DNA from: Cenococcum geophilum
Taxonomy: Eukaryota
Assembly: GCA_050273025.1 (NCBI GenBank)
Contig: CP158635.1
Span: 13,206,001-13,270,000, forward strand
Reading direction: 5' to 3'
DNA length: 64,000 bases
Part shown: piece after piece, positions 1-64,000 of the stretch
How the letters are laid out: the number at the start of each line of letters is the position of its first letter
Numbering within the stretch: the first letter of the stretch is position 1
Notes under the pieces: generated by a model
Databases searched by the model: none
What the model was told of the DNA's origin: nothing
The model's input: only the letters and a program-made list of their open reading frames with translations
Made by a program: the position numbers and the translations under genes

Positions 1-19
1 GTATAATTTAGTAGGCAAG

Positions 20-2940
20 ACTCTATAAGTATAATGCTATATAAAAGAATAAAGTAGAAATTTAATAAGAAATTGTAGGACGCCTATAGAACGCCTAGTG
101 GTCTGTCTACGTCCTAAAATTCCCGCTTTTATCTCTCTTAGCTTAATCTCTTCCAAGCTCTATATAATTTATAATAATCTCTTAAATCTCTTAATACGGG
201 CGGAAGATTTTATTTACTATATTACCGATAAAGGACAACTAATATATAACAATAACTCTAAACTCTATAAGTTTCTTTTTAAGCTTAAACACTTATATCC
301 TAAACAAGTACCAGTTATATTTAAGGTTAGTAGGCTTATAGATTTACATATTAAAGAGTTTAAAAATAATATCTAGTATATACTCTTTAGCGCTTATTCC
401 ATCCATTGTAATCTGCTAAGTGGGATTATATACCTCTACTAGTGTAGTAGGAAAGGGTTAGGAGGAAGTATAGTGGGACTTCTACTTATCGCTAAATTCG
501 TAGGGCTTCTTCTATAGGAATTTCTCTCGTTCTTTAAGATTAAAGTCGTTTTTATTTTTATATATCTACTATTAGTACTTTCTTAGCACCTGCTTTGTAT
601 CTGTACTTACTAGAATAGTTTTCTAATTACTACCCTTTTCTTTTAAAGAAGCTTCTTAAATTAGGGCTTAAAAATCGGTTTACCCTCTATTAAGGGTTCT
701 AATGCTATACGATTAGTTAAATAAGAAGACTATTAGGAGGTATAACTATTAATAGAAGTACTTTCTCTATTACTTTTATCCGGTTTTTAGCTAAAATATA
801 GCTATCTTTTAATTGCATCTAAGCTTTTTATAACATAATTATAATGCTATTACTCTATATTACGAAGCTTCCGGATTTCTATACGCAAAGAGCGTATAAC
901 TACGGTTTATTTAGTAAGTATATTAATTTTACTTTCCTATAGTACACTTTTATTTGATAAAGTCGTGTTAAAGCTATAAAAATAATTTACTAATTCCGAA
1001 ACTAAAGCTTTGCTTACTTATCCGTTATTTCTAGTAATTTACACCTATTTTGCTAATAACCCTACGCTAAACTATTTTAAAGCTAAGAAATTTGGCAGTA
1101 TTTTTAGCTCTTATTAGTATTAATATAAAGAAGCTTATATAAATACCGCACATTTTAGCAGCTAGAGAAAAGTTACTCTAAGATTAATATTTCTGCTTAA
1201 ATCTATATAATATAGGTAAAAGCAATACTACTTTCTAAGCGCTGTGCTATGGTTTCTAAGGTATATAGTATAAGTAAGAGTTAGGAGATAAAGCCGCGGC
1301 ATATTTAGCTGGCACTGCCGTAACTAAGAAGAAGTTTAGGAATATAGTTCCTACTCTATCTAGAACTGGATAAGGGGCTTTACGTACTAGTGTTTAGGGG
1401 TAGCCCTAATAAGTTAATTATTACTTAAAGCTAATAATCCGACTAAGCTAAGTTTTATATTTGGAATTAAATAGGGGACTTATTTAATATTATAAGAAGC
1501 TTATATATTCTATATAACCTTATCTTTATAACTCTCTTAAATATAGTATATACTCGTGTTTAGCAAATCGATCTAAAAGGCCTGTATAACTCCGCGTAGT
1601 CTTAAAAATCTTATTATTTCCCTTAAAATAGATATAAAAGCTCTTCTATAGGTCCGCAAGCATCTTTCCTATACTAGGAGAAACCTTAGATCTCTGCGAC
1701 AAGCGTATATCTATAACCTCTTCTTATATATTCTTTTCGAACTCTTCAATTTCTAGGTACTAATATCTCTTGACGATCTCTAATATATTAAACTAATCTA
1801 CCTATATCTGCTTTTACTCTAATATAACCTTATTAGCTAGGGCTATTAAGTTATACTAATCACTATATTATAGCATCTTATCGTTATCTAAAGTTGTTAG
1901 TTGCCTCCTAGTTCGAGAAGACCTTTAGTGTTAGGTAGACTGCATTTTATATATATAATAATCCACCTTATTATCAATAATAATTAGATTTACTATCTAT
2001 TAGTTTACTTCCATATCTCCTCTATTTTTAACTTTATATACTAGCTAAGGATCTTCCTAGGCCCCGATTTTTATTATTTAATACTTTTTAGGGGCTCTAG
2101 GGCTGTTCTTAGGGCTCGACATCTTCTATATAGAAGTGCTAGTTATCCTCCTTATTTACCTAACTATTTAGCTCTTCCCTTAGTTACTTATCCTGGTGCT
2201 CATCTAGCTGCTTATTTAATTGGCTGTTTAGGTATTAGTTTGGCTACTCCTCTAGCGACTTATCTAGCTGCTTATATAGGAACTCGTCTAACCGCTTACT
2301 TAGTTACTTATCTAGATACTTATCTAATTAGCTGTCCAGGTGTTAATCTAGCTGCTTATTTAGCCACTTGTTTAGCTACTTCCTTAATTACTTATTTCTA
2401 TACTAACCTAGCTGCTTATTTGGTAGCTTATCGATCTACTTATTAGCCTATTCCGCTAGTTGCTTATTTAACGCGAAGTCTTCTAAGGGAGAGAATACTA
2501 AGGTTTTATCTAACATATTAATACTATTAGGTAGGTTATCTAAGATGGATTTCTCTAATATGTTAGTTTAGATCTTATATTATTTTATTAAACAGAGCGA
2601 AGGCTAGATTAGGATCGGTCTAGTTACCTTTAAAATCTTCTAGATTTAAGCAGTCTGCGCTAAAAGTAAGCTTATATAGAAAATTCTAGAGCAGGATGTT
2701 ATCTATATCCATATTATTAATAAAAGCGTCTATATTTTTAGAGACTATATCTATAGTTTTAACTATAGCCACGTCTAAGCCGTAATTGCATTAAAAGTCA
2801 TTTATATAAGGAGAGAGAATATTAGCTTCCTAAGATCCGGATATTAGGTTAGGTTTGGTAAGAATAAAATCTTTAGGGTCTATTATTAAGGGATCCCAAA
2901 TCTGTTCTAGAAAGATATAGTCCGTAAAGGTAAACATATT
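20..2940 (-). pseudogene. Unidentified large protein with an acidic LDEQ-type 4-aa repeat; RIP-degraded
   Basis: Minus strand at 2140-2470 de-RIPs to LDSQLDEHLDEQLSERLDEFLHEQLDE..., followed by long frames with RIP-type stops. No family recognised; boundaries uncertain. Confidence 0.4.
2140..2470. repeat. Degenerate 12-bp tandem repeat (ctagctgcttat-like), coding LDEQ on the minus strand
   Basis: Repeated tctagctgcttat / ttagttacttat units. Confidence 0.8.
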
Positions 2941-5442
2941 AAATAAATTGTTTATATTAGAGGTGGAACTCTTTTAACGTAACGGTTAGAAGTTATAGTT
3001 AATAGTTATCGGATACAGTTAATATAGAAAAAGGTAAACTTAATAGCTTAAGTAGGGTTTCCTTGTTCTAGTTATAACCTTTACTATACTATATAATATT
3101 AGCCTCTATATTAAATACGGAATAATAGAAGTAGTGCCATAGGGGGGACGGTATTAGCTTAGCCGCGTTTATCTCTACGAGCTTCTAAGCTAACTATCTA
3201 GGAATATCTCTCTAGATCTTCTCTAGGCCGCTTATAGGTAGCTTCTTTATACAACCTCCCTATAGGGTTTGCCGTAGAACGCCTATTAAACGTATAAAAA
3301 TCCATTTAAACCGTAGCTGTACTGGAAAGCTTATTTAATCAGATATATAATAGATCTATTGCCGCCGTAGAGATATAAGACGATTGGGTAAGATTGAAAA
3401 ATGCTAATAAACTAGCCTAGATATCCTAAAGAAGAAATAATTTGGGTAATGCGCTCTGCTTTAAAACAGTACCGCCGCAATAATAAGGCGCAATTTTATG
3501 CTCTTTGCTGGCTAAAGCCGTTCGCCTATAATCTCTTGTCGTTATCGGCACTTATATAGGATTTAAGACACTGCGAGTGTATAAAGTGCGATATAAAGAG
3601 AAATATAAAGTCCATATAAAGCCTTAAAGGCTTATACTACCTTATACCTTTATATATAAATCAGGCTCGCGCTATCTATACTTAGGACTTTAGGAGTAAC
3701 TTCTTCGTTGCCTAATACCATCGGTATTTCTATCTTTGAAAAAATGGAGGATTTAAAGGATCTATAGCGTAATAGTAATGGCTTGCCACCTAGGGAATGT
3801 TTAGGGTGCCCTTTTAACTTAAGGGACATACTATATAAGGGATATTTAGTGATTATTAGACCGTGTTATAAACCCTTCATTTATGGTAAGCTGACGAAGA
3901 GAAACTAAGATGTTTATTATGGTTTCATAAGGATGTTTCCAAGCCCTATAATAAAGAAGTTAGTCTTAAGGGAGAGACAGGTATATAATACAGCTTTAAC
4001 TTAGGATTATAATTCCGGGTAGGATATAAACCTTAGAATCTTACAGCGCGAGAAATCCTTCGCATTGTCTTTCTAAGTAGTAGTAATGCTAAAAATCTTA
4101 TATCCTTATTATATACACCTAATAATAGCTTTTACGGGAACGCCGTGGAGAGCGGCTTATATATAGCTTACCATAACTAGCCCTAATAAATAATGGTGGA
4201 ATAGAACTACGAATGGCTTTATATTAGGGAGCTTTAGTATAGATCTCGTTCGGCGTTCCTAACGTATAAGTGCTTTGCTTATAGTTATAGTTTTCTCTAC
4301 CGTCGAATAGTTTATATAGCTGATTATATAACATTTAATATTCGCAGAACTATTCTAACCTTTTTTTTTTCTTTAATTTTCCTATACGTAATGCTTTAAT
4401 CTCTTATTTCTTAAACTGAATTAAACTCATGGCTCTTAAAACCTAGTTGTTCCCTTAGGTGGTGTTTAATATCTTAAATTAGAGCATAATTCTATAGTTG
4501 CCTTTCTTTTCCATTACTTGAACAAGGTTTTATGCGACGTGCAGTGCGTAACCTTCGCTCTTTTAATCCTGTCGCATCTAATCTAGAATCTCTAGTAGAG
4601 ATTACCTACCAAATATGTTAACTAGTGATTCCTATATGGTTTATTATATTATACCTATGTATTAAGTGCCTTTATCTCTAATTTTAAGCTTCAAATCTCT
4701 TTATATAATAGTGCCTCTTCTATTCTATACTGATTTAGAGTAGCGTAAGCCTTTTAATATAATGTAGACCATTCTAAAGCTTATTTGGTTTGTTTCTATA
4801 TAGCGTTATTAGCCTTAATACGGCGCTCGATTTCGGTCCAAAGTTTAGTTCATATTTAATTATAAGCCCAAATTTCGCCTTACAAGAGCTACAATAACTA
4901 GAAGTATTAATTTATAGTAAAGATTATCCAAATAGTTATACTGCTTGCTCTGTCGGGGTTTACTACGTCTTATAAGGTAATATTGCCGGGTAAAAGCTGT
5001 AGGTAAGGCTGTAAATAAGGGGCGGGAGTATCTATGGTATACTCGGAAGGTGTTAAGATAGTTAAGCTATTATTACGTATTTCCCATTAACGGCTAGATG
5101 GTATACTTTAAAGAAATAGGTGTTTAGGCATATAGTTATATTCTATAGTTTGTTAAGGATAGTAGATAAAAATTACTTTATAATGCGAACGTATAGCGGT
5201 TAAATATTCTATACAATTCCCGTAATTTTAAAATCAGTAAAAGTGAATTTTTATCCATAAACACATTTTTTGTATTTGTTATTAGAAGCGCTAAAGCTAT
5301 ATAAATAATTTTAGACTCCTGCGCTTAGTATAAATTTTATTAATATAAATAAAGAAACTGTTTCTAACTACTAGTGGCTATAGATTATAAGTCTTGCCGC
5401 CGGCACTAAAACTCTCCCTATAAACTTCCAGCCCCTAATAAT

Positions 5443-6640
5443 ATAGAGAGCAGCTTAATTTTAAAGCGCTTAAAAGTGGCCAAAGTGCCTAAAGAAGAAA
5501 GCCTAAAGCGTGTAAAGGTTTTTAAAGAAGCTTTCTAGCGTTACCCTCGGCTATAAGGTTGTAAAGTCCCTACTAAGGCAGCACTTCTGCAAAATTCTTT
5601 AAAGCGTGTTAAGCTTCTACTAACTAGCTAAAATCCTAATTATAGTGCCTTTAGCTCCCTACTTATGCCTTTTAGTATAAATCTGGACTTAAATATACAG
5701 CCTTATAATCCTTAAAGAGCTCTAACGCGTCTTAGAGATCTTATATAAGGAAATTAGCTATAGATAATTTATATTAATAAGGGCATAAACGGAATAATAA
5801 TAATAAAGAGGCTAGAAGCGGAGAAAGGCAAGGCAAAACTCGTAAAATTTTAACTACTTCGTTATAGAAATATTTCTTAAATTAGTTAAGTATTCTTAGA
5901 TAACGATTAGATATACCTTAGCTATAAATATTCTTGTTTTACTCTAGAGGAGATTCTTTATATTTACTTATATCTCCAGGAACGGTAGATATAAGTTATT
6001 ATAATATTAGTAAGTTAAATAATATTACTAGAGCTTATTAAAGCACTAAATTAGTATAGATCTTTAATATAATTAAGTATATTAGTACGGTAGGGTTACT
6101 TTATAGATCTGTTACTCTAAACGCAGTTAGAATTTGCAGCCGTAGTAGGCGTGTCCTTTTATATAGCCACCCTAATTAATTCTACCTTTATATTAAAATC
6201 TAACGTTTTATAGCTAATTTTAAAAAATATACCTAGCAATTAGCGTCCTTAACGTTAAACTTAGACCTAGAATAATTTAGATGTGTAGTGCTTAAATATA
6301 TAAACGGGCGGCCGTAAAAAGACCTTTACAAAGTTGACTTTATTAAATAATAAAGGGTAAAGAATAGGGTTTTGGTCTTAAATAGCCGGATAGGTAGAGC
6401 AGATATAAAGTTTTAAATGACTTTTTAGAGGAGCTTTTTAATACTAAAAAGCTAGCAATCGTAAAGTTAGACAAACCGGTATATTGTACTAGTCTTAATA
6501 TTTATAGACTGCTTACTATAAAAGCATCTATATATATTACAGTGTAACCTTAACTACTTTTACCTACTGTTATTCGTTAAACTTGTTTCACTAAAGTATT
6601 TTAAGCTTTAACGCGTATTAGAAGATAGCTTAGCTAAGTA
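5443..6640 (+). pseudogene. Protein kinase-like (pseudokinase) gene with introns, RIP-degraded
   Basis: Reads ..IIKRLEAEKGKAKLVKF*LLRYRNIS*IS*VFLDND*IYLSYKYSCFTLEEIL..L.LQER*I*VI, matching the kinase H.NI..L...F....YL..EY...L..I....L.E.QI pattern, then GLLY(H)R(G)SVTLNAVRI at the catalytic-loop position. Confidence 0.65.
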
Positions 6641-8115
6641 AAAGGGATAATTTAGATATACTTAGTTTATAAAATATAAAACATTATATTTTATAATATT
6701 TAAACTTAATAATATTTAAGATTACTTATATTTAATAGGGTTTTCACTAATACCCTAGTTTTAACTGAGCTAGCGTACCGCCTTTATTTTTATTATTTAG
6801 CTAAAATTAAAGTAACGTATATTTAAAAGGCAGTGTTATGCTAAGGCTTACCTAGGCATAATAGATATAACTTAGGTAAAGCTTTAATGTTCCTTTTAGT
6901 TAAATCTAGGGTATTAGTTAAAACCCGTTACCTACGTTATTTTTACTTAGCTTTAGATACTAAAATCTATTAAAATTATTTTAGTAAACGCTAAAGAGAA
7001 AAAAATAGAAAACAGCTCTATAGTATCCTGTTACCTCTAGTAGTTAGCGCAGCTATATCTATACAGCCTTTTTACAGGGGAAGTTTTAATATTTTTATAG
7101 TTTAAGGGAAAGTTAATAAAATACGCTAACCACCGGACACGTTAGGAGGCCGTAGTATAAATTTATATTTTACGCCTATAACTACGCGCGTTTATAAATA
7201 TAAATAATAATTTAGCCTAGGTAAGGGGCAAGCAATTTAATTGATTTTATAGTAAAGAGTTATATAATATCTTAAAGGAGTCCATAGAGTACTACCTAAT
7301 AATTAGTCTTAGATTACTTTTAGTCTTTAAATCTTTTAACGTCTTTAATCCTTTATTTACTATAAACACTCTTTCTCTATAATGGATTATTCTAATAGCT
7401 TTCTTTTAGAAATAGAATCTTAGAATTTCGATGATATAACCGTTACTATAACGCCAATAAAACTTAATCTAGAAGCTAAAGACTTTACTTCCTACTCCCT
7501 ATCTATAAGCGAAATTAAAAGATTTTATTCTAATATACCTCTAATTAACTAGCTTTAATAAGATACTATAAAACCAAACCTATTTTAAGGCGACTTGGCT
7601 AAATATAATAACCTTTATAAGTAAGTAAAAAACCTTACTAGGTATAATATTAAAATCTATATCTACTAATCCTAGAACCCTAATATAAAAGTAAATAAGT
7701 AAGTAAAACATAGGCTATAACTAAGTATTTAAGACGCGACCTTAATACCTTAGAGGATTAGATTCGCTAGATGGTAGAGTTTAAAAAGATAATAGCTAAA
7801 AGTTTTCCCCAAATTGCGGAGTTTAAAAAGACTATAAATAAAAGTCTTAACTATATAGGAGAGGTAGAAAAGATAATAGCTAAAATTACGAAAGTTTTTA
7901 GTAATAAATATACTAATAGAAACTAATTTGCTTATAGGGCAAGTTAATAGTATAGAGCTATTAAAGGAAGCTTTTTAGTTATTTAATTATATATCCTATA
8001 TCTACTCGCGTATAATATAATAATTAAAATTACTTTTAAGTTTTAATTAGTAGCTATATAGTTTTAGCCTACGCGGAAGAAATTCCTATAGTTTTTAATA
8101 CGGTAAGGCTATTTT

Positions 8116-9161
8116 ATTTATATAGGAAGGCATTTTCTAGTAAATGAAAGTTATATAGGACTCCGTTCCGTATAGGAACTAAAAAAAACTAAAATTAAAA
8201 GTTTAAGGGTACTTAATCCGTATGGGATTAGCAGATTTACTTAAATAAAATTACTTAGTATTTTTGTCCGTACGGGTATAAAAAAAAATTAAATTTAAAA
8301 GTCTAAGGGTAGTAAGTCCGTATAGGATTAGTTAGCTTACTTAAAATAAATTATTTAGTATTTTTATCCGTATAGGAATTATAATAAAACGGTATATGGA
8401 AATTATAAATAAAAAGGATTTCTACTAAAAATCCTATATAGGATATTTTCTTTTGCGCTTATATACTAAAAATAAAATAGAGAAACTAGAACTTTATTAT
8501 TTTTTTAGAAATACTATCTATACGGGATGGCGTAGAAAATAAGAAAAAAAAAGCTAGTAAATTTAAATGGTTTTAAATAAAGTTCCGTACAGGATAGAAA
8601 ATAATAAAAGTATTATTTTTATAGCCACTTTTCCCGTATAGGAGGATGTTAAAAAAGGTATTTAAAAGCTAAATATAAGAAGAGAATTTTAGTAGAAATC
8701 CTATATAAAATATTATCTTTTATAAATATATTTTTAAAATGGAACACAAATTCCAGTTTTTATAAGATTTTTTATTAAATTATTCCATATAGGAGAATAT
8801 TAAAAGAGGTATTTAAAAGCTAGATATAAAAAGAGAATTTTAGTAGAAATCCTATATAAAATATTATCTTTTATAAATATATTTTTAAAATAGAACACAA
8901 ATTCCAGTTTTTATAAGATTTTTTATTAAATTATTCCGTATAGGATATTATAGAAAATAGGATATAAAATCTAGGTAATTAAGTTTTAATATAGGATTAA
9001 AATTTAGTAGATTATTATATTTATTAGCTGTTTATACTATACGGGATAAAATTAAAAATAGTACTAAAGATCTAGTAGTTAAAGGAATTATATATAAAAG
9101 TTCCCTACGGGATAAATAATCTATTAGTTAAAAGGGTTATAAATATATATCCCGTACGGGC
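8116..9161. repeat. Phased array of the 12-bp palindrome TCCCGTACGGGA (RIP-eroded) with AT-rich spacers
   Basis: Copies start at 8116, (8149), 8166, 8216, 8266, 8316, 8366, 8432, 8516, 8583, 8632, 8699, 8783, 8850, 8934, 8985, 9035, 9101, 9150. Includes a ~100-bp duplication (8166-8366) and a 151-bp duplication (8632-8934). Confidence 0.9.
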
Positions 9162-9249
9162 AGTTAAGCTAGTAATATTCCATACTCCACGTATAATGGT
9201 AAGAAAATAAGTAAGATTATTAAATTTAGGGGAGACTAGAAATATATAT

Positions 9250-12200
9250 AGTTAGTATTACCTCTATTATACTACTTATAACTAAAGAATATAGTACTAG
9301 CGTTAGAATAATATATAAACGCTCTAGTAGAGTTAGAGATATAATAGTACTTAGACTGCTTAGAGTAACTAAAGGAATTATAGGCCTTTATAAAACGTTC
9401 CTAAATCCATACTAAGAGGATAAAAATTAAAGATAATAATTAATACTATATATAAGATAACTTATTTTCTAAGTATAAAACTTATAGCTTTTAGCGGGGA
9501 AAGATCTAAGAACTCCTCTTAAATCCGTTACACGCATAATAGCGTTATAAGTTTTTTACTTTTTTATTAAAGAAGCTTATATAAAGAAGAATTATAAGCC
9601 GTTCTTTAATAATAAGTTAATAGCGCGTTATTAATAAATACAGTTTATCTTAATTAGAGGAGTGTGCTTAAAGGTATTAACTTTAAGCGTCTGGCTTAGA
9701 ATATAATAAGATATAACTAAATTAGGCTATAAACAGCGAAGTTTGTTCCTTAGAAAGAAATAAGATTAAGGACTTATATAGTTTCTTTATAGTATAATAG
9801 GGCTTTAACTTTAGTATTTATTCTAATAAGGTACGGCTTAAAGCTATAGAGAATAGTTATATAAAGATAGCTAGATCTAAATTAATAAGATAGTAATTAG
9901 AAAGCAATAGTAAGTAGAATTAACTCTTAGATAATAAAAGCCCTATATTTAATAACTCTTATTAAACACCCCCTTTAAAACTTACTTCCTATACTTATAA
10001 ATATAAGCTTATAAAGCAATACCATATTTAATAATAATCTATCTTAGAACACTGCTTAAGGACCTATAAGGATTATTAGTAAGTTTTCTAAAGTTAATAA
10101 AGGTAATATATATAATTTAATATTATTAGAAGACTATACTTCTATATAACCTATAGGCATAGAGCTTTATAGCTATTTCTACTAAGTATTTTAGAGGTAT
10201 ATAATATATAGCACTTATAATAGAAAGTATAGCTGCCTATATTAAGGCGTTATATACTAAGCGCTAGGCTTAAATTAAAACCGAATAAGCCTATTTACGT
10301 ATTAGCTACTATAATCTAGCGTTTAGTATAAATTAATAGTTTTAATAACTCTATAAGCTTAGAGAGCCCCTAAGGGCTATATAGTTAATCTACTAAGGGT
10401 TAAAGTATTCGCTAAGAAGCTGCAAAACTCAAGTATCTTATTAAGATGTGTTATATCTATATAGAGTGCCATAAACTCTATAAATAGAGCCTAAGTAATT
10501 AGATAGTACCCCTTATAGGTTAAATACTACCTTTAAATAGGCTTTAGAACCTAGACGTATAAACGCCTTAAGATTAGTAGTATAATTATAGACTAATAGA
10601 TGTCCCGCGTCTTTAATAATAGCATAGTTTCCTATAAATTAGAAAATAAAGACTAGGAGATTTCTAGATAAGCTACTAAGACCTAAGCGAATAAGAAACC
10701 TGTTAAGATAAGCCTTATACTTAAGGAAGGACACCTTTAGCGGCAAAAAATCATACCTTAGTAGTCTATGTAACGCAACTTTTGGAGAAATGTGCTTAAA
10801 GGTATAGCTAGAGCTCTACGCTGTATAAAAGAGGCGTTGCCTTACTATTTATTCCTCCTCTATATCCTTTATCCCTCTTCCGTTTTTTAAACTCTTTTAG
10901 CTCTAGTATATATTAATCTTATAACCTTGCTAATAATATCTTTTATAGTTAAATAATAGCTATAGACTTCTAATCCTAAATAGAAGCAAATATCCTTTAT
11001 ACCTAATTAACTATTTAATATAGTTTCTTTATACAGCGGCGGCAGTAATACTATTGCGGATAAGACTATATATACTACTAAGGTATACTATAGTAAGGAC
11101 AATGCCTAAGTTCTAGTAATTAGTTTATAATATTATTAATATAATTATAGGGGTAAACTTAAAGAATAAATCTCGTTTTAGGAATATTAGAGAAATTACC
11201 TATACTAGGGTTATAAATAAAAGCTTAGAGTTTCTCGTGTTATAGAAGCCCGGGTAGGTATCCGTAGTAAAGTATTATAAAGGCCTGGAGTACCCAGTAT
11301 ATATCGCCATTAATAATAATAATAGCACAGCGTTAGTATATTGGGATCCTATTTAGGAGCTACTTACAAATCTACTACATAATAAGATTTAATTATACTA
11401 TACTTAGGAACCGACTTAACTTAATTAATATACTAAAATATATAAAGAGCTTAAATAGATAATAAGAGGTAGAGTAAGGTAAGGATACTAGTTAAAAGAG
11501 CAGTCTAAAGAGTTACTAAAGGAAAGGGGATATAAATAAAAGGCAGATAAGCTGTTAGAGAAAGCCGTACATAAGTAGAAGGTAGATACTAATACCTATA
11601 ACAGAGGTAAGGAGATAAAGGCTTAATAGTAACATAATAGAAGACGAAGCTAAATCTAATCTAATTAAACTATTACGGAATATTGCATAAATTGTTAAGA
11701 TAGAGAAACTATACAATTAAGTTAAGTAGCTTAACAATCTAAAATAATATTAGGCTCTTCTCCCTATCTTTCTAGCAAGTTTTATTAAGATTACTAACCT
11801 CTAATATATAATTATTCTAATACCTAAGAGCCTCTAATTAGCTAAGTAGTAATTCTAAAGGCTTAGTTAGTATAACGGTAGGAAGAATAACTAGTTTTTA
11901 AACTATCTTTATATTAATACTCTTATAAATAGAAAGTTTAATACTTATAAGTTTTATAGTATAAAATAAGCAATTATTAATCTAAGGTATATAAGGATAA
12001 ATCTAGCCTATAAAATCCGAAATCTAAGCATTTATCCTCTTTAATAATTCCGTACTAAAATCCAAGATAGCTTAAAGTTTTACTTTAGTGCTGTTATTAT
12101 TATAAACTAGATTAAACCCTTCCACCCCTAAGCTTAAGTTTTTAAAGATTAGGTTAAATTCCTAGGGATTCCTAGCACGTTCCGCTAAAGTATTAAGGGC

Positions 12201-12750
12201 ATCCTTTATAAGTAGCTCCCCTTTTAAGTATCCGGCTTATTTAATATATACTAGGCAATTTAAAATAGGGTAATCTTAGTAGAAGTAAAAAATAATAGAC
12301 TTTACCTATATATAGACTAGCGGAAAAGATTATATTATAATATTACCGATAAAGAATTTTAATCTAAATAAGTAATAAAATTAAAGTTTATATAGGCAAA
12401 ATATTCTATCTACAAAGCTTTATTTATATAGCTAGACTAAAAATAATATAGGTTTCTTGGAAAACGCCACTAATAGTTACTCTATAGAAAAGATTACGCG
12501 CGCTTTATAACCGCTATATTATTTTATAAATAGTTTTTAAAAGAGAAACTCGAAACTTTTATAATCCGCCTAAAAGTAGAGTTATAGCTATCCTTACCGT
12601 ATAGATATGTGGGAGAAGCATTTATAATGCGGTATTAGTAGTAGATTTAAACTATATTCCTAGCTATAATAATAAAACAGGAATATTTAATATAAGACGT
12701 TAACTAGGAAATTTATAAAGTATAAATTCGGATATAAGATCTTAAAATCT
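9250..12750 (+). pseudogene. Unidentified coding-like region (one or two genes), RIP-degraded
   Basis: Long frames interrupted by TAA/TAG, with plus-strand intron-like signals (gctaat..tag ~10930-10948; tactaat..cag ~11587-11604). No family recognised and strand not certain. Confidence 0.3.
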
Positions 12751-12889
12751 ATTAGCTTAGCTAAAACTAAATAGCTTATTATACTACCTAATTCTACTTT
12801 TATAACTAGAGATATTTCTCCTACTCTATTGCCTTTATCTTCGCACTATTATAAATTCTAAAGGCTAAAAGCGCACTTTAATTCATTAA

Positions 12890-13400
12890 TTCTTTTCTAT
12901 TTATAGTAGTTCTCCTATTTAAGATCTTAAAGGTGAAGTTTAAGCTTAGCCTCGTTGTTAAAGATCTGCTCCTTTACTTACCTAAGCTAATTCTTAAACT
13001 ACTTTAACTTCTTAAACCTTATCTACCTTACGTTTTTAAGCTCTTTACGGCACTTAAACAGTGCGGCTTCTGCCTCTAAATATTAATCTTAAAGTATACT
13101 AATTATTACTCTTGCTTTATCTAGTTTAGTTTTAAGTTTTTAAATTTAAAGTATAGAGTTCTGCTTATAAAGAGAGAATTCCTTAAGAAACCCCTAATTG
13201 GTGTAACTATTAGACTTTTAATAGAGAGAGTAATAGCTTACGCTCTTTTCCTTATTAGTAAAACTATTAGTAAAAGAAGAATTTAGACCTACTAAAGTGC
13301 TTAAATTAGTACTAGAAGAGTCTATTTTAGGTATTAAGCTATTATTTCTTAAGATAAAGTAAAATTCTAAGATTAGTATATAACCTCTTGCATTATAAGA
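12890..13400 (-). pseudogene. Coiled-coil protein fragment
   Basis: Minus frame QNSIL*I*KLKTKLDKARVIISIL*D*YLEAEAALFKCRKELKNVR*..EQIFNNEAKLKLHL shows a heptad pattern. Confidence 0.4.
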
Positions 13401-13879
13401 TAAAGAAAAGAGCGTACCCTAAAAGACCTTAAAAATCTAATATATTCTAAAATCTAAAATCTGTTTCCTAGGACCGCTATAAAAGATATTAGCTAAAGAT
13501 AGGGCTTATATATATAGGTGCTAAGACTTAGTATCGCCAAGAAATTACTTATATATATTTTAGTTAGACCTTAAGAAAATTAAATAACTAGCTAAAGGTT
13601 ATATAAGGCTTATAAATAATCTACTATTAAAGGCCAATTAAGGGCTTTTATAATAGCTATGCCCCATACCTACTAAATATTAATTAATTATAAATCTTAG
13701 CGATTGCGTAAATCCGAAGCTTGCGTAAGCCGCCCCTAGTAATTCCAGTTTTAGACCTTAGCTTAACGTAGAATAACTACCCGCAGCTCTATTGTTGTAT
13801 AATTTAGTCAGAATTTACCTAAGCTTATTGTAGTTTATAAGAATAATTTTATAATAAAAATGGCTTATTATTTAAGAGG

Positions 13880-15568
13880 TATACCTAATTATTAAAACCT
13901 AACTCGCCGGTGTCTTATTAGGCTAAAAGTTTATACTAAGGAGCGTAATGTTATATGTATTTAAGCAAAGGGCTTTTCTTATATAGGTTTTAAACTTAGG
14001 CGTCCTATAAACTGTCGGCCGTTAAATTAAAAAGTATTATTACCTTTTAAAGGAAACTTACCTAATATTATTATATTTCCCGCCTTGGCAGACTATTCTT
14101 AGTTAATAATCTATACTGTGTCTAGTGGATATAAAAGCTTATAAAGCCTCTTTCTAAGAATCTTATCCCCTTTACTTAGTTCTTCTATAGACTTAGCAAC
14201 TTTATATAGGAAAAAAATAAAAATAGTAAAAATCTAGCGGTAGTCTATATTATATAGAGCTAGGATAAACTCTTTTGCCTATTTATATTGGTCTTTATAG
14301 TTAGCAATACCCTTATTTTTCTAGTATACTATAAATTCTTACCTTTTGTTTCTAAGAACTATACTAATAATAGCCTTTATATACGGGCAGTCCGATTATT
14401 ATATGCCGTTAGGAGATATCGAATTAACAATAAATAGCTTATAATTCCAATACTATTTGCTATAAACAGCACCTTATTATATTAGCTTAGGTAGTAGTAC
14501 TAAGCACCTCTATACAGTCCATCTAATATAACTAGAGTTACTTTACTGTATAACCTTAGTCTGCTATTAAACCCTTACTTAGTTCAAATAAGGAGTACTA
14601 TAGTTTTATTAATGCTAGTCTTATTTTCTAAGACCTATGCTATTATATAAGGATGTGCTTAAATAAGGCCAAAACCGTGCGGAATGGTGATGTAGATAAA
14701 TTGCCCTGGCAGTATTTTCTAGGGGCGTTTTACTATAATTCTAAGTTAAACGGCGTTTTCTAAATCCTTACCTCCTTAGGGATAGTAAACTATAGATACT
14801 TAAAAACCTAATCCTAGATTTTAATATAATATAAATCTAGCCTAAAGTACTTTCTAAAGAACCTAAAGTGATAATGCGACTAAGAGATAAGCTATAGAAT
14901 AGCTCCGCTTTAGTCTAATATATAACTATAATATTCCCATTAAAGCTAATGCGAGAAGAAGGTAAGTATAGAGGAAAATTTTATAAGCGTAATAATAAAT
15001 AATAAAAAAAGAGAGAAGGCTAATAGCGGAAATAAATGTAATAAGCTATTTATAATTAAGCTTAGTAGGAATAAGGGAGTTTTAGATAAACTATAATTTT
15101 AATATTTACTACACGCGAATGCTTTAAAGATACTATTAGAAGTGCATAAAGTACTCCTTTTAGGATATATACCTAACCAATCTAGTAGTAAATTAAGCTA
15201 TAATTATATGTCGGTAGGTATAGGACTTTATTGCTAATTAAATTAGTTCTGCCCCTAAGGAATAGTGGAACTACGTTAATAGCGAATAGATATTCTAAAT
15301 GCTATGTAAATTAGATACCTATAGATAAGCCTAAAACGGAGCTAATAACATTTATAACTGCGTAAAGAAAGATATAAAATGCAGCTAAAAGACTAATATT
15401 TAATGTGCTTTTTTACCTAGGAACAATTAAAGTATATAGAGTCTATTTCTGGATATTTAATAGGAGTTTTTCACGAGCCTAAGAGCTAATAAGTTTGGAA
15501 ATTCTCTAAATAGAGAAGATGGCAATAACTGCGCTATACGAAACGATGTAAATAGTAGTTATATTTAT
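13880..15568 (-). pseudogene. Ferric reductase-like transmembrane oxidoreductase (Starship FRE-type), RIP-degraded
   Basis: Minus strand: hydrophobic N-terminus; INVVPLFLR(G)GRTNL..Y.LIY(H).WIG.V..LKGVLY(H) heme helices; VKRP*KILPGQFIYITIP..QAHPY FAD motif; ILDGL(P)YR(G)G..KVLFIANS(G)IGI NAD-binding motif; R.L.LV*(W). Confidence 0.9.
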
Positions 15569-16637
15569 TTTCTTTCCTTAAGAATTTTATAGGATGGTTA
15601 AGCATTATAAAGACGTGCTTAGTTCTTTATTAAAAGAAATAAGTTTACTAGAAAAATAATAAATTTTAATAAATTTTATAATGAGATATTATTTCGGCGC
15701 TCTAACGTAAGAGTGGGTATTAAAAGAAAATTAAGGAAGCTATAATTAGAAACCAAAATCTAAGTAAGAAGCTATTTTGGGGTCTAATTAATACGCTATA
15801 AAATAGTTGAACTTTAATTAGCAAACTAGCCGCTTGCTAAATACAGAACTAGTAGCTTACTTTACACCGCTTATTTTTTAGCTAAGGGCATATTTAATAA
15901 CTATTACTTAGCTAGGTAGGCTCTACTAAGTAGGCGCTTTAAAAAAGCCACCTAGGCCTACCTAGGTCCACTAGTCACGAACAGGCTACTAATATTAATA
16001 TCCGCCTAGTGAATATTGTCTATTTAACGCCGTAGGTGGATTTAAGTAGATTAGTCGTCTTAGTAGTTAAAAAGGAGGTTTTATCTAGCTAAGTAGAGGC
16101 ATTTATACTAACCGCAATTACGCTTATAGCGGCGAGTTTTATTAGCAATTTTAAGCTACCTAGGTAGTCTATTTAGGCGAATTCCGCTAGTACCTACCGT
16201 TTTAAGGGGGGTACTAGTGGAACACTAATATGACCAGGTCGATTGATCCTGCCCTTTATAATATTTTTGACCTATTTTCACCATCCTAGGATCTAATTCG
16301 ACGCTAACTATTTAGTAATGCTCCTTTTTTGCTAAACAAACCCCTTCTACTAGGTGGAAAGTACCCCTGCCTTAGCGTTTAGAAGAGGCGCTTATATCCT
16401 AAAGATTACGCCTAGGTAGAGTTAACCTAGCTAAAAAAGTTATTAAATATGCCCTAAGGCGCATAACTTGCATATAATGTGCATGCTGTGCCGTTTATAT
16501 TATCTCTAGTAGAATTAAATATAAATATTATTAGGAACACTTTTAATTACTATAAACCGTTATTTTATTAGTCTTACTTTATTCGGAGACTATTATATAT
16601 ATCTACCTTTAAATCTCATTAAAAGGATATTAATGCT

Positions 16638-17400
16638 ATACCTCGCCTAAGAAAATGACCCTACGCGTCTTTATATGGACCTTTAGAAGCTAGCGACCGA
16701 ATATTCACAACCTAACGAGAAGGTATTTTTAAGAAAGCTTCTATCCTTACTTAACTGGTGCCTGGAATAAGAGTTGCTATCTTTATAAAGAGGAACCAGG
16801 AAATCTTCACGTTTCAATTTAATAAAAACTTAACTTCTTAGCCTCCCTCTATAGAAGAGATTATAAGCACTATCCTTATTTACTGTCTTTATACACTTAT
16901 ATAGAGTAGTAAAGGGAAAGCAACCTAATTAATAAATTTCCCTATTATTATTAAAGTGCCGCTAAAGCACGCTTATAGGGGGATAAAACTCCCCTATCTA
17001 GCCGAAGCTCCCTAAAACGTCTTTTATTTCCAAGTAAGGTCTACTATAATCTAAATATTAGGGTTAAGAGCGAGCCTATTTACTCGTCCCCTATTAGAAG
17101 TATTAATTAATTAAAATAGTTTTTATCTATTTACTATAATGGGATAGAGTTTATAAACCGCTATAGTGAAGCGTTGCCCCCTATTAGTAATTGGGCATTA
17201 CCTAACTATAATAATATAGGTAACTATAACTCTCCCGCCCCTTTAAGTGAGATTTTTTATACACCGTATAAGGATCCCTATTAACGACCTTACTATTATA
17301 GTTAAAGCCTAAGCCGGAACTTAACCAACTGTACAATTCTCCCTCCTCTTATAGTACTTATATTTGGCGCTTTGCCTTTAAAGAGATTATTAGAATGATT
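16638..17400 (+). pseudogene. Divergent MADS-box/SRF-like transcription factor (copy 1)
   Basis: DRIFTT*REGIFKKASILT*LVPGIRVAIFIKRNQEIFTFQF....S*(W)PPSIEEI matches the MADS pattern F.KR+.GLFKKA.EL..L....VA+I+...G++Y.Y.S; intron after ~16863. Confidence 0.7.
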
Positions 17401-17499
17401 TAGGGAATTTGGGTTATATTATATATAATGCTTAGTAAATTATATATAAAGATAGGGAGCCTTTATATCGTTAGAATCTAGTACTTAGCCTTTTAAATA

Positions 17500-20400
17500 T
17501 TTTTACTATAGCGTAAGCAATTAAATATTTAATTTATTATTAGGATTATATAAATAATAAACCTCTTCCCCTAATTAAACCTTAAATGGCGCGTATAGCG
17601 CTAGCTAAAGTGATATTTTAGGGAGGCGCTCTATTTCTATAGAAGGCACTAGCTAAAGTAATATTTTAGGAAGACGCTCTATTTCTATTAAAATAGTTAT
17701 AGGCATATACTAAAGTAAGGGCATCTCCTACTATATAAACCTCCTATTAAAACAGAGTTGCCTCTTTAAGAGTAATACGTCCTTAGATCTATTATATAAT
17801 CGTTTTCTCCCTAACCTAGACCTTCTAAGAAGCCTAGTATTGCTGTCTATAGTAAATATACTCCTATATTAGTTTGCAAAAGTATTAATATCTTCTTTAG
17901 TGCCCATATAGCAATGCTTATATCTTTTACATACCTCTAAAAGATATTTAGGGTTATAAAACGTTATAACGGTAAGGTTAGGAGCTAGAAACTTTATTAT
18001 TCTCTAGAATATCTTTTTATATTGCGCTACTTACTTAGTTAGAAAGGATCTAAAGCCCTTAAGCGCCTAAGTTGGCTTATACGCGAACTCTACTCTTTAA
18101 AAGCCACTATTCTTATCTAATTAAATTATAATAATCCGAAGGTTACTAAATATATCTACTTTAATAATAAAGCCCAAATCTAGCTCCTTTTTATACTCCT
18201 TAAGCTCTTTTAATTTTTAAAAACCTTGGTTAATAAAGTTATCTTTAAGTTGCATATTATATTTAAGGCCCACAATCTTTATCTTCGCCGCAGAAAATGT
18301 ATGTTTTGCTTAGCCTTAATATACCGCCATACTTTAATCGGCCTAGTTCTATAATTTACGTTATCGGCGTTTATGCTTAGTCTTTACTATCTATTTTAAC
18401 TGCTCTTATTAATACTTGTGCTCTTCTTCTAACGATTTAAGGACCTAAAGATACTTAGATTGGGCTTATGTTATTAGCTAATCCACCGCCTCTTAAACTA
18501 CTTTTTCCTTTTAAGACTTGGCTAACTCTAATGCTTAATGCAGTCTTTCCTCTTCTTACTATTAGCGTACTTACTCTAATAACTTAAGAGCTTTTAGATG
18601 CTCAGATTGGGCCTATAATTTTAGCTAATCTACCGCCTCTTAAACTGCTTTTTCCTTTTTAGACTTAGCCAACTCTAATGCTTAACGCAGTCTTTTATTC
18701 TCTTGCTATTAACGTACTTGCTCTAATAACTTAAGAGCTTTTAGATGCTTAGATTGGGCCTATAATACTACCTCTTAAACTACTTTTTTCTTTTTAGGCC
18801 TAGCTAATTACAGTGCATAATATAAGTTATTATTTTCTTCCATAACTTATTTTATCTCTATCTATATTACCTTTAAACGTTAAGTTAAAGTAGCAGTTTT
18901 ATTCTTTAAAGCATTAGATACTTCTATTAACTTTATACTTTTTTCTTTTATTTTAATTCTTGCCTTCTCTATATATTGTTAGAGCGCTTTATAATCTCTT
19001 TCTTTTATTTATAACTTATTCCGCATTTCTTCTTAAATATCCTTTAATTTTTTTAGGCCGTTATTTAGCTCTAAGACTATAGCTATTTAGGCCTCTAGAT
19101 TATATTATAATTACTTAATTTAGGTATCCTTCCTATTGCCTTCTATAGAGTCCTGTTAATATTTATTTTCTACTATTACGCTTTAAAGATATTTCTTCTT
19201 AGCTACGGCCGTATTAAGTGTTAACTGCTATTACATAAACTGGGATTTTAGCCTCTTTTTAGAAATCTTAAATGATATACTTTGAGCTGTTATCTCTTCT
19301 AGCTTATTACTAACTAGAGAGTACTCTTTCTTAAGATCCCTAATTTGAGATTTTGCCTTCGCTAATTAATTCTCTGTTATTATAGAAGTGGAAGCTATTA
19401 ACTTCCTAGTAGTTTTTAAACTTGTTTTACTATCTTCTAACTCTTTAATTTGTAAATTTAATTAGTTTATTTTAATTTGCAGTTCTTTAACTAAGTGGTA
19501 ATAGGTATAGTTATACGCATTAGTAGGACTCTATATTAGTATAGTATTTTAGATTAATAGTAACCAAGTTTCTAAAGTAAAATATGCATCCTTTTTTTAA
19601 TTAGTTAAGTTTATATATAAAAAAGGGGGTTGGGTATACCTTAAATGACTTAAATCCGAAAAAGGTTATAAAGAAGTCACGTTTTATAAAAAAGGGTATA
19701 ATATTGGCATTAGGACGAACCTTACTCCCATAAATATATGGGATGAAAAGGCAATTATTATCCTTTTTATAATTATCGTTAAAGGGCCTTCCATACCTTT
19801 TATTAGTGGGGAGGGGTTTAGAACTAGTAAAGTGTGGTAATTAAATACAGTTATCCTGATTTTTTAACTACTTAAAAACTAAGGTAATAGCCGTAACTTT
19901 TTACTTATTTATGGACTTTAATTAAGGATTAGCTTTTTGTAATAGTTAGATAATAAGTTCTCTTTTAAGATCTTATAACTTAAGCGTAAGAGCTATAGGA
20001 ATCTAAAAGCCTTAAGTAATAGATAGATAGTTAAGGTTTTAATATAGAGCTAGACTTAGCTCCCTAATAATAGGCTTTTCTTTTTTAATTTCTTTTTAGG
20101 GAGTATATTAAGTTATATATAGGAAATTACAAAGATAAAACGCCTATAACAGTGTATAGCGAAGCCATCGGTCTTCTATAAATCTACGCTTTAAGCAGCA
20201 CTACTAGCTCGTCTTTAAGAATAGTATAATTAAGTTTTTAGGACAATAATAGTAAGCTTTAAGGCTCTAATAAATTATTTATTTTATTTTATTGCTAATT
20301 AAATGCTTTAGTATAATATAATAAGGTTCTAGGTATTTAAGGTTCTTAAAAAAGGTTCTTAATAAAGGAATTAAATAATCTACTAAAGAAATGTTCTGTA

Positions 20401-21438
20401 AAATAAGGTCTCTTATTAACTGGTCTAAAATAGCTAGGAAAATCTTCCTAGACTCTATTAGCGTAGTAATACGATCTATATTAGCTTTTAAGATAGCTAG
20501 TATAAGTAGTTTTAGATTCCGAACAGTGTCTATATTTACTACTAATAGGGGTAAATCTATATTACTATAGCTAATAATCTTCTTCTAAATTTTAGAGATA
20601 TGGTTAAGTCTATAAAGCAGTTCCTAGTTTATTTAGCTAGCACTCTCTATAAGTAAGTGGAGAATAATATACCTTATTACACTTAAGCGTTAAGAATCTA
20701 TGTAGCGCTCCGATCTGAATTGGTTTCTATAGGCCTTGCATTTCTACTAGGGCATTAAATACTATCGCAAAGTGGGAATTCTTAAGAAGTTGTTTTAGAT
20801 TATTTGGTTTGGACCTATCTAATAGGGCCCACTATCTATTTTCTGATTTCGTGTCATTCTTGAGATAATAGTATTATATTTTACGAAATACTTCCCCATT
20901 TAACGGTTTCTATTTATTTAAGTATTCTTTAATTATCCTTATAAGGACTATTTATGGGAGATCTATAATAGATTCTTAGCTAGAATAGTAAGATACTTAA
21001 GTAAACGCGCTTATCTTTAGAGAAGAGCCTTACTATCTATTACTGGTTATTATTGTCTAAAAATTCTTTAGCAGCTTTAATATAATATAAGCCTCTAAGG
21101 CAGTCTACACTCCTTAGGCTAATAAACGGTATCGAGTTACCCTCCTAAAGTTAACGAAAATGTTGTTTATTAAGACCTAAAAAGGCTAGTAATAAGATAA
21201 GGGCCGCATTATCTATAATAGCATTAATGAAATTTTCTTTTTCTAGCCTTTTATAACCTACTCTTTTAAATATATTTCTAAGGCGGCGGACATTCTTTTT
21301 GGATGGTAACCAATGTTTTTTACGTATAAGAGGATAGTCGAAATTAAGTGCCCTAAGTTTTATTTTTGCTATACCTAGGTAGTTCCGCGCCTTAAGTATA
21401 GACAGCTTAAAGTTATCTATAGTTATAGGAAGAGCCAT
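17500..21438 (-). pseudogene. DUF3723-domain protein with long coiled-coil C-terminus (Starship auxiliary gene)
   Basis: ORF 21151-21438 (YLGIAKIKLRALNF..KNVRRLRNIFKRVGY(C)KRLEKENFINAIID) continues after de-RIPing as VDCL.GLHRIEAAKEFL...WTVRLF; EEYSNEQKPSDGEVFRKIR.Y; RWWALL..SKP.DLKQLLK...AFDAL..MQGLW..IQIGALHR.LTLKCDE. 3' end approximate. Confidence 0.9.
18457..18810. repeat. 147-bp (49-codon) tandem repeat, ~2.3 copies, in the coiled-coil tail of the DUF3723 gene
   Basis: agattgggc recurs at 18457, 18604, 18751 with near-identical intervening sequence. Confidence 0.9.
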
Positions 21439-21695
21439 TACTTGTGCTAAGACCTTAATACTAATATAGGAGACTTAAAGCTTTTTTATAAGAAATATTA
21501 GTTAGAACCAAATATTAAAATAAAAATTTTAATTTAGTATTCTAATTGCACTATCTTATAGACTATAAAGCTGTATTAGGCGGTATAAAGTAGAATTAAA
21601 TTTTTAGGAAACTATAAATATTTAAATATATATATATAAACAAATATTTAGAGGATTCCCTAAGCTCCACTCCTCTGTTTTATCCGCTTTTATTA

Positions 21696-24600
21696 ATGGC
21701 GAAAATTCCTTAAATAACTATTAATTTTAAAAGCAAAGGTGCTATTACTAAGCACTGATAAGCTTTTAAGTCCTTAATACTAGAAGAGAGCCAGTATTAG
21801 AGCCTATTATTTATTACGCTAGTTAGTAAAAAAACAAAGTCTGCGGTTCTGTAATACCTACTAGGAAATACTATAGATAGAAAATTTCTAGCTAATACGT
21901 ATAATTAAATCTACCTTTAGGAAGACCCTAAAACCTATAAAGATACCTCACTAATCCTTTTTATTAATTGCGAACTTTAAAACTATTCTTTATTATAGTT
22001 GCTTCTTTCCTATAGCAGTAGGGAGATAGTAATAAGAAAAATCTCTTAGTAGCAGCCTTTAAAACGTCGCAAAATGCTTGGCTTGTTATTATGTGATTAA
22101 GTACTCTTACCTTTCTCTAATATAGTCTGCTATTTTGTTACGGATCTAGGCGGACTAAGGGAGGTATCTAAGCTTATAGCTTAGTAAGCTGTTAAATCTC
22201 TAAGTTCCGATCTCCCCGTGCTCCCCTATATTCTACTAGTATTTAATATATCCTTACTAACCTTTAATAAAAATATTGCTGAATTAAAGTCTCTAGCTTT
22301 AATAACCGAAATAATGCAGAACTTTAAGTAATATAGTAAAGCTAAAGACGTAAATATAGATCTAAAGGCTTATTTTTATAGTATCTATATCCTTAGACTA
22401 AATTCGTCTATAAGCCTAGCGAAACGTTTATACGCGTTCCGAAAGCGAATTCTTTTTATATTAAAAGAAGCACGCGTCTTACGCCAATCCACTTAAGTTA
22501 AATTCCGTTTTAAGCATTTTAAGGCTTTATTAAGCTTGGCTTTAGAGCACTTCTACTTTACTATTACCGCCCTATTTTTATTTGTCTAAGTAGTATAACC
22601 TTATAGCTTCTTAAACGAGGGGTTCTCGGCGTGCCTTAGAGATCTTATTAAGTATATACCGTCTTAGGCATAGCTATAGCACTTTATTACCCTATTAGTA
22701 GTATTAGCGTTAATCCTATTAAGCTATCCCCTGGGTTCTTATTATATAACTCCCGCCCTAAATCTAGCTAACTAACTGATGCTAATTATAGACTTTCTTC
22801 CTACTTTTATCTTCTTAAAGCATTTCTCAAACGCTTATATCTCTGTAATGTAGGACTATGCTATAGATATAAGTATTTACACGAAATTTTTATTAGCGGT
22901 TCTAGATAATTTCCAGTCTATGTTTTAAATACTCTAATTAAACTCTTTATTAACTATATCCTAGATTTACACATAAAATATCGCAAGGCTTTGGCCCTAA
23001 GTAGTAGAGTTTAGAAACTATAAGTCTTGCTTCTGTTATCTAATGCGAATGCCTAAAAAGGTATTAGACTGCGGTTATGTACTCTATAATATATATATTA
23101 AAATATATAGAAGACGATTATCCTTAACGAAATACAGCTATTATCTTTTGTTTTGTGTCCTTTATGCCTTACCTTATAGAGCGTCTGATTTTTAATTTAT
23201 GCCACCTAGTACTAGTATCTGTATTTTGAGTATAGACGGCGGAGGTATAAGGGGAGTTATATTCCTTATCTTTTTAATATATATTAAGCAGGCACTATCT
23301 AACTTTAGATATTTACTGCGAGAATATTTTAACCTTATCTATAGCACTTCTGCGGGTACATAAAAATGAAATATTATTAATAAGAACTTAAGTTAATCTA
23401 GTATTTAGGTAGGATGACCGCTATAGGGATAGGTCTCTTAGGGTGGAGCGCAGCCGAGTCGTTATAGAGATTTGAGGATGTAGTAAGTAAGACCTTTAAG
23501 CGGCGAAAATTTAGATCTACTTTACTTACTAGGTTATAAAAGATAATGTTAAGCTACGCCTAAGATGGCTAGTATAGCCTTACCGCCATCAAATTAGGCT
23601 TTGAGGCCGCTTTTGGATCCTATCTAAAGATGTTTAATCTACTAATAAATAATACTAGAGTTATAGTAACAATGATAACTGCTAAGGAGTTATAGCCTTA
23701 TTTGTTTTGCAATTATAATAAGGGTAAGCGACCTAAGGAGATTGGTAAGTAAAGTACTTTTTTAATTTAATGCAGTAGCGTCCTAATTATATAGGGTATA
23801 GTTTAATCTAGGCTAATTATTTACAGCATAATATATCTATTAGTAAAGCGTACGTTTAGTTTAGGGGATATTTAGAATTAAGCTAATGCATTTTAGGGCA
23901 TGTTGTACTTCTACTGCACCCTAGTTAGCTAATCTATTATATATCCTATAATTTAATACTAAATTAGAAAGGTTCTTTAAACCTAAAGTAGTAAAAAACC
24001 TTAGTACTTTTTAGGATGGGGGCCTTTAAAATAATAATCTAATTGTTATTACCTAATTGGAAAGTCTATTCCTATAGCCTAAAAAGGGCGAGCCTAACTT
24101 TACTCTCTTATTAGGGACCGGTATAACCTCTATGCTAATAGCTGCTAGCACTTAATCTTTAGTTATAGATTAATTTTACCTAAAACTCTTTAAAAGTTTT
24201 ATGCGGAGTCTAGACAGCGAGGAAGCTTAAAAGAGGTTTATTTATACTATCCTAGTATAGTACTATAGTAGATATTATTGTCTTAATCTTTATCTTTAAG
24301 GACCTAAACCTCTACTTAATAACCTATCTATAGTAGGAGAATTAAAAAGCTAAACTACGGAATATATAAAATTAAGTTCTATAATTCCTACTATTATAGA
24401 CTTAATATACGCTGCAATGTTCTACTTTAAGCTTAAATATCTCTTTTAGTATATTAACGGCCGTTATAAGTGCGTTAGTTATATATTTTACCAACTTAAT
24501 CTCCCTCCTAGTAGGCGTTAATACTTATACTCTTAGCTTATTACTACATTATCTTAGTTCCTTATTTATAGTTATCCAATAGCTTATATATTAAAAGTAC

Positions 24601-24842
24601 TAAAGGGTTATCCCCTATTTAAATAACGCGTGTAATTTATAGTTGATACCTTAAGTAAAAGTATTGCGATCTTTATTAGAGGGATTATAAGTATGCCTAG
24701 GTTAATAAGCGGATTTCCTATATATCTTAAAGATCTAATTAATTCGCAGTAACTTTACGCTCTATTTGGCCGGGTAGATTACTTAATACTTAAAAAGCCT
24801 CTTCCTTCTATTCTAGCAAAGCGAAAAATAGATAAACTATAG
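21696..24842 (+). pseudogene. Patatin-like phospholipase (Starship PLP-type) with an upstream Cys/His RING-like motif
   Basis: LSIDGGGIRG (23235-23255), S(G)TSAG nucleophile motif (23343-23357), F*DGGL..NN (24015). Upstream SCFCY(C)LMRMPKKVLDCGY(H)..C motif. Several introns; head-to-head with DUF3723. Confidence 0.95.
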
Positions 24843-25514
24843 TAATTTATTTATTCTGGCAAGGTAATTACTAAGTTGCTTACTATATAATATTTCGTGC
24901 GTATATTAGTAAAGCCTTAGCTACTAGGCGGCTAGAAGCGAAATTATCCTATAAACTATATTAGAGCATAATAGCAAGTGTTCTGCTTAATTTAGATATC
25001 TGGCTTCCTCTAGAGTTAAAGTTTAAGTTATTAGCATTTAAATTATAGGAATTAGTTTCTTAAAATTATCTGGAAGGCGCTAAACTAACTAGGCGCTTAA
25101 TACCTAGCTAACTATACTTTTAGTCTAAAACGGTATTAAAATAACTTAATTTAAAAACAAGTTTCCTGTTTTTGGCCTATGGCCTGCTTTAATAGTTACT
25201 TATTAGCTCTTGCTCTTATTAGTTACGACTTTAATTTAATTACTAACCCCTACTAGTCGCCTTTTATGCTTATAATATACCTTATAATATACATCTAATA
25301 AAAATATACCTCTACTAACTTATACAGTTCTTATATATAACATAATTGCTATTAAAAATCCTAAGTTAGTATTATTGCTATAAAGTCCTATTTGTAAAGT
25401 TAACCTAAGATTAGCCTTTATTAACGACCCAGGTAAGACCTACTAGAATTATTAGGCGCCTAAAATAGCGAAATATATAACAATAAGGCTATAAGATGCT
25501 TTAAGCATAATATA

Positions 25515-25812
25515 CTATAGCCTATAAAGAGGGTAAAGGATTTCCAACGCAATAGCGGAAAGGAATCCTATTTTATTAAGTGGGAGCCTAGTATAATTAA
25601 GTTTCGCTAGCTTATAGAGAGGTGCTTTAGGAAGTTACTTAAAGATATAGCTAAGTTATACGATCCTATAATTCCAAATGACGGACTATACCGCGACCCT
25701 TGCGATATTATATTTTGGAAAGTAAACTGGTCTAATACCTAGGTTTTAGTTTCTAAGTTAAAAGGGGTAGGTAAATTAATTCACAATTATTAGATGGGAA
25801 TCGGCGGTATTA
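25515..25812 (+). pseudogene. Chromodomain-like protein exon
   Basis: L*(W)PIKRVKDFQRNSGKESYFIKWEPS ... FWKVNWSNT*(W)VLVSKLKGVGKLIHNY*(W) resembles chromo Y.VE+I.D.R..G...Y.VKW and TW.P..NL..A..LI..F, separated by an insert. Confidence 0.5.
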
Positions 25813-26584
25813 GGTGAGTTTTCATGCCGATAGTACTTTAATTCTCGGCTTATCTAGTCATAGGTGCCTAGAGACTCGTAGATAATTTAGATAGTAGATT
25901 AGGAAATATAAACAGATAGCGGAGATTATAAAATTCACTAAATAATAATCTATAAGTATTAGGTCTATTCTTTTACCTATCTAATCTATTTAGTAATATA
26001 TATACCCAAAATCTATAGTATTCTTTAATAATTTAGGTAGAATATATATATCTATAGAGCGTAATTAAGTTTTAGCTTATATTACTAGGTACTATAAAGG
26101 ATAAAAGATAAGGGATAAGGGCCTTAATAGTTTTTAATTATTAGTAGAATTAATTTTGGCGGGCTAATATCGTAATATTTCTAGATTTAAGTATGGATAA
26201 TATATACTAAGGTAAAAATAATACAATCTTAAATTCGTTAGATCTCCTAGAATACCCTACTTAATATATTTCCCATTTACGGCTTAGCTAAAATTCAGCG
26301 ACCTAAATTTATAGATCTTTCCTATTTTTAGCGCCGCATTATATCTTATTAGAGGAAGCGCTTTATTACGAAACCTATAGGGGTTATATACTAAGTTAAG
26401 ATTACTAAAACAGTATTTATTATTTAGAATACTTTCTATTTTCTTATTTAGATTTCCTACTTTATAAAATTATAATCTTAAATCTTAAAACGAATTCCTA
26501 AAACGCTAATAATACCCTATATAATAGGCTGCCAGCGCCTACCTAGCTAGTTAAGCTAAACTAGCAATAAGATCTAATCCTATA

Positions 26585-27240
26585 ATAAAGACGTTAATCC
26601 TCTCCTTTATCTGCTTTGCGTTTGCTTTAGCGTAGTTAATCCCCTTTAATTAATCTTTACCTAGCCTTATAGACCTAATCCTAGAGGCGTAAGCAGGTCA
26701 AGAGCTTATATTTTAATAAGTTATGCCCTTATAAGTCCTATTCTATAACGCTAAATCTCCTTAGGTTATTAAACTCTTAAAATGCTATATATAAAGCTAT
26801 GTTAAGTTTTTAGAACTTAACTTTTCTCCTAATTTCGGCTATAGCCCGACTATATAACTGCGTAGGCGATTAAATGGCCTAGCTTAGAATTCCTCTAAAT
26901 ACGCTAAATAGAATAGCCGCTATTTAATAGTAAGAATCTCTAACTTATTATTTAGAAGCTATAGCTAACCCTTTAAATTAAGGCAATATATTAGTGCGGA
27001 GGCCACATTATTCGCGCTATTAGAGATTTCTAGTAGAGTAGGCGATTATAAGGCCTTTTAAATGGATAGTAAAAGCGCTTAAGTTATAGTAAATTATAAA
27101 GGAAACTTTACTTAGGTAGGAATACCAGTACTACCTATAACTTGCTAGCCTATTAACTCTTCTAAAGAAATTCTAGAGGCGGTGTATTTATAGTATATTA
27201 GTAGATTTTTTGGAATTAGTTATAATATAGTTAAATTAGT
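26585..27240 (+). pseudogene. Small putative secreted protein, intron-containing
   Basis: I(M)KTLILSFICFAFALA* signal-peptide-like start followed by a gtaagc donor; no family recognised. Confidence 0.35.
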
Positions 27241-27565
27241 TTTTAAATTTAATCTTTAAAATAGTTAAAGTAATATTATTCTTTACTCTACTTATAACTA
27301 ACTTATAGATAGGGGCTAAAATTAATTTCTATTAAACGGATAATTAGGAATAAGAACTCTATTTTATTAAAGAGGGCTCTAGAAGCTCTCTATATATATA
27401 AGGTAAATCTAGGTAACTAAGACAAATATTATAGGTAACTGAGATAAAATAGGTAATAGAAACAGATAGTGAGATATAGGGCACTAGGCATTAAAGACAG
27501 TAAGATAGTAGTAAGGAAATCCGATTTAGATTAACAATTCCTCTTAAAACGAGTTCTATTTACCC

Positions 27566-28366
27566 CTATATTATATCTACCTAGACTATAAAAAGTTCTA
27601 GAAATACCCCTATATATCTACTATAGCCGTTTAGGTAAATTCCTACGTTATTCGCAATTAGGGGGAAAATAGCGGACGATATTAGCGTTAATCGCCAAAC
27701 TATAGCTTCTGTGTTTGTTGGCTGAGTTAATATAATCTAAGTTGTTGAGTTCTATTTAATTTAAGGGAGAGGGTATGCTATTACAGAGGATAATAGGGCT
27801 TAACTTCTTAAAGTAAACCCCAAAGCGTTTTATATAAATTTCTCCTTAGCTCTACTAGCATTTAAGCTAAATACTATACTAGCATAGTAATAAGATTTCT
27901 TAATGGTTTAAGTATAGTAGAACTATTACGGGACGTGTGTTTTTACCTTATAATTAACTAGGAATTTCCCACTTATATTTACTGGATTAAATTAATTAAA
28001 ACCTATATGAAACTGACTATTACTTTAATAAGGGTCTCTAAAACGGCTTTGCGTTAAGGTATAGTTAAGGCTAAGAAAATTAAATCTTAATATTGTCCCA
28101 ACTGTGGCGTTAAGCGTATTTAGGGAAAAAGATAAATTCCTACGGTCTCTAACAGTTATATAAGCAGTAGGTTTCGCAAGTAGTAGAAGTTTGCTGGCTA
28201 AGGAACTCTATATACCTGCTACGATTCCTAAAGATCGCCCGCCTATTATACTGCTTATTTAATAGATTAATAAGTTATAAAATAATGCTGCTTTGGCACC
28301 CTTTAGTGAAATGGCATACTGAATTAAAGTAGTAATGATAAGAGTGGAAACAATAAATGGCTATAT
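27566..28366 (-). pseudogene. Secreted cupredoxin (plastocyanin-like, 'extracellular serine-rich' type) protein
   Basis: Signal-peptide-like start, then de-RIPed VTVG..GNLSFSPNTLNATVGT.LRF.F...NHTLTQS.F.DPC..GQF.TGF..F......F.V....PQWFYCAQT....HC.AGMVF.LN (His/Cys/His/Met copper-site layout); S/T-rich then hydrophobic tail. Confidence 0.85.
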
Positions 28367-28574
28367 AATGCTTTAATCTAATAGGTGGATAATAGCTTTA
28401 ATAGATATTTATATAAGATATTAGAATAAAATCCTTAAATAAGTAATTTAGTAACGTATTTAATAAAGTATAATTTAAAAAATAGAAATATTAAAAATAA
28501 AACTAAAAAATAGAAATTTTTTTTACTATAAATAGGAATGGTAGTTATAGAGGTTCTATAAAAGATCTTAACTC

Positions 28575-28732
28575 GCCCTTAATTATCTAAACTAACCTCC
28601 TTTTAACTATATAATTTGAGCTACGCTTAATTATCTACTCTTAATTATTTAACCTAACTTTAATATTACTAATTTGAGCTGCGCTTAATTATCTACTCTT
28701 AATTGTTTAACCTAACTTTAATATTACTAACT
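28575..28732. repeat. 58-bp tandem duplication plus a partial copy, upstream of the 900-codon ORF
   Basis: aatttgagct(a/g)cgcttaattatctactcttaatt(a/g)tttaacctaactttaatattact occurs twice. Confidence 0.85.
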
Positions 28733-28752
28733 AGCACGGAAGAATACTTATA

Positions 28753-31452
28753 ATAGCGGACGTTTAGACTAATAGATTAGCGATTAAGTATTAAGGTTTA
28801 TTATAAATCGACGATATACTATACCTAAGTCTTCTACCTACTAACTCTAAGCTATTAAGCCTAACGTCTCTAAACCTAGCGCTATTAGGAATGAACTCGA
28901 AATTAAAATTAGAGAATACCGCTAGGCCGTTTAGAATATATTTGGATTATCGGCGACCTAAAGCTTTAGCGGTAAATAACGACTTTAAGGAGGAAGAGAA
29001 GACAGAATAAGTTATCTTGGATAATGAAATAGAGAAAAATGCCTTAGATAATGAAGACGACATTAAAATAAAAAAGGTTGGGGTTTAGAAACCAATTAAA
29101 AAATACTACTCCCTAGATAAGGATAGGGTAGCACTTTAGCTTAAAGAGGTAGTGTAAATGTCGTAAGCTTAAGAAAAAGGACTTAGTGAGGTACCGGAAG
29201 AGATAAGAAAAGTATATCGCAAAGCCTTTTCCTTTATTAGATGGTGGTGGGATATAGGCATTCTGTTAACCTATAAAAACATAATAAATAAACTAGATGC
29301 AGAAATTAAGAGGTTTAACCGCAATTATAATTCTAAGCTAGCTTAAGCTATCTTTTTTAAGTTTAATATAAAATACCTAAAAGCTAAAAAGGCTGCAATA
29401 AAGAATTAAACATTAAATGGGGATAATAAGGATATAGTAAAAGAGTTTTAACGGGAAGTTTGGGATAAGTTTGCGGAATTAAAAAAGAAATTTAAGTGAC
29501 TAGACCGCCATTAGTATTTCCCTTAAAAAATAATACTGGACAATATTTAAGTGTTTAAAAACTAGCTTAATAAAATTAACACTTTTAAGGAGGGAATAGT
29601 TATAAGAGAGGAAAACATTAAAAAACTTACGGAGGGGTTAGTTGTGTTTATTAAGTTACTAAAGAAAGTAGGCATTAATTATAAGTTAATAACGCTAAGC
29701 CACATTAAAATTAAAATTAAGTAGTTAATTAATGAATCGCTAAATGCTACTACTGCCTATTTAGCCTATTTAGAGGCCCTAAGAGGCCTAATACCTAAGT
29801 AAATGGCGGTATGGAACGATGTCGGACTATAAGTATAGGAATTTTTCGACTTAGCCCGCTAAAAGAAGTCCGTAGTAAGAGATATATCTTTAAGGAATAT
29901 AATTAAAGAAGCTAAATAGAAAAATATAGAGCTTATAAGAGTTAATAAAGAGCTTAACCTAGTTTTAATTAATTATAAAATACCAATTTAATTTATAAAA
30001 GAAATTCTCAGTATCTTAGAGATACCTAATAAAGACGTTTAAGAATAGAAGAGAGACGCACTTATACTTAGGATTAAAGCGATACTATTATTAGGAGGTA
30101 TTAATGGTGTAAGTATTTGGATTCCTAGAAAGAAGCTAGTACTCTCTATAGACGCTATAGCTTAAGAGAGCTTAAGGCTGCTAAACTCTATAGAGGGTGA
30201 TTTAGCTAAATAATTAAGCAGCGCTAGTGGTGCTAGGCTATCTATAAAGATTGGCTCTGCTACTAATAATGTAATAAGCTCTGCTAAACTCTTTATAGGT
30301 ATTAACCCTACTTTTAAAGTAAGTAATGCTAAAGTAAGCTCTGCTAAACGACCTACGAAGAGTAGCTCCCCTATTAAGGCGGTAAGTTAAGCTAAAGTTA
30401 GCAGTTCTACTAATGAAAGTAATATTAATAAACTACTATTTGTTTCTAAAGAAGAGGGCTTTACTAAATTACCTGTAAAGAGCGGTTCTACTACTAAGAG
30501 GGTAGGATTTGCTAAACTATTTAGACCTAATGGAAAGAAAGCTAAAAGCGTCTTACCCAGACAGGGCGCCCTAGAGCCCGCTACGAGGCAATTAACTATA
30601 GTCCCTCCTACTATAAGGCTATTAGCTATAGCCCCTACTGTTTTAGAATATATACTAGAGATACTTAAATCTGTAGAGTCTAATATAGACCTTAATATAG
30701 ACCTTAATAATCTAGACTCTTAATTAAACGACGATTATATTAAGATGCCTTTATATAAGGACGGAAGAATAGAATTTGGCATTCTAGAGGCTATAAGACC
30801 TTACGAAAATAAACAGTGAAGTCGCTTTATTGTTAATGCGGGCATAGAAAACTATCTATTTTACTAAGTAATTAGTAGCTATTAACTTGCGCTAGAAGGT
30901 GTTGATAAACTTTAGAGTATAGAAGAGAAATACTCTAAGTTTAATAAGAAATGGTATAAGGTGTATATAAATAACGGGAGTGGTAAAAGAAAACGAATTA
31001 ATATTATTAAGAAGCTTAGCCTATATATATAGGTCCTATAATCCTATAATACTAGTAAGCGAAAGCTAGATACCTATATTAGAACTAAGGTCTATAAGGA
31101 AAAGACTAAAAACCCTTATACTAATAAAATGCCGCTTGTTAACTGGTTAACTAAATTAGAGATAGTTGAAATAAGTAATAAGCGATAGGGAGAGGCTTAG
31201 GTAGAGATTCTAACGCAAGCTTATATAAGGAAGAGGAAGGTATTTAAAAAATTAAGGATACGCTAGCTGCATCCTAATATAAGGAAGCCGCTATTAGAGG
31301 AAGACAGAATAAATAAGCTATAGCTATTTTTAGATATAGAAGGGTCTCTAAATAGTTTAGATAGCAGTAGGCAATAAGCTAGCGAAGAAATTAATATATT
31401 TAGTATTAAAGTTAATAGCTCCGGCTCTGATTCTGATTCTCTTTATAGCTAA
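28753..31452 (+). pseudogene. ~900-codon intronless hypothetical protein, possible degenerate J-domain-like segment
   Basis: One 2700-bp frame interrupted only by RIP-type stops; VPEEIRKVYRKAFSF segment, helical middle, S/A/P-rich linker, C-terminal HPNIRKPLLEEDR.NKL*(W)LF. Confidence 0.6.
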
Positions 31453-32057
31453 GGCTAGATTAGTGCTTTAGAATATTTAGTTATATCTACAATTAATATT
31501 TAATATTTAATATTATATAGAGTAAAGGACAAACTATAATAGAGGAATTATAGCGGCTAGTACTAACTACTAATTATCCTTGTTTACTAAACCCTAGATT
31601 TAAGCTATACCTTACCTACTTAGCTTCCCAATAACACTTAATAGGATGCTAGATAATAACAACACTAATGCTAACTTAAAAAATAGTTATGAAGATTTTG
31701 ATTGTCTTCTCCGCTTTGGTTAATAACTCTTAAATATAACTTATAAAGGGTATAGTAGGCGTAGAGCCTATCGCTCCTCTTACTACTATGCTTGCCGTAA
31801 ATATCGCGCTTATATAATAATAGACAAGTATAATATCCAAAAACTTTAGAACTATAGGTCGGAGTCCTATACCTAAACTACTCCCGCTATTTTTTACCTT
31901 TATTAAGCAATAATATTAATTATACTAGGAGTGGATGGGTTTATATATTACTGCCTTTTGCACCTAAGATTGCTTAGGGAGGTGTAAACTAGAAAGATAA
32001 TTAGGGTCGGTAAGTAATACTCTCTATAAGTGGTATAAGAGGATTAAGTAGGACTAT

Positions 32058-32454
32058 TAATGTTTTTATTTATATTTAATATTAATATAAGAGCGTATTA
32101 ATATTGATATTAAACCGCCGACTTATATTAATATTTTATTAAATATTGAATATTAAGCTAAGCCTCTATATAAAATCAAAGTACGTAATAGTAGGATCCG
32201 TATATAGGTGGTTAGACACTATACCTACCCTCCTCCCCCCCTCCCTCTACCTCTCTCCCGTCTTTTACCTATCCTTTATATAGTTATATAGATAAATTAA
32301 GGGTATAGTATAGGTAGAGATATAGGAAAGAGGTAGGAAATAGGTAAAATAGAATAATACTGCTATATTTATTATAAAATATTTAATATTTAATATACTA
32401 AATATTAATACTTTTTGTATTGATATTGAATATTAAATATAAATAAAAACACTA
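32058..32454. mobile_element. hAT-type MITE (397 bp)
   Basis: Left end taatgtttttatttatatttaatatt matches reverse complement of right end tagtgtttttatttatatttaatatt (de-RIP CAGTGTT..); perfect 8-bp TSD AGGACTAT at 32050-32057 and 32455-32462. Confidence 0.9.
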
Positions 32455-32489
32455 AGGACTATTATATGTATTGAAGATAAACGCTACGC

Positions 32490-34155
32490 TGTAAATAGAA
32501 GCTATAAATTCTTCTTATACTACTATAACCTATAACGTATATCTGCCCTTATCTATTTATAGGTATAGTGTAGTAGACTAACTCTTATTAAAATTTGTCT
32601 AGTAGAATCTATCTATAGATTTATTAAATAGAGATACTTAGTTGCGTAGCGAGCCTTATATTTACGGTATGTAGTATCCGCTTTATTAAGTTTTAAACAG
32701 TATAATTTTGGAATAAGTAAATCGGCTATATAGAAATCACCGCATATTTTGGTTCTAAAAGGCGCTATAATATAATAGTCTAATGTTTTACATTCTTGGG
32801 AACGAGTAATAATTCTAGCTAGCACTACCTTTTGGCCTCTAGTTATATCTGGTTCCGCATTAGTTTTAGAAAGGTTATAGAACTAAAAAAACCCAAACAG
32901 TTTTAATGTAGTCAAATTTATATAGGTTGTTTTTAGCGGTCTCTCTAAACTATAAGTAAGTTTGGTCTATAGGTAGCATATTAGGATTAAAGTTCGCAAC
33001 AACAAATTTAAATAGTTATAACGTTAGTTCTATAATTTTTAAACAAGGCTAGATCCTAGCGGATGTAAATGTTAAAAGTTAAGTAGTAAAAGAAATGTTT
33101 AGGGTTTAGTAAAAACTTATATTTATTTATAGTTTGTTTATATACAGAAGCTATAAGTAGAGCTCGCTGTTTATGTAAAATGTTCCATATATATAACCTA
33201 CACCTATAATATAGGCTTTAGTTATTGTAGTACTCTCTATAAAATGTTCTAGCTTAGCTTATGGAAGGATAACTCCTATATAATGTCCTAATGGGTAATA
33301 ACTAAAATCCTTATAGATATGAGGGCTAGAAACTATAAAGTGCCTAAAAAAATCTAACACTCTTAGGTAAATGTTAACGTTATACTTATCTTCTTCTAAA
33401 GCATCCTTTACCGCTAAATCTTATCTAGGATATTTGTAGAGTTTAAAGTCGGTATTAGAAATAGAGACGGTTAAAAAGTAAGAATAGTTAAGTACGAGGT
33501 AAGATATAGTATTAGGGCTTATGTCTAAAATGTACGGCTGGTTTATAACGCGAGGTGAGCTTTAACTAGCTAGAAAAATTGTTTAAAGGGAGATAAGAGG
33601 TTATAGAATGCTTATAGAAAACAACTTATTAGCGGATAGAGGGAGGTTTTAGTGTATAGTTACTTGCCTAAAAGTTAAGCGCAGTTAGTAGTAACGTAGC
33701 CGTTATTATGAGGTAGATAATGTAAACGAGGTCTTTATTAGATAGGGTATGCGATTTTTAGGGGTCTGTTTAAGTGTATAGAAGACTTAATTGGCCTAAA
33801 ACTAACTTCTTTAGTGCTGTATTAATAGCGAGGCGCAGATTACAGTGTAAATTGTGAAGGCTTATTCTATAGGCATTAATACCTAACTAATACCGGTGCT
33901 GCGGGTGATAAAGACCGGTAGCTGCTTGTCTCAGACGCACTAAAGCCTAAATTAAAGGCAAGTGTGCTATAAATATATATGTAGAGGTTACTAACTAGTA
34001 GGAGGGGAAGTAAAGGGTTTCTATAGGGCGAGAATTGCCTCGCTTCTAGCTATACTTTAGATACTAATAGAATATAGAGCCACTATTGGTATTACGGAGT
34101 AGGGATTGGTGAAGGTTAAGAATAGTACTTAAGGCTTAAGTCGGTATTGCTATAT
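32490..34155 (-). pseudogene. Hypothetical protein, paralog A (unknown family, N-terminal CxxC-like motif)
   Basis: VVLARIITRSQECKTLDYYII..ADLLIPK..ATKYLYLINL*..RQILIRVSL..*IRADIRYRL; aligns with 36600-38510. Confidence 0.6.
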
Positions 34156-34644
34156 AAGAAGACGCCACTAATGTAGTTCTTAATAAATCCTTAAATATGT
34201 TTAAATCTCAAATATATAGTAAGGGGGAAGGATAGACGCTTGGAAATATATAAAGCAATTAAAAACACCACCTTCTAAAATTTATTAACCTAAGGGATTA
34301 GTAGCTAATAGTATAGTAAGGTAATGCTATTTGTGTATTTATGATTTAATTATAGGAAATACTAATAGACCCTACTTTAGACATCCTTACGTAGGTGCCT
34401 AGATAAACGTTATAGCGAAATATATAAGATCGCTTAAGGCTTTTATACGTACTTTTATTGCTATTTTAGGTTATTAATATAATGCACGAGAAATTAAGAG
34501 CTTGATTTAAGTGTTAAAAGTAAAGATTAAAATAGATTACAGCGGTCCCCGAAATTAAGGAGCTATTTTTTATATTAAGCGATTTAGTGAGTGAAAGTAA
34601 ATTATTTAGTGTTGCGGGACTTAAAGGGTTGGGCAGTATAAACC

Positions 34645-35550
34645 CCTTAGCTACTATTAAGTCCTATAATTTGCCCCCTAACTCCTTAACTAGTTTATTT
34701 AGAGTCCCTTTATCTTTAACGTATTTATAAGCGCAGCGCTATCTATATTTCTAGCTACGTCGTTATATTCTTTATCTAAAGTAGGTATATTTTATAGGGG
34801 GGGATCTTCCTTCTAGAACTTTACTAGAGTTAACCCCTAAAACCACTTCTTTTAAGGAACCTTATACTTAATAACGGGGAGACCGTCTATTGCTTTATCT
34901 ATAACAATAGTAAGGTTATAACATAGCGGTCTGGTTCTAAAAGCTAAGGTAAAAGTTTAAAGCTTACTATAACACTATTCCCTATCTTTACTAACACTAA
35001 CCTTCTTGCCTTTATGCTTTATTAATTAAAGCTCTTAGTAAAGTTTCGGCTTAAAGTAATATTTATTTATCTTATTTATATTCTTTAAAGAAAGGATAGT
35101 ACGTTCCTGTAATGCACTAATAAGAGCCCTTACTTTATTATTACTCTTTATTGCCTTTTTAGAAAGTTCTCTTACTACGGCGTTATTAATATTCTTTATT
35201 ATCTTAAGGAGAGACTCTGCTTTGTACTTAAGACTGTTTTTATATAGATACGAAGTTATAAGTAATATAAGCTTGAAAGGTGTCTTAACGTTTAAATGGC
35301 TGCGTATTATTTTTAATAGATCTAGATCTATGTAAAATTTTAGTTTGAATGGCTATACCGTATTATCTTAGAATAAAACCCTAGGGGGGGAGTAAGAGGT
35401 TGGGGGGTTGGGGGCAGTGGTAATGGCAGCAGTAGTGGCGGCGGTAGTAGTAGTAATAGGAGGAGGAGGATAAAGATAATAATGATGATGATGATAATGA
35501 GGAGGAGGAGGAGGAGGAGGAGGAGGAGGACTAGGAACGTTTGGTATGAT
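34645..35550 (-). pseudogene. Hypothetical protein with N-terminal poly-Pro/poly-His/Thr-Ala tract
   Basis: Minus frame PNVPSPPPPPPPPPPPHYHHHH..PPPPITTTTAATT followed by a long frame with RIP-type stops; (GAG)n/(GAT)n microsatellite at ~35476-35530. Confidence 0.45.
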
Positions 35551-36599
35551 TCTCGGTTTCTAAGTTAAAAGATACTAGAAAGAATAAAGTCGAGATATTC
35601 TAATACTAGGGAGCTAGATATATAAATAACCGCTAAAGCTATATTGTATTAAATTATAGGACTAGACCTATATTGCAGAAGGCTCTTCTAATCTAGATTA
35701 TATGTTTAGCCTAGAAATTGTCGCCGCACGCATTATGCTGATTTATTGTCGTGCGTTTATGTATCTGCTTAGTGTTACCCAATACTTGACCTCTAAGGGG
35801 GTATATATGCGAGCTTAAAGAGATGCTGCCGAATGCCATTTAATGTAAAAGGAAGGCGCTTATACGCCGGCGGGAGGCCTGATTTTATAGCCATATATTG
35901 CATTTACACCTTAACTATAGTTAGATAATCGTTATAGCGCGGCCAATACGTTATAAATAACGACACTAGGTTAAGAATCAAGTGTATTAAGACTTAGCGA
36001 TATTAAGGATTTTAATATATATAAAACCAAGACCCCTAAGACTAGAGACTTTATATTTACATTAGTATAAGAATGCTAACCATCGAATTAGATCCCTGAC
36101 TAGCTTTCGAATTTGCTAAATAATAATCCCCTATTACACATAACTAGGCCCTCTTACTACGTAGGCCAAAGAAATATTACTTTAATGGCGATGCGGATAA
36201 TCCTGCCCTGCTACTAGATGGCTTTAATTTCGACGATATATCTTTACAATTACCTAAGAGGAAAGAGTTAGCATTAGCTTATAGTGGCTTATAGGTAGTC
36301 GGCTAAACTAACCGCAGTTTTTATTGAGCCTATACTCTCTATAGAGAGCGTTAATTACCTATTATAAAATAATAAGAAAGGAGCTGGCTCTTATATCGCT
36401 ATAATATTTGCTAGATATCTTTTTTATATCTCCTAGTATTTTATGCACTAAGCTCTTATTATATAGCGGAGATGGGTATAATTGTAGTGGACTTAAGTGT
36501 AATTATATATTTCTAAAGATAATAAAACGGCGTGTTTTATTCTTAATAAGAATAATAGCTAAGGAATGAGTATTTATATTATAGCAAAGCAGCTATTAT

Positions 36600-38510
36600 C
36601 TTTGGATGTCCTGTATAGGTCTAAAGGAAGAATAACTATTAATACTATATAATCTATAGCGTATATCTGCCCTTATCTATTTATCTAATAACAATTCACC
36701 ATAGATCTGTAGGCATAGTGGTAGACTAATCCTCATTAAAATTTGTCTTATATAACCTATCTATATATTTATTAAATAGAGATACTTAGTTGTATGGTAA
36801 GCCTTATATATATAGTATATAGCTTCCGCTCCATTAAGTATTAAATAGTACCCCTTTAGAATAAGGAAATCGCCTATAATTAAAAGATTATTTTATTTAA
36901 TTTTGTAATTAGTAATAATATATTCGTTAAATGTTTTAAATTTAGGGGGATAAATAATGATTCTAGCTAGCACCACCTCTTAACCGCTAGTTAAGCCTTA
37001 GTTACTGTTAGTTTAGGGAAAGTTGTTAAGTTGGAAACTTAAACTGTTTTAATGCCGTTATATATTTGCGAATTTAGATTATAATTTAAATGAAATTCCT
37101 TATAAGTTTGTAGCTTAGGTAGTATATTAGGATTAAGGTGCGCAGCTATAGTTATAAGTAGTTATAACTTTGGTTCTATAATCGCTACCTAAGGCTAGAT
37201 CCTAGCGGACGTAAATATTAGGGGTTAAGTTATAAAAGAAACTTTTACAGTAAGTATAAACTTATATCTATATATAAAAGCTATAAGTAGACTTTCTCTC
37301 TTAATTTAAACGTTCTATATATACGATTCCTATATACCGTAAAGGATATAGCCGTTACACTATTACTGGTTATAAAAGATTCTAGCTAGTCTAGAGAAAG
37401 GATAACTCCTATACTATATCCTAGTGGCGAAAGATTAAATTTCATGTTATTTTATACGTAAGTCTATATAAAAATATAAACATATAATTAGATATCGGAT
37501 TAGTGTAATAGGATTATATTAAGTAAAACGAATTACTAGAAAGTAGTTAAGAATCTATTAGTAGTAGTAAAGACGCTACTCCTATAGAAAGCTTAGTAAT
37601 TAACTAGCGTAGCTTAGCTAGAAGTATTAAATTCTAAGGCTGCCTCTGCTTTTGGTTTAAGCTTAGCTTAGCTAGGAGTATTAAATTCTAAGGCCGCCTG
37701 TGCTTTTAGTTCGCAATATAAGACTTTAACTACACCCTCCCAACCGTTGCCGCAATAAGCGCCCGTTAAGCGCCATTTATAGTAATGCTCTTTAGACGAG
37801 ATAATACGACTATATAACTAAACTACAGCAACAGTATAGTAGTAACCTTTAACTACCTTGTCCTAAACGTTGATTTATATATCCCAATATGCCTAAAATA
37901 TAGCCTTGGCCATTGCTATAAAATATTAGTGGTATATAGTAAAAGTAAATATTAGTAAACTAACAGAGAACTAGTCTAAAGTCTATTGTTAACGGCATTA
38001 TATTAATATAGTTATGCTAATATTAGTTAGAGGTAGAAACGTACAAATCGTTAAGATTAGCGCGTAGTAACTAGTGCTATTACTAAAATTGCGAGGTGTA
38101 GGTCATAATGCGAAGGATTTAGTAGAGAAGGTATAGGTTTCTTAGCAGCCTTTTATATTATGGCACTAACTTAAGACTAAGCTTCTAATGTATAAAGGAT
38201 GGTAAAGGGCACGCTAATTACGGTGTGCTTAGGCTTAGAAAGATTAACCTAACCTATATATATATATGCGGCGGGTAACGAAAACCGGTAAGTGTCTGTC
38301 TTGGAATTATTAAGGCTAGATCGCGGATAGGAGGTGCCACTAATATATATTTAAAGACTATAAGGCTATAGAAAACTTACGTAAATACTACCTCGCGTCT
38401 AGTTATACTTTAGACACTTATAGAATATAGGGCCGCTGTTAGTATTGCGGGTAGTAAAGATTAATAAAGGTTAAAAATAATGTTTAAGGCTTAAATTGGG
38501 ATTGCTAGAC
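36600..38510 (-). pseudogene. Hypothetical protein, paralog B (unknown family)
   Basis: VVLARIIIYPPKFKTFNEYII..GDFLILKG..TTKYLYLINI*..RQILMRISL..*IRADIRYRL; third-position differences from paralog A support this frame. Confidence 0.6.
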
Positions 38511-40079
38511 GGTATAAGACGAGAAGACGCTATAAATGTATCTATAGAAGCCTATTCTGCGCCACCTTTAAGTTCTTTACTCTGCCGCTAGTTTCAATAA
38601 GCGTATACTGCTTAATAATAGCATTCTTAGAGTAGGGTATAAATTAGGAGGCACTAAATATAAGGGAGTTTAGGGAGAATTTGTATATACGACTGCGGAG
38701 GACGAGATATTAGCATTCTGTTTTAAATAGAGACGCTGGTTGTAGAGCTACTTGCCTATAAGTATTACCTTTAGGATTAAATAAGAATTAGTAGGTAAAA
38801 TTAATGGCTGTATATATATTGTTTAGAGGATGCCGCGCGCAATAAAGACCGGTTAAAGGTCGCGTGCTATATACCGCTGGTAGATCTTATTGCAGCTATA
38901 TACAATATCTGGGCTACTAAATATTATAAAGGGTAGGAAAGGTGGTGTAAATGCGTTTATATAGGATAAGATGTTAGGCGTTTAATATATATAGCGGCCC
39001 ACACAGCGGCTATTATATATGTTAATTATAGGGTACTATACGTGGCGGAGACCGTTTAAGGGTTATATAGTGTAATAGTTATAAGTATGCCTACGGAAAA
39101 TAAGGGGTTAGCAGCCTATTGTAGGTAAAGAGACGCGGGCTATATAGTTGCTTACCTTTAGTAGTATATTTAAGGTATTAAAAATATTACTACTAAATTC
39201 TTACTAATAAAAATGGTGAAGCCTAAGCATTAATAGTAACGTTTACTTAAGCGTTAGGGCGTAGAATGTTTAAGGCTCATTTAAAATACTAAGTATTTTA
39301 ATATCTATATACGTTTACTACCTAGCAGAGGTTAAAAAGCAAAAAGCCTAATAAAACCTGCCCCTCTAAACCGCCTGCCCCGCCACTAAGTTAAATTTCC
39401 TAGCAGCGTCTATACTAAATTTGGATATAATAGTATAAGCATAAGTAAGAACGAACCGCCTAAGAAAGCTCTCCTAGAAAGCAATATTGTTATACCTGTT
39501 ATTAAAGTAAAGTATACAGACCTCGCACGGTCTAGCCTTAAGAAGATAATTAAGAAGATTATATAAACTAGCGAAATATCTATAAGCCCTTTTATTAGTC
39601 TAGGTAAGACTATAGAAAGCTCTTAAGCGCGTTAACGTGCTATAACTATACGTTTACTTTACCTTACTTCTATAGAGTAAGTCAGACGGCTAATATAAAC
39701 AAGATACTAAGATTAAAGATGCTAGAAATACTTTATAGGCTAGGGGTTAAAGCAGATAATGTTTCCCTTATAATAGGCCTAACACTCTATTTTATAGAGA
39801 AGTATACTTAAATATACTATCTATATAAGTCGGTTATTTATATATTGGCATTTGGCTATTATAGGGACTTATAGGTCCTAGATAGTAATAAGGTTTTAAA
39901 GGTTAAGAGCGGTTAGGGTTATTACTGGGCTAGGCCGTAATATATTAAATAGAAAGGGAGCGGAGGCGGTATTAGTGCTATTATAACGGTTTCTCTTATA
40001 AGCTTAGGCGTTACTACTAATTCTGCTTTATAAATAGTTAAATAATTATATTATATTAAAAGTTTAAAGCTTAGGTTTA

Positions 40080-40470
40080 GGAATAACCCTTATATACCTA
40101 TTATAGAGTATTAAACCTCGCCTTCTCGCTGTCGCTGCTTTCTGGTAGAATATTAATGGCGGTATTAGGCTCGTATCCCCATTTTAGAGTATTAAACCTC
40201 GTCTCTATATTATCGCTGCTTGCTAGTAGCATATTAGTGGCGGTGTTACCCTTATATGCCCATCGCAGAGCAGTAAAACTTACCTCCTCGCTGTCGCTAC
40301 TTTCTGGTGGAATATTAATGGCGGTATTAGGCTCATATCCCCATTCCAAAGCATTAAACCTTATCTCTATATTGTCGCTGCTTGCTAGTAGTATATTAGT
40401 AGCGGTATTACCCTTATATACCTATTACAGAGCAGTAAAACTTATCTCCTTACTATTGCTACTTACTAGC
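40080..40470. repeat. 81-bp (27-codon) tandem repeat with alternating A/B units (162-bp higher-order repeat)
   Basis: Minus-strand ORF WGYEPNTAINIPPESSDSEEVSFTALR / WAYKGNTATNMLLASSDNIETRFNTLK alternate. Confidence 0.9.
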
Positions 40471-41609
40471 AAAATTTGCGCAAGGTTGCCGCGGGTATTA
40501 AAAGGGGTAGGGAAATTTTGTGATAAGCGTTCTTAACTAAGGCGTAGTATAAGGGATTTGCCTACTAACTTAGAGGTTTAAGGATATTGTTTAATTAATT
40601 ATAGAGAAGATGTTCTATAGCCTTTAATAAGTTAGAGGTTTGCTATCCGGAAGCACTATTACACTCTTATATGTCTATATACTCTCTGCCTACTAACCCG
40701 CAACTGCTATAAGTATTTCCAACCGCCCTACATTCTAGCCTTCTAGCTAATTTAACTGGTAATCTTATTTATTATCCGTTTTCTAGTTAAAGCTACCTCC
40801 TAATAAATAGTTTAACTAAAGTCTAGAGTTTAAGCAGATTCGTTTTCCACTTGGCTAAGAAAAGGGGAGGACTTATTTAGCTAAGCTTAACTAGGCTAGA
40901 CTAATACAGTTTAGAGGGTAATTAACTTACTATTTCTACTAGAATATAGAAAAAGAGATACTTATAAGAGGAGCGAACGCTAACTTGTTAAATACCCCAC
41001 TTATATAGATTAACTTACACTAATTAAACTAGTTTATTATCTCCTATATAAATATTAAAATTTCGGGATATTATCTATTCTATAGCCATTAAATAAATAG
41101 GAGTACCTCGCTTATATTTATTATTTAAAAATCTTTTATAAAGTAGGATATAAGAGCCGATATCCTAGAGGTCTTTAGACTAGCTTAAATAATAAGATAC
41201 TTAATCCTGAATAGAAGACGTCGTCTAGCTATAGGCTCTTTAGAAAAGTTCTTTAATCTCCAAAACTCTTCTATACGTCTACCTTTTACAAAAGCAGATA
41301 TATCCTTAATTAATATCTAAAGTTTTAATCTGCCGTAAGTGGCTATTTCCTACTAATTAAAATTATTCGCCAAGTTTCGATTAGTAAGGTAAGTTTAAAA
41401 ACGTCTTCTAAGTAAATTATAGCCGTTAAATTTAACTATATTATCAGTCCTCCAATCTTTTATTTTCCCCTTTTTATTAACAAAAAAAGCAAAAGCTGCT
41501 CCATTTAGGATATATACGCGGATTTCTTTAAGGCTTAATTACAATTTTAGGATTAATTTTCTATAACTAGTGTTTTTATTTAGTTCCTTAATAGTAATAG
41601 TAAGTAGGG

Positions 41610-42000
41610 GAGGTAAAGTAGGAGGGGAGGGTTAAGTAGGTTTGTAGTTAGGGGTGGCTAAATAACTAGCCTTATCCTCTTACGTACTTTTATATTCTGA
41701 AGAAGGTAAAACAGGTAGGGGGGGTTAAGTAGGTTCGCAGTTAGAGGTAGCTAAATAACTAGCCTTATTCTCTTAGGTGCTTTTATATCCTAAAGGAGGT
41801 ATAGTAGTTAGGGAAAGTTACGCAGTCGGTTTGTAGTTAGAGGTAGCTAAATAACTAGCCTCTTTCTCTTAGGTGCCTTCGTGCTTTAAGGAAGGTAAAA
41901 TAGGCAGAAAAAGACGTTGGATATATTTATGGCTAAAGGTAGCTAGCGGGTTAGCCTCGTCCCCTTAAATGCTTTTATTCTTAAAAGGTAGTAAAATAAG
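41610..42000. repeat. 93-96-bp tandem repeat (~4 copies) within a minus-strand Pro/Ser-rich coding region
   Basis: gctaaataactagcc recurs at 41657, 41750, 41846; minus frame EDKASYLATPNYKPT*PSPP. Confidence 0.85.
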
Positions 42001-42212
42001 TTTTAAAGGTAATATATTAAGCCTCTTAGAGGCTAAACGCAACTAAGGAAGACAACGCTGGATTTCTAAAGGAGTGGTATTAAAAAGAATATCTATAAAT
42101 AGACCTAAAATGTAACCTAAGTCTAAAGATACAAATAAACTTATAATAATGGCTAGTGAGTTATTAAAAGGTCTAGTTAATATAAGGGGGTTAGGAATAT
42201 CTTAGGTTAGGA

Positions 42213-42266
42213 CCCTATCGCTAAGTTACCAAGTTTTTTAAAAAACTTGGCGACTTAGCGATAGGG
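42213..42266. repeat. 54-bp spacerless palindrome (27-bp arms)
   Basis: ccctatcgctaagttaccaagtttttt|aaaaaacttggcgacttagcgataggg; the only mismatches are one CG>TA transition pair. Confidence 0.95.
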
Positions 42267-44268
42267 GTTTTTTAGCGCTAGTGCGCTAATCTAGGTAACG
42301 CGGCAACAGGACACGCATATAGGACTTTAACCTTTGGCGATATGCTCGTTAATTAATATTCCTTCCGTATAAGCATTCCGGAATGTTTGCGATCTATAAG
42401 TATATACTTTTCCAAGCTATCTCCATTAGTCGATTAATCTCTACTACCTATAGTGGAAAGAACTAACCTTATTCTTCACTATACTCTCTAATTAGAGTAA
42501 GATATGCTGCGAGATTAAAGGGGCTAAACCATTAGCTGCGGATATGCCCTCTTAAACTGGGATTTTAACGCCTTAATAGGAATCGGCGAGCGGCTTTATA
42601 AACGTTAAGTATAGATTTTAGTTTTATATTTGCGGCATACTCTACTAGCACTCCCTAAAAAAGAAAGAGGTAATTACTATCGCGATATCTTATTATTAGG
42701 GAAACTAACTTTAGCTTATAGGGGAGGGTAGTTCTTAATTAATCCTCGGATATGTCTAAATCTTAAATAGCGTAGTAAGAGGAGGACGGACGCTTGGTAA
42801 TATATAGAGCAATTACGCCCCGGCGGCTAGAGATGCACGTTAACTATATAGTTGCCCCATTACCTTAAGGCCTTACCAATTCTCCCCGCTTTGTATTCCC
42901 CCGCATTCGCGCCCTACCACTTAAAGTATTAGGCTAATTGTTATTTGCCCTGTTTCTATAGCATTAGGCTAAGGCTAATATATAATACACTTATTAATAT
43001 AGATTCTGTTCTTCCCCTTATTATTATTATACTTATAGCCTACGTAGTCGCGACCTTTAGCAGCATTTATACCATTCTTATTGCTAAAAGCCCTTTTATA
43101 ACCTATATTACGCCTTATCTAATTACTTATAACATAGTGCATTTTATTATCCTTACTATAGTATATAGATTATTATTAGGTATTAGGTAGTAGGATAAGT
43201 TAAACTAGGCCCTTCTAAAGGCTGCTTTACTTCTTATAACTACTTTAGAGGTAAGTATAAAGCCTAAGTCCTTTATGTATAACTAATACCTACTTAAATT
43301 TTTACAGCAACTATTTTTCTTCCCTTAAGTGTAAAGAATATATCCCTTATAGGTATTCTAAGATAGGTATATCTACTTAGGAGTTCGGTTATTATAGTAC
43401 TAGGGGTATTTTTAATGATATATTTTGCGATTATATATATAAAAATTCTAAATTAGGGCTCTAACACTGACTTTGCCGAAGTGGAACTACTGCTATAAAA
43501 ACTAAGGTATATTGCGGAATACTGGCTATCCTTCTCCTTAGGAGCGTAACTATCCTTTCCTTCTATATAGACTACTGTAAGTCTATATTTGGCTTATAAG
43601 CCGCAATAATTAGAGATTAGGGTTGGCTGCAAGCTGACTTATACAGATTTTTCGTTATCGCGATTAGTATAGCTATAGGCGTGTTATTGAAATTCCCGGA
43701 ATAAGGTTATAATATAAACTAGGTATATCTTTATAAACTACTTCTCTTTTAATTACTAACATTTACAGGTCCTTTTTTTAATAATATCCGTTTTAAACCT
43801 TCGCATTATACTATATAGTGGTATTAGATACTTTAAACCGTCCTCTTCCCCGGATTAATATACTGGTAAAGATAATATATTAACTGTCGATCTACGCTTA
43901 ATAACTGCTAGTAAATCATCTGTTAATATAGATTTAGAATTAATATCTCCTCCTCCTTCTTCTCTTTTTTTACTAGTTTATAAAACCAAGTCACCGGATA
44001 GGATCTACCGTTATCTATACTCTTAGATTACGTAGGGAAATGTTCCCCTTATCGTATTACCAGTTTATTATTTAGCGCCACTAAAGCCTAAATAAAACAA
44101 TTTCAGGGGGATCTACTACTTGGGTTAGCCGCTTACCGTAAGCTTCGTTAGCGTTTTTATTTAGATAGCGAAGTTATAACTAATATCGCCTATAAAACAA
44201 TTTGTATATTTAGCAAGGAAGAATAAATGTATTTCTATACCTATGACGATTTTAATAAAGACTATAAC

Positions 44269-44441
44269 TGTTGGTCACACAGGGTGACTTACTAATGCTA
44301 CTTAAGTAGATATAGTGAATGTTGGTTATAAAGCTTGTTGTTTAGAATTAGGGGGTAGGTGAGGAACTTAAGGTTCCTTACTACGCTAGTGCCGCGGCAA
44401 CACGTGACGATACGTGATGACTGCTTGCCTTATTCCCGACA
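44269..44441 (-). repeat. 3' LTR (left copy)
   Basis: tgttggtcacacagggtgac...ttattcccgaca; the differences from the right LTR that I checked are transitions. Confidence 0.93.
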
Positions 44442-44803
44442 CTAGCAACTCTTTTTTTATGGTTGCCATCTATATATACTTGTAGATTGCTAATATATAA
44501 AGATACAAAGCTAAGGAAAAGAAGAAGAAGAAAAGAAAGGACGTTAGGGTTTAATATAAAGATAAGGGGGCCGCTAAGGCGCTAGTAGTAAGCGAGCCAA
44601 TAGCGATTTTCTATCCCAGGGATGGAAAATCCTAATTGGCTAGCGGACGTTAGGGTCGGCAGAATATGGTAGAATTTAGTAGGTAGCACGCCCTAGGAAA
44701 CTACGTTGTTAAAATAGGGTTGCGGAGCTAGCGGAGTGTAACTAGATACGGCTAGCTCGAGCAAATGGGAACAATAGTTAACTAATAGGAATGCTCTTAA
44801 ATT

Positions 44804-44865
44804 GCCTTTGTCATCGCATCTGCCGGGTTATCTTGGCCATTAATTCATTAAATCCTAAATAGTTC
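44804..44865 (-). pseudogene. Copia RNase H C-terminal remnant
   Basis: ELFRI**INGQDNPADAMTKA matches the Copia EIRWI.G..NPADAMTK motif. Confidence 0.85.
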
Positions 44866-44872
44866 TTAATGC

Positions 44873-45095
44873 TCTACGAGGACCTCCACGAGGACCTCTG
44901 CGAGAACCTCCACGAGAAACTCCGCGAGGACCTTCACAAGGACCTCCATAAGGACCTCCACGAGGATCTCTACGAGAACCTCCACGAGGACCTCTATGAG
45001 GACCTCTATAAGAACATCCACGAGGACCTCTATAAGGACCTCCACGAGGACCTCCGCGAGGACCTCTATGAGGATCTCCACAAGAACCTCTATAA
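44873..45095. repeat. 12-bp tandem repeat (gaggacctccac), ~18 copies, inside the LTR element
   Basis: Directly visible; produces the HEDL/VEVL ORFs in the track. Confidence 0.95.
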
Positions 45096-45179
45096 GTGCT
45101 TTATGGCTGGCATTGATCGTACCCTCTACTATATTCTAATTCCTTATAAAACTTCTTCTCCTGGTCTGAATAGAGCTTT

Positions 45180-45937
45180 GTAAGCTCTATAAGTAAGGGC
45201 TATGGTAGGAACGTAGAGCTTAATAGAATAGGGCATAGTACCTAATCTTACTATAGCGGAGTTTGGAGGTTATTAGATCGCGAAGCAAGGGGATCTTATG
45301 CTTGCTCTTAAGGGGCAGTAGTTAAAGTTGCGAGTTAAATTAGCGGATACTAGGGAACTGAAGATGGAGGTAGAAGCGATAGATACGGAACTAAAGACAG
45401 AGGTAGAAGTGATGGGTACGGAACTAAAGACGGAGGTAGAAGCGATAGATGTGGAGCTAAAGATAGAGGCGGAAGTGTCTCTAGTGGTATATTGCTTAGA
45501 TTCCCTCGTAAGTTAAGCTTCTTTTGGTGCTTAATCTCTTGTAGATTCTATTATAAGCTAAGCTTCTTTTAGTGCTTAATCTCTTGTGGAGTCCATTCAT
45601 GTTCTTCTTTTACGTTAATAATATACTCCTAAATGTTATCTCTAATAATACCTCTATCCATTGGGATAAATACTCTGTTCTCCCAAAGGAAGTTACGGAA
45701 GTTTTATATAATAGTCTTCTTCGCAAGAGCCTATGTTTCCTTTGTCTATCCTATAAAGTCCTCCTTTATATAATACTATAGCACAGTGTTGTTGTATTTG
45801 CTGTCTATATAGTATACTATACGGTATAATAAGAATCTGTTTAGGTTCTGTTGCTTAGTATTTATAGGGTTAATATCTCTATTCCATATCTCTGGGTTAA
45901 TATCTTTTTCGTACTTCTTTAGGTAGGTTAACGCTAT
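45180..45937 (-). pseudogene. Gag-like N-terminal region of the Copia-derived element
   Basis: ALTYLKKYEKDINPEIWNRD..RFLLYRIVYYIDSKY..VL*YYIKEDFIG*TKET*ALAKK..NFRNFLWENRVF..HEWTPQEI, then Pro-rich repeats; position downstream of the 5' LTR fits gag. Confidence 0.6.
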
Positions 45938-46437
45938 AGTAGGTGTAGTTAAGTATTAATTATATATTCTTATAAGATACTGTTAATTAATAGGTAGGCA
46001 ATCGAGATTTATGTAAGGCAGCTGTTGAACTATAGCTGCCGATTTGTAGAGGTAGAATCGACGGGGGGTTGTACGTCGACAGTAGGTAGGAATTTTGGCT
46101 TTGTAGGATCTCGTAGGTTTGCTGTTAAAAGGTAGGCAATTTGAGATGTAGTCGACGCGTTTCGGACGTTGACTTGGGACCGTAGGTTCAGTGACACTTT
46201 TAACCTATAGTACTTAACCAAATCTTTATAAACGTAGTTATTCTACGTAATGGACGCAACTTAGTATCTCCTAGTACTTAGTGACACTTCTATTACTAGT
46301 TTTTCGCAAGTCTAAGGTAGCATAGTATCGCCGGGATCTATTCTATATAAGCGTATATGGCACCCCTATACGAGACTGTCTCTTCTATTAATAACCTAGC
46401 TGCTCTATAGTTGACTGTATATTTAACCACTAATCAG

Positions 46438-46610
46438 TGTTGGTTATATAGGGTAACTCACTAATGCTACTTAAGTAGATATAGTGAATGTTGGTTATAA
46501 AGCTTGTTGTTTGGAATTAGGGGGTGGGTGAGGAACTTAAGGTTCCTCACCACGCTAGTGCCGCGGCGACACGTGACGATACGTGACGACCGCTTGCCTT
46601 ATTCCCGACA
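46438..46610 (-). repeat. 5' LTR (right copy)
   Basis: tgttggttatatagggtaac...ttattcccgaca followed by TSD ataac. Confidence 0.93.
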
Positions 46611-47710
46611 ATAACATCGTTATAAGTCTACAGTTCTTTAAGCTAGGAGGAACTAAGGAAATCGAGAAAATGGAGACTACTGTTATGCAATTAATATTTA
46701 TCTTATGTTTTCTCTGGCGGGATCTTAATAGTAGTTATAGGTGTTATAAATTCCTACTATTAGTAGATTAGATCTCTATACGTAATTGCGATTAACTTTT
46801 TTATATTTTAGTTAAACCGCCTCTGCTATAATATAAGAAATCTACAATTCTATTCCTATAGTCATTCGTTAAATTAAGTTAATAAAGGCAATATCCGTCT
46901 AACCTTTATTTTACTAACTAAACTAGTAAAGTCACCGCCTGTCTAAATTAGCGATAAAGCGCTACTAGACTAATTTGCTGGAGTACCTGTTTATAATAGT
47001 TCCGATAGTGCCCTTATCCGGCTAATAAATTACGCCTCCCTATACTTCCTCTAGCAGTCTCTTACTATTTAGCTTAGCAGTCCTCTCTCTAACCTATATA
47101 TTTATCTAAAATAGGTCACTTGGCCTTTTTAGCTTAATCCGTCGACGGTATATATATAACGTTTTATACTTTACTTAGTACTTACCTCTTCCCCATCGTG
47201 TTTATTGGTTATTTCAGCTATTGTTATACATTTTCTCTTAGTCCTATTAAATAGTTAACTATTAGGCACTAAACACTAACAAGCTAAATATTAAAGATCT
47301 CGTTTTCCCCTCTTATAGCCCTCCGTAGACGTTAAATACTATTTTCTTAACTTTACCTAGAGCCTAAAGTTCTGTAACCTAGAAATAAGGCAGCCGTAAC
47401 TCCTCTAAGTCACTCTTTAGATATAAAATCTTCTTAATATTTGTACTTAGATAAGACATTCTTTAATACTAAAGAGGAATAAACTATACAACCTTATAAA
47501 GAAGAGTACTACTTTATACCCCCTTATAGAAACCTGTTACATTGGTTTAGATCCTTCTCTAATAAGTACTAAAAGATGTTATAAAACCAGCAAACGAGTG
47601 ACTAGTAGTTTAGAGGACGAGTGGAGTTACTAAGACTAAGGGGAGAGGCATTGCGAGTAAAAGGAGATAAATAGTTAGAGGTAAAGGATCCTAGTAAGAG
47701 ATAAAGGATC

Positions 47711-48172
47711 CAGAACATGCTTATATAGCGACAATTCCGTAAGTAAGGCTCCGTCTACCTTTTTATATTACCCTTAAGATTGTTTATTAATAACGTATCG
47801 CCTCTATAGGAGAGAAGAAATAAAATAAAATAAAAAGAAGAGATAAAACAAGAGGTTAAAAATCAGAATATACTTATATAGCGACGATTCCGTAAGTAAG
47901 GCTCCGTCTACCTTTTTATATTACCCTTAAGATCGTTTATTAACAACGCATCGCCTCTATAGGAGAGAAGAAATAAAAAAAACAAAAAGAAGGGATAGAA
48001 TAAGAGGTTGAAAATCAGAACATGCTTATATAGCGACGATTCCGTAAGTAAGGCTCCGTCTACCTTTTTATATTACCCTTAAGATCGTTTATTAATAACG
48101 CATCGCCTCTATAGGAGAGAAGAAACTAAGAGAACAAAAAGAAGAGATAGAATAAGAGGTTGAAAATTAGAA
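47711..48172. repeat. ~152-bp tandem repeat, 3 copies
   Basis: cagaacatgcttatatagcgac(a/g)attccgtaagtaaggctccg.. starts at 47711, 47864, 48016. Confidence 0.95.
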
Positions 48173-48489
48173 GCAAGTAGGCAGTTCCTATGCTTCCCTT
48201 AAGCTAAGAGATCTTAATCTAGGCCATAAACTATCCGGACTTCCTTAGGGAGGCATCTCTATGCGGCACATTATTAAGACCAGAAAAACCAAAGAATAGA
48301 ACTTACAGCAAAGTTCCCATAAGAATTCTATATACGCCGCCGCTTTATAAATAAGAGGGAGCTCGCGGTAAGCAGCCCCTTTAGTATAAGTTTTTCCTTT
48401 ATATCCTATTATAACATTAACTAACCCCTTAATAGACTTGGCCTATGCTTTACGGATTAGTTTACCTAAGGATATTTAGTATAAGCTAG

Positions 48490-48670
48490 GTATAGAGCTT
48501 TGTATAAAGCTTTATATAGAGCTTTATATAGAGCCTCCATAGAGCTTTATATAGAGCCTCTATATATAGAGCTTGGTATAGAGCTTACCTAGCGTAAAGC
48601 CTTTATACGTAGAGCCTTATATAGAGCCTCGTAGAGCTTCGTGCAGAGCTTCTACTAAGCTTTATATCTA
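48490..48670. repeat. Degenerate short tandem repeat (tagagctttata / gcagagcttcgt)
   Basis: About 12 agagc(t/c) cores at ~12-14-bp spacing. Confidence 0.8.
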
Positions 48671-49299
48671 TATAATATTACTTATCCTTAGGATATTTAG
48701 ATAAAAGTGCTACCATTTTAAAGCGCTTTATAAGGTCTATAAATCCGTACTAATAGAAAAATTATTTATTTAATATTAGGGGGTTTATTATAAGTATAAG
48801 TATATTAGGGTATTTTGCTAAGACTATCTGGATAGTCTTCGGATACTATTAGTTAATAGGTCTATTATCTAAGAGGCCTATCCAGCCTCTCCTCCGCAGG
48901 TCTAGACTAAAGAAATCCTTATTATTTTCCCGTTTTTTAGTTCTATTTTCGGTTTCCTAAATCTAATCCCAACTTCGAAATATTTTTTTATATTTAACGT
49001 TTAGTAAAAATAAGTAATAATGGTCTAATAAAATAAATACCTCTTACGCCACCTCTTCTTCTATAGATATGTTTTAAACCCTTTTACGGTAAAGGGTAAT
49101 CTACCTTATATTTGCTAGGTTAAGTTATAGGACTTATATCCTTAAAATATACTTTAATACTACCACACAGCCAGCTACTTAGATAGTAAGCCTTCTACTA
49201 CCGGATTTCTATTAATTATTTAGATCTTAATAGTATGGAGCTAATATATATGTCTCTCTTCGTCTAGAAATGCTACTGCTTTTATTAATAAACGAATTA

Positions 49300-50180
49300 C
49301 CACAGCGCTCTAAAAGTTTAGCGTTATTATAGGCTATAGAATGTAGATAAGAAGCGGAGTTTTATATTCTACTAGAAGTAGGAGCTAATATCTAAGCGAT
49401 AGACGATTTTGGTTGGACGCCGCTGTTACTGGCTACGAGTAATGGTTATAAGGTGGTGGTAAAGCTACTTCTTATATGGGATAATATTGATCTAAACTCC
49501 GAGGATAAATTTAGGGCTACGCCACTATTATTAGCTGCAGAATATAGAAGTAAGGTAGTAGTAGAGCTACTGCTTATACAGGATAACGTTAACCTAGATC
49601 CTAAGAGCGCTCTTAAAAATATATTGCTGTTATAGGCCGCGATAAACGGGTATAAGGGGGTAGTAAAGCTACTACTCGCGCAGGATAGTATTAGCCTAAA
49701 TCTTAAAGGCTTCTATAATTAAACACCACTATTAGCGGCTATGGAACACGAGTACGAGGTAATAGTAAAGCTATTGCTAATAAAGGACAGCATTAGCCTA
49801 AACTCTACTAATATTAAAGGTCGGACTCCGCTCTTATAGGCTATAGAGAGTAGATAAGAGGGGATAGTAAAGCTACTGCTTATATAGAAAGGCGTCAACT
49901 TTAATTCTAAGGATAGTAATAGTCGAACACTACTCTTATAGGCTACTTAATAGGCACATAAGACTGTAGTAAAACTATTACTTAAGGATGGCGTTAACGC
50001 GAAATCTAAGGATAAATATAGCAAAACGCCGTTATAGTAGGCAGCGGAGGGCTAACATAAAATAAGAGAAATGTATTTATTAAATACGCGGCTAGTAGGG
50101 TTAATAAATAAGATATATAAGCTAGTGGTTTAGCTACTACTTAGAAAGGATAATAATATAGACTTCGACACTATATATAC
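49300..50180 (+). pseudogene. Ankyrin-repeat protein (~7 repeats)
   Basis: GANI*AIDDFGWTPLLLATSNGYKVVVKLLL..DNIDLNSED; GRTPLL*AIES..EGIVKLLL; KDKYSKTPL**AAEG. Confidence 0.93.
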
Positions 50181-53100
50181 TTAACTTTTATTAGAAAACT
50201 AGTCACTAAGAAAGAGTAAAGGCTACGGTTAACTTCCTTATGCTAAGCAAACTGTTGTCGCTAACTCTAGCATCATTCTCTCCCTTATCCTCTCCCCACC
50301 TATATTCGTGCCAGCTGCCTCCTAATTTCGCATCACATTAAGTTATAGGGGCGTAGCCTCATCTAAGAGATATCTGGCGATCTCTTAGTAGATCGCGTAA
50401 GAGCCCCACTATATTAAAACCTTATACGTTATAGAACGAACTAAAACTAATAGGTATAATTAGTTATGGACCTGAAAACGCTATATATCCACGCTATTTA
50501 TTAAAAATTTACCGCCTATTTCTATCACTTACCATCCCTTTTTAAAAATTTATTATTTATTAACCTTTTTTAAGTAAATATGCCGCATTTAAGATCCTAA
50601 TTTATATGGTCTTGGCGCTTAAAGCAGCACCAAACGATTAAGCTATAGCGCCCACATTATTCCCACCTGCGCCCCTTACCTTACTATATTCGCTAAGACC
50701 GGAACAATAGGGCTTTTTTTTTAAAATTTAGGAAGTTACGTGATGCTATTACCGCCAACAATTAAACTTTTAAATTTATTGTTTACTATTTCTTTAAGCG
50801 TTCTAATAGCCCTTCTAATAGGCCTTTAATGGGCCCATTTTACCTTTAATTAATAAAGGAATTATTATTAGCTCTCTCTATTATCGCTATCTCCTTTAGT
50901 TTTTATTTTTTTTTACCTATAGCAGACTGCGCTAACTCCGCGCTTCAACAGCTACCTCTAAACCTTTACTAACTATCCTCTAAAGTACTTGCTTATTAGA
51001 TTAAGCCTAAAGCCTTAACGTCTACTATTAGAGACATTTTTTACTTTCTTTAGGCGCAAGATAAATATTCCTACGAGTATCCTCAATCTCGGATTTAATT
51101 AGCATTTATCCTTCTACTTTTAATTCACCATAGATTATAAGCGACCCACTATTTCCCGAAAGGACTCCACTATTGGGATTTTAGCTTATTTATAACCACG
51201 TATTAATATAATATACGTTTCCTATTACTATTAAATTGCAGTATAGAACCTAAATTAAAAAAGCGATTAAATAAGTAGGTTTACCTAAAATATACCTATA
51301 ACTGCTCCTTACCGTAATTAGGGTCACGATAGTGCTTATAAATAATCTATCTAAATAAGACATATATCTGGTTACCCTTTTTTTAGCCTTTACAATCGCC
51401 AATAGCGTTATTTAGGGAATCCGAAGTGTATTAGATCTATCTCTACTTTAATCTAATACCTTAAATAGATTCTTCTAATTATCCTTTAATACGGACATGG
51501 ATAAGGTTCCTATACTGCGACTAATATACCCTATAGGGAGTATAGCGGCCAACTCTATAATAAAACTAGTAGTGCTATAAGATATAATTAAAGAGCTCGC
51601 AAAACGCGGGTACTATAAGCGCACATTAACGGCCTTACTAAAGGATAACTATAGAGCCTATAGGAAAGAAGCAAACGCGTGAAAAAGTAAGGCAATATAT
51701 TATTTATGCAGTTCTATACTAACATTTTAAAACTAATAAAAGCTATTAGACAAGCTACTATTAAGCTAGTTATATTCGCAAGAGGACAAAAAGAGTAAAT
51801 TTTAAGCCTTTTATGGTCGAACTTAGTTCCTATAGAGGTTACTAGTGCTTAAACTTTCAAAGCTAAGCTTAGGGATATTAAATTGCCTTAAAATCTTAAA
51901 TATCTACTAAAATATAAGCCCTTAAGATATGAAGTTATTTACAGCTTTTATCGTAATCGGCATTATACCCTTAGTGAAGCTATTTAACCGTTAGTGGAAA
52001 TGGCAAATGGCGCACAATATACCGTTTATTTTCCGGAGGCTAAGCCTAATATTATAGGTTGCTGTCTATAGTGTAAAAAGCGCCTCCTAAAGTAAGACTT
52101 TAGCTTAGTATAGGAAGGCGTTTGCTTATCTTTTTAATAGGATTCTAATAAAGTTATATCTACTCCGTTGCTGCTAAAAGAGCAAAGCTTTAGCTGCTAA
52201 GGAAATTTTAACAGCGTAACTTAAAGACTGCGTGCTAAAATGCCTTTAGGCTGGCTGCTCTACTTTATTTAAGTATACTAGCATTAATATTGCCAAATAG
52301 GTTATATCCTATATTACTAGCTATTTGCTATCTATAGCCCTAGAGTGTTGTTTATAGAACGGGTGCCTCCGCCCTATAGAAAACTATATTAAGCTTAGCT
52401 TATACCTCTTTTAGGACTATAGCGTTCTATATAAGCTAACTTTACTAATAAGCGTATATTTCTGTTATAAATATTCTCTATAAATAGAATTAGACTTAAA
52501 TTGGGCTAATTATTGTTCTGGCCACCTTTAAACCCCTCCTATATTCTATGGCCTTATATATACTTACGGAATTATTGCTATTGCTAGGCGCTGCCTATTT
52601 TGCTTTAGCTAGTTAGAATATTAACAATTTCTAAAGCCGTGTTACTTTAACGTATATATTAATTAGTATATAAATAAGTTACCTAAGGGGCCAGCAGACT
52701 GTTTAGTGTGTAAGCATACCTCCTAGAATCCTTATAAGTTGCGAAGTCACTTAGACAAAATCCATAGAGTTTATCCTATAGGTATAGGAAAGAGCCTAAA
52801 ACGTAAAAGAGAGAGAAATAACGGAGAAGGAGATATACAATTTTACGCTAGTAAGATATAATATTTATTAGATATTTAAATAATGTAATACTATTTTATT
52901 TTATAATTATTTGCCGTATATTCCTACTTAACCTAAATTATAATAAAAATATATTTATATCCCAGTTTCTAAATTTATTAATTTTGTTTTTAGAATATAT
53001 TCTATAAATAAAATCTAGATCTTAGTTAATGGATTTAGAATATAGTTTCTTAAACGGCTTAACTTTATATATATATCTGCTAGCTAAGCCGTTTTTACTA

Positions 53101-55529
53101 ACTTCTTTATATAGCTCTTTTACTCCCTCGCTTACTTATAAGGCTCCCTTACTCTATTATAAAGCCTCCTTATCTCTATATAGTTGTTTAGGAAAAATGT
53201 GTATATTTATCTTTATAAGAAGCCCCCTAAACTTTCTTAGACTATGACGCCTATACCCTAGATATAGAAGATACTACTTTATATAATTAACTAACTAGGC
53301 ATTTAACTAGGGGGACGAAAATCGGCATACTAACTATTAATTACCTCTGGCGTATCAAATTGTTCCTTAGGAAAGCCTAGCTAAGTTTAACTCTAACTAA
53401 TCCCAAGTTAATGCGGACAAAGAAGATTTTGTTAAATTAGAGCGGCCGTATAATTTAGCTAAGGCGCCTGTTAATTAAGGCATCTAGTAAGCTAAAATTT
53501 AAGTAACGCGGTTAAGGTGTACTACGAAATTAACTTAATAGTAGCTAGGATACTCTTACATTACCCTATATAGTAAAATGGAATTAATATATCTAAGAGT
53601 GGGAATTATAAAGAAATCCCTCCTTTTTAATTACCTACTAATATAGGCAATGCACTGTTTCTGTAGCTTAGGACAGGTTTTAGATAGCTATACTATAGCA
53701 ATTAATTGTCCTATATTCTTAAGGCAAGGCTAGCGGTAATAGTCGTAATAATATATACGTAAAAGAACCTAAGCTTTTAGGCGTTCCCAAAGTTAATCCG
53801 GCGTAACTTTTATAGGGCTCTTCTATATGCCCGTTTAGTTAGTAAATAAGGATTGTAAAAGGCGCCTATAAGTCTATATAAGGCGTAAGCCTTAGATAGA
53901 CGTGCATTCGGTACCGCATATTTTCATTAAAGGCTATATACTAAATCCATTTTAATAACAGAAGTAGGTAAGGCTGAAATAATTATACTATTATATCTTA
54001 ATATGCGACCAATACATTGGATATAAGAAAGCCGTTAGGAGTGGTATATATAGATCTAGCAAGATATCAATAACTAAAGATGCTAAAAATTCTAATTAAG
54101 CGGCGTTAAGCCTAGTATATACTAATCTCCTTATATTGCAATTGTTTTTATCCTATCTTGTATATAATAAAAATCTCAGCATATACTATCTTTTAAGAAA
54201 AAGTAAGAAAACCGCAAAGGGCCTGTAAGAGCTGTTTAGCTATTATTTAACCTTTTATAGTAGGAGGGATAAGAGGGCAATGGACTAGTTAGGGTAATAA
54301 AAGGTATTCACGCTATAATTTACTAGGGTCTTCTCCAGCCAATATAGGCAATTTAAAACTTTAGCTAGTTAGTAATAAATCGGATATACTATAAGGAAAA
54401 GTTTACCGTTATAAAAGGGATATTATAGTCCTTATAAGTAGCTGCTAGTACCACACACGCTAGGATAGGGAGTACTATAATGGCGTTTATAAGGACTATT
54501 ATAGTAAGCCTTTAGATAGGGTTATTACGCTCTATAGTAAACAAATTAAGTAATTTTTAGCAGTAGGAGCCTTAATGGTCTATAAAATTGGGCTACTTTC
54601 TAATGCGGCTTTTAAGGAGAATTAAATATACACAGGTAATAAAGATCTCTTTAAGGCTAATAAGACCAACCTTTAATATAAACCAAAAGTGGGAACTCTT
54701 TAAGAGGGATATATAGCCTATTTTGGCAACTAAACTATAGGTATAGGTTAAAGGGAAAGGTTAGGAGAGTATATAGGGAGAACCTATAATCTAAAGAGTG
54801 CTATCCTTAATAAGAACACTACTGCCCTAACCCCTATAAAAATCGGCTTACTACTATCAACTTTAAAAAGAATATTATTTAGCAACGTATACTATATTTA
54901 TTAGCTTTACCCCTCTATAAATTTACTTTATAAATTACTTTAATAATTAGAGGAATAGTTGCAAACCTGCATAAAATAATAAGCAGTAATCTTACGTTAG
55001 CTATAATAGGATATTAGTTCTGTTTCTGGCCTAAAAATTAACTATAATTTAATATACAGTGTATATAATCCTAAAATATATTAATAATAACTAAAACAAT
55101 AGCAGAAATAAATTGGGGCAATAAGAGGAGGGCTGCTAGTATTAAAGTTTGTTATATTGCTTTCTGTTTTCTATTATAAAAATAAAGATAAAAGTAAAAA
55201 CTTAGGTAGATAAATATATAAGTAGTTAAGATATACTAAAGGAGAGTTATTAATTTCATTATAATAGCGGCGAAGAGTATCTATATAAACGAACGAGGGC
55301 CGCGATATATATATATATATATACGCGGCCAGCATACTTTTAGGATACGGTTTTACTTTATTTTACTCCTTTACTTAGCGCTTAAACTAGACATAGTCGG
55401 CTTCAGATAATATTTAGTTAGTCCCCCGCGATAAACCTTAGTGGCCTAATTAAAGAGTATCGCATTTTAGGGCGTCTTATTTTTGGCCTAGATGCTTATA
55501 CTCTAGAATTCTTATAGTTAGGAGCTTGA

Positions 55530-55662
55530 ACTTTAGATCACTTTTAGGCCGGAGCCCGTGCTTTAGGGTCACTTTCTATCTAGGCGCCCGTGCTTTATAG
55601 CGTCACTTTTTATCTAGGCGCCCGTACTTTATAGCGTCTCGTTTTTAGTCCTAGTGCCTATA
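55530..55662. repeat. ~32-34-bp degenerate tandem repeat (ctaggcgcccgtgctttatagcgtcacttt)
   Basis: 3-4 visible copies in intergenic DNA. Confidence 0.75.
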
Positions 55663-56476
55663 CACGCTAGGGAGAAAAGTATAAAGAAGGGAAGTAAGGT
55701 AGAAGCGAATATAGAAGATTAAAGATTAGGCACGGAAAAGTTAAGCCGACCTAACGTGGCTCGGACTAAGGCTTCGTAGGGCTTAGTTAAATACTAAGCT
55801 ATAATAACTGGTTTTAGTTTATTCCGTAACGCGTAAGGCTCTAATATAGTAGGGCTCCTAAAAGCGGGTTTCCTAGGGTTAGTTATATAAGCGCCTATAT
55901 ATAATTACATGGCTAGTTCTAAAATAAGCTAAACCTAATATGCCAAATATAGATAGTTAACCTTTTTTTATAGTGGTTAATCGACCCATTTTCTAAAATT
56001 AGGATCCTGTTTCTTAAAACCGGATCCTGTTTTTAGGATCGCGCCCTTTTTATAATAGTTAATTAGCTATTTCCTAAAGCTAGGTTCGGTTTTAGGATCG
56101 CGATTTAAGCTAGGGTAAAAATAGCCCTATACTTACTCTTTTAAGACCATTAAGCCGCTTAGCTTAACCGCTATACCTTTTTAGCCGTGTTTAGTGTGTT
56201 TAGCTTAGCAGACGTTTTTAATAGTTAACTGGCCCGTTCCTAAAAACAGACTTAGGATATAGTCTTTAGAATTAGAATATAGTCTTTAAAATCGGACCCA
56301 GTTCTTAAAATAAGATTTAGTTTTTAGAGCCGTAACTTAGGCCAACATTAAGGGATATATTCTATATTTACTCTTAACATTCCCACCTTATTAATATAAA
56401 ATTTAGTTAACCTATATACTAGTTATCCTATAAAAACACCAGAGAGCTACTAAGCCATTAATTATTTATTACAGTT

Positions 56477-57090
56477 ATGTGTTTAAAGTAAAAATTACTA
56501 TTAAGGTTAAAGCAAGCCGTAAATAAGAATTTTTAAAAGTAAAAGGGGACCTTCTTAGAAAAGGCCAATAGATTAAAGCAACACTTTGACGTAGATTACT
56601 ATATCCTTATACGGCGCAATAGTCGATTTTATATTTATACGTCTATAGATTAATCTTTATAGCCTCTAAACCTATAAGACCTAGTAGGCCCTCTTCTTTT
56701 TATTACTATATAGAATATACTAACTATTTTAAAGGAAAGGTTCTATTCTGTTCTAGTTAAGAAAACTCTAGCACATTTTAACTAAGTTAAAGAGGATAGG
56801 TTAATAAAGGTTAATTTTAAGATATCCGGATTAGAAAGCGACGACCTTAAGGACTAAGCGAGTTACGGGGCGGCTAACTTATCACTGCTAAGTATATAAA
56901 GGTGGAGGACTTATTAAGCTTGCTTACTATAAGCAAGTCTCTAACTTTAATCTAATATGCAAGAATTTGTTTATTTATATATGGATAATAACAAGAGATT
57001 CTTAATATAGAAGCAACTATATAAAAACAAAATACCAAGCCAAGGAAATCCTAATTAACGCCTTAATCCTTAATAAATGCTAAAAGAAAT
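56477..57090 (+). pseudogene. Divergent MADS-box/SRF-like transcription factor (copy 2)
   Basis: M..K*K..RLKQAVNKNF*K*KGTFLEKANRLKQHFDVDYYILIRRNSRFYIYTSID*SL*(W)PL; second exon ERFYSVLVKKTL (YP.P.KKTP-like). Confidence 0.75.
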
Positions 57091-60000
57091 TAACGTAATT
57101 GCGAAAGTCTTTATAGGAAATTTCTTATTCCTTAGACTTCTTAGAACCCCTATCTTTAATATAATCTACCTTTCTCTTACGTACTATTCTTCTTAATATC
57201 TCTTCTAATAGATCCTCTAATGCTTTTCCTAGTTAATCTCCTTGCTTACATAGTTTGCCCCTCTTAGCTATTTCTATTATAATATCTTTAAGCGGTTTAT
57301 ATATCTTAGCATAACGGCAGAGGTAATAAGGACTTTCAATATAGTATAATAAAAGTTTCTTTTGCGGTATAGCTACCGCTAAAACCTAGGTAGGATACCA
57401 GTATATTACTGCGATAGGACTATATAAAGATATAATTCCTCTATAACTAGGGTTTTAAAGGCGTATTATATCCTTTATTATATAATAAGTAGGTAACTAG
57501 GATATAAGATACTTTACTTATCCGCTTAAGATCTTGGTATTAGAAATTATTAATACTTTAGATGGATATATAAGGACTAAACCATTCTCTACTTAATTAT
57601 TAGTGTTGTAAAATAATATAGGCGTCTTATAAATATACCTCTAGGTACCGGCGAAATATATTTAGAACCTATAACTATATTTATCTACTAGGATAAGCCT
57701 TTAATATGGTTCTTTTTCAGTTAAGGTAAGTCTATTTTAGCCTCGCTATGGTCCTCTATTAGCTTAGGTAAGTCTATTTTAGATTCGCCGTGGCCTTTTA
57801 AACCCCTAAGGTAATTAAGGTATATTTTTTATATACTTGCCTAAACCGTATCCTCTTATATATCGCCCTTTATATTATCGTCCTTTTTGTAAGAACTGGC
57901 CTTATTAGGTGTTTAGGTAGGTGTATAAAGTATCTACTCCTATATACGACCAGAAAGCTATAATTATTTCTTTTCTCTGCTATTAGATGCTGCGTCTTTA
58001 GCGTTAATATAATTTTAAGATAATTTAGGGTTTCTAGTAGGTTGACGATTAGATATAATATCTTTAGGGAGGTAGTATATAGTAATGTCTTTATAGGTAC
58101 TAATTGAGGGCCTATAGGCTATATTAGCAACGTATCTAAATTTAGTTAAGGTAATATATATAATGTTTAATATTCTTATAAGGATGGTAAGGGATATATA
58201 GTTAATAGGTTAAATTTAAAGGTAAGTTAAATTAATGGCATATAAGAACTAGGAGCACGACGTTTATACTCCATTTCTCTTTTAGGGCTAAGTTAGGATA
58301 GAGGGTAGAAGGAAAAGGCGAAGTATACTAGCCGCCCTTTTCCACTTTATATGGTGTCCGTAGTACAATATTTAGTAGCTATAATTACTCTTAGCTTATA
58401 TATTATCTACGCCCAAGATTATAAGCGCCTAGAGTGATCTATAAGTGAGGCATTATTGGAAGTAGCCATTGGCTAAGCTATTGCTAGATTTAAATAGCTA
58501 ACAATCCCTAACGGACGCTGTATACCTTAGTAGGGTTTAAAAGCGTTTATATAAAGTTATAAACTAGAATCGGAAGTTAATAATAACCTCTAATAACGCC
58601 TCCCTTGGCAGGAACAGTATTATATAATTTACTTTTAACGCCCGTCCTTTATAGAGTAAAACACTACTTAAGTAGTAGACTTACCCTAGCTAGTTAATCT
58701 TATATATTAACTCCCCATCTATAGTAAAGGAGCTATTAGTACGCTGCTAGGAGGCTTAGTTAGTATCCTAGCTAAGCCCTTTATAAATGCCCCGCCTTAT
58801 ACGGGCGGTATAATAACTCCTACTAATCTGCCTTGCGCTAAGGGAGGACTTATATTTAAGGCACTAAGCAGCTAGTACAGAGGCCTATAGGCTTGTTCTA
58901 TATCCCAATAATATTAACTATAATTTCTCTTTAAGTAGTATCCCGTAACCCTAAGTACCTATAAGCGTAGCGTCCCTAAATCGTTAGCTAGTAAGTAGGC
59001 GTTTATAGATAGAGAAATCGGCTTTAGAGATAGTGACGGTAATATAGAGGCGTTAACTAGTTAGAAGAGTAACTCTAGTAATAAGGATTAAGAATGGGAT
59101 GTAGAGACATTATATAGCGGAGAAAATCGTTTTAGTACTAAAGGTTAAGAAATATAGGCAGATAGTAATAAAGATATATTAAGCGACGAGGCTATATAGG
59201 CGACAATTAAATACGGTGGCCTTAGCTTTATAGTCCTAAATCTATAAATATAGGGTATAAATACAAAGAAGAGTTCTAATAAAAGCTAGTAAAAGGGTTA
59301 AAACTTTAGCCTCTTTTTGTTTAGCCTATCGCGAAATAAGATAATATTTCACCATTCCCACTAAAGTCTCAGCCCGCTTAACTTATAGCGAGCTATAAAG
59401 TATTTACAACAATCTATACCTTCCCTTAGATAAGTTTATTTATTATCTTAAAAGCGATAATAGAATATAAATCTATGCTAGCAACCTAGGATTTTTTATA
59501 TTTCTTATGGACCTGGAATATATACCGCCTTAGCAACTATTAGTCGTGTTTAAGACTATAGTCCTTATAGATTTATACCTTAAGGATATAAATATGTTAT
59601 TTTATAGTGTTTTCTTTTTATTTAAGTCGTTTCTCTACTTATTATATACAGTGGTTGTTCATCTATTCCGGTATAGTGGGGAGGAGTAGTTAAGTTATAT
59701 AAGGGGGCTTAGACTTATAGCTACGCTTATAGGGCTGTTTATATAGGGACTTCTTTAAGTATATATAAGGGGGCTTTAAGTCGTTATAAAGTTTATAGGA
59801 GTTATTATATGGGAATTTCTTTAATATTTCTAGATTTGGTCTTATATATTTCTTTTATTTCTAGTTTTAGGATCTTTATAAGATTTGCTTCTTATTAATT
59901 TAGATTTATATATAACGTATAAGGCTTAAATATAGCAAGGCTAAAAAGGACGCTAGCGTAGAGCTTAAAATTTGCATCCGTCCTTAACTTGGCTATTTAT

Positions 60001-60131
60001 TACAGGTTCCGGATTATTAGTAAAACCGTTTAGATATTTCTATTAATCCGCTTAGCCTAAATCGCCCATCCGCTATAAACAAAACTCTCCCCTATACGCT
60101 CTCCCGTTATTATTATTATCGCCACTATAAT

Positions 60132-62573
60132 ATAGCCTAATAGTTACCCGATTATAAACAGCTTTTCCTTAAAGAGTAACGTAGACGGTAAGAAGAGCAA
60201 CGTAAATAATAAGAAGAGCAGCGTAGATGGGAGGAGGAGTAGCGTAGACGAGAAGAAGTAGAGCGTGTATAGGAAGAAGTAGAGCGTATATAGGAAGAAG
60301 TAGAGCGTATATAGGAAGAAGCAGAGCGCGTATAGGAAGAAGAATAATATAGATAGTAAGAAGCGGAGCGAGCCCGGGAAGAAGCTAAGGGAAAAACCTA
60401 TAAGACAACACTACCTAAGTTTCTTAACGCCTATCATGCCTATCTCTACTCAGGCCTTACTATTCAAATTAATGCGACGTTATTAACATAGGGCGACCCT
60501 ACTAATGCGAATAATAAGATTTGCCCCAAAAGAATCTAAGCATAGGAAGATTTTTTAGTATAGTAGGAAGCCATCTAGAACGACCTTATAGGATCGAATT
60601 TCATACTAGAACGGCACTTTACTTCGCTATATACATTAGAAGAGTCTAGGGAGGCTATTTACTAAAGGATAATAAGTTCTAAGCTAGACTTAAATTACTT
60701 TTAGCGCTATACCGTTAAGGACCATATATTATTAATTATTAAATAACTTTATAATAATCCGACGCTTCGGCGGAAGTTCCGCCTAAAAGGGTTAGTAAAG
60801 TTTAAAAATTATACTAATACTTTTAGCCCGGAATGGCGGATAGAGGAGGATATATAATAAATAAGTATATCTAGAAACTAGCGATATTAGTTACCCCGTT
60901 TCTAAGCCTAGGCTAAGCAGATAAAGCTACTAGGCTTAGCTGGCTTAGCCAAGCCTACGGCTATAGTAATGGCAGAATTAGTAAGGTCGTCGCGTCCTTA
61001 TATAGATTAGTTCTATATATATAACACTTTTAGTAAAACTTAGAATACAAAGTATTGCATTACTACTTTTATTATTAAGTATAAGGCTCCCTATAAACTA
61101 ACTCTTAGCTACATCTATAAGGGTCTTAATAATATAAAACTTAAGGAAGTAGTCCGCTGCCATAATATCAACAGCCTATAGGACCACTTCCGTTACCTAG
61201 TCGCTGCTATTATTACTTAGGCCTTTTCTTATATAGTCTAGGCTAGACTAAAGTATAGGTATATTTATACTAGTAAAGCATTTATCTTTCTATAAGTGCC
61301 CTATAATCCTAAAACGGTTTACTACTTCCTATCTATCCCTAAGGGTAACGTTAGGGAGACAACTAGATAGGCACTGGATTTAGATAGGGGAAATTAATTA
61401 TATCTAACCGCCGTTAGATAGATACTAGTATTTACCCTTTAGGCGCTAAAGACGCCGCCTTAGAATTAAAATTAGCGGACTAATATAGCCGCTTAACTAA
61501 AAAGCTAGGAGGTAATCTATGATAATCTACTAGATATAATTCCTATATATAATGCGCCTTTATTAAAGTACCGGGCACCTAGGCAAAATAATTTTCTTTA
61601 TATATTACCTATCTAGCTCCGACCTAGAGTAACGTTAACTAGTTTCTTCCGGTGTTACCTATTACAGAATTAGAGTGAGTTTAGTAATAATAAGTTTAAT
61701 CCTAATACTCTAAGCTATCTATCTTAGCGGTCCCTACCTTAGCCTTTACCCTAAGCCCTAGACCTTACTAGCAGATTATTATTTAGTCGCGATTCCCGCT
61801 ATAGAGGTAAAGGTAGGCGGTATTATACTTAAAAATGTCTTCTTAGCTTAGTAGAGGGGGGTTTGCTTAATAAGACGTGTTTAAATATATAAGATTACAG
61901 CGGGAGCCATTATTAGATTAACTAACCCACCTTCCTTAATCTTATGCGCTAGCAACTCTTAAAAGATTTAAATTCTAATTATAAGCTAGTAGGCGTATAT
62001 AGAACACATAGGGCTCTATTTAAGGTTAGGTTAACGTTATATAAATATACCCTAGCCGCAAAATGCACTATTATTAACTTTATTAGCTACCTAAATTAGG
62101 AGGCTACTGTCTATAAGCGCCTCTGTCCGATTTAAGGTATATATATACTGGTATATCTAGGAAATATTAATCTTAACCATCTATATTTCTATAACAGTAT
62201 TATAGAGATTATTTATATAATGTTCCTTAGTTTTAGGGGGAAACTAATCTTTTAATATATTAACGGCGATAATAGGCTATACCTAATAGAATAGGTTAAG
62301 CGCTTAATTCGGGCCGTTTATTAACTAGGAGTTTTGCACTAAGATATAATGCCTTATAATATACTTTGGAATATAGAGGTTAGCAAAGCAATAATAATTA
62401 ACTTTAAACGGGCCGAAGTTTTAAAACCATAGGCTGCGCTAGGTGTTATCTTACTAAATTAAAAGAAAAAATGGGTACCTAAAGAGGGTTTAAATAAGCA
62501 GCCGGGAGGATATTATAATGAATTTATATAGGAGATATAACGGGTAATAGTAGAACTCCGCGGGTTAAAATAG
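60132..62573 (+). pseudogene. Spok-like (spore killer family) protein: coiled-coil, PD-(D/E)xK nuclease-like, Cys cluster, kinase; 814 codons, intronless, RIP-inactivated
   Basis: PDYKQLFL.E*RRR*EEQR..EEAER coiled-coil; TTLPKFLNAYH; VKFKNYTNT (FENH.NT); RP..D*FY(C)IYN; IIK(E)YKAPY(H)KL; VAAIIT*AFSYIV*ARLKYRYIYTSKAFIFL; YY(C)T*KCLLSL..G.LNKTCL(P)N; GALFKVRL..Y.YTLAAK; GVLH*D..PYNILW..IN(D)FK(E)RA. Confidence 0.88.
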
Positions 62574-62899
62574 CTAGGGTGTTTACCGTATTAGTAAATT
62601 AAATAGTCTTTATAGCTTCTAGACCTAGAAACCCTTATAGGCCCCCTTTTTTTCTATTATTCTATAAACTAACTTCTATTTTAAGGATAATGCTATCCTC
62701 TACTAGTAAAGAAGACGCTAGTAGAGCGACTAGACTTAAATACGTAATAGGGGAATATAGTTCTGCTTGCTTTAGACGCCAAGCTTAGTTAAATCTGCTA
62801 ATTTATTACTAATTAAGTATATAAATACGGCAAATACTCGCTATAAAGGGCGGGGCTGTTTAGCTTAAATCTAATATATAAATTTCCTTTAATAAGCAA

Positions 62900-64000
62900 A
62901 CAATATAAGACTAAAGAGCGTACTATTTAAGCTAATAAATTTCCTCCTTAATTCTGTAGACTTCTCTATCCTTAGGCTAAGCATACCCTTTTCCTCTTAA
63001 ATGCCGTAATCTTATTTCTTACCTTTATAACCCGTTTATCTCTATAATCTAAAGTTTTATTACTACCTCTCTTAAGAGTATAGATTTCGTTTTAAAGCCG
63101 CTTAATAATATCTCTTATCTCTTTCCAGTTACTTCTTAGGTTGTTAATCTAATTGTTAACTTTCCCTAGATAACTTATAATATAGCGGTCGCATTTTTTA
63201 AGGCTACTAACTCTCCTATTAAGTTGGCTAAGCTTATAACTAAGTTAATTAACTAAGCTACCTAGTCTCTCTATTGCCCCTAATAGAGTAAGCTAGGGGT
63301 TAGTAAGCTTTATTAGAAGAAGTTACTAAACGGACTATATTAAGACGGCTTCTTTATCTCATTAGTGCGGAGTAAGTATTTCCTTATAGTTCCTTTCGCA
63401 TTAGCCTTATTATTCTCTAAATCACTCTTACATTCCGATACTAACTAAATATCCTACTTATATTAGTAAGCTGGCAAATAGATAAAACTATAGGGAAGTA
63501 ACTATTATATACCTACCCTACTATATTAACGGCCTTATTGGAGCCCTTAAAATAGAAAGCATATAGTATATCCTAGCTCTATTAGCGGTATCCCATAAAG
63601 GATTTAATATTTAAAGCGCACCTTGGCCTAATACAATATAGTATCCTCTATTATAGTATCTAAGTGGCTCATTATTAAAGAGATAAGGCAGCTAATAGTT
63701 TAAGTATCTTTACAAGAAAGTAAGGAGGGATTTTCTTAAAGGATACTATACTTAATATAGATCTAGTTAAAGGATATAAAGGCCTTTTATATCCTACTCC
63801 TCTCTACCACCTAGCTAATAGGAGAGCTAATAGTAGACTCCGCTTTAACTATACCTTAAAAGTCGAGCCGATTTACTAACTTAGGGATACTAGCATAGTA
63901 TTACAAATGCGCTATAATACGGCCACAATAGGAGTATAATCCTTCCTATCTATACCTACCTTTACTATACCTCTATAGGAGGGTTACATTAAACGACAAG
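62900..64000 (-). pseudogene. Unidentified coding-like region running off the window edge
   Basis: Long minus frames with RIP-type stops; no family recognised. Confidence 0.25.

Follow-up and report, generated by a model that had tools for sequence, protein, structure and literature searches.

The array and its host element

The stretch analysed here (64,000 nucleotides of Cenococcum geophilum; the window) lies wholly inside a large Starship that begins ~11.7 kb before the window and ends ~6.7 kb after it (Table 1). At the right end of the element, outside the window, a DUF3435 tyrosine recombinase (the captain; Pfam E 2e-20 and 3e-11) is the first gene, starting ~0.5 kb inside the element end and pointing inward. 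A Myb-like gene of opposite sense to the captain lies at the left end, also outside the window (Pfam E 0.002, under the cut-off). Comparison of copies revealed sharp ends with unrelated flanks, and 13 left and 11 right junctions, drawn from this family (family 1) and its sister families, differed outside the ends. The heptamer AGGTATA is present on both sides of the window's copy, and other copies have imperfect direct repeats only. Auxiliary genes were represented by DUF3723 and by patatin-like and Myb-like sequences, the latter two below the Pfam cut-off. The location of the array in a Starship was thus confirmed by the captain, the DUF3723 gene and sharp ends at independent sites. A layout with a captain and a MYB/SANT gene is described in the available text of PMC12256816, where the role of the MYB/SANT gene is hypothesised only. 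Our element shares with Starships of this type (PMC12256816 and PMC11162782, as far as the available text goes) the DUF3435 gene, an opposite-sense Myb-like gene, DUF3723, direct repeats and presence at many sites, and is a new member of this known element type.

Table 1. Features of the window and of the element that contains it
Feature	Position	Strand	Basis or remark
Host Starship, ~82 kb	G000:C1 ~13,194,280-13,276,660 (spans window 1..64000)	-	Copy comparison, Pfam
Small broken gene with coiled-coil-like end	7382..7950	+	Multi-copy comparison; exon structure inferred
Phased array	8116..9161	+	18 units (A/T)(T/C)CCGTA(C/T)GGGA plus half-sites, 16.68-bp lattice, A/T-tract spacers
100-bp tandem duplication	8181..8372	+	Two 50-bp units, 83% matches
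Core common to sister family d	8467..9058	+	440 bp in d, with one 151-bp unit
151-bp tandem duplication	8637..8945	+	67+84, 95% matches; in family 1, single copy in family d
Small broken two-exon ORF, ~83 aa, orphan	9196..9494	+	ATG 35 bp past last motif
DUF3723 gene, broken (Starship auxiliary)	19700..20900	-	Pfam E 3e-34
Patatin-like fragment	23226..23360	+	E 0.029, below Pfam cut-off
Module common to families d and e, ~79%	55667..59902		Copy comparison

The window is decayed by RIP, with a GC content of 22-41% and two stop-free frames of at least 120 aa. Copies of family 1 differ by ~8% transitions and 0.1% transversions, so that the family appears, from these comparisons, to be young and to have been inactivated by RIP; all genomic copies of the array-bearing Starship are now RIP-inactivated. 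The array was found at full length at at least nine loci in the genome, at one of them in two pieces. About 20 kb separate the array from the Myb end and about 61 kb from the opposite end of the element, so it is not a terminal repeat. The small broken gene to its left stops ~165 bp before the array. When a profile of exon 2 of the orphan ORF to its right was searched against 1.84 billion proteins, a single protein was matched.

An oriented motif on a 16.68-bp lattice

It had been proposed that a 12-bp palindrome recurs here at spacings that are multiples of ~16.7 bp. Each of the 18 positions given by those spacings, as well as the extra copy at 8149, has either the motif or a recognisable remnant of it. 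All 18 units lie on the same strand, and together they span 62 lattice units. For the 18 anchors taken from the earlier spacings, the best-fitting period was 16.68 bp (R = 0.955), which bears out the phasing. Between 8101 and 9170, a RIP-tolerant scan found 13 motif matches. Five hundred dinucleotide shuffles averaged 0.18 matches and never exceeded 2, and no other 1,070 bp of the window contained more than 2. A 3-mismatch search of the whole window gave 11 matches against 6.65 expected, with 11 or more in 12 of 100 shuffles, and was not significant alone; nine of the 11 fall inside the array.

Several of the spacings are not independent, since tandem duplications repeat them: 50+50 in the 100-bp duplication, 67+84 in the 151-bp duplication, and 84 in an older duplicate at an offset of 267 bp. 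When the duplications were collapsed, the remaining 12 intervals beat all 20,000 uniform simulations (period fitted), and with the weakest anchors also dropped, the 10 intervals left were likewise above 20,000 of 20,000. The four spacing classes taken alone gave p=0.002 for phasing. Ten of the 17 intervals in the array measure 49-51 bp.

The palindrome itself required revision. The motif is real, and it is imperfect and oriented, (A/T)(T/C)CCGTA(C/T)GGGA. A fully symmetric 12-mer as the pre-RIP state of every unit is an idealisation, because 12 of the 18 units have T as their second base even when any C among the eight copies compared is credited, and this T does not stand in a CpA context. 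Across the same eight copies, 15-16 of 18 units keep the GGGA arm at each position; the left arm's third C is kept by 5 of 18. Units 8699 and 8850 consist of the left half only, in all eight copies, and units 8116, 8149 and 8985 of the right half only. Two degenerate GG(A) half-sites stand in register to the left of the array, at ~8066 and ~8099 (window 8066-8115), for which reason the lattice may start ~50 bp further left of 8116.

The motif is not enriched genome-wide, with 306 matches against 347 for a reversed control. A genome-wide search for motif pairs returned 72 matches against one in the control. The 66-bp pairs among them belong to another repeat without homology to the array, and the remaining pairs lie in families 1, d and e, save for one ungrouped match.

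Composition, spacers and conservation

The A/T-tract spacers of the array have a GC content of 25% even when C/G alleles are credited. Among 314 windows of the element, the array had the lowest GC (0.27 against a median of 0.39) and the highest density of A4/T4 tracts (0.22 against 0.05), and a peak of A/T and A-tracts was also seen at the core in all three family-d copies tested. As RIP yields TpA and not A-tracts, the A/T richness of the array is not a RIP product; it is older than RIP and intrinsic. Bending by A-tracts spaced at 10.5 bp was ruled out (R=0.11 over 44 tracts).

The spacers are unrelated to one another; the exceptions are the pairs that arose by duplication (z 6.7-7.5) and a single additional pair (z ~4). 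Only one of nine spacers resembles the unit of a GC-rich minisatellite described below (z 1.4-3.2). Units of the A/T array therefore do not align head-to-tail, and TRF reported only the 100- and 151-bp doublets together with three weak 14-25-bp doublets. The claim that this is not a plain satellite was correct in this respect. Motifs appear better kept than spacers, transversions having hit 31 of the 663 positions in spacers against 1 of the 142 in motifs (Fisher p=0.03); this test is biased, because the motifs were chosen for conservation, and its oldest alignment is only ~60% identical. In the older, 267-bp duplicate, the 84-bp interval is intact despite 20 spacer transversions and six mutually cancelling gap columns. 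Empty units of the lattice show a G peak at the offset of the motif's G-run, and the GG trace in these units is weak (9 of 34 against 5.8 expected, p=0.08). Transversion divergence of the core between families (0.4-2.8%) is about equal to that of other shared blocks (2-3.5%), so that a special constraint on the core is not shown. An Rfam search found no structured RNA in the array; one chance match outside the array scored 24.6 bits against a gathering score of 90.

Sister families carry 17-bp minisatellites

The core of the array recurs at ~12 further loci (16 partial matches), with flanks that differ from those of family 1 and are conserved among themselves. These loci constitute family d; it has two gene blocks and the terminus at the Myb end in common with family 1. 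In family d the core passes directly, and without a change of register, into a 17-bp minisatellite rich in GC; the two periods are 16.70 and 16.83, and the phases lie ~1.4 bp apart. The first units of the minisatellite contain exact copies of CCGTACGGGA at a distance of 50 bp. A third family, e (34 kb, two copies), shares both termini and the captain at 82-86%, and carries the GC minisatellite without the A/T core, while family 1 has the A/T array and no 17-bp GC array. Neither form of the array is therefore needed in all members. Sixty-two G-run units from the GC arrays yield GTTCCCGTAGGGGATTAG as their majority unit, one base off the motif core. Like other GC-rich minisatellites (VNTRs), the arrays of d and e are ordinary tandem arrays with aligning 17-bp units and 34/51-bp higher-order units, whereas the A/T array keeps the core at every third to fifth unit and consists otherwise of unalignable A/T sequence. 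Given the constant 16.68-bp period and a recognisable unit whose consensus lies one base from the motif, the grid and motif of the array were inherited from a 17-bp minisatellite, an origin that the original prediction had missed. The quantised spacing can accordingly be explained without a protein.

The core is flanked by different genes in families 1 and d. The arrays of families d and e sit between the 3' ends of a convergent pair of genes, a fungal kinase (Pfam E 2e-78) and an AAA-ATPase-like gene read by eye, for which Pfam gave no confirmation on the RIP-decayed copies. The arrays are thus not tied to one promoter. A higher identity of the core between families (89-95% vs 79%) had raised the possibility of a recent core swap, which was not supported, as transversion divergence is similar; the higher identity is attributable to fewer RIP targets in the core.

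Families d and e contain a second 17-bp minisatellite of different sequence and opposite orientation, with up to 25 units, 7-9 kb further on (for example the L109/L108 region, e1 18.7-19.3 kb, and the L083 region, d4 18.3-18.9 kb). The units of the two arrays are only loosely alike, and homology among copies ends shortly after the second array. The module at 55667..59902 lies between the two arrays in d and e, and no such arrays stand beside it in family 1, where a 34-bp (2 x 17) repeat is present at the beginning of the module (55,531-55,647). Small broken ORFs that look MADS/SRF-like by eye occur at ~56,500-56,690 on the plus strand and on the minus strand of L043; the former lies in the module common to all three families and gave no such Pfam match in this RIP-decayed copy. 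Two copies of family d differ in their DUF3435 genes, which lie at distances of 12 and 24 kb. The 34-kb element of family e contains a 1.2-kb inverted duplication (e1 12,097-13,282 vs 29,550-30,729; L108, L109/L110).

Distribution and resemblance to hipBA operators

The stretch was present in 20 of 24 listed sequencing runs from 10 studies, all of them under one species label or from root or soil metagenomes, and the best-matching of the 20 may be the source sample itself. Four runs of the same species label matched next to none of the stretch's sequence words, and these are contigs, which are unable to show absence. Depth rose over the core in all four runs that were aligned to the stretch, with loose ends at 8467 that match the family-d flank (contigs only), and in two of the four there were loose ends at 9061-9063 (contigs only). 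No copy of the array was found outside this species label and root/soil metagenomes among the runs listed. Metagenomes were scanned with a pattern built from the fungal motif for pairs spaced by 46-72 bp; at least 119 loci came up, with no fungal homologue among those listed. The fungal array was not recognised in viral contigs either (18, 40 and 3 loci). Palindrome pairs ~50 bp apart, mostly in A/T-rich DNA, were seen at viral loci L261, L263, L271, L274, L275 and L277, and 18 of 40 viral loci fell at 48-52 bp in a pair search of 40-70 bp. Series at 66-70 bp in the metagenome and viral scans look like CRISPR-type repeats.

Fifty-six of the at least 119 metagenome loci listed have the same core at a spacing of 49-51 bp. 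Once seven of these had been dropped by eye, an HTH-like pattern was nearby in 44 of 49, a crude pattern applied without a control; Pfam identified HTH and HipA in L160 and L127, and HTH in L128. The metagenome loci L121-L239 (L127 and L160, for example) include a hipBA subgroup in which two to four operators TT(A/C)CCGTACGGGAA, spaced by 49-51 bp, lie upstream of hipB, and this sequence would offer a ready operator consensus for a widespread environmental subgroup. In Shewanella oneidensis, the hipBA operators are 16 bp long, GTGTA-N6-TACAC, and occur in four copies 34 bp apart and thus with a 50-bp period (PMC4150777, available text). A palindrome at a 50-bp period with free A/T spacers is, on this account, a proven binding design in bacteria. 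The fungal array resembles such operator arrays in its palindrome at ~50-bp period and its unrelated A/T-rich spacers, and shares the CCGTACGGGA core with the environmental subgroup. It differs in having 18 units rather than two to four, a 16.7-bp grid with 66/67 and 84 spacings, and a eukaryotic host.

The resemblance could reflect descent, a bacterial hipBA operator region having been horizontally captured and amplified, and the shared core at 49-51 bp and the HTH and HipA matches described above speak for such a history. We consider it very improbable. The motif match was partly built in, because the search pattern derived from the fungal motif; the bacterial flanks read TT(A/C)...GAA against (A/T)T...GAT in the fungus; hipBA-like loci mostly have two to four sites without the 66/84 spacings; and none of the at least 119 loci listed matched the element by tblastx. 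Nor was there a tblastn match to hipA or hipB at E<=1 in the fetched Starship copies, so that the neighbouring genes of hipBA arrays were not recovered there. As the fungal minisatellite already accounts for both motif and period, the resemblance is probably one of convergence; on this reading the fungal array is operator-like in how it would work without being a hipBA operator array.

Origin and possible function of the array

The persistence of a phased motif among unrelated spacers may indicate that either the array serves as a cis-acting scaffold on which a protein docks, or it is simply what remains of an older repeat. We predict the former, at even chances: a protein-docking scaffold of this Starship clade, carved from the 17-bp minisatellite. 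The grid would have arisen by slippage and unequal exchange, in steps of whole 16-17-bp units. A/T tracts would then, in one lineage, have replaced most units, leaving each third to fifth unit with its CCGTAYGGGA core and in its grid position. The product would be a series of sites, on stiff and probably nucleosome-poor DNA, for a DNA-binding protein that acts as a dimer. Support for a scaffold comes from the survival of the lattice after de-duplication (R=0.955 over 62 units, 0 of 20,000 nulls), from unalignable spacers that descent does not easily explain, and from motifs that have changed less than spacers, together with the 84-bp interval that survived cancelling indels. That the array tops all 314 windows in A/T and A-tract content, which is not the work of RIP, that arrays are not tied to one promoter, and that hipBA operators provide a natural precedent (PMC4150777, available text) point the same way. 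Against it stand the bias of the motif/spacer test and the ~60% identity of its oldest alignment, the absence of either array form from some families, the ordinary divergence of the core, the lack of genome-wide motif enrichment, the imperfect and strand-biased palindrome, and the want of a fungal homologue among the at least 119 metagenome loci listed.

The main rival is neutral, and we regard it as a substantial possibility. An old 17-bp minisatellite would have decayed and drifted to A/T, grid and motif persisting by descent alone, with whole-unit duplications (100 = 6 units, 151 = 9, 267 = 16) re-spreading the surviving cores. The three visible duplications, the G-run consensus that holds the motif with one change, the contiguous and in-register A/T core and GC array of family d, and the patchy presence among families all agree with this, as does the G peak in empty units, where a faint GG trace fits decay. 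That trace is statistically weak, however, and only one of nine spacers resembles the GC unit. Moreover, a decay that erased spacers would be expected to erode a core with a CpG as well, and to disturb the phase by indels in A/T tracts; neither happened. A further explanation, that the Starship contains a separate, nested TIR transposon (CACTA/hAT/MULE-like) of which the arrays are the sub-terminal repeats, with the opposite 17-bp arrays of d and e marking its ends, appears improbable. It would account for two oppositely oriented arrays 7-9 kb apart and for the sharp homology borders at 8467, at 9058 and shortly past the second array, but the flanks at 8467 and 9058 are conserved within each family and not variable, no TIR or TSD was seen, and the two array units are only loosely alike. 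Pfam found no transposase in window 56,400-59,900, and the adjoining part holds the fungal kinase. Sub-terminal repeats lie near element ends, inside TIRs with a TSD, whereas this array lies deep within the Starship. The conservation of flanks within families also ruled out the core as a MITE or CACTA-like insert.

If the array is a docking scaffold, transcriptional or chromatin control of the surrounding cargo is its likelier job, although taken by itself this more specific prediction is tentative; replication, retention or transfer of the excised circle is a doubtful second. The Myb/SANT protein of the element is a candidate binder. Two others are the MADS-like small ORF, a resemblance that Pfam did not bear out, and a host Zn2Cys6 factor, presumably suited to the CCG-N2-CGG geometry. 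Starships relocate by way of a circular intermediate (10.64898/2026.09.21.753150) and cross species (10.1101/2025.02.28.640899), according to the available text of these sources, in which no internal DNA site is named. According to a bolder and unlikely proposal, Starships would have in the lattice arrays their first internal cis-acting sites. Each would be a modular site that serves the excised circle as an origin or in its retention or transfer, formed by 17-mers with G-runs and/or by an A/T-rich region that unwinds and contains phased binding sites, swapped between sisters and read by the Myb/SANT or the MADS-like protein; if true, the parallel would be with the oriT/oriV or par sites of bacterial ICEs. 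Iterated short motifs at regular spacing in A/T-rich DNA of a mobile element are known from the AMA1/MATE replicator of Aspergillus, plasmid iterons and parC-type arrays. The fungal array differs from these in that no match was found among 72,556 plasmids and no Rep or Par gene was identified.

The cis-elements named in the available text of PMC12256816 and PMC11162782 are the termini and the target site, and an internal phased repeat array such as that of the host element is not described there. As originally stated, no Starship cis-element of this kind came to light in the text available from the literature searched, which included these two sources, 10.1101/2025.02.28.640899 and 10.64898/2026.09.21.753150; supplementary catalogues could hold such arrays unannotated. 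Should the docking scaffold be correct, a minisatellite has been turned into a binding array with its grid kept; should the array be neutral, it is only a marker of this Starship clade. The 440-bp core and the 17-bp unit provide a concrete probe for tests of binding, reporter activity and autonomous maintenance.

Other features of the element and genome

A 2.3-kb insert at 44264-46616 of the window is not in three other copies; it has 184-bp direct repeats at its borders and a 12-bp tandem array inside, and looks like a small LTR-type element. Old internal duplicates pair 32,560-33,306 with 36,640-37,440 (~70%) and 58,530-58,894 with a segment just past 64,000 (81%). The genome (G000) bears a very large Starship load with at least four captain types and at least 165 DUF3435 matches, mostly RIP-decayed (100 of 342 candidates scored). 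At G000:C7 ~4,710,950 (L048), a sister Starship lies head-to-head with a family-1 copy, and their two Myb-end termini meet in a 140-bp palindromic junction.

Follow-up and report, generated by a model that had tools for sequence, protein, structure and literature searches.

A complete Spok-family reading frame

Judged by the precomputed labels of its homologs and by its motifs, the sequence at 60132..62573 (+) of the window, the 64,000-nucleotide stretch of Cenococcum geophilum contig CP158635.1 analysed here, is a complete, colinear Spok-family pseudogene. The full-length frame comprises 814 codons with no frameshift and holds 65 in-frame stops, the final stop included (38 TAG, 27 TAA and no TGA). 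The former start codon at 60132..60134 (+) now reads ATA (Ile), where the relatives have Met at the same place, and the ORF listing contained no ORF of at least 60 aa overlapping 58000-64000. The copy is no longer able to make a protein. Because the remaining five frames carry 71–102 stops over the copy, near the 65 of the Spok frame, the frame was picked out by homology and not by stop counts; a scan of stop density for RIPed genes gave no discrimination. Searching the window by tblastn with 10 family proteins returned a single locus, in a single frame and as a single HSP (60393-62570 for P0153), leaving no frameshift or intron-sized gap in the copy.

The segments follow one another as N-terminal heptad repeat, PD-(D/E)XK-type block, QxxxY motif, Cys/His cluster and kinase loop. 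The N-terminal repeat region (60172..60385, +) is a 21-bp tandem repeat coding for EEAERAQ-type heptads, and some sequencing-run contigs skip 84 bases, or four units, within it. The copy has 91 residues ahead of the conserved TTLP motif, compared with 56–77 in six relatives and 28 in one; of the 10 proteins compared, 2 had no match to the TTLP pattern. The nuclease core remnant of PD-(D/E)XK type, recognised from the alignment and the motif description excerpted from PMC6660238, spans codons 292–318 (61005..61085, +). Here D292 and K318 are kept, Q293 is a stop, and C295Y and E316K are replacements. The remnant of the QxxxY motif lies at codons 363–367 (61218..61232, +), with Q363 now a stop. 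In a 24-sequence alignment of family members, from which the motif columns were read, D292, E316, K318 and Q363 are nearly invariant. Within the Cys/His cluster remnant (61824..61913, +), whose pattern was taken from the same excerpt of PMC6660238, the C-x3-C-x13-C-x5-H spacing is intact at codons 565–589; C569 and C583 are kept, and the changes are C565Y, H589Y and H594Y. The remnant of the kinase catalytic loop and DFG-like motif (62337..62411, +) has a stop in place of the HRD Arg737, retains D738 and N743, and carries D757N and E759K. Each motif block described for Spok thus contains damaged residues in this copy.

With the X-read-through translation as query, phmmer matched 1652 of 1.84 billion representatives at E≤1e-3, 299 of them at E≤1e-30. 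The best full-length alignment runs in a single stretch between query residues 75–781 and residues 12–716 of the 751-aa protein P0003 (E 1.8e-148), and P0002 was matched at E 8.8e-162. The relatives are fungal proteins of about 750 aa that are colinear with the copy from start to stop. The nearest intact protein, P0153, is 59% identical with 92% of the query covered. Precomputed labels assign PF27653.1 to 48 of the 51 closest relatives; PF27653 bears the name SPOK2_N and, in the three nearest Atlas clusters, is found on 95–99% of members. Partial C-terminal matches to Pkinase, Kdo or APH were seen by Pfam in 5 of 8 homologs. The read-through protein itself had no match in Pfam, which we attribute to a library without PF27653 and to kinase matches that are marginal even in intact homologs; P0004, a PF27653 carrier by its precomputed label, was likewise without a match in this library.

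No Podospora Spok appeared among the protein-search matches, and the copy is placed at the family level; its closest named relatives belong to Dothideomycetes and lichen fungi, not Sordariales. The accessions of the named homologs had no literature match, and PF27653 was not named in the literature on Spok homologs among the matches listed. According to the excerpted text of PMC12693581, InterPro IPR052396 corresponds to the Spok family. The 814 codons of the copy agree with the roughly 700–830 aa expected of a single intronless ORF in this family.

When comparing the copy with Podospora Spok1-4, as described in excerpts of PMC6660238 and PMC4022471, there is a close similarity in general architecture. 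Both consist of one intronless ORF of about 750–800 aa, in which a variable N-terminal repeat, a D...E-x-K block, QxxxY, C-x3-C-x13-C-x5-H and a kinase-like loop occur in the same order, and the Pfam family on the closest relatives of the copy takes its name from SPOK2. However, the Cenococcum copy no longer functions, having acquired 65 stops and lost its start, and it falls in a clade near Dothideomycetes and lichen fungi that is likened to the Podospora genes via motifs.

The first-pass annotation had proposed a full-length Spok-like homolog with an 814-codon frame and all Spok-type segments in order, and this description holds. The frame and its order are borne out by the single tblastn HSP and the motif alignment, and membership of the family by PF27653 on the relatives together with motif blocks that fit SPOK3 as excerpted from PMC6660238. 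The segments expected for the Spok nuclease and kinase align in order with those of family members. Likewise, the expanded EEAERAQ-type repeat, a putative coiled coil, is confirmed by the 21-bp array and the length of sequence before TTLP.

Inactivation by RIP

RIP degradation spans the entire 64 kb. The GC content of the window is 22–41% throughout, with TpA/ApT of 1.55–1.68 and (CpA+TpG)/(ApC+GpT) of 0.29–0.57; the corresponding values for the Spok copy are 1.67 and 0.39. At the codon level, T>C/A>G would revert 256 of 304 mismatches to P0153 (84%), the opposite transitions 20 (7%) and any one class of transversion 3–11. Of the stops, 55 align to P0153, where they face mainly Gln (34) and Arg (15), followed by Trp (5) and Lys (1).

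The same bias is evident against the DNA of intact relatives. Compared with one of them (L003), the copy shows 722 differences, comprising 487 C>T/G>A changes (67%), 97 in the reverse direction and 138 transversions; compared with another (L011), 569 of 787 differences are C>T/G>A against 84 reverse. Mutated sites relative to L003 amount to 223 of 328 in CpA (68%) and 154 of 296 in CpG (52%), and to 58 of 316 in CpT (18%) and 52 of 305 in CpC (17%). Once transitions are collapsed, the copy and L003 agree at 93.3% of 2351 nt. With the RIP-type changes removed, the copy would share up to 94–97% identity with intact proteins from public data.

That the gene was inactivated by RIP, as first proposed, is upheld by the transition bias, the CpA/CpG context and the RIP indices, and RIP is, on this sequence signature, the process that killed the copy. 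Transitions of the C>T/G>A kind, most frequent at CpA and CpG, converted ATG to ATA, made the 65 TAA/TAG stops out of Gln, Arg and Trp codons and altered every motif block; indels are absent.

Starship-type remnants in the window

Among the single-gene meiotic drivers of fungi, Spok genes are understood best. They are carried by Starship transposons and have also been tied in print to the accessory chromosomes of plant pathogens. DUF3723, FRE, PLP and NLR genes mark Starships (PMC9156397, in excerpt), and the same source defines a degraded Starship by at least three matches to DUF3723, FRE, PLP or NLR genes without DUF3435. The clearest such remnant in our window is a RIPed DUF3723 (PF12520) gene at 19655..21252 (-), which is spread over three frames by two frameshifts (E 2.5e-38). 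A possible ferric-reductase remnant at 14548..14745 (-) matches FAD_binding_8 with E 2e-4 and a score of 21.9 bits, the cut-off being 22. A possible patatin-like phospholipase remnant at 23199..24026 (+) matches Patatin with E 0.0064 (17.1 bits, cut-off 27.7) and retains the DGGGIRG, STSAG and DGGL motifs in frame with 31 stops in 276 codons. Finally, a RIPed ankyrin-repeat array lies at 49369..49914 (+; Ank_2, E 1.6e-38). No NACHT domain was found upstream of this array, and ankyrin repeats alone do not make an NLR. With respect to the definition of at least three genes, DUF3723 and Ank_2 thus score strongly, the latter with no NACHT, and FAD_binding_8 and Patatin fall below their Pfam cut-offs.

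Since DUF3723 and the weaker FRE, PLP and ankyrin remnants share one RIP-degraded block, the Spok copy may lie within a wrecked Starship-like element, a reading that we regard as about equally likely to be right or wrong. The earlier claim that the gene was carried as cargo is thereby upheld in part: Starship-type remnants are present, the FRE and patatin ones below threshold, and neither a captain nor a border came to light. Six-frame X-read Pfam scans of 1-64000 detected no DUF3435 captain, the tyrosine recombinase at the 5' end of Starships, at a sensitivity that is low on RIPed DNA, so that its absence is weak evidence; a captain could also sit beyond the window. Long inverted repeats were not found in the window, nor were a TIR, TSD or empty site, and no element border is defined.

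Only slightly short of an even chance is the alternative that the copy was never Starship cargo, and instead stands alone as a selfish gene, or belongs to some other repeat, in a transposon graveyard that also holds an unrelated Starship wreck. The missing DUF3435 speaks for this, as does the extent of homology. Compared with 36 related loci, the copy shares no flanks, with only matches below 70 nt (blastn, plain and transition-collapsed), and homology ends at the ORF ends. The moderately repeated unit in the contig alignments corresponds approximately to the ORF alone. At six loci with Spok relatives, the 42 flanking ORFs include housekeeping genes and an NLR, the latter beside two of the loci; no captain, DUF3723, FRE or PLP is among them. 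The DUF3723, FRE and PLP remnants lie 36–46 kb upstream of the copy and the ankyrin array 10 kb upstream, with other repeats between. On the other hand, the order of the remnants, FRE, DUF3723, PLP, is that of the gene numbers in the Voyager reference, many Starships have been reported with Spok homologs, and Starships may be longer than the window.

Spok-psi-1 of P. anserina, as described in excerpts of PMC6660238 and PMC8092012, is likewise a Spok pseudogene bearing several stop codons. It lies in a degraded Spok block that has been interpreted as an Enterprise Starship at a late stage of decay. However, Spok-psi-1 lacks its 5' end and carries a transposon insertion, whereas the Cenococcum copy is full length and has no indel. 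The Podospora Spok block is described, in the excerpted text, without a strong RIP signature; the damage in the Cenococcum copy is of RIP type only. The Enterprise copies of Melanconium sp. (PMC8092012, in excerpt) resemble our window in that this giant element is multi-copy, with some copies brought to about 30% GC via RIP, compared with 22–41% here. The Melanconium copies have a captain and target-site duplications that define them, unlike the window, where no captain or border was found; according to the same excerpt, they share no Spok with Podospora.

Ancestral function and copy number

As a whole, the locus is very probably best explained as a RIP-killed, complete Spok-family pseudogene, probably from a repeated family, which may once have been a toxin-antidote gene and perhaps lies in a Starship wreck. 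The product before RIP would have been a one-protein toxin-antidote, with a nuclease part for killing and a kinase part for resistance, as family knowledge suggests. Excerpts of PMC6660238 describe this division for Podospora SPOK3, in which killing depends on the nuclease part and resistance on the kinase part. Past drive by this copy is inferred only, from the tested Podospora members and some Fusarium homologs.

The ancestral gene may instead never have been a meiotic driver, its clade consisting of vegetative toxin-antidote (addiction) genes or serving another role; we give this a lower but still appreciable probability. According to the excerpted text of PMC12693581, Spok homologs outside Podospora are not validated as drivers, and vegetative maintenance of accessory chromosomes is proposed; the kinship to Podospora Spoks here is at the family level only. 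Against this, the pre-RIP sequence retained all motif blocks linked to SPOK3 killing and resistance, certain Fusarium homologs act as toxin and antidote when tested in yeast (PMC12693581, in excerpt), and Spok1 kills in Sordaria. The Fusarium homologs (FuSpoks) are, in the same excerpt, often pseudogenized by stops, as is the Cenococcum copy, and enriched in accessory TE-rich regions; 33 of 408 lie inside Starships. They differ in being mostly intact, with some active in yeast, whereas the Cenococcum copy is RIP-saturated.

The copy is a further example of an already known fate of such selfish genes and reveals no new mechanism. The life cycle of Spok genes runs through spread, divergence and pseudogenization, and death counts as one of its stages. 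What the locus provides is a clean end point, in which a whole gene is preserved base for base bar RIP transitions beside remnants of Starship-type genes. Near-identical intact natural alleles are indicated, and the locus offers a route to dating and counting driver invasions in a RIP-active fungus whose genome seems to hold many copies.

The evidence for these copies comes from sequencing-run contigs, which suggest that many diverged Spok copies exist both in the source genome and among related isolates. Over 58000-64000, short contigs at 85–99% likeness numbered 4161, 5772 and 3659 in three runs (X1, X5 and X12), differing almost solely by transitions, and a single ORF position could be covered by up to 23 distinct contigs with an alternative letter. 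Summed contig depth, which does not equal copy number, reached 220–530 in the ORF, whereas individual listed contigs of X1 have 21–31. Another copy, L019, was RIPed independently of the first; it has 78.6% identity to it and contains 40 stops in 454 codons. Transversions separate the two at 47 of 1363 sites. One X12 contig that joins 60112 to 62563 and skips the ORF was judged unreliable, its shorter side being only 29 letters. In the RNA run X21, of which about 12% was read, depth was zero over 59809-62220 at a likeness of at least 85%, which is weak evidence, as runs with the same organism label share only 10–24% of the words of the window; most of its reads over the flanks continue into unlike sequence.

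Because the contigs suggest many diverged copies, RIP probably acted on a repeated family, and the gene would have been a direct target, its family being repeated in its own genome and in related isolates. We consider it improbable that the gene was single-copy and that RIP leaked in from flanking high-copy repeats with no duplication of its own. Such leakage would fit the one Spok copy found by tblastn within the 64-kb window, the summed contig depth of 1300–8800 in the flanks, far above that of the ORF, and the degradation of all 64 kb. However, the ORF itself lies under many distinct contigs (85–95% likeness) in all three runs, the second RIPed copy is present, and mutation is heavy throughout the 2.4 kb, without a gradient from the edges.

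Extending the repeated-family reading, a Spok-type gene could have multiplied to perhaps at least ten copies, as an ORF-sized unit or aboard a Starship now wrecked in the window, and been wiped out one copy after another by RIP, with related environmental fungi keeping intact alleles that are up to 94–97% identical to the form before RIP. This scenario is rather unlikely as it stands; if true, it would catch a genome in the act of defending itself against a meiotic driver, in which the duplication that spreads the driver is also its exposure to RIP.

Finally, the match is not an artefact of AT-rich low-complexity sequence in which a Glu/Arg-rich repeat attracts coiled-coil proteins: a word-based protein search was indeed swamped (51 of 8000 candidates passed), probably via repeat words, and stop numbers are similar across frames, but this notion is refuted by alignments covering codons 57–781 outside the repeat with E down to 1e-162, by tblastn HSPs that begin past the repeat, at 60393, and by conserved Cys, His and Asp columns that align.

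The Spok copy and its family

The frame at window 60132–62573 (+) spans 814 codons and is not open: it holds 65 stops (38 TAG and 27 TAA, with no TGA), and an ORF scan found no ORF of at least 60 aa overlapping window 58000–64000. The remaining five frames over the copy contain 71–102 stops. Stop counts by themselves hardly set this frame apart, and its identification therefore depends on homology. The frame was read through with an X for every stop (P0001), and this query, run with phmmer against 1.84 billion cluster representatives, matched 1652 proteins with E ≤ 1e-3, of which 966 reach E ≤ 1e-10 and 299 reach E ≤ 1e-30. Among the best matches are P0002, a 460-aa fragment with 59% identity (E 8.8e-162), and P0003 (751 aa), whose residues 12–716 align with query residues 75–781 in one stretch (E 1.8e-148); many further proteins of 720–830 aa align end to end. 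Searching the window by tblastn with ten family proteins returned a single locus, in one frame and as one HSP (for P0153, window 60393–62570 with 59% over 727 aa), so that the window carries one copy, without a frameshift or an intron-sized gap. An alignment of 24 sequences is colinear over the full length. Together with the single HSP, this bears out the 814-codon frame proposed in the first-pass annotation.

Annotated family members say little, being labelled 'protein kinase domain-containing protein' or 'hypothetical' in Uncinocarpus, Emydomyces, Xylona and Hypoxylon. Among the 51 relatives that a profile search listed, the closest are P0153 (59% identity, 92% coverage), P0155 (58%), a Glonium stellatum protein (55%) and P0154 (52%, 100% coverage), followed by proteins from Zopfia, Amniculicola, Lojkania, Alternaria, Exserohilum, Pyrenophora and lichen fungi. 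The precomputed Pfam label PF27653.1 is carried by 48 of the 51; in the protein atlas PF27653 is named SPOK2_N and marks 95–99% of members in the three nearest clusters. Our Pfam scan of P0001 gave no match, and it also failed to report the precomputed PF27653 of P0004, because the Pfam set used lacks this entry. Partial Pkinase, Kdo or APH matches were obtained at the C-terminus (residues ~640–735) in five of eight homologs. The account of SPOK3 in PMC6660238 describes an N-terminal repeat of variable length, a PD-(D/E)XK core that includes a catalytic lysine, a QxxxY motif, a C-x3-C-x13-C-x5-H cluster and a kinase catalytic loop. All of these blocks are found in the 24-sequence alignment in the published order, as the first-pass annotation had claimed of the frame. 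On the relatives' Pfam label and the motifs described for SPOK3, we assign the copy to the Spok family.

RIP as the cause of inactivation

All 64 kb of the window are AT-rich, with a GC content of 0.22–0.41 in 1-kb steps. Window-wide RIP indices in 4-kb bins (TpA/ApT 1.55–1.68; (CpA+TpG)/(ApC+GpT) 0.29–0.57) lie far past the usual thresholds. A 12-bp unit repeated 17 times at 44848–45135 lies in the least AT-rich part (GC 0.41, 44001–45000), and further tandem arrays stand in RIPed DNA at 40086–40490 (81 bp), 47670–48126 (152 bp), 41611–41892 (93 bp), 8617–8918 (151 bp) and 18403–18696 (147 bp). Three colinear direct-repeat pairs, 71–81% alike and ~4.1 kb apart, link 32570–33306 with 36718–37439 and look like either one duplication that RIP has made diverge or the paired LTRs of an element.

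Comparing the copy with its closest intact protein, P0153, gives 465 identical and 304 different residues over 769 aligned positions. T->C and/or A->G changes in the window codon explain 256 of the mismatches (84%), reverse transitions 20 (7%) and each of four transversion classes 3–11. The 55 stops aligned to P0153 stand opposite Q (34), R (15), W (5) and K (1). If RIP-type mismatches are scored as matches, the upper bound on identity becomes 93.8% for P0153, 96.9% for P0194 (a 445-aa fragment), 90.8% for P0002, 90.2% for P0155 and 88.8% for the Glonium protein. As a DNA-level reference we used L003, an intact relative on a metagenome contig (gene GC 52.6%, no stops). Of 722 differences from L003, 487 (67%) are C>T/G>A towards the window, 97 are the reverse and 138 are transversions; mutated sites amount to 68% of CpA, 52% of CpG, 18% of CpT and 17% of CpC. 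Once transitions are collapsed, the L003 gene and the copy agree at 93.3% over 2351 nt; the coding frame contains no indels. The RIP-type share of the P0153 mismatches and the CpA-biased changes from L003 mark the damage as RIP rather than slow neutral decay, in agreement with the inactivation proposed earlier.

The damage reaches the motifs along the plus strand. Codon 1, Met in relatives, is now ATA. In the nuclease core, D292 and K318 are kept, Q293 is a stop, and C295Y, E316K and H321Y have arisen; Q363 of QxxxY is also a stop. The Cys/His cluster (codons 565–594) keeps C569 and C583 and carries C565Y, H589Y and H594Y. In the kinase loop, a stop replaces the HRD Arg (737), D738 and N743 are kept, and D757N and E759K are present. 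The end of the frame coincides with that of P0153 (...ELRGLK stop).

The N-terminal repeat is a 21-bp tandem array at 60172–60385 (+). In a comparison of ten proteins, two of which did not match the motif pattern used, 91 residues precede the conserved TTLP in the copy versus 56–77 in six relatives and 28 in one, which makes the expansion noted in the first-pass annotation a fair reading, by two to five heptads. In sequencing runs X1 and X12, contigs lack 84 bases, equal to four 21-bp units, within the array at 60212–60373; repeat number thus varies among copies or isolates, in agreement with the repeat-length variation described for Podospora in PMC6660238. Lacking a start and with a stop every 12–13 codons, the copy is non-functional as a gene today. 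An RNA run with a related organism label, which is weak evidence, has zero reads across most of the ORF.

Evidence for further copies of the gene

RIP requires duplicated DNA. A second RIPed copy lies on a metagenome contig (L019:3–1365; GC 31%, 40 stops in 454 codons) and shares 78.6% identity with the window copy; there are 107 and 136 transitions in the two directions and only 47 transversions in 1363 sites, the pattern expected when two copies of one sequence mutate independently of each other. The downstream flank of the L019 copy shows no relation to that of the window.

A word search of sequencing runs listed four runs of one sample, possibly the one from which the window derives, with 58–67% of the window's words, and sixteen further runs with 10–24%, which carry another organism label or are soil and root metagenomes; the runs listed come from 11 studies. 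At a likeness of at least 85%, contigs matching 58000–64000 number 4161 pieces in X1, 5772 in X5 and 3659 in X12; most fall in the 90–95% class, and their differences are nearly all transitions (in X1, 703 transition versus 33 transversion places). A single ORF position shows another letter in up to 23 distinct contigs. Summed depth in X1 is 220–530 within the ORF, 21–31 for single listed contigs and 1300–8800 in the flanks; since summed contig depth is not copy number, we take these data as family evidence only. They are good evidence that a moderately repeated family, diverged by RIP, includes the ORF, and that the ORF is embedded among much higher-copy repeats. Homology with 36 related loci starts at ~60129 and stops at 62575, the limits of the ORF itself. 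One X12 contig joins 60112 to 62563, skipping the whole ORF, and may be a repeat artefact, with only 29 letters on its shorter side.

Probable former function and possible Starship context

In SPOK3, as described in PMC6660238, the nuclease core is needed for killing, and the Cys cluster and kinase for resistance. By comparison with that description, the pre-RIP copy had every block needed for both, so that, by analogy with the family, its most likely former function would be that of a one-protein toxin-antidote favouring its own inheritance. According to PMC12693581, Spok homologs outside Podospora had not been validated as drivers before the yeast assays of that study. That Spoks are 'often present as pseudogenes' is already in print, as are the pseudogenized Spok-psi-1 (PMC6660238), a pseudo-Spok within a degraded Spok block and Starship copies brought to ~30% GC by RIP (both PMC8092012). 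The fate seen here is thus of a known kind and the copy a further example, the family and RIP reading being upheld. Distinctive are its perfect colinearity, owing to damage that is RIP alone, signs of a multi-copy Spok family common to related isolates, and intact natural proteins up to 94–97% identical to the predicted pre-RIP form.

In PMC9156397, a Starship is defined by its borders and a 5'-terminal DUF3435 captain; its conserved companions are genes of the DUF3723, ferric reductase (FRE), patatin-like (PLP) and NLR types. The paper applies 'degraded Starships' to regions with at least three companion genes and no DUF3435, and lists Spok among cargo genes. Pfam scans of all six X-read frames over the entire window detected a DUF3723 remnant at ~19655–21252 (−) in three frames with two frameshifts (E 2e-8, 2.1e-18 and 2.5e-38), which may be older or more decayed than the Spok copy, where there are none. 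It is flanked by two sub-threshold remnants, a ferric reductase-type FAD_binding_8 at ~14548–14745 (−; 21.9 bits against a cut-off of 22) and, in a focused scan, a Patatin at 23199–24026 (+; E 0.0064, 17.1 against 27.7 bits), in whose frame DGGGIRG, STSAG and DGGL are readable (23235–24026). The order FRE, DUF3723, PLP, with FRE and PLP below threshold, follows the gene-number order of the Voyager reference genes. A RIPed ankyrin-repeat array (Ank_2, E 1.6e-38) lies at ~49369–49914 (+), continuing to ~50100, with 102-bp spacing at 49651–49945; upstream of it, the scans detected neither NACHT nor any other domain typical of an NLR N-terminus. The six-frame scans showed no DUF3435, transposase or reverse-transcriptase domain in 64 kb of obvious repeats, indicating that Pfam sees little in DNA so degraded. 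We read these remnants as a putative Starship-like wreck. Whether the Spok copy, 36–46 kb from its core genes, was once part of it stands at about even odds; the cargo status proposed in the first-pass annotation is hence plausible and unproven, with companion remnants found and the captain not.

Neighbours of Spok relatives were scanned in six loci (42 of 63 long ORFs, Spok ORFs and overlapping or duplicate ORFs being excluded). No captain was seen within 10 kb; an NWD-type NLR lies just upstream in two loci, with housekeeping genes elsewhere. At L012:915–4498 and L002:474–4175, an intact Spok relative lies ~5 kb downstream of an NWD-type NLR gene (NACHT_N, NACHT, WD40) and has MCM10-like and galactokinase genes as neighbours on its opposite side. 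The Spok relatives in the metagenome loci L035, L024, L027 and L023 (~10000–12260 in each) are split into two long ORFs and represent either few-lesion pseudogenes or sequencing errors.
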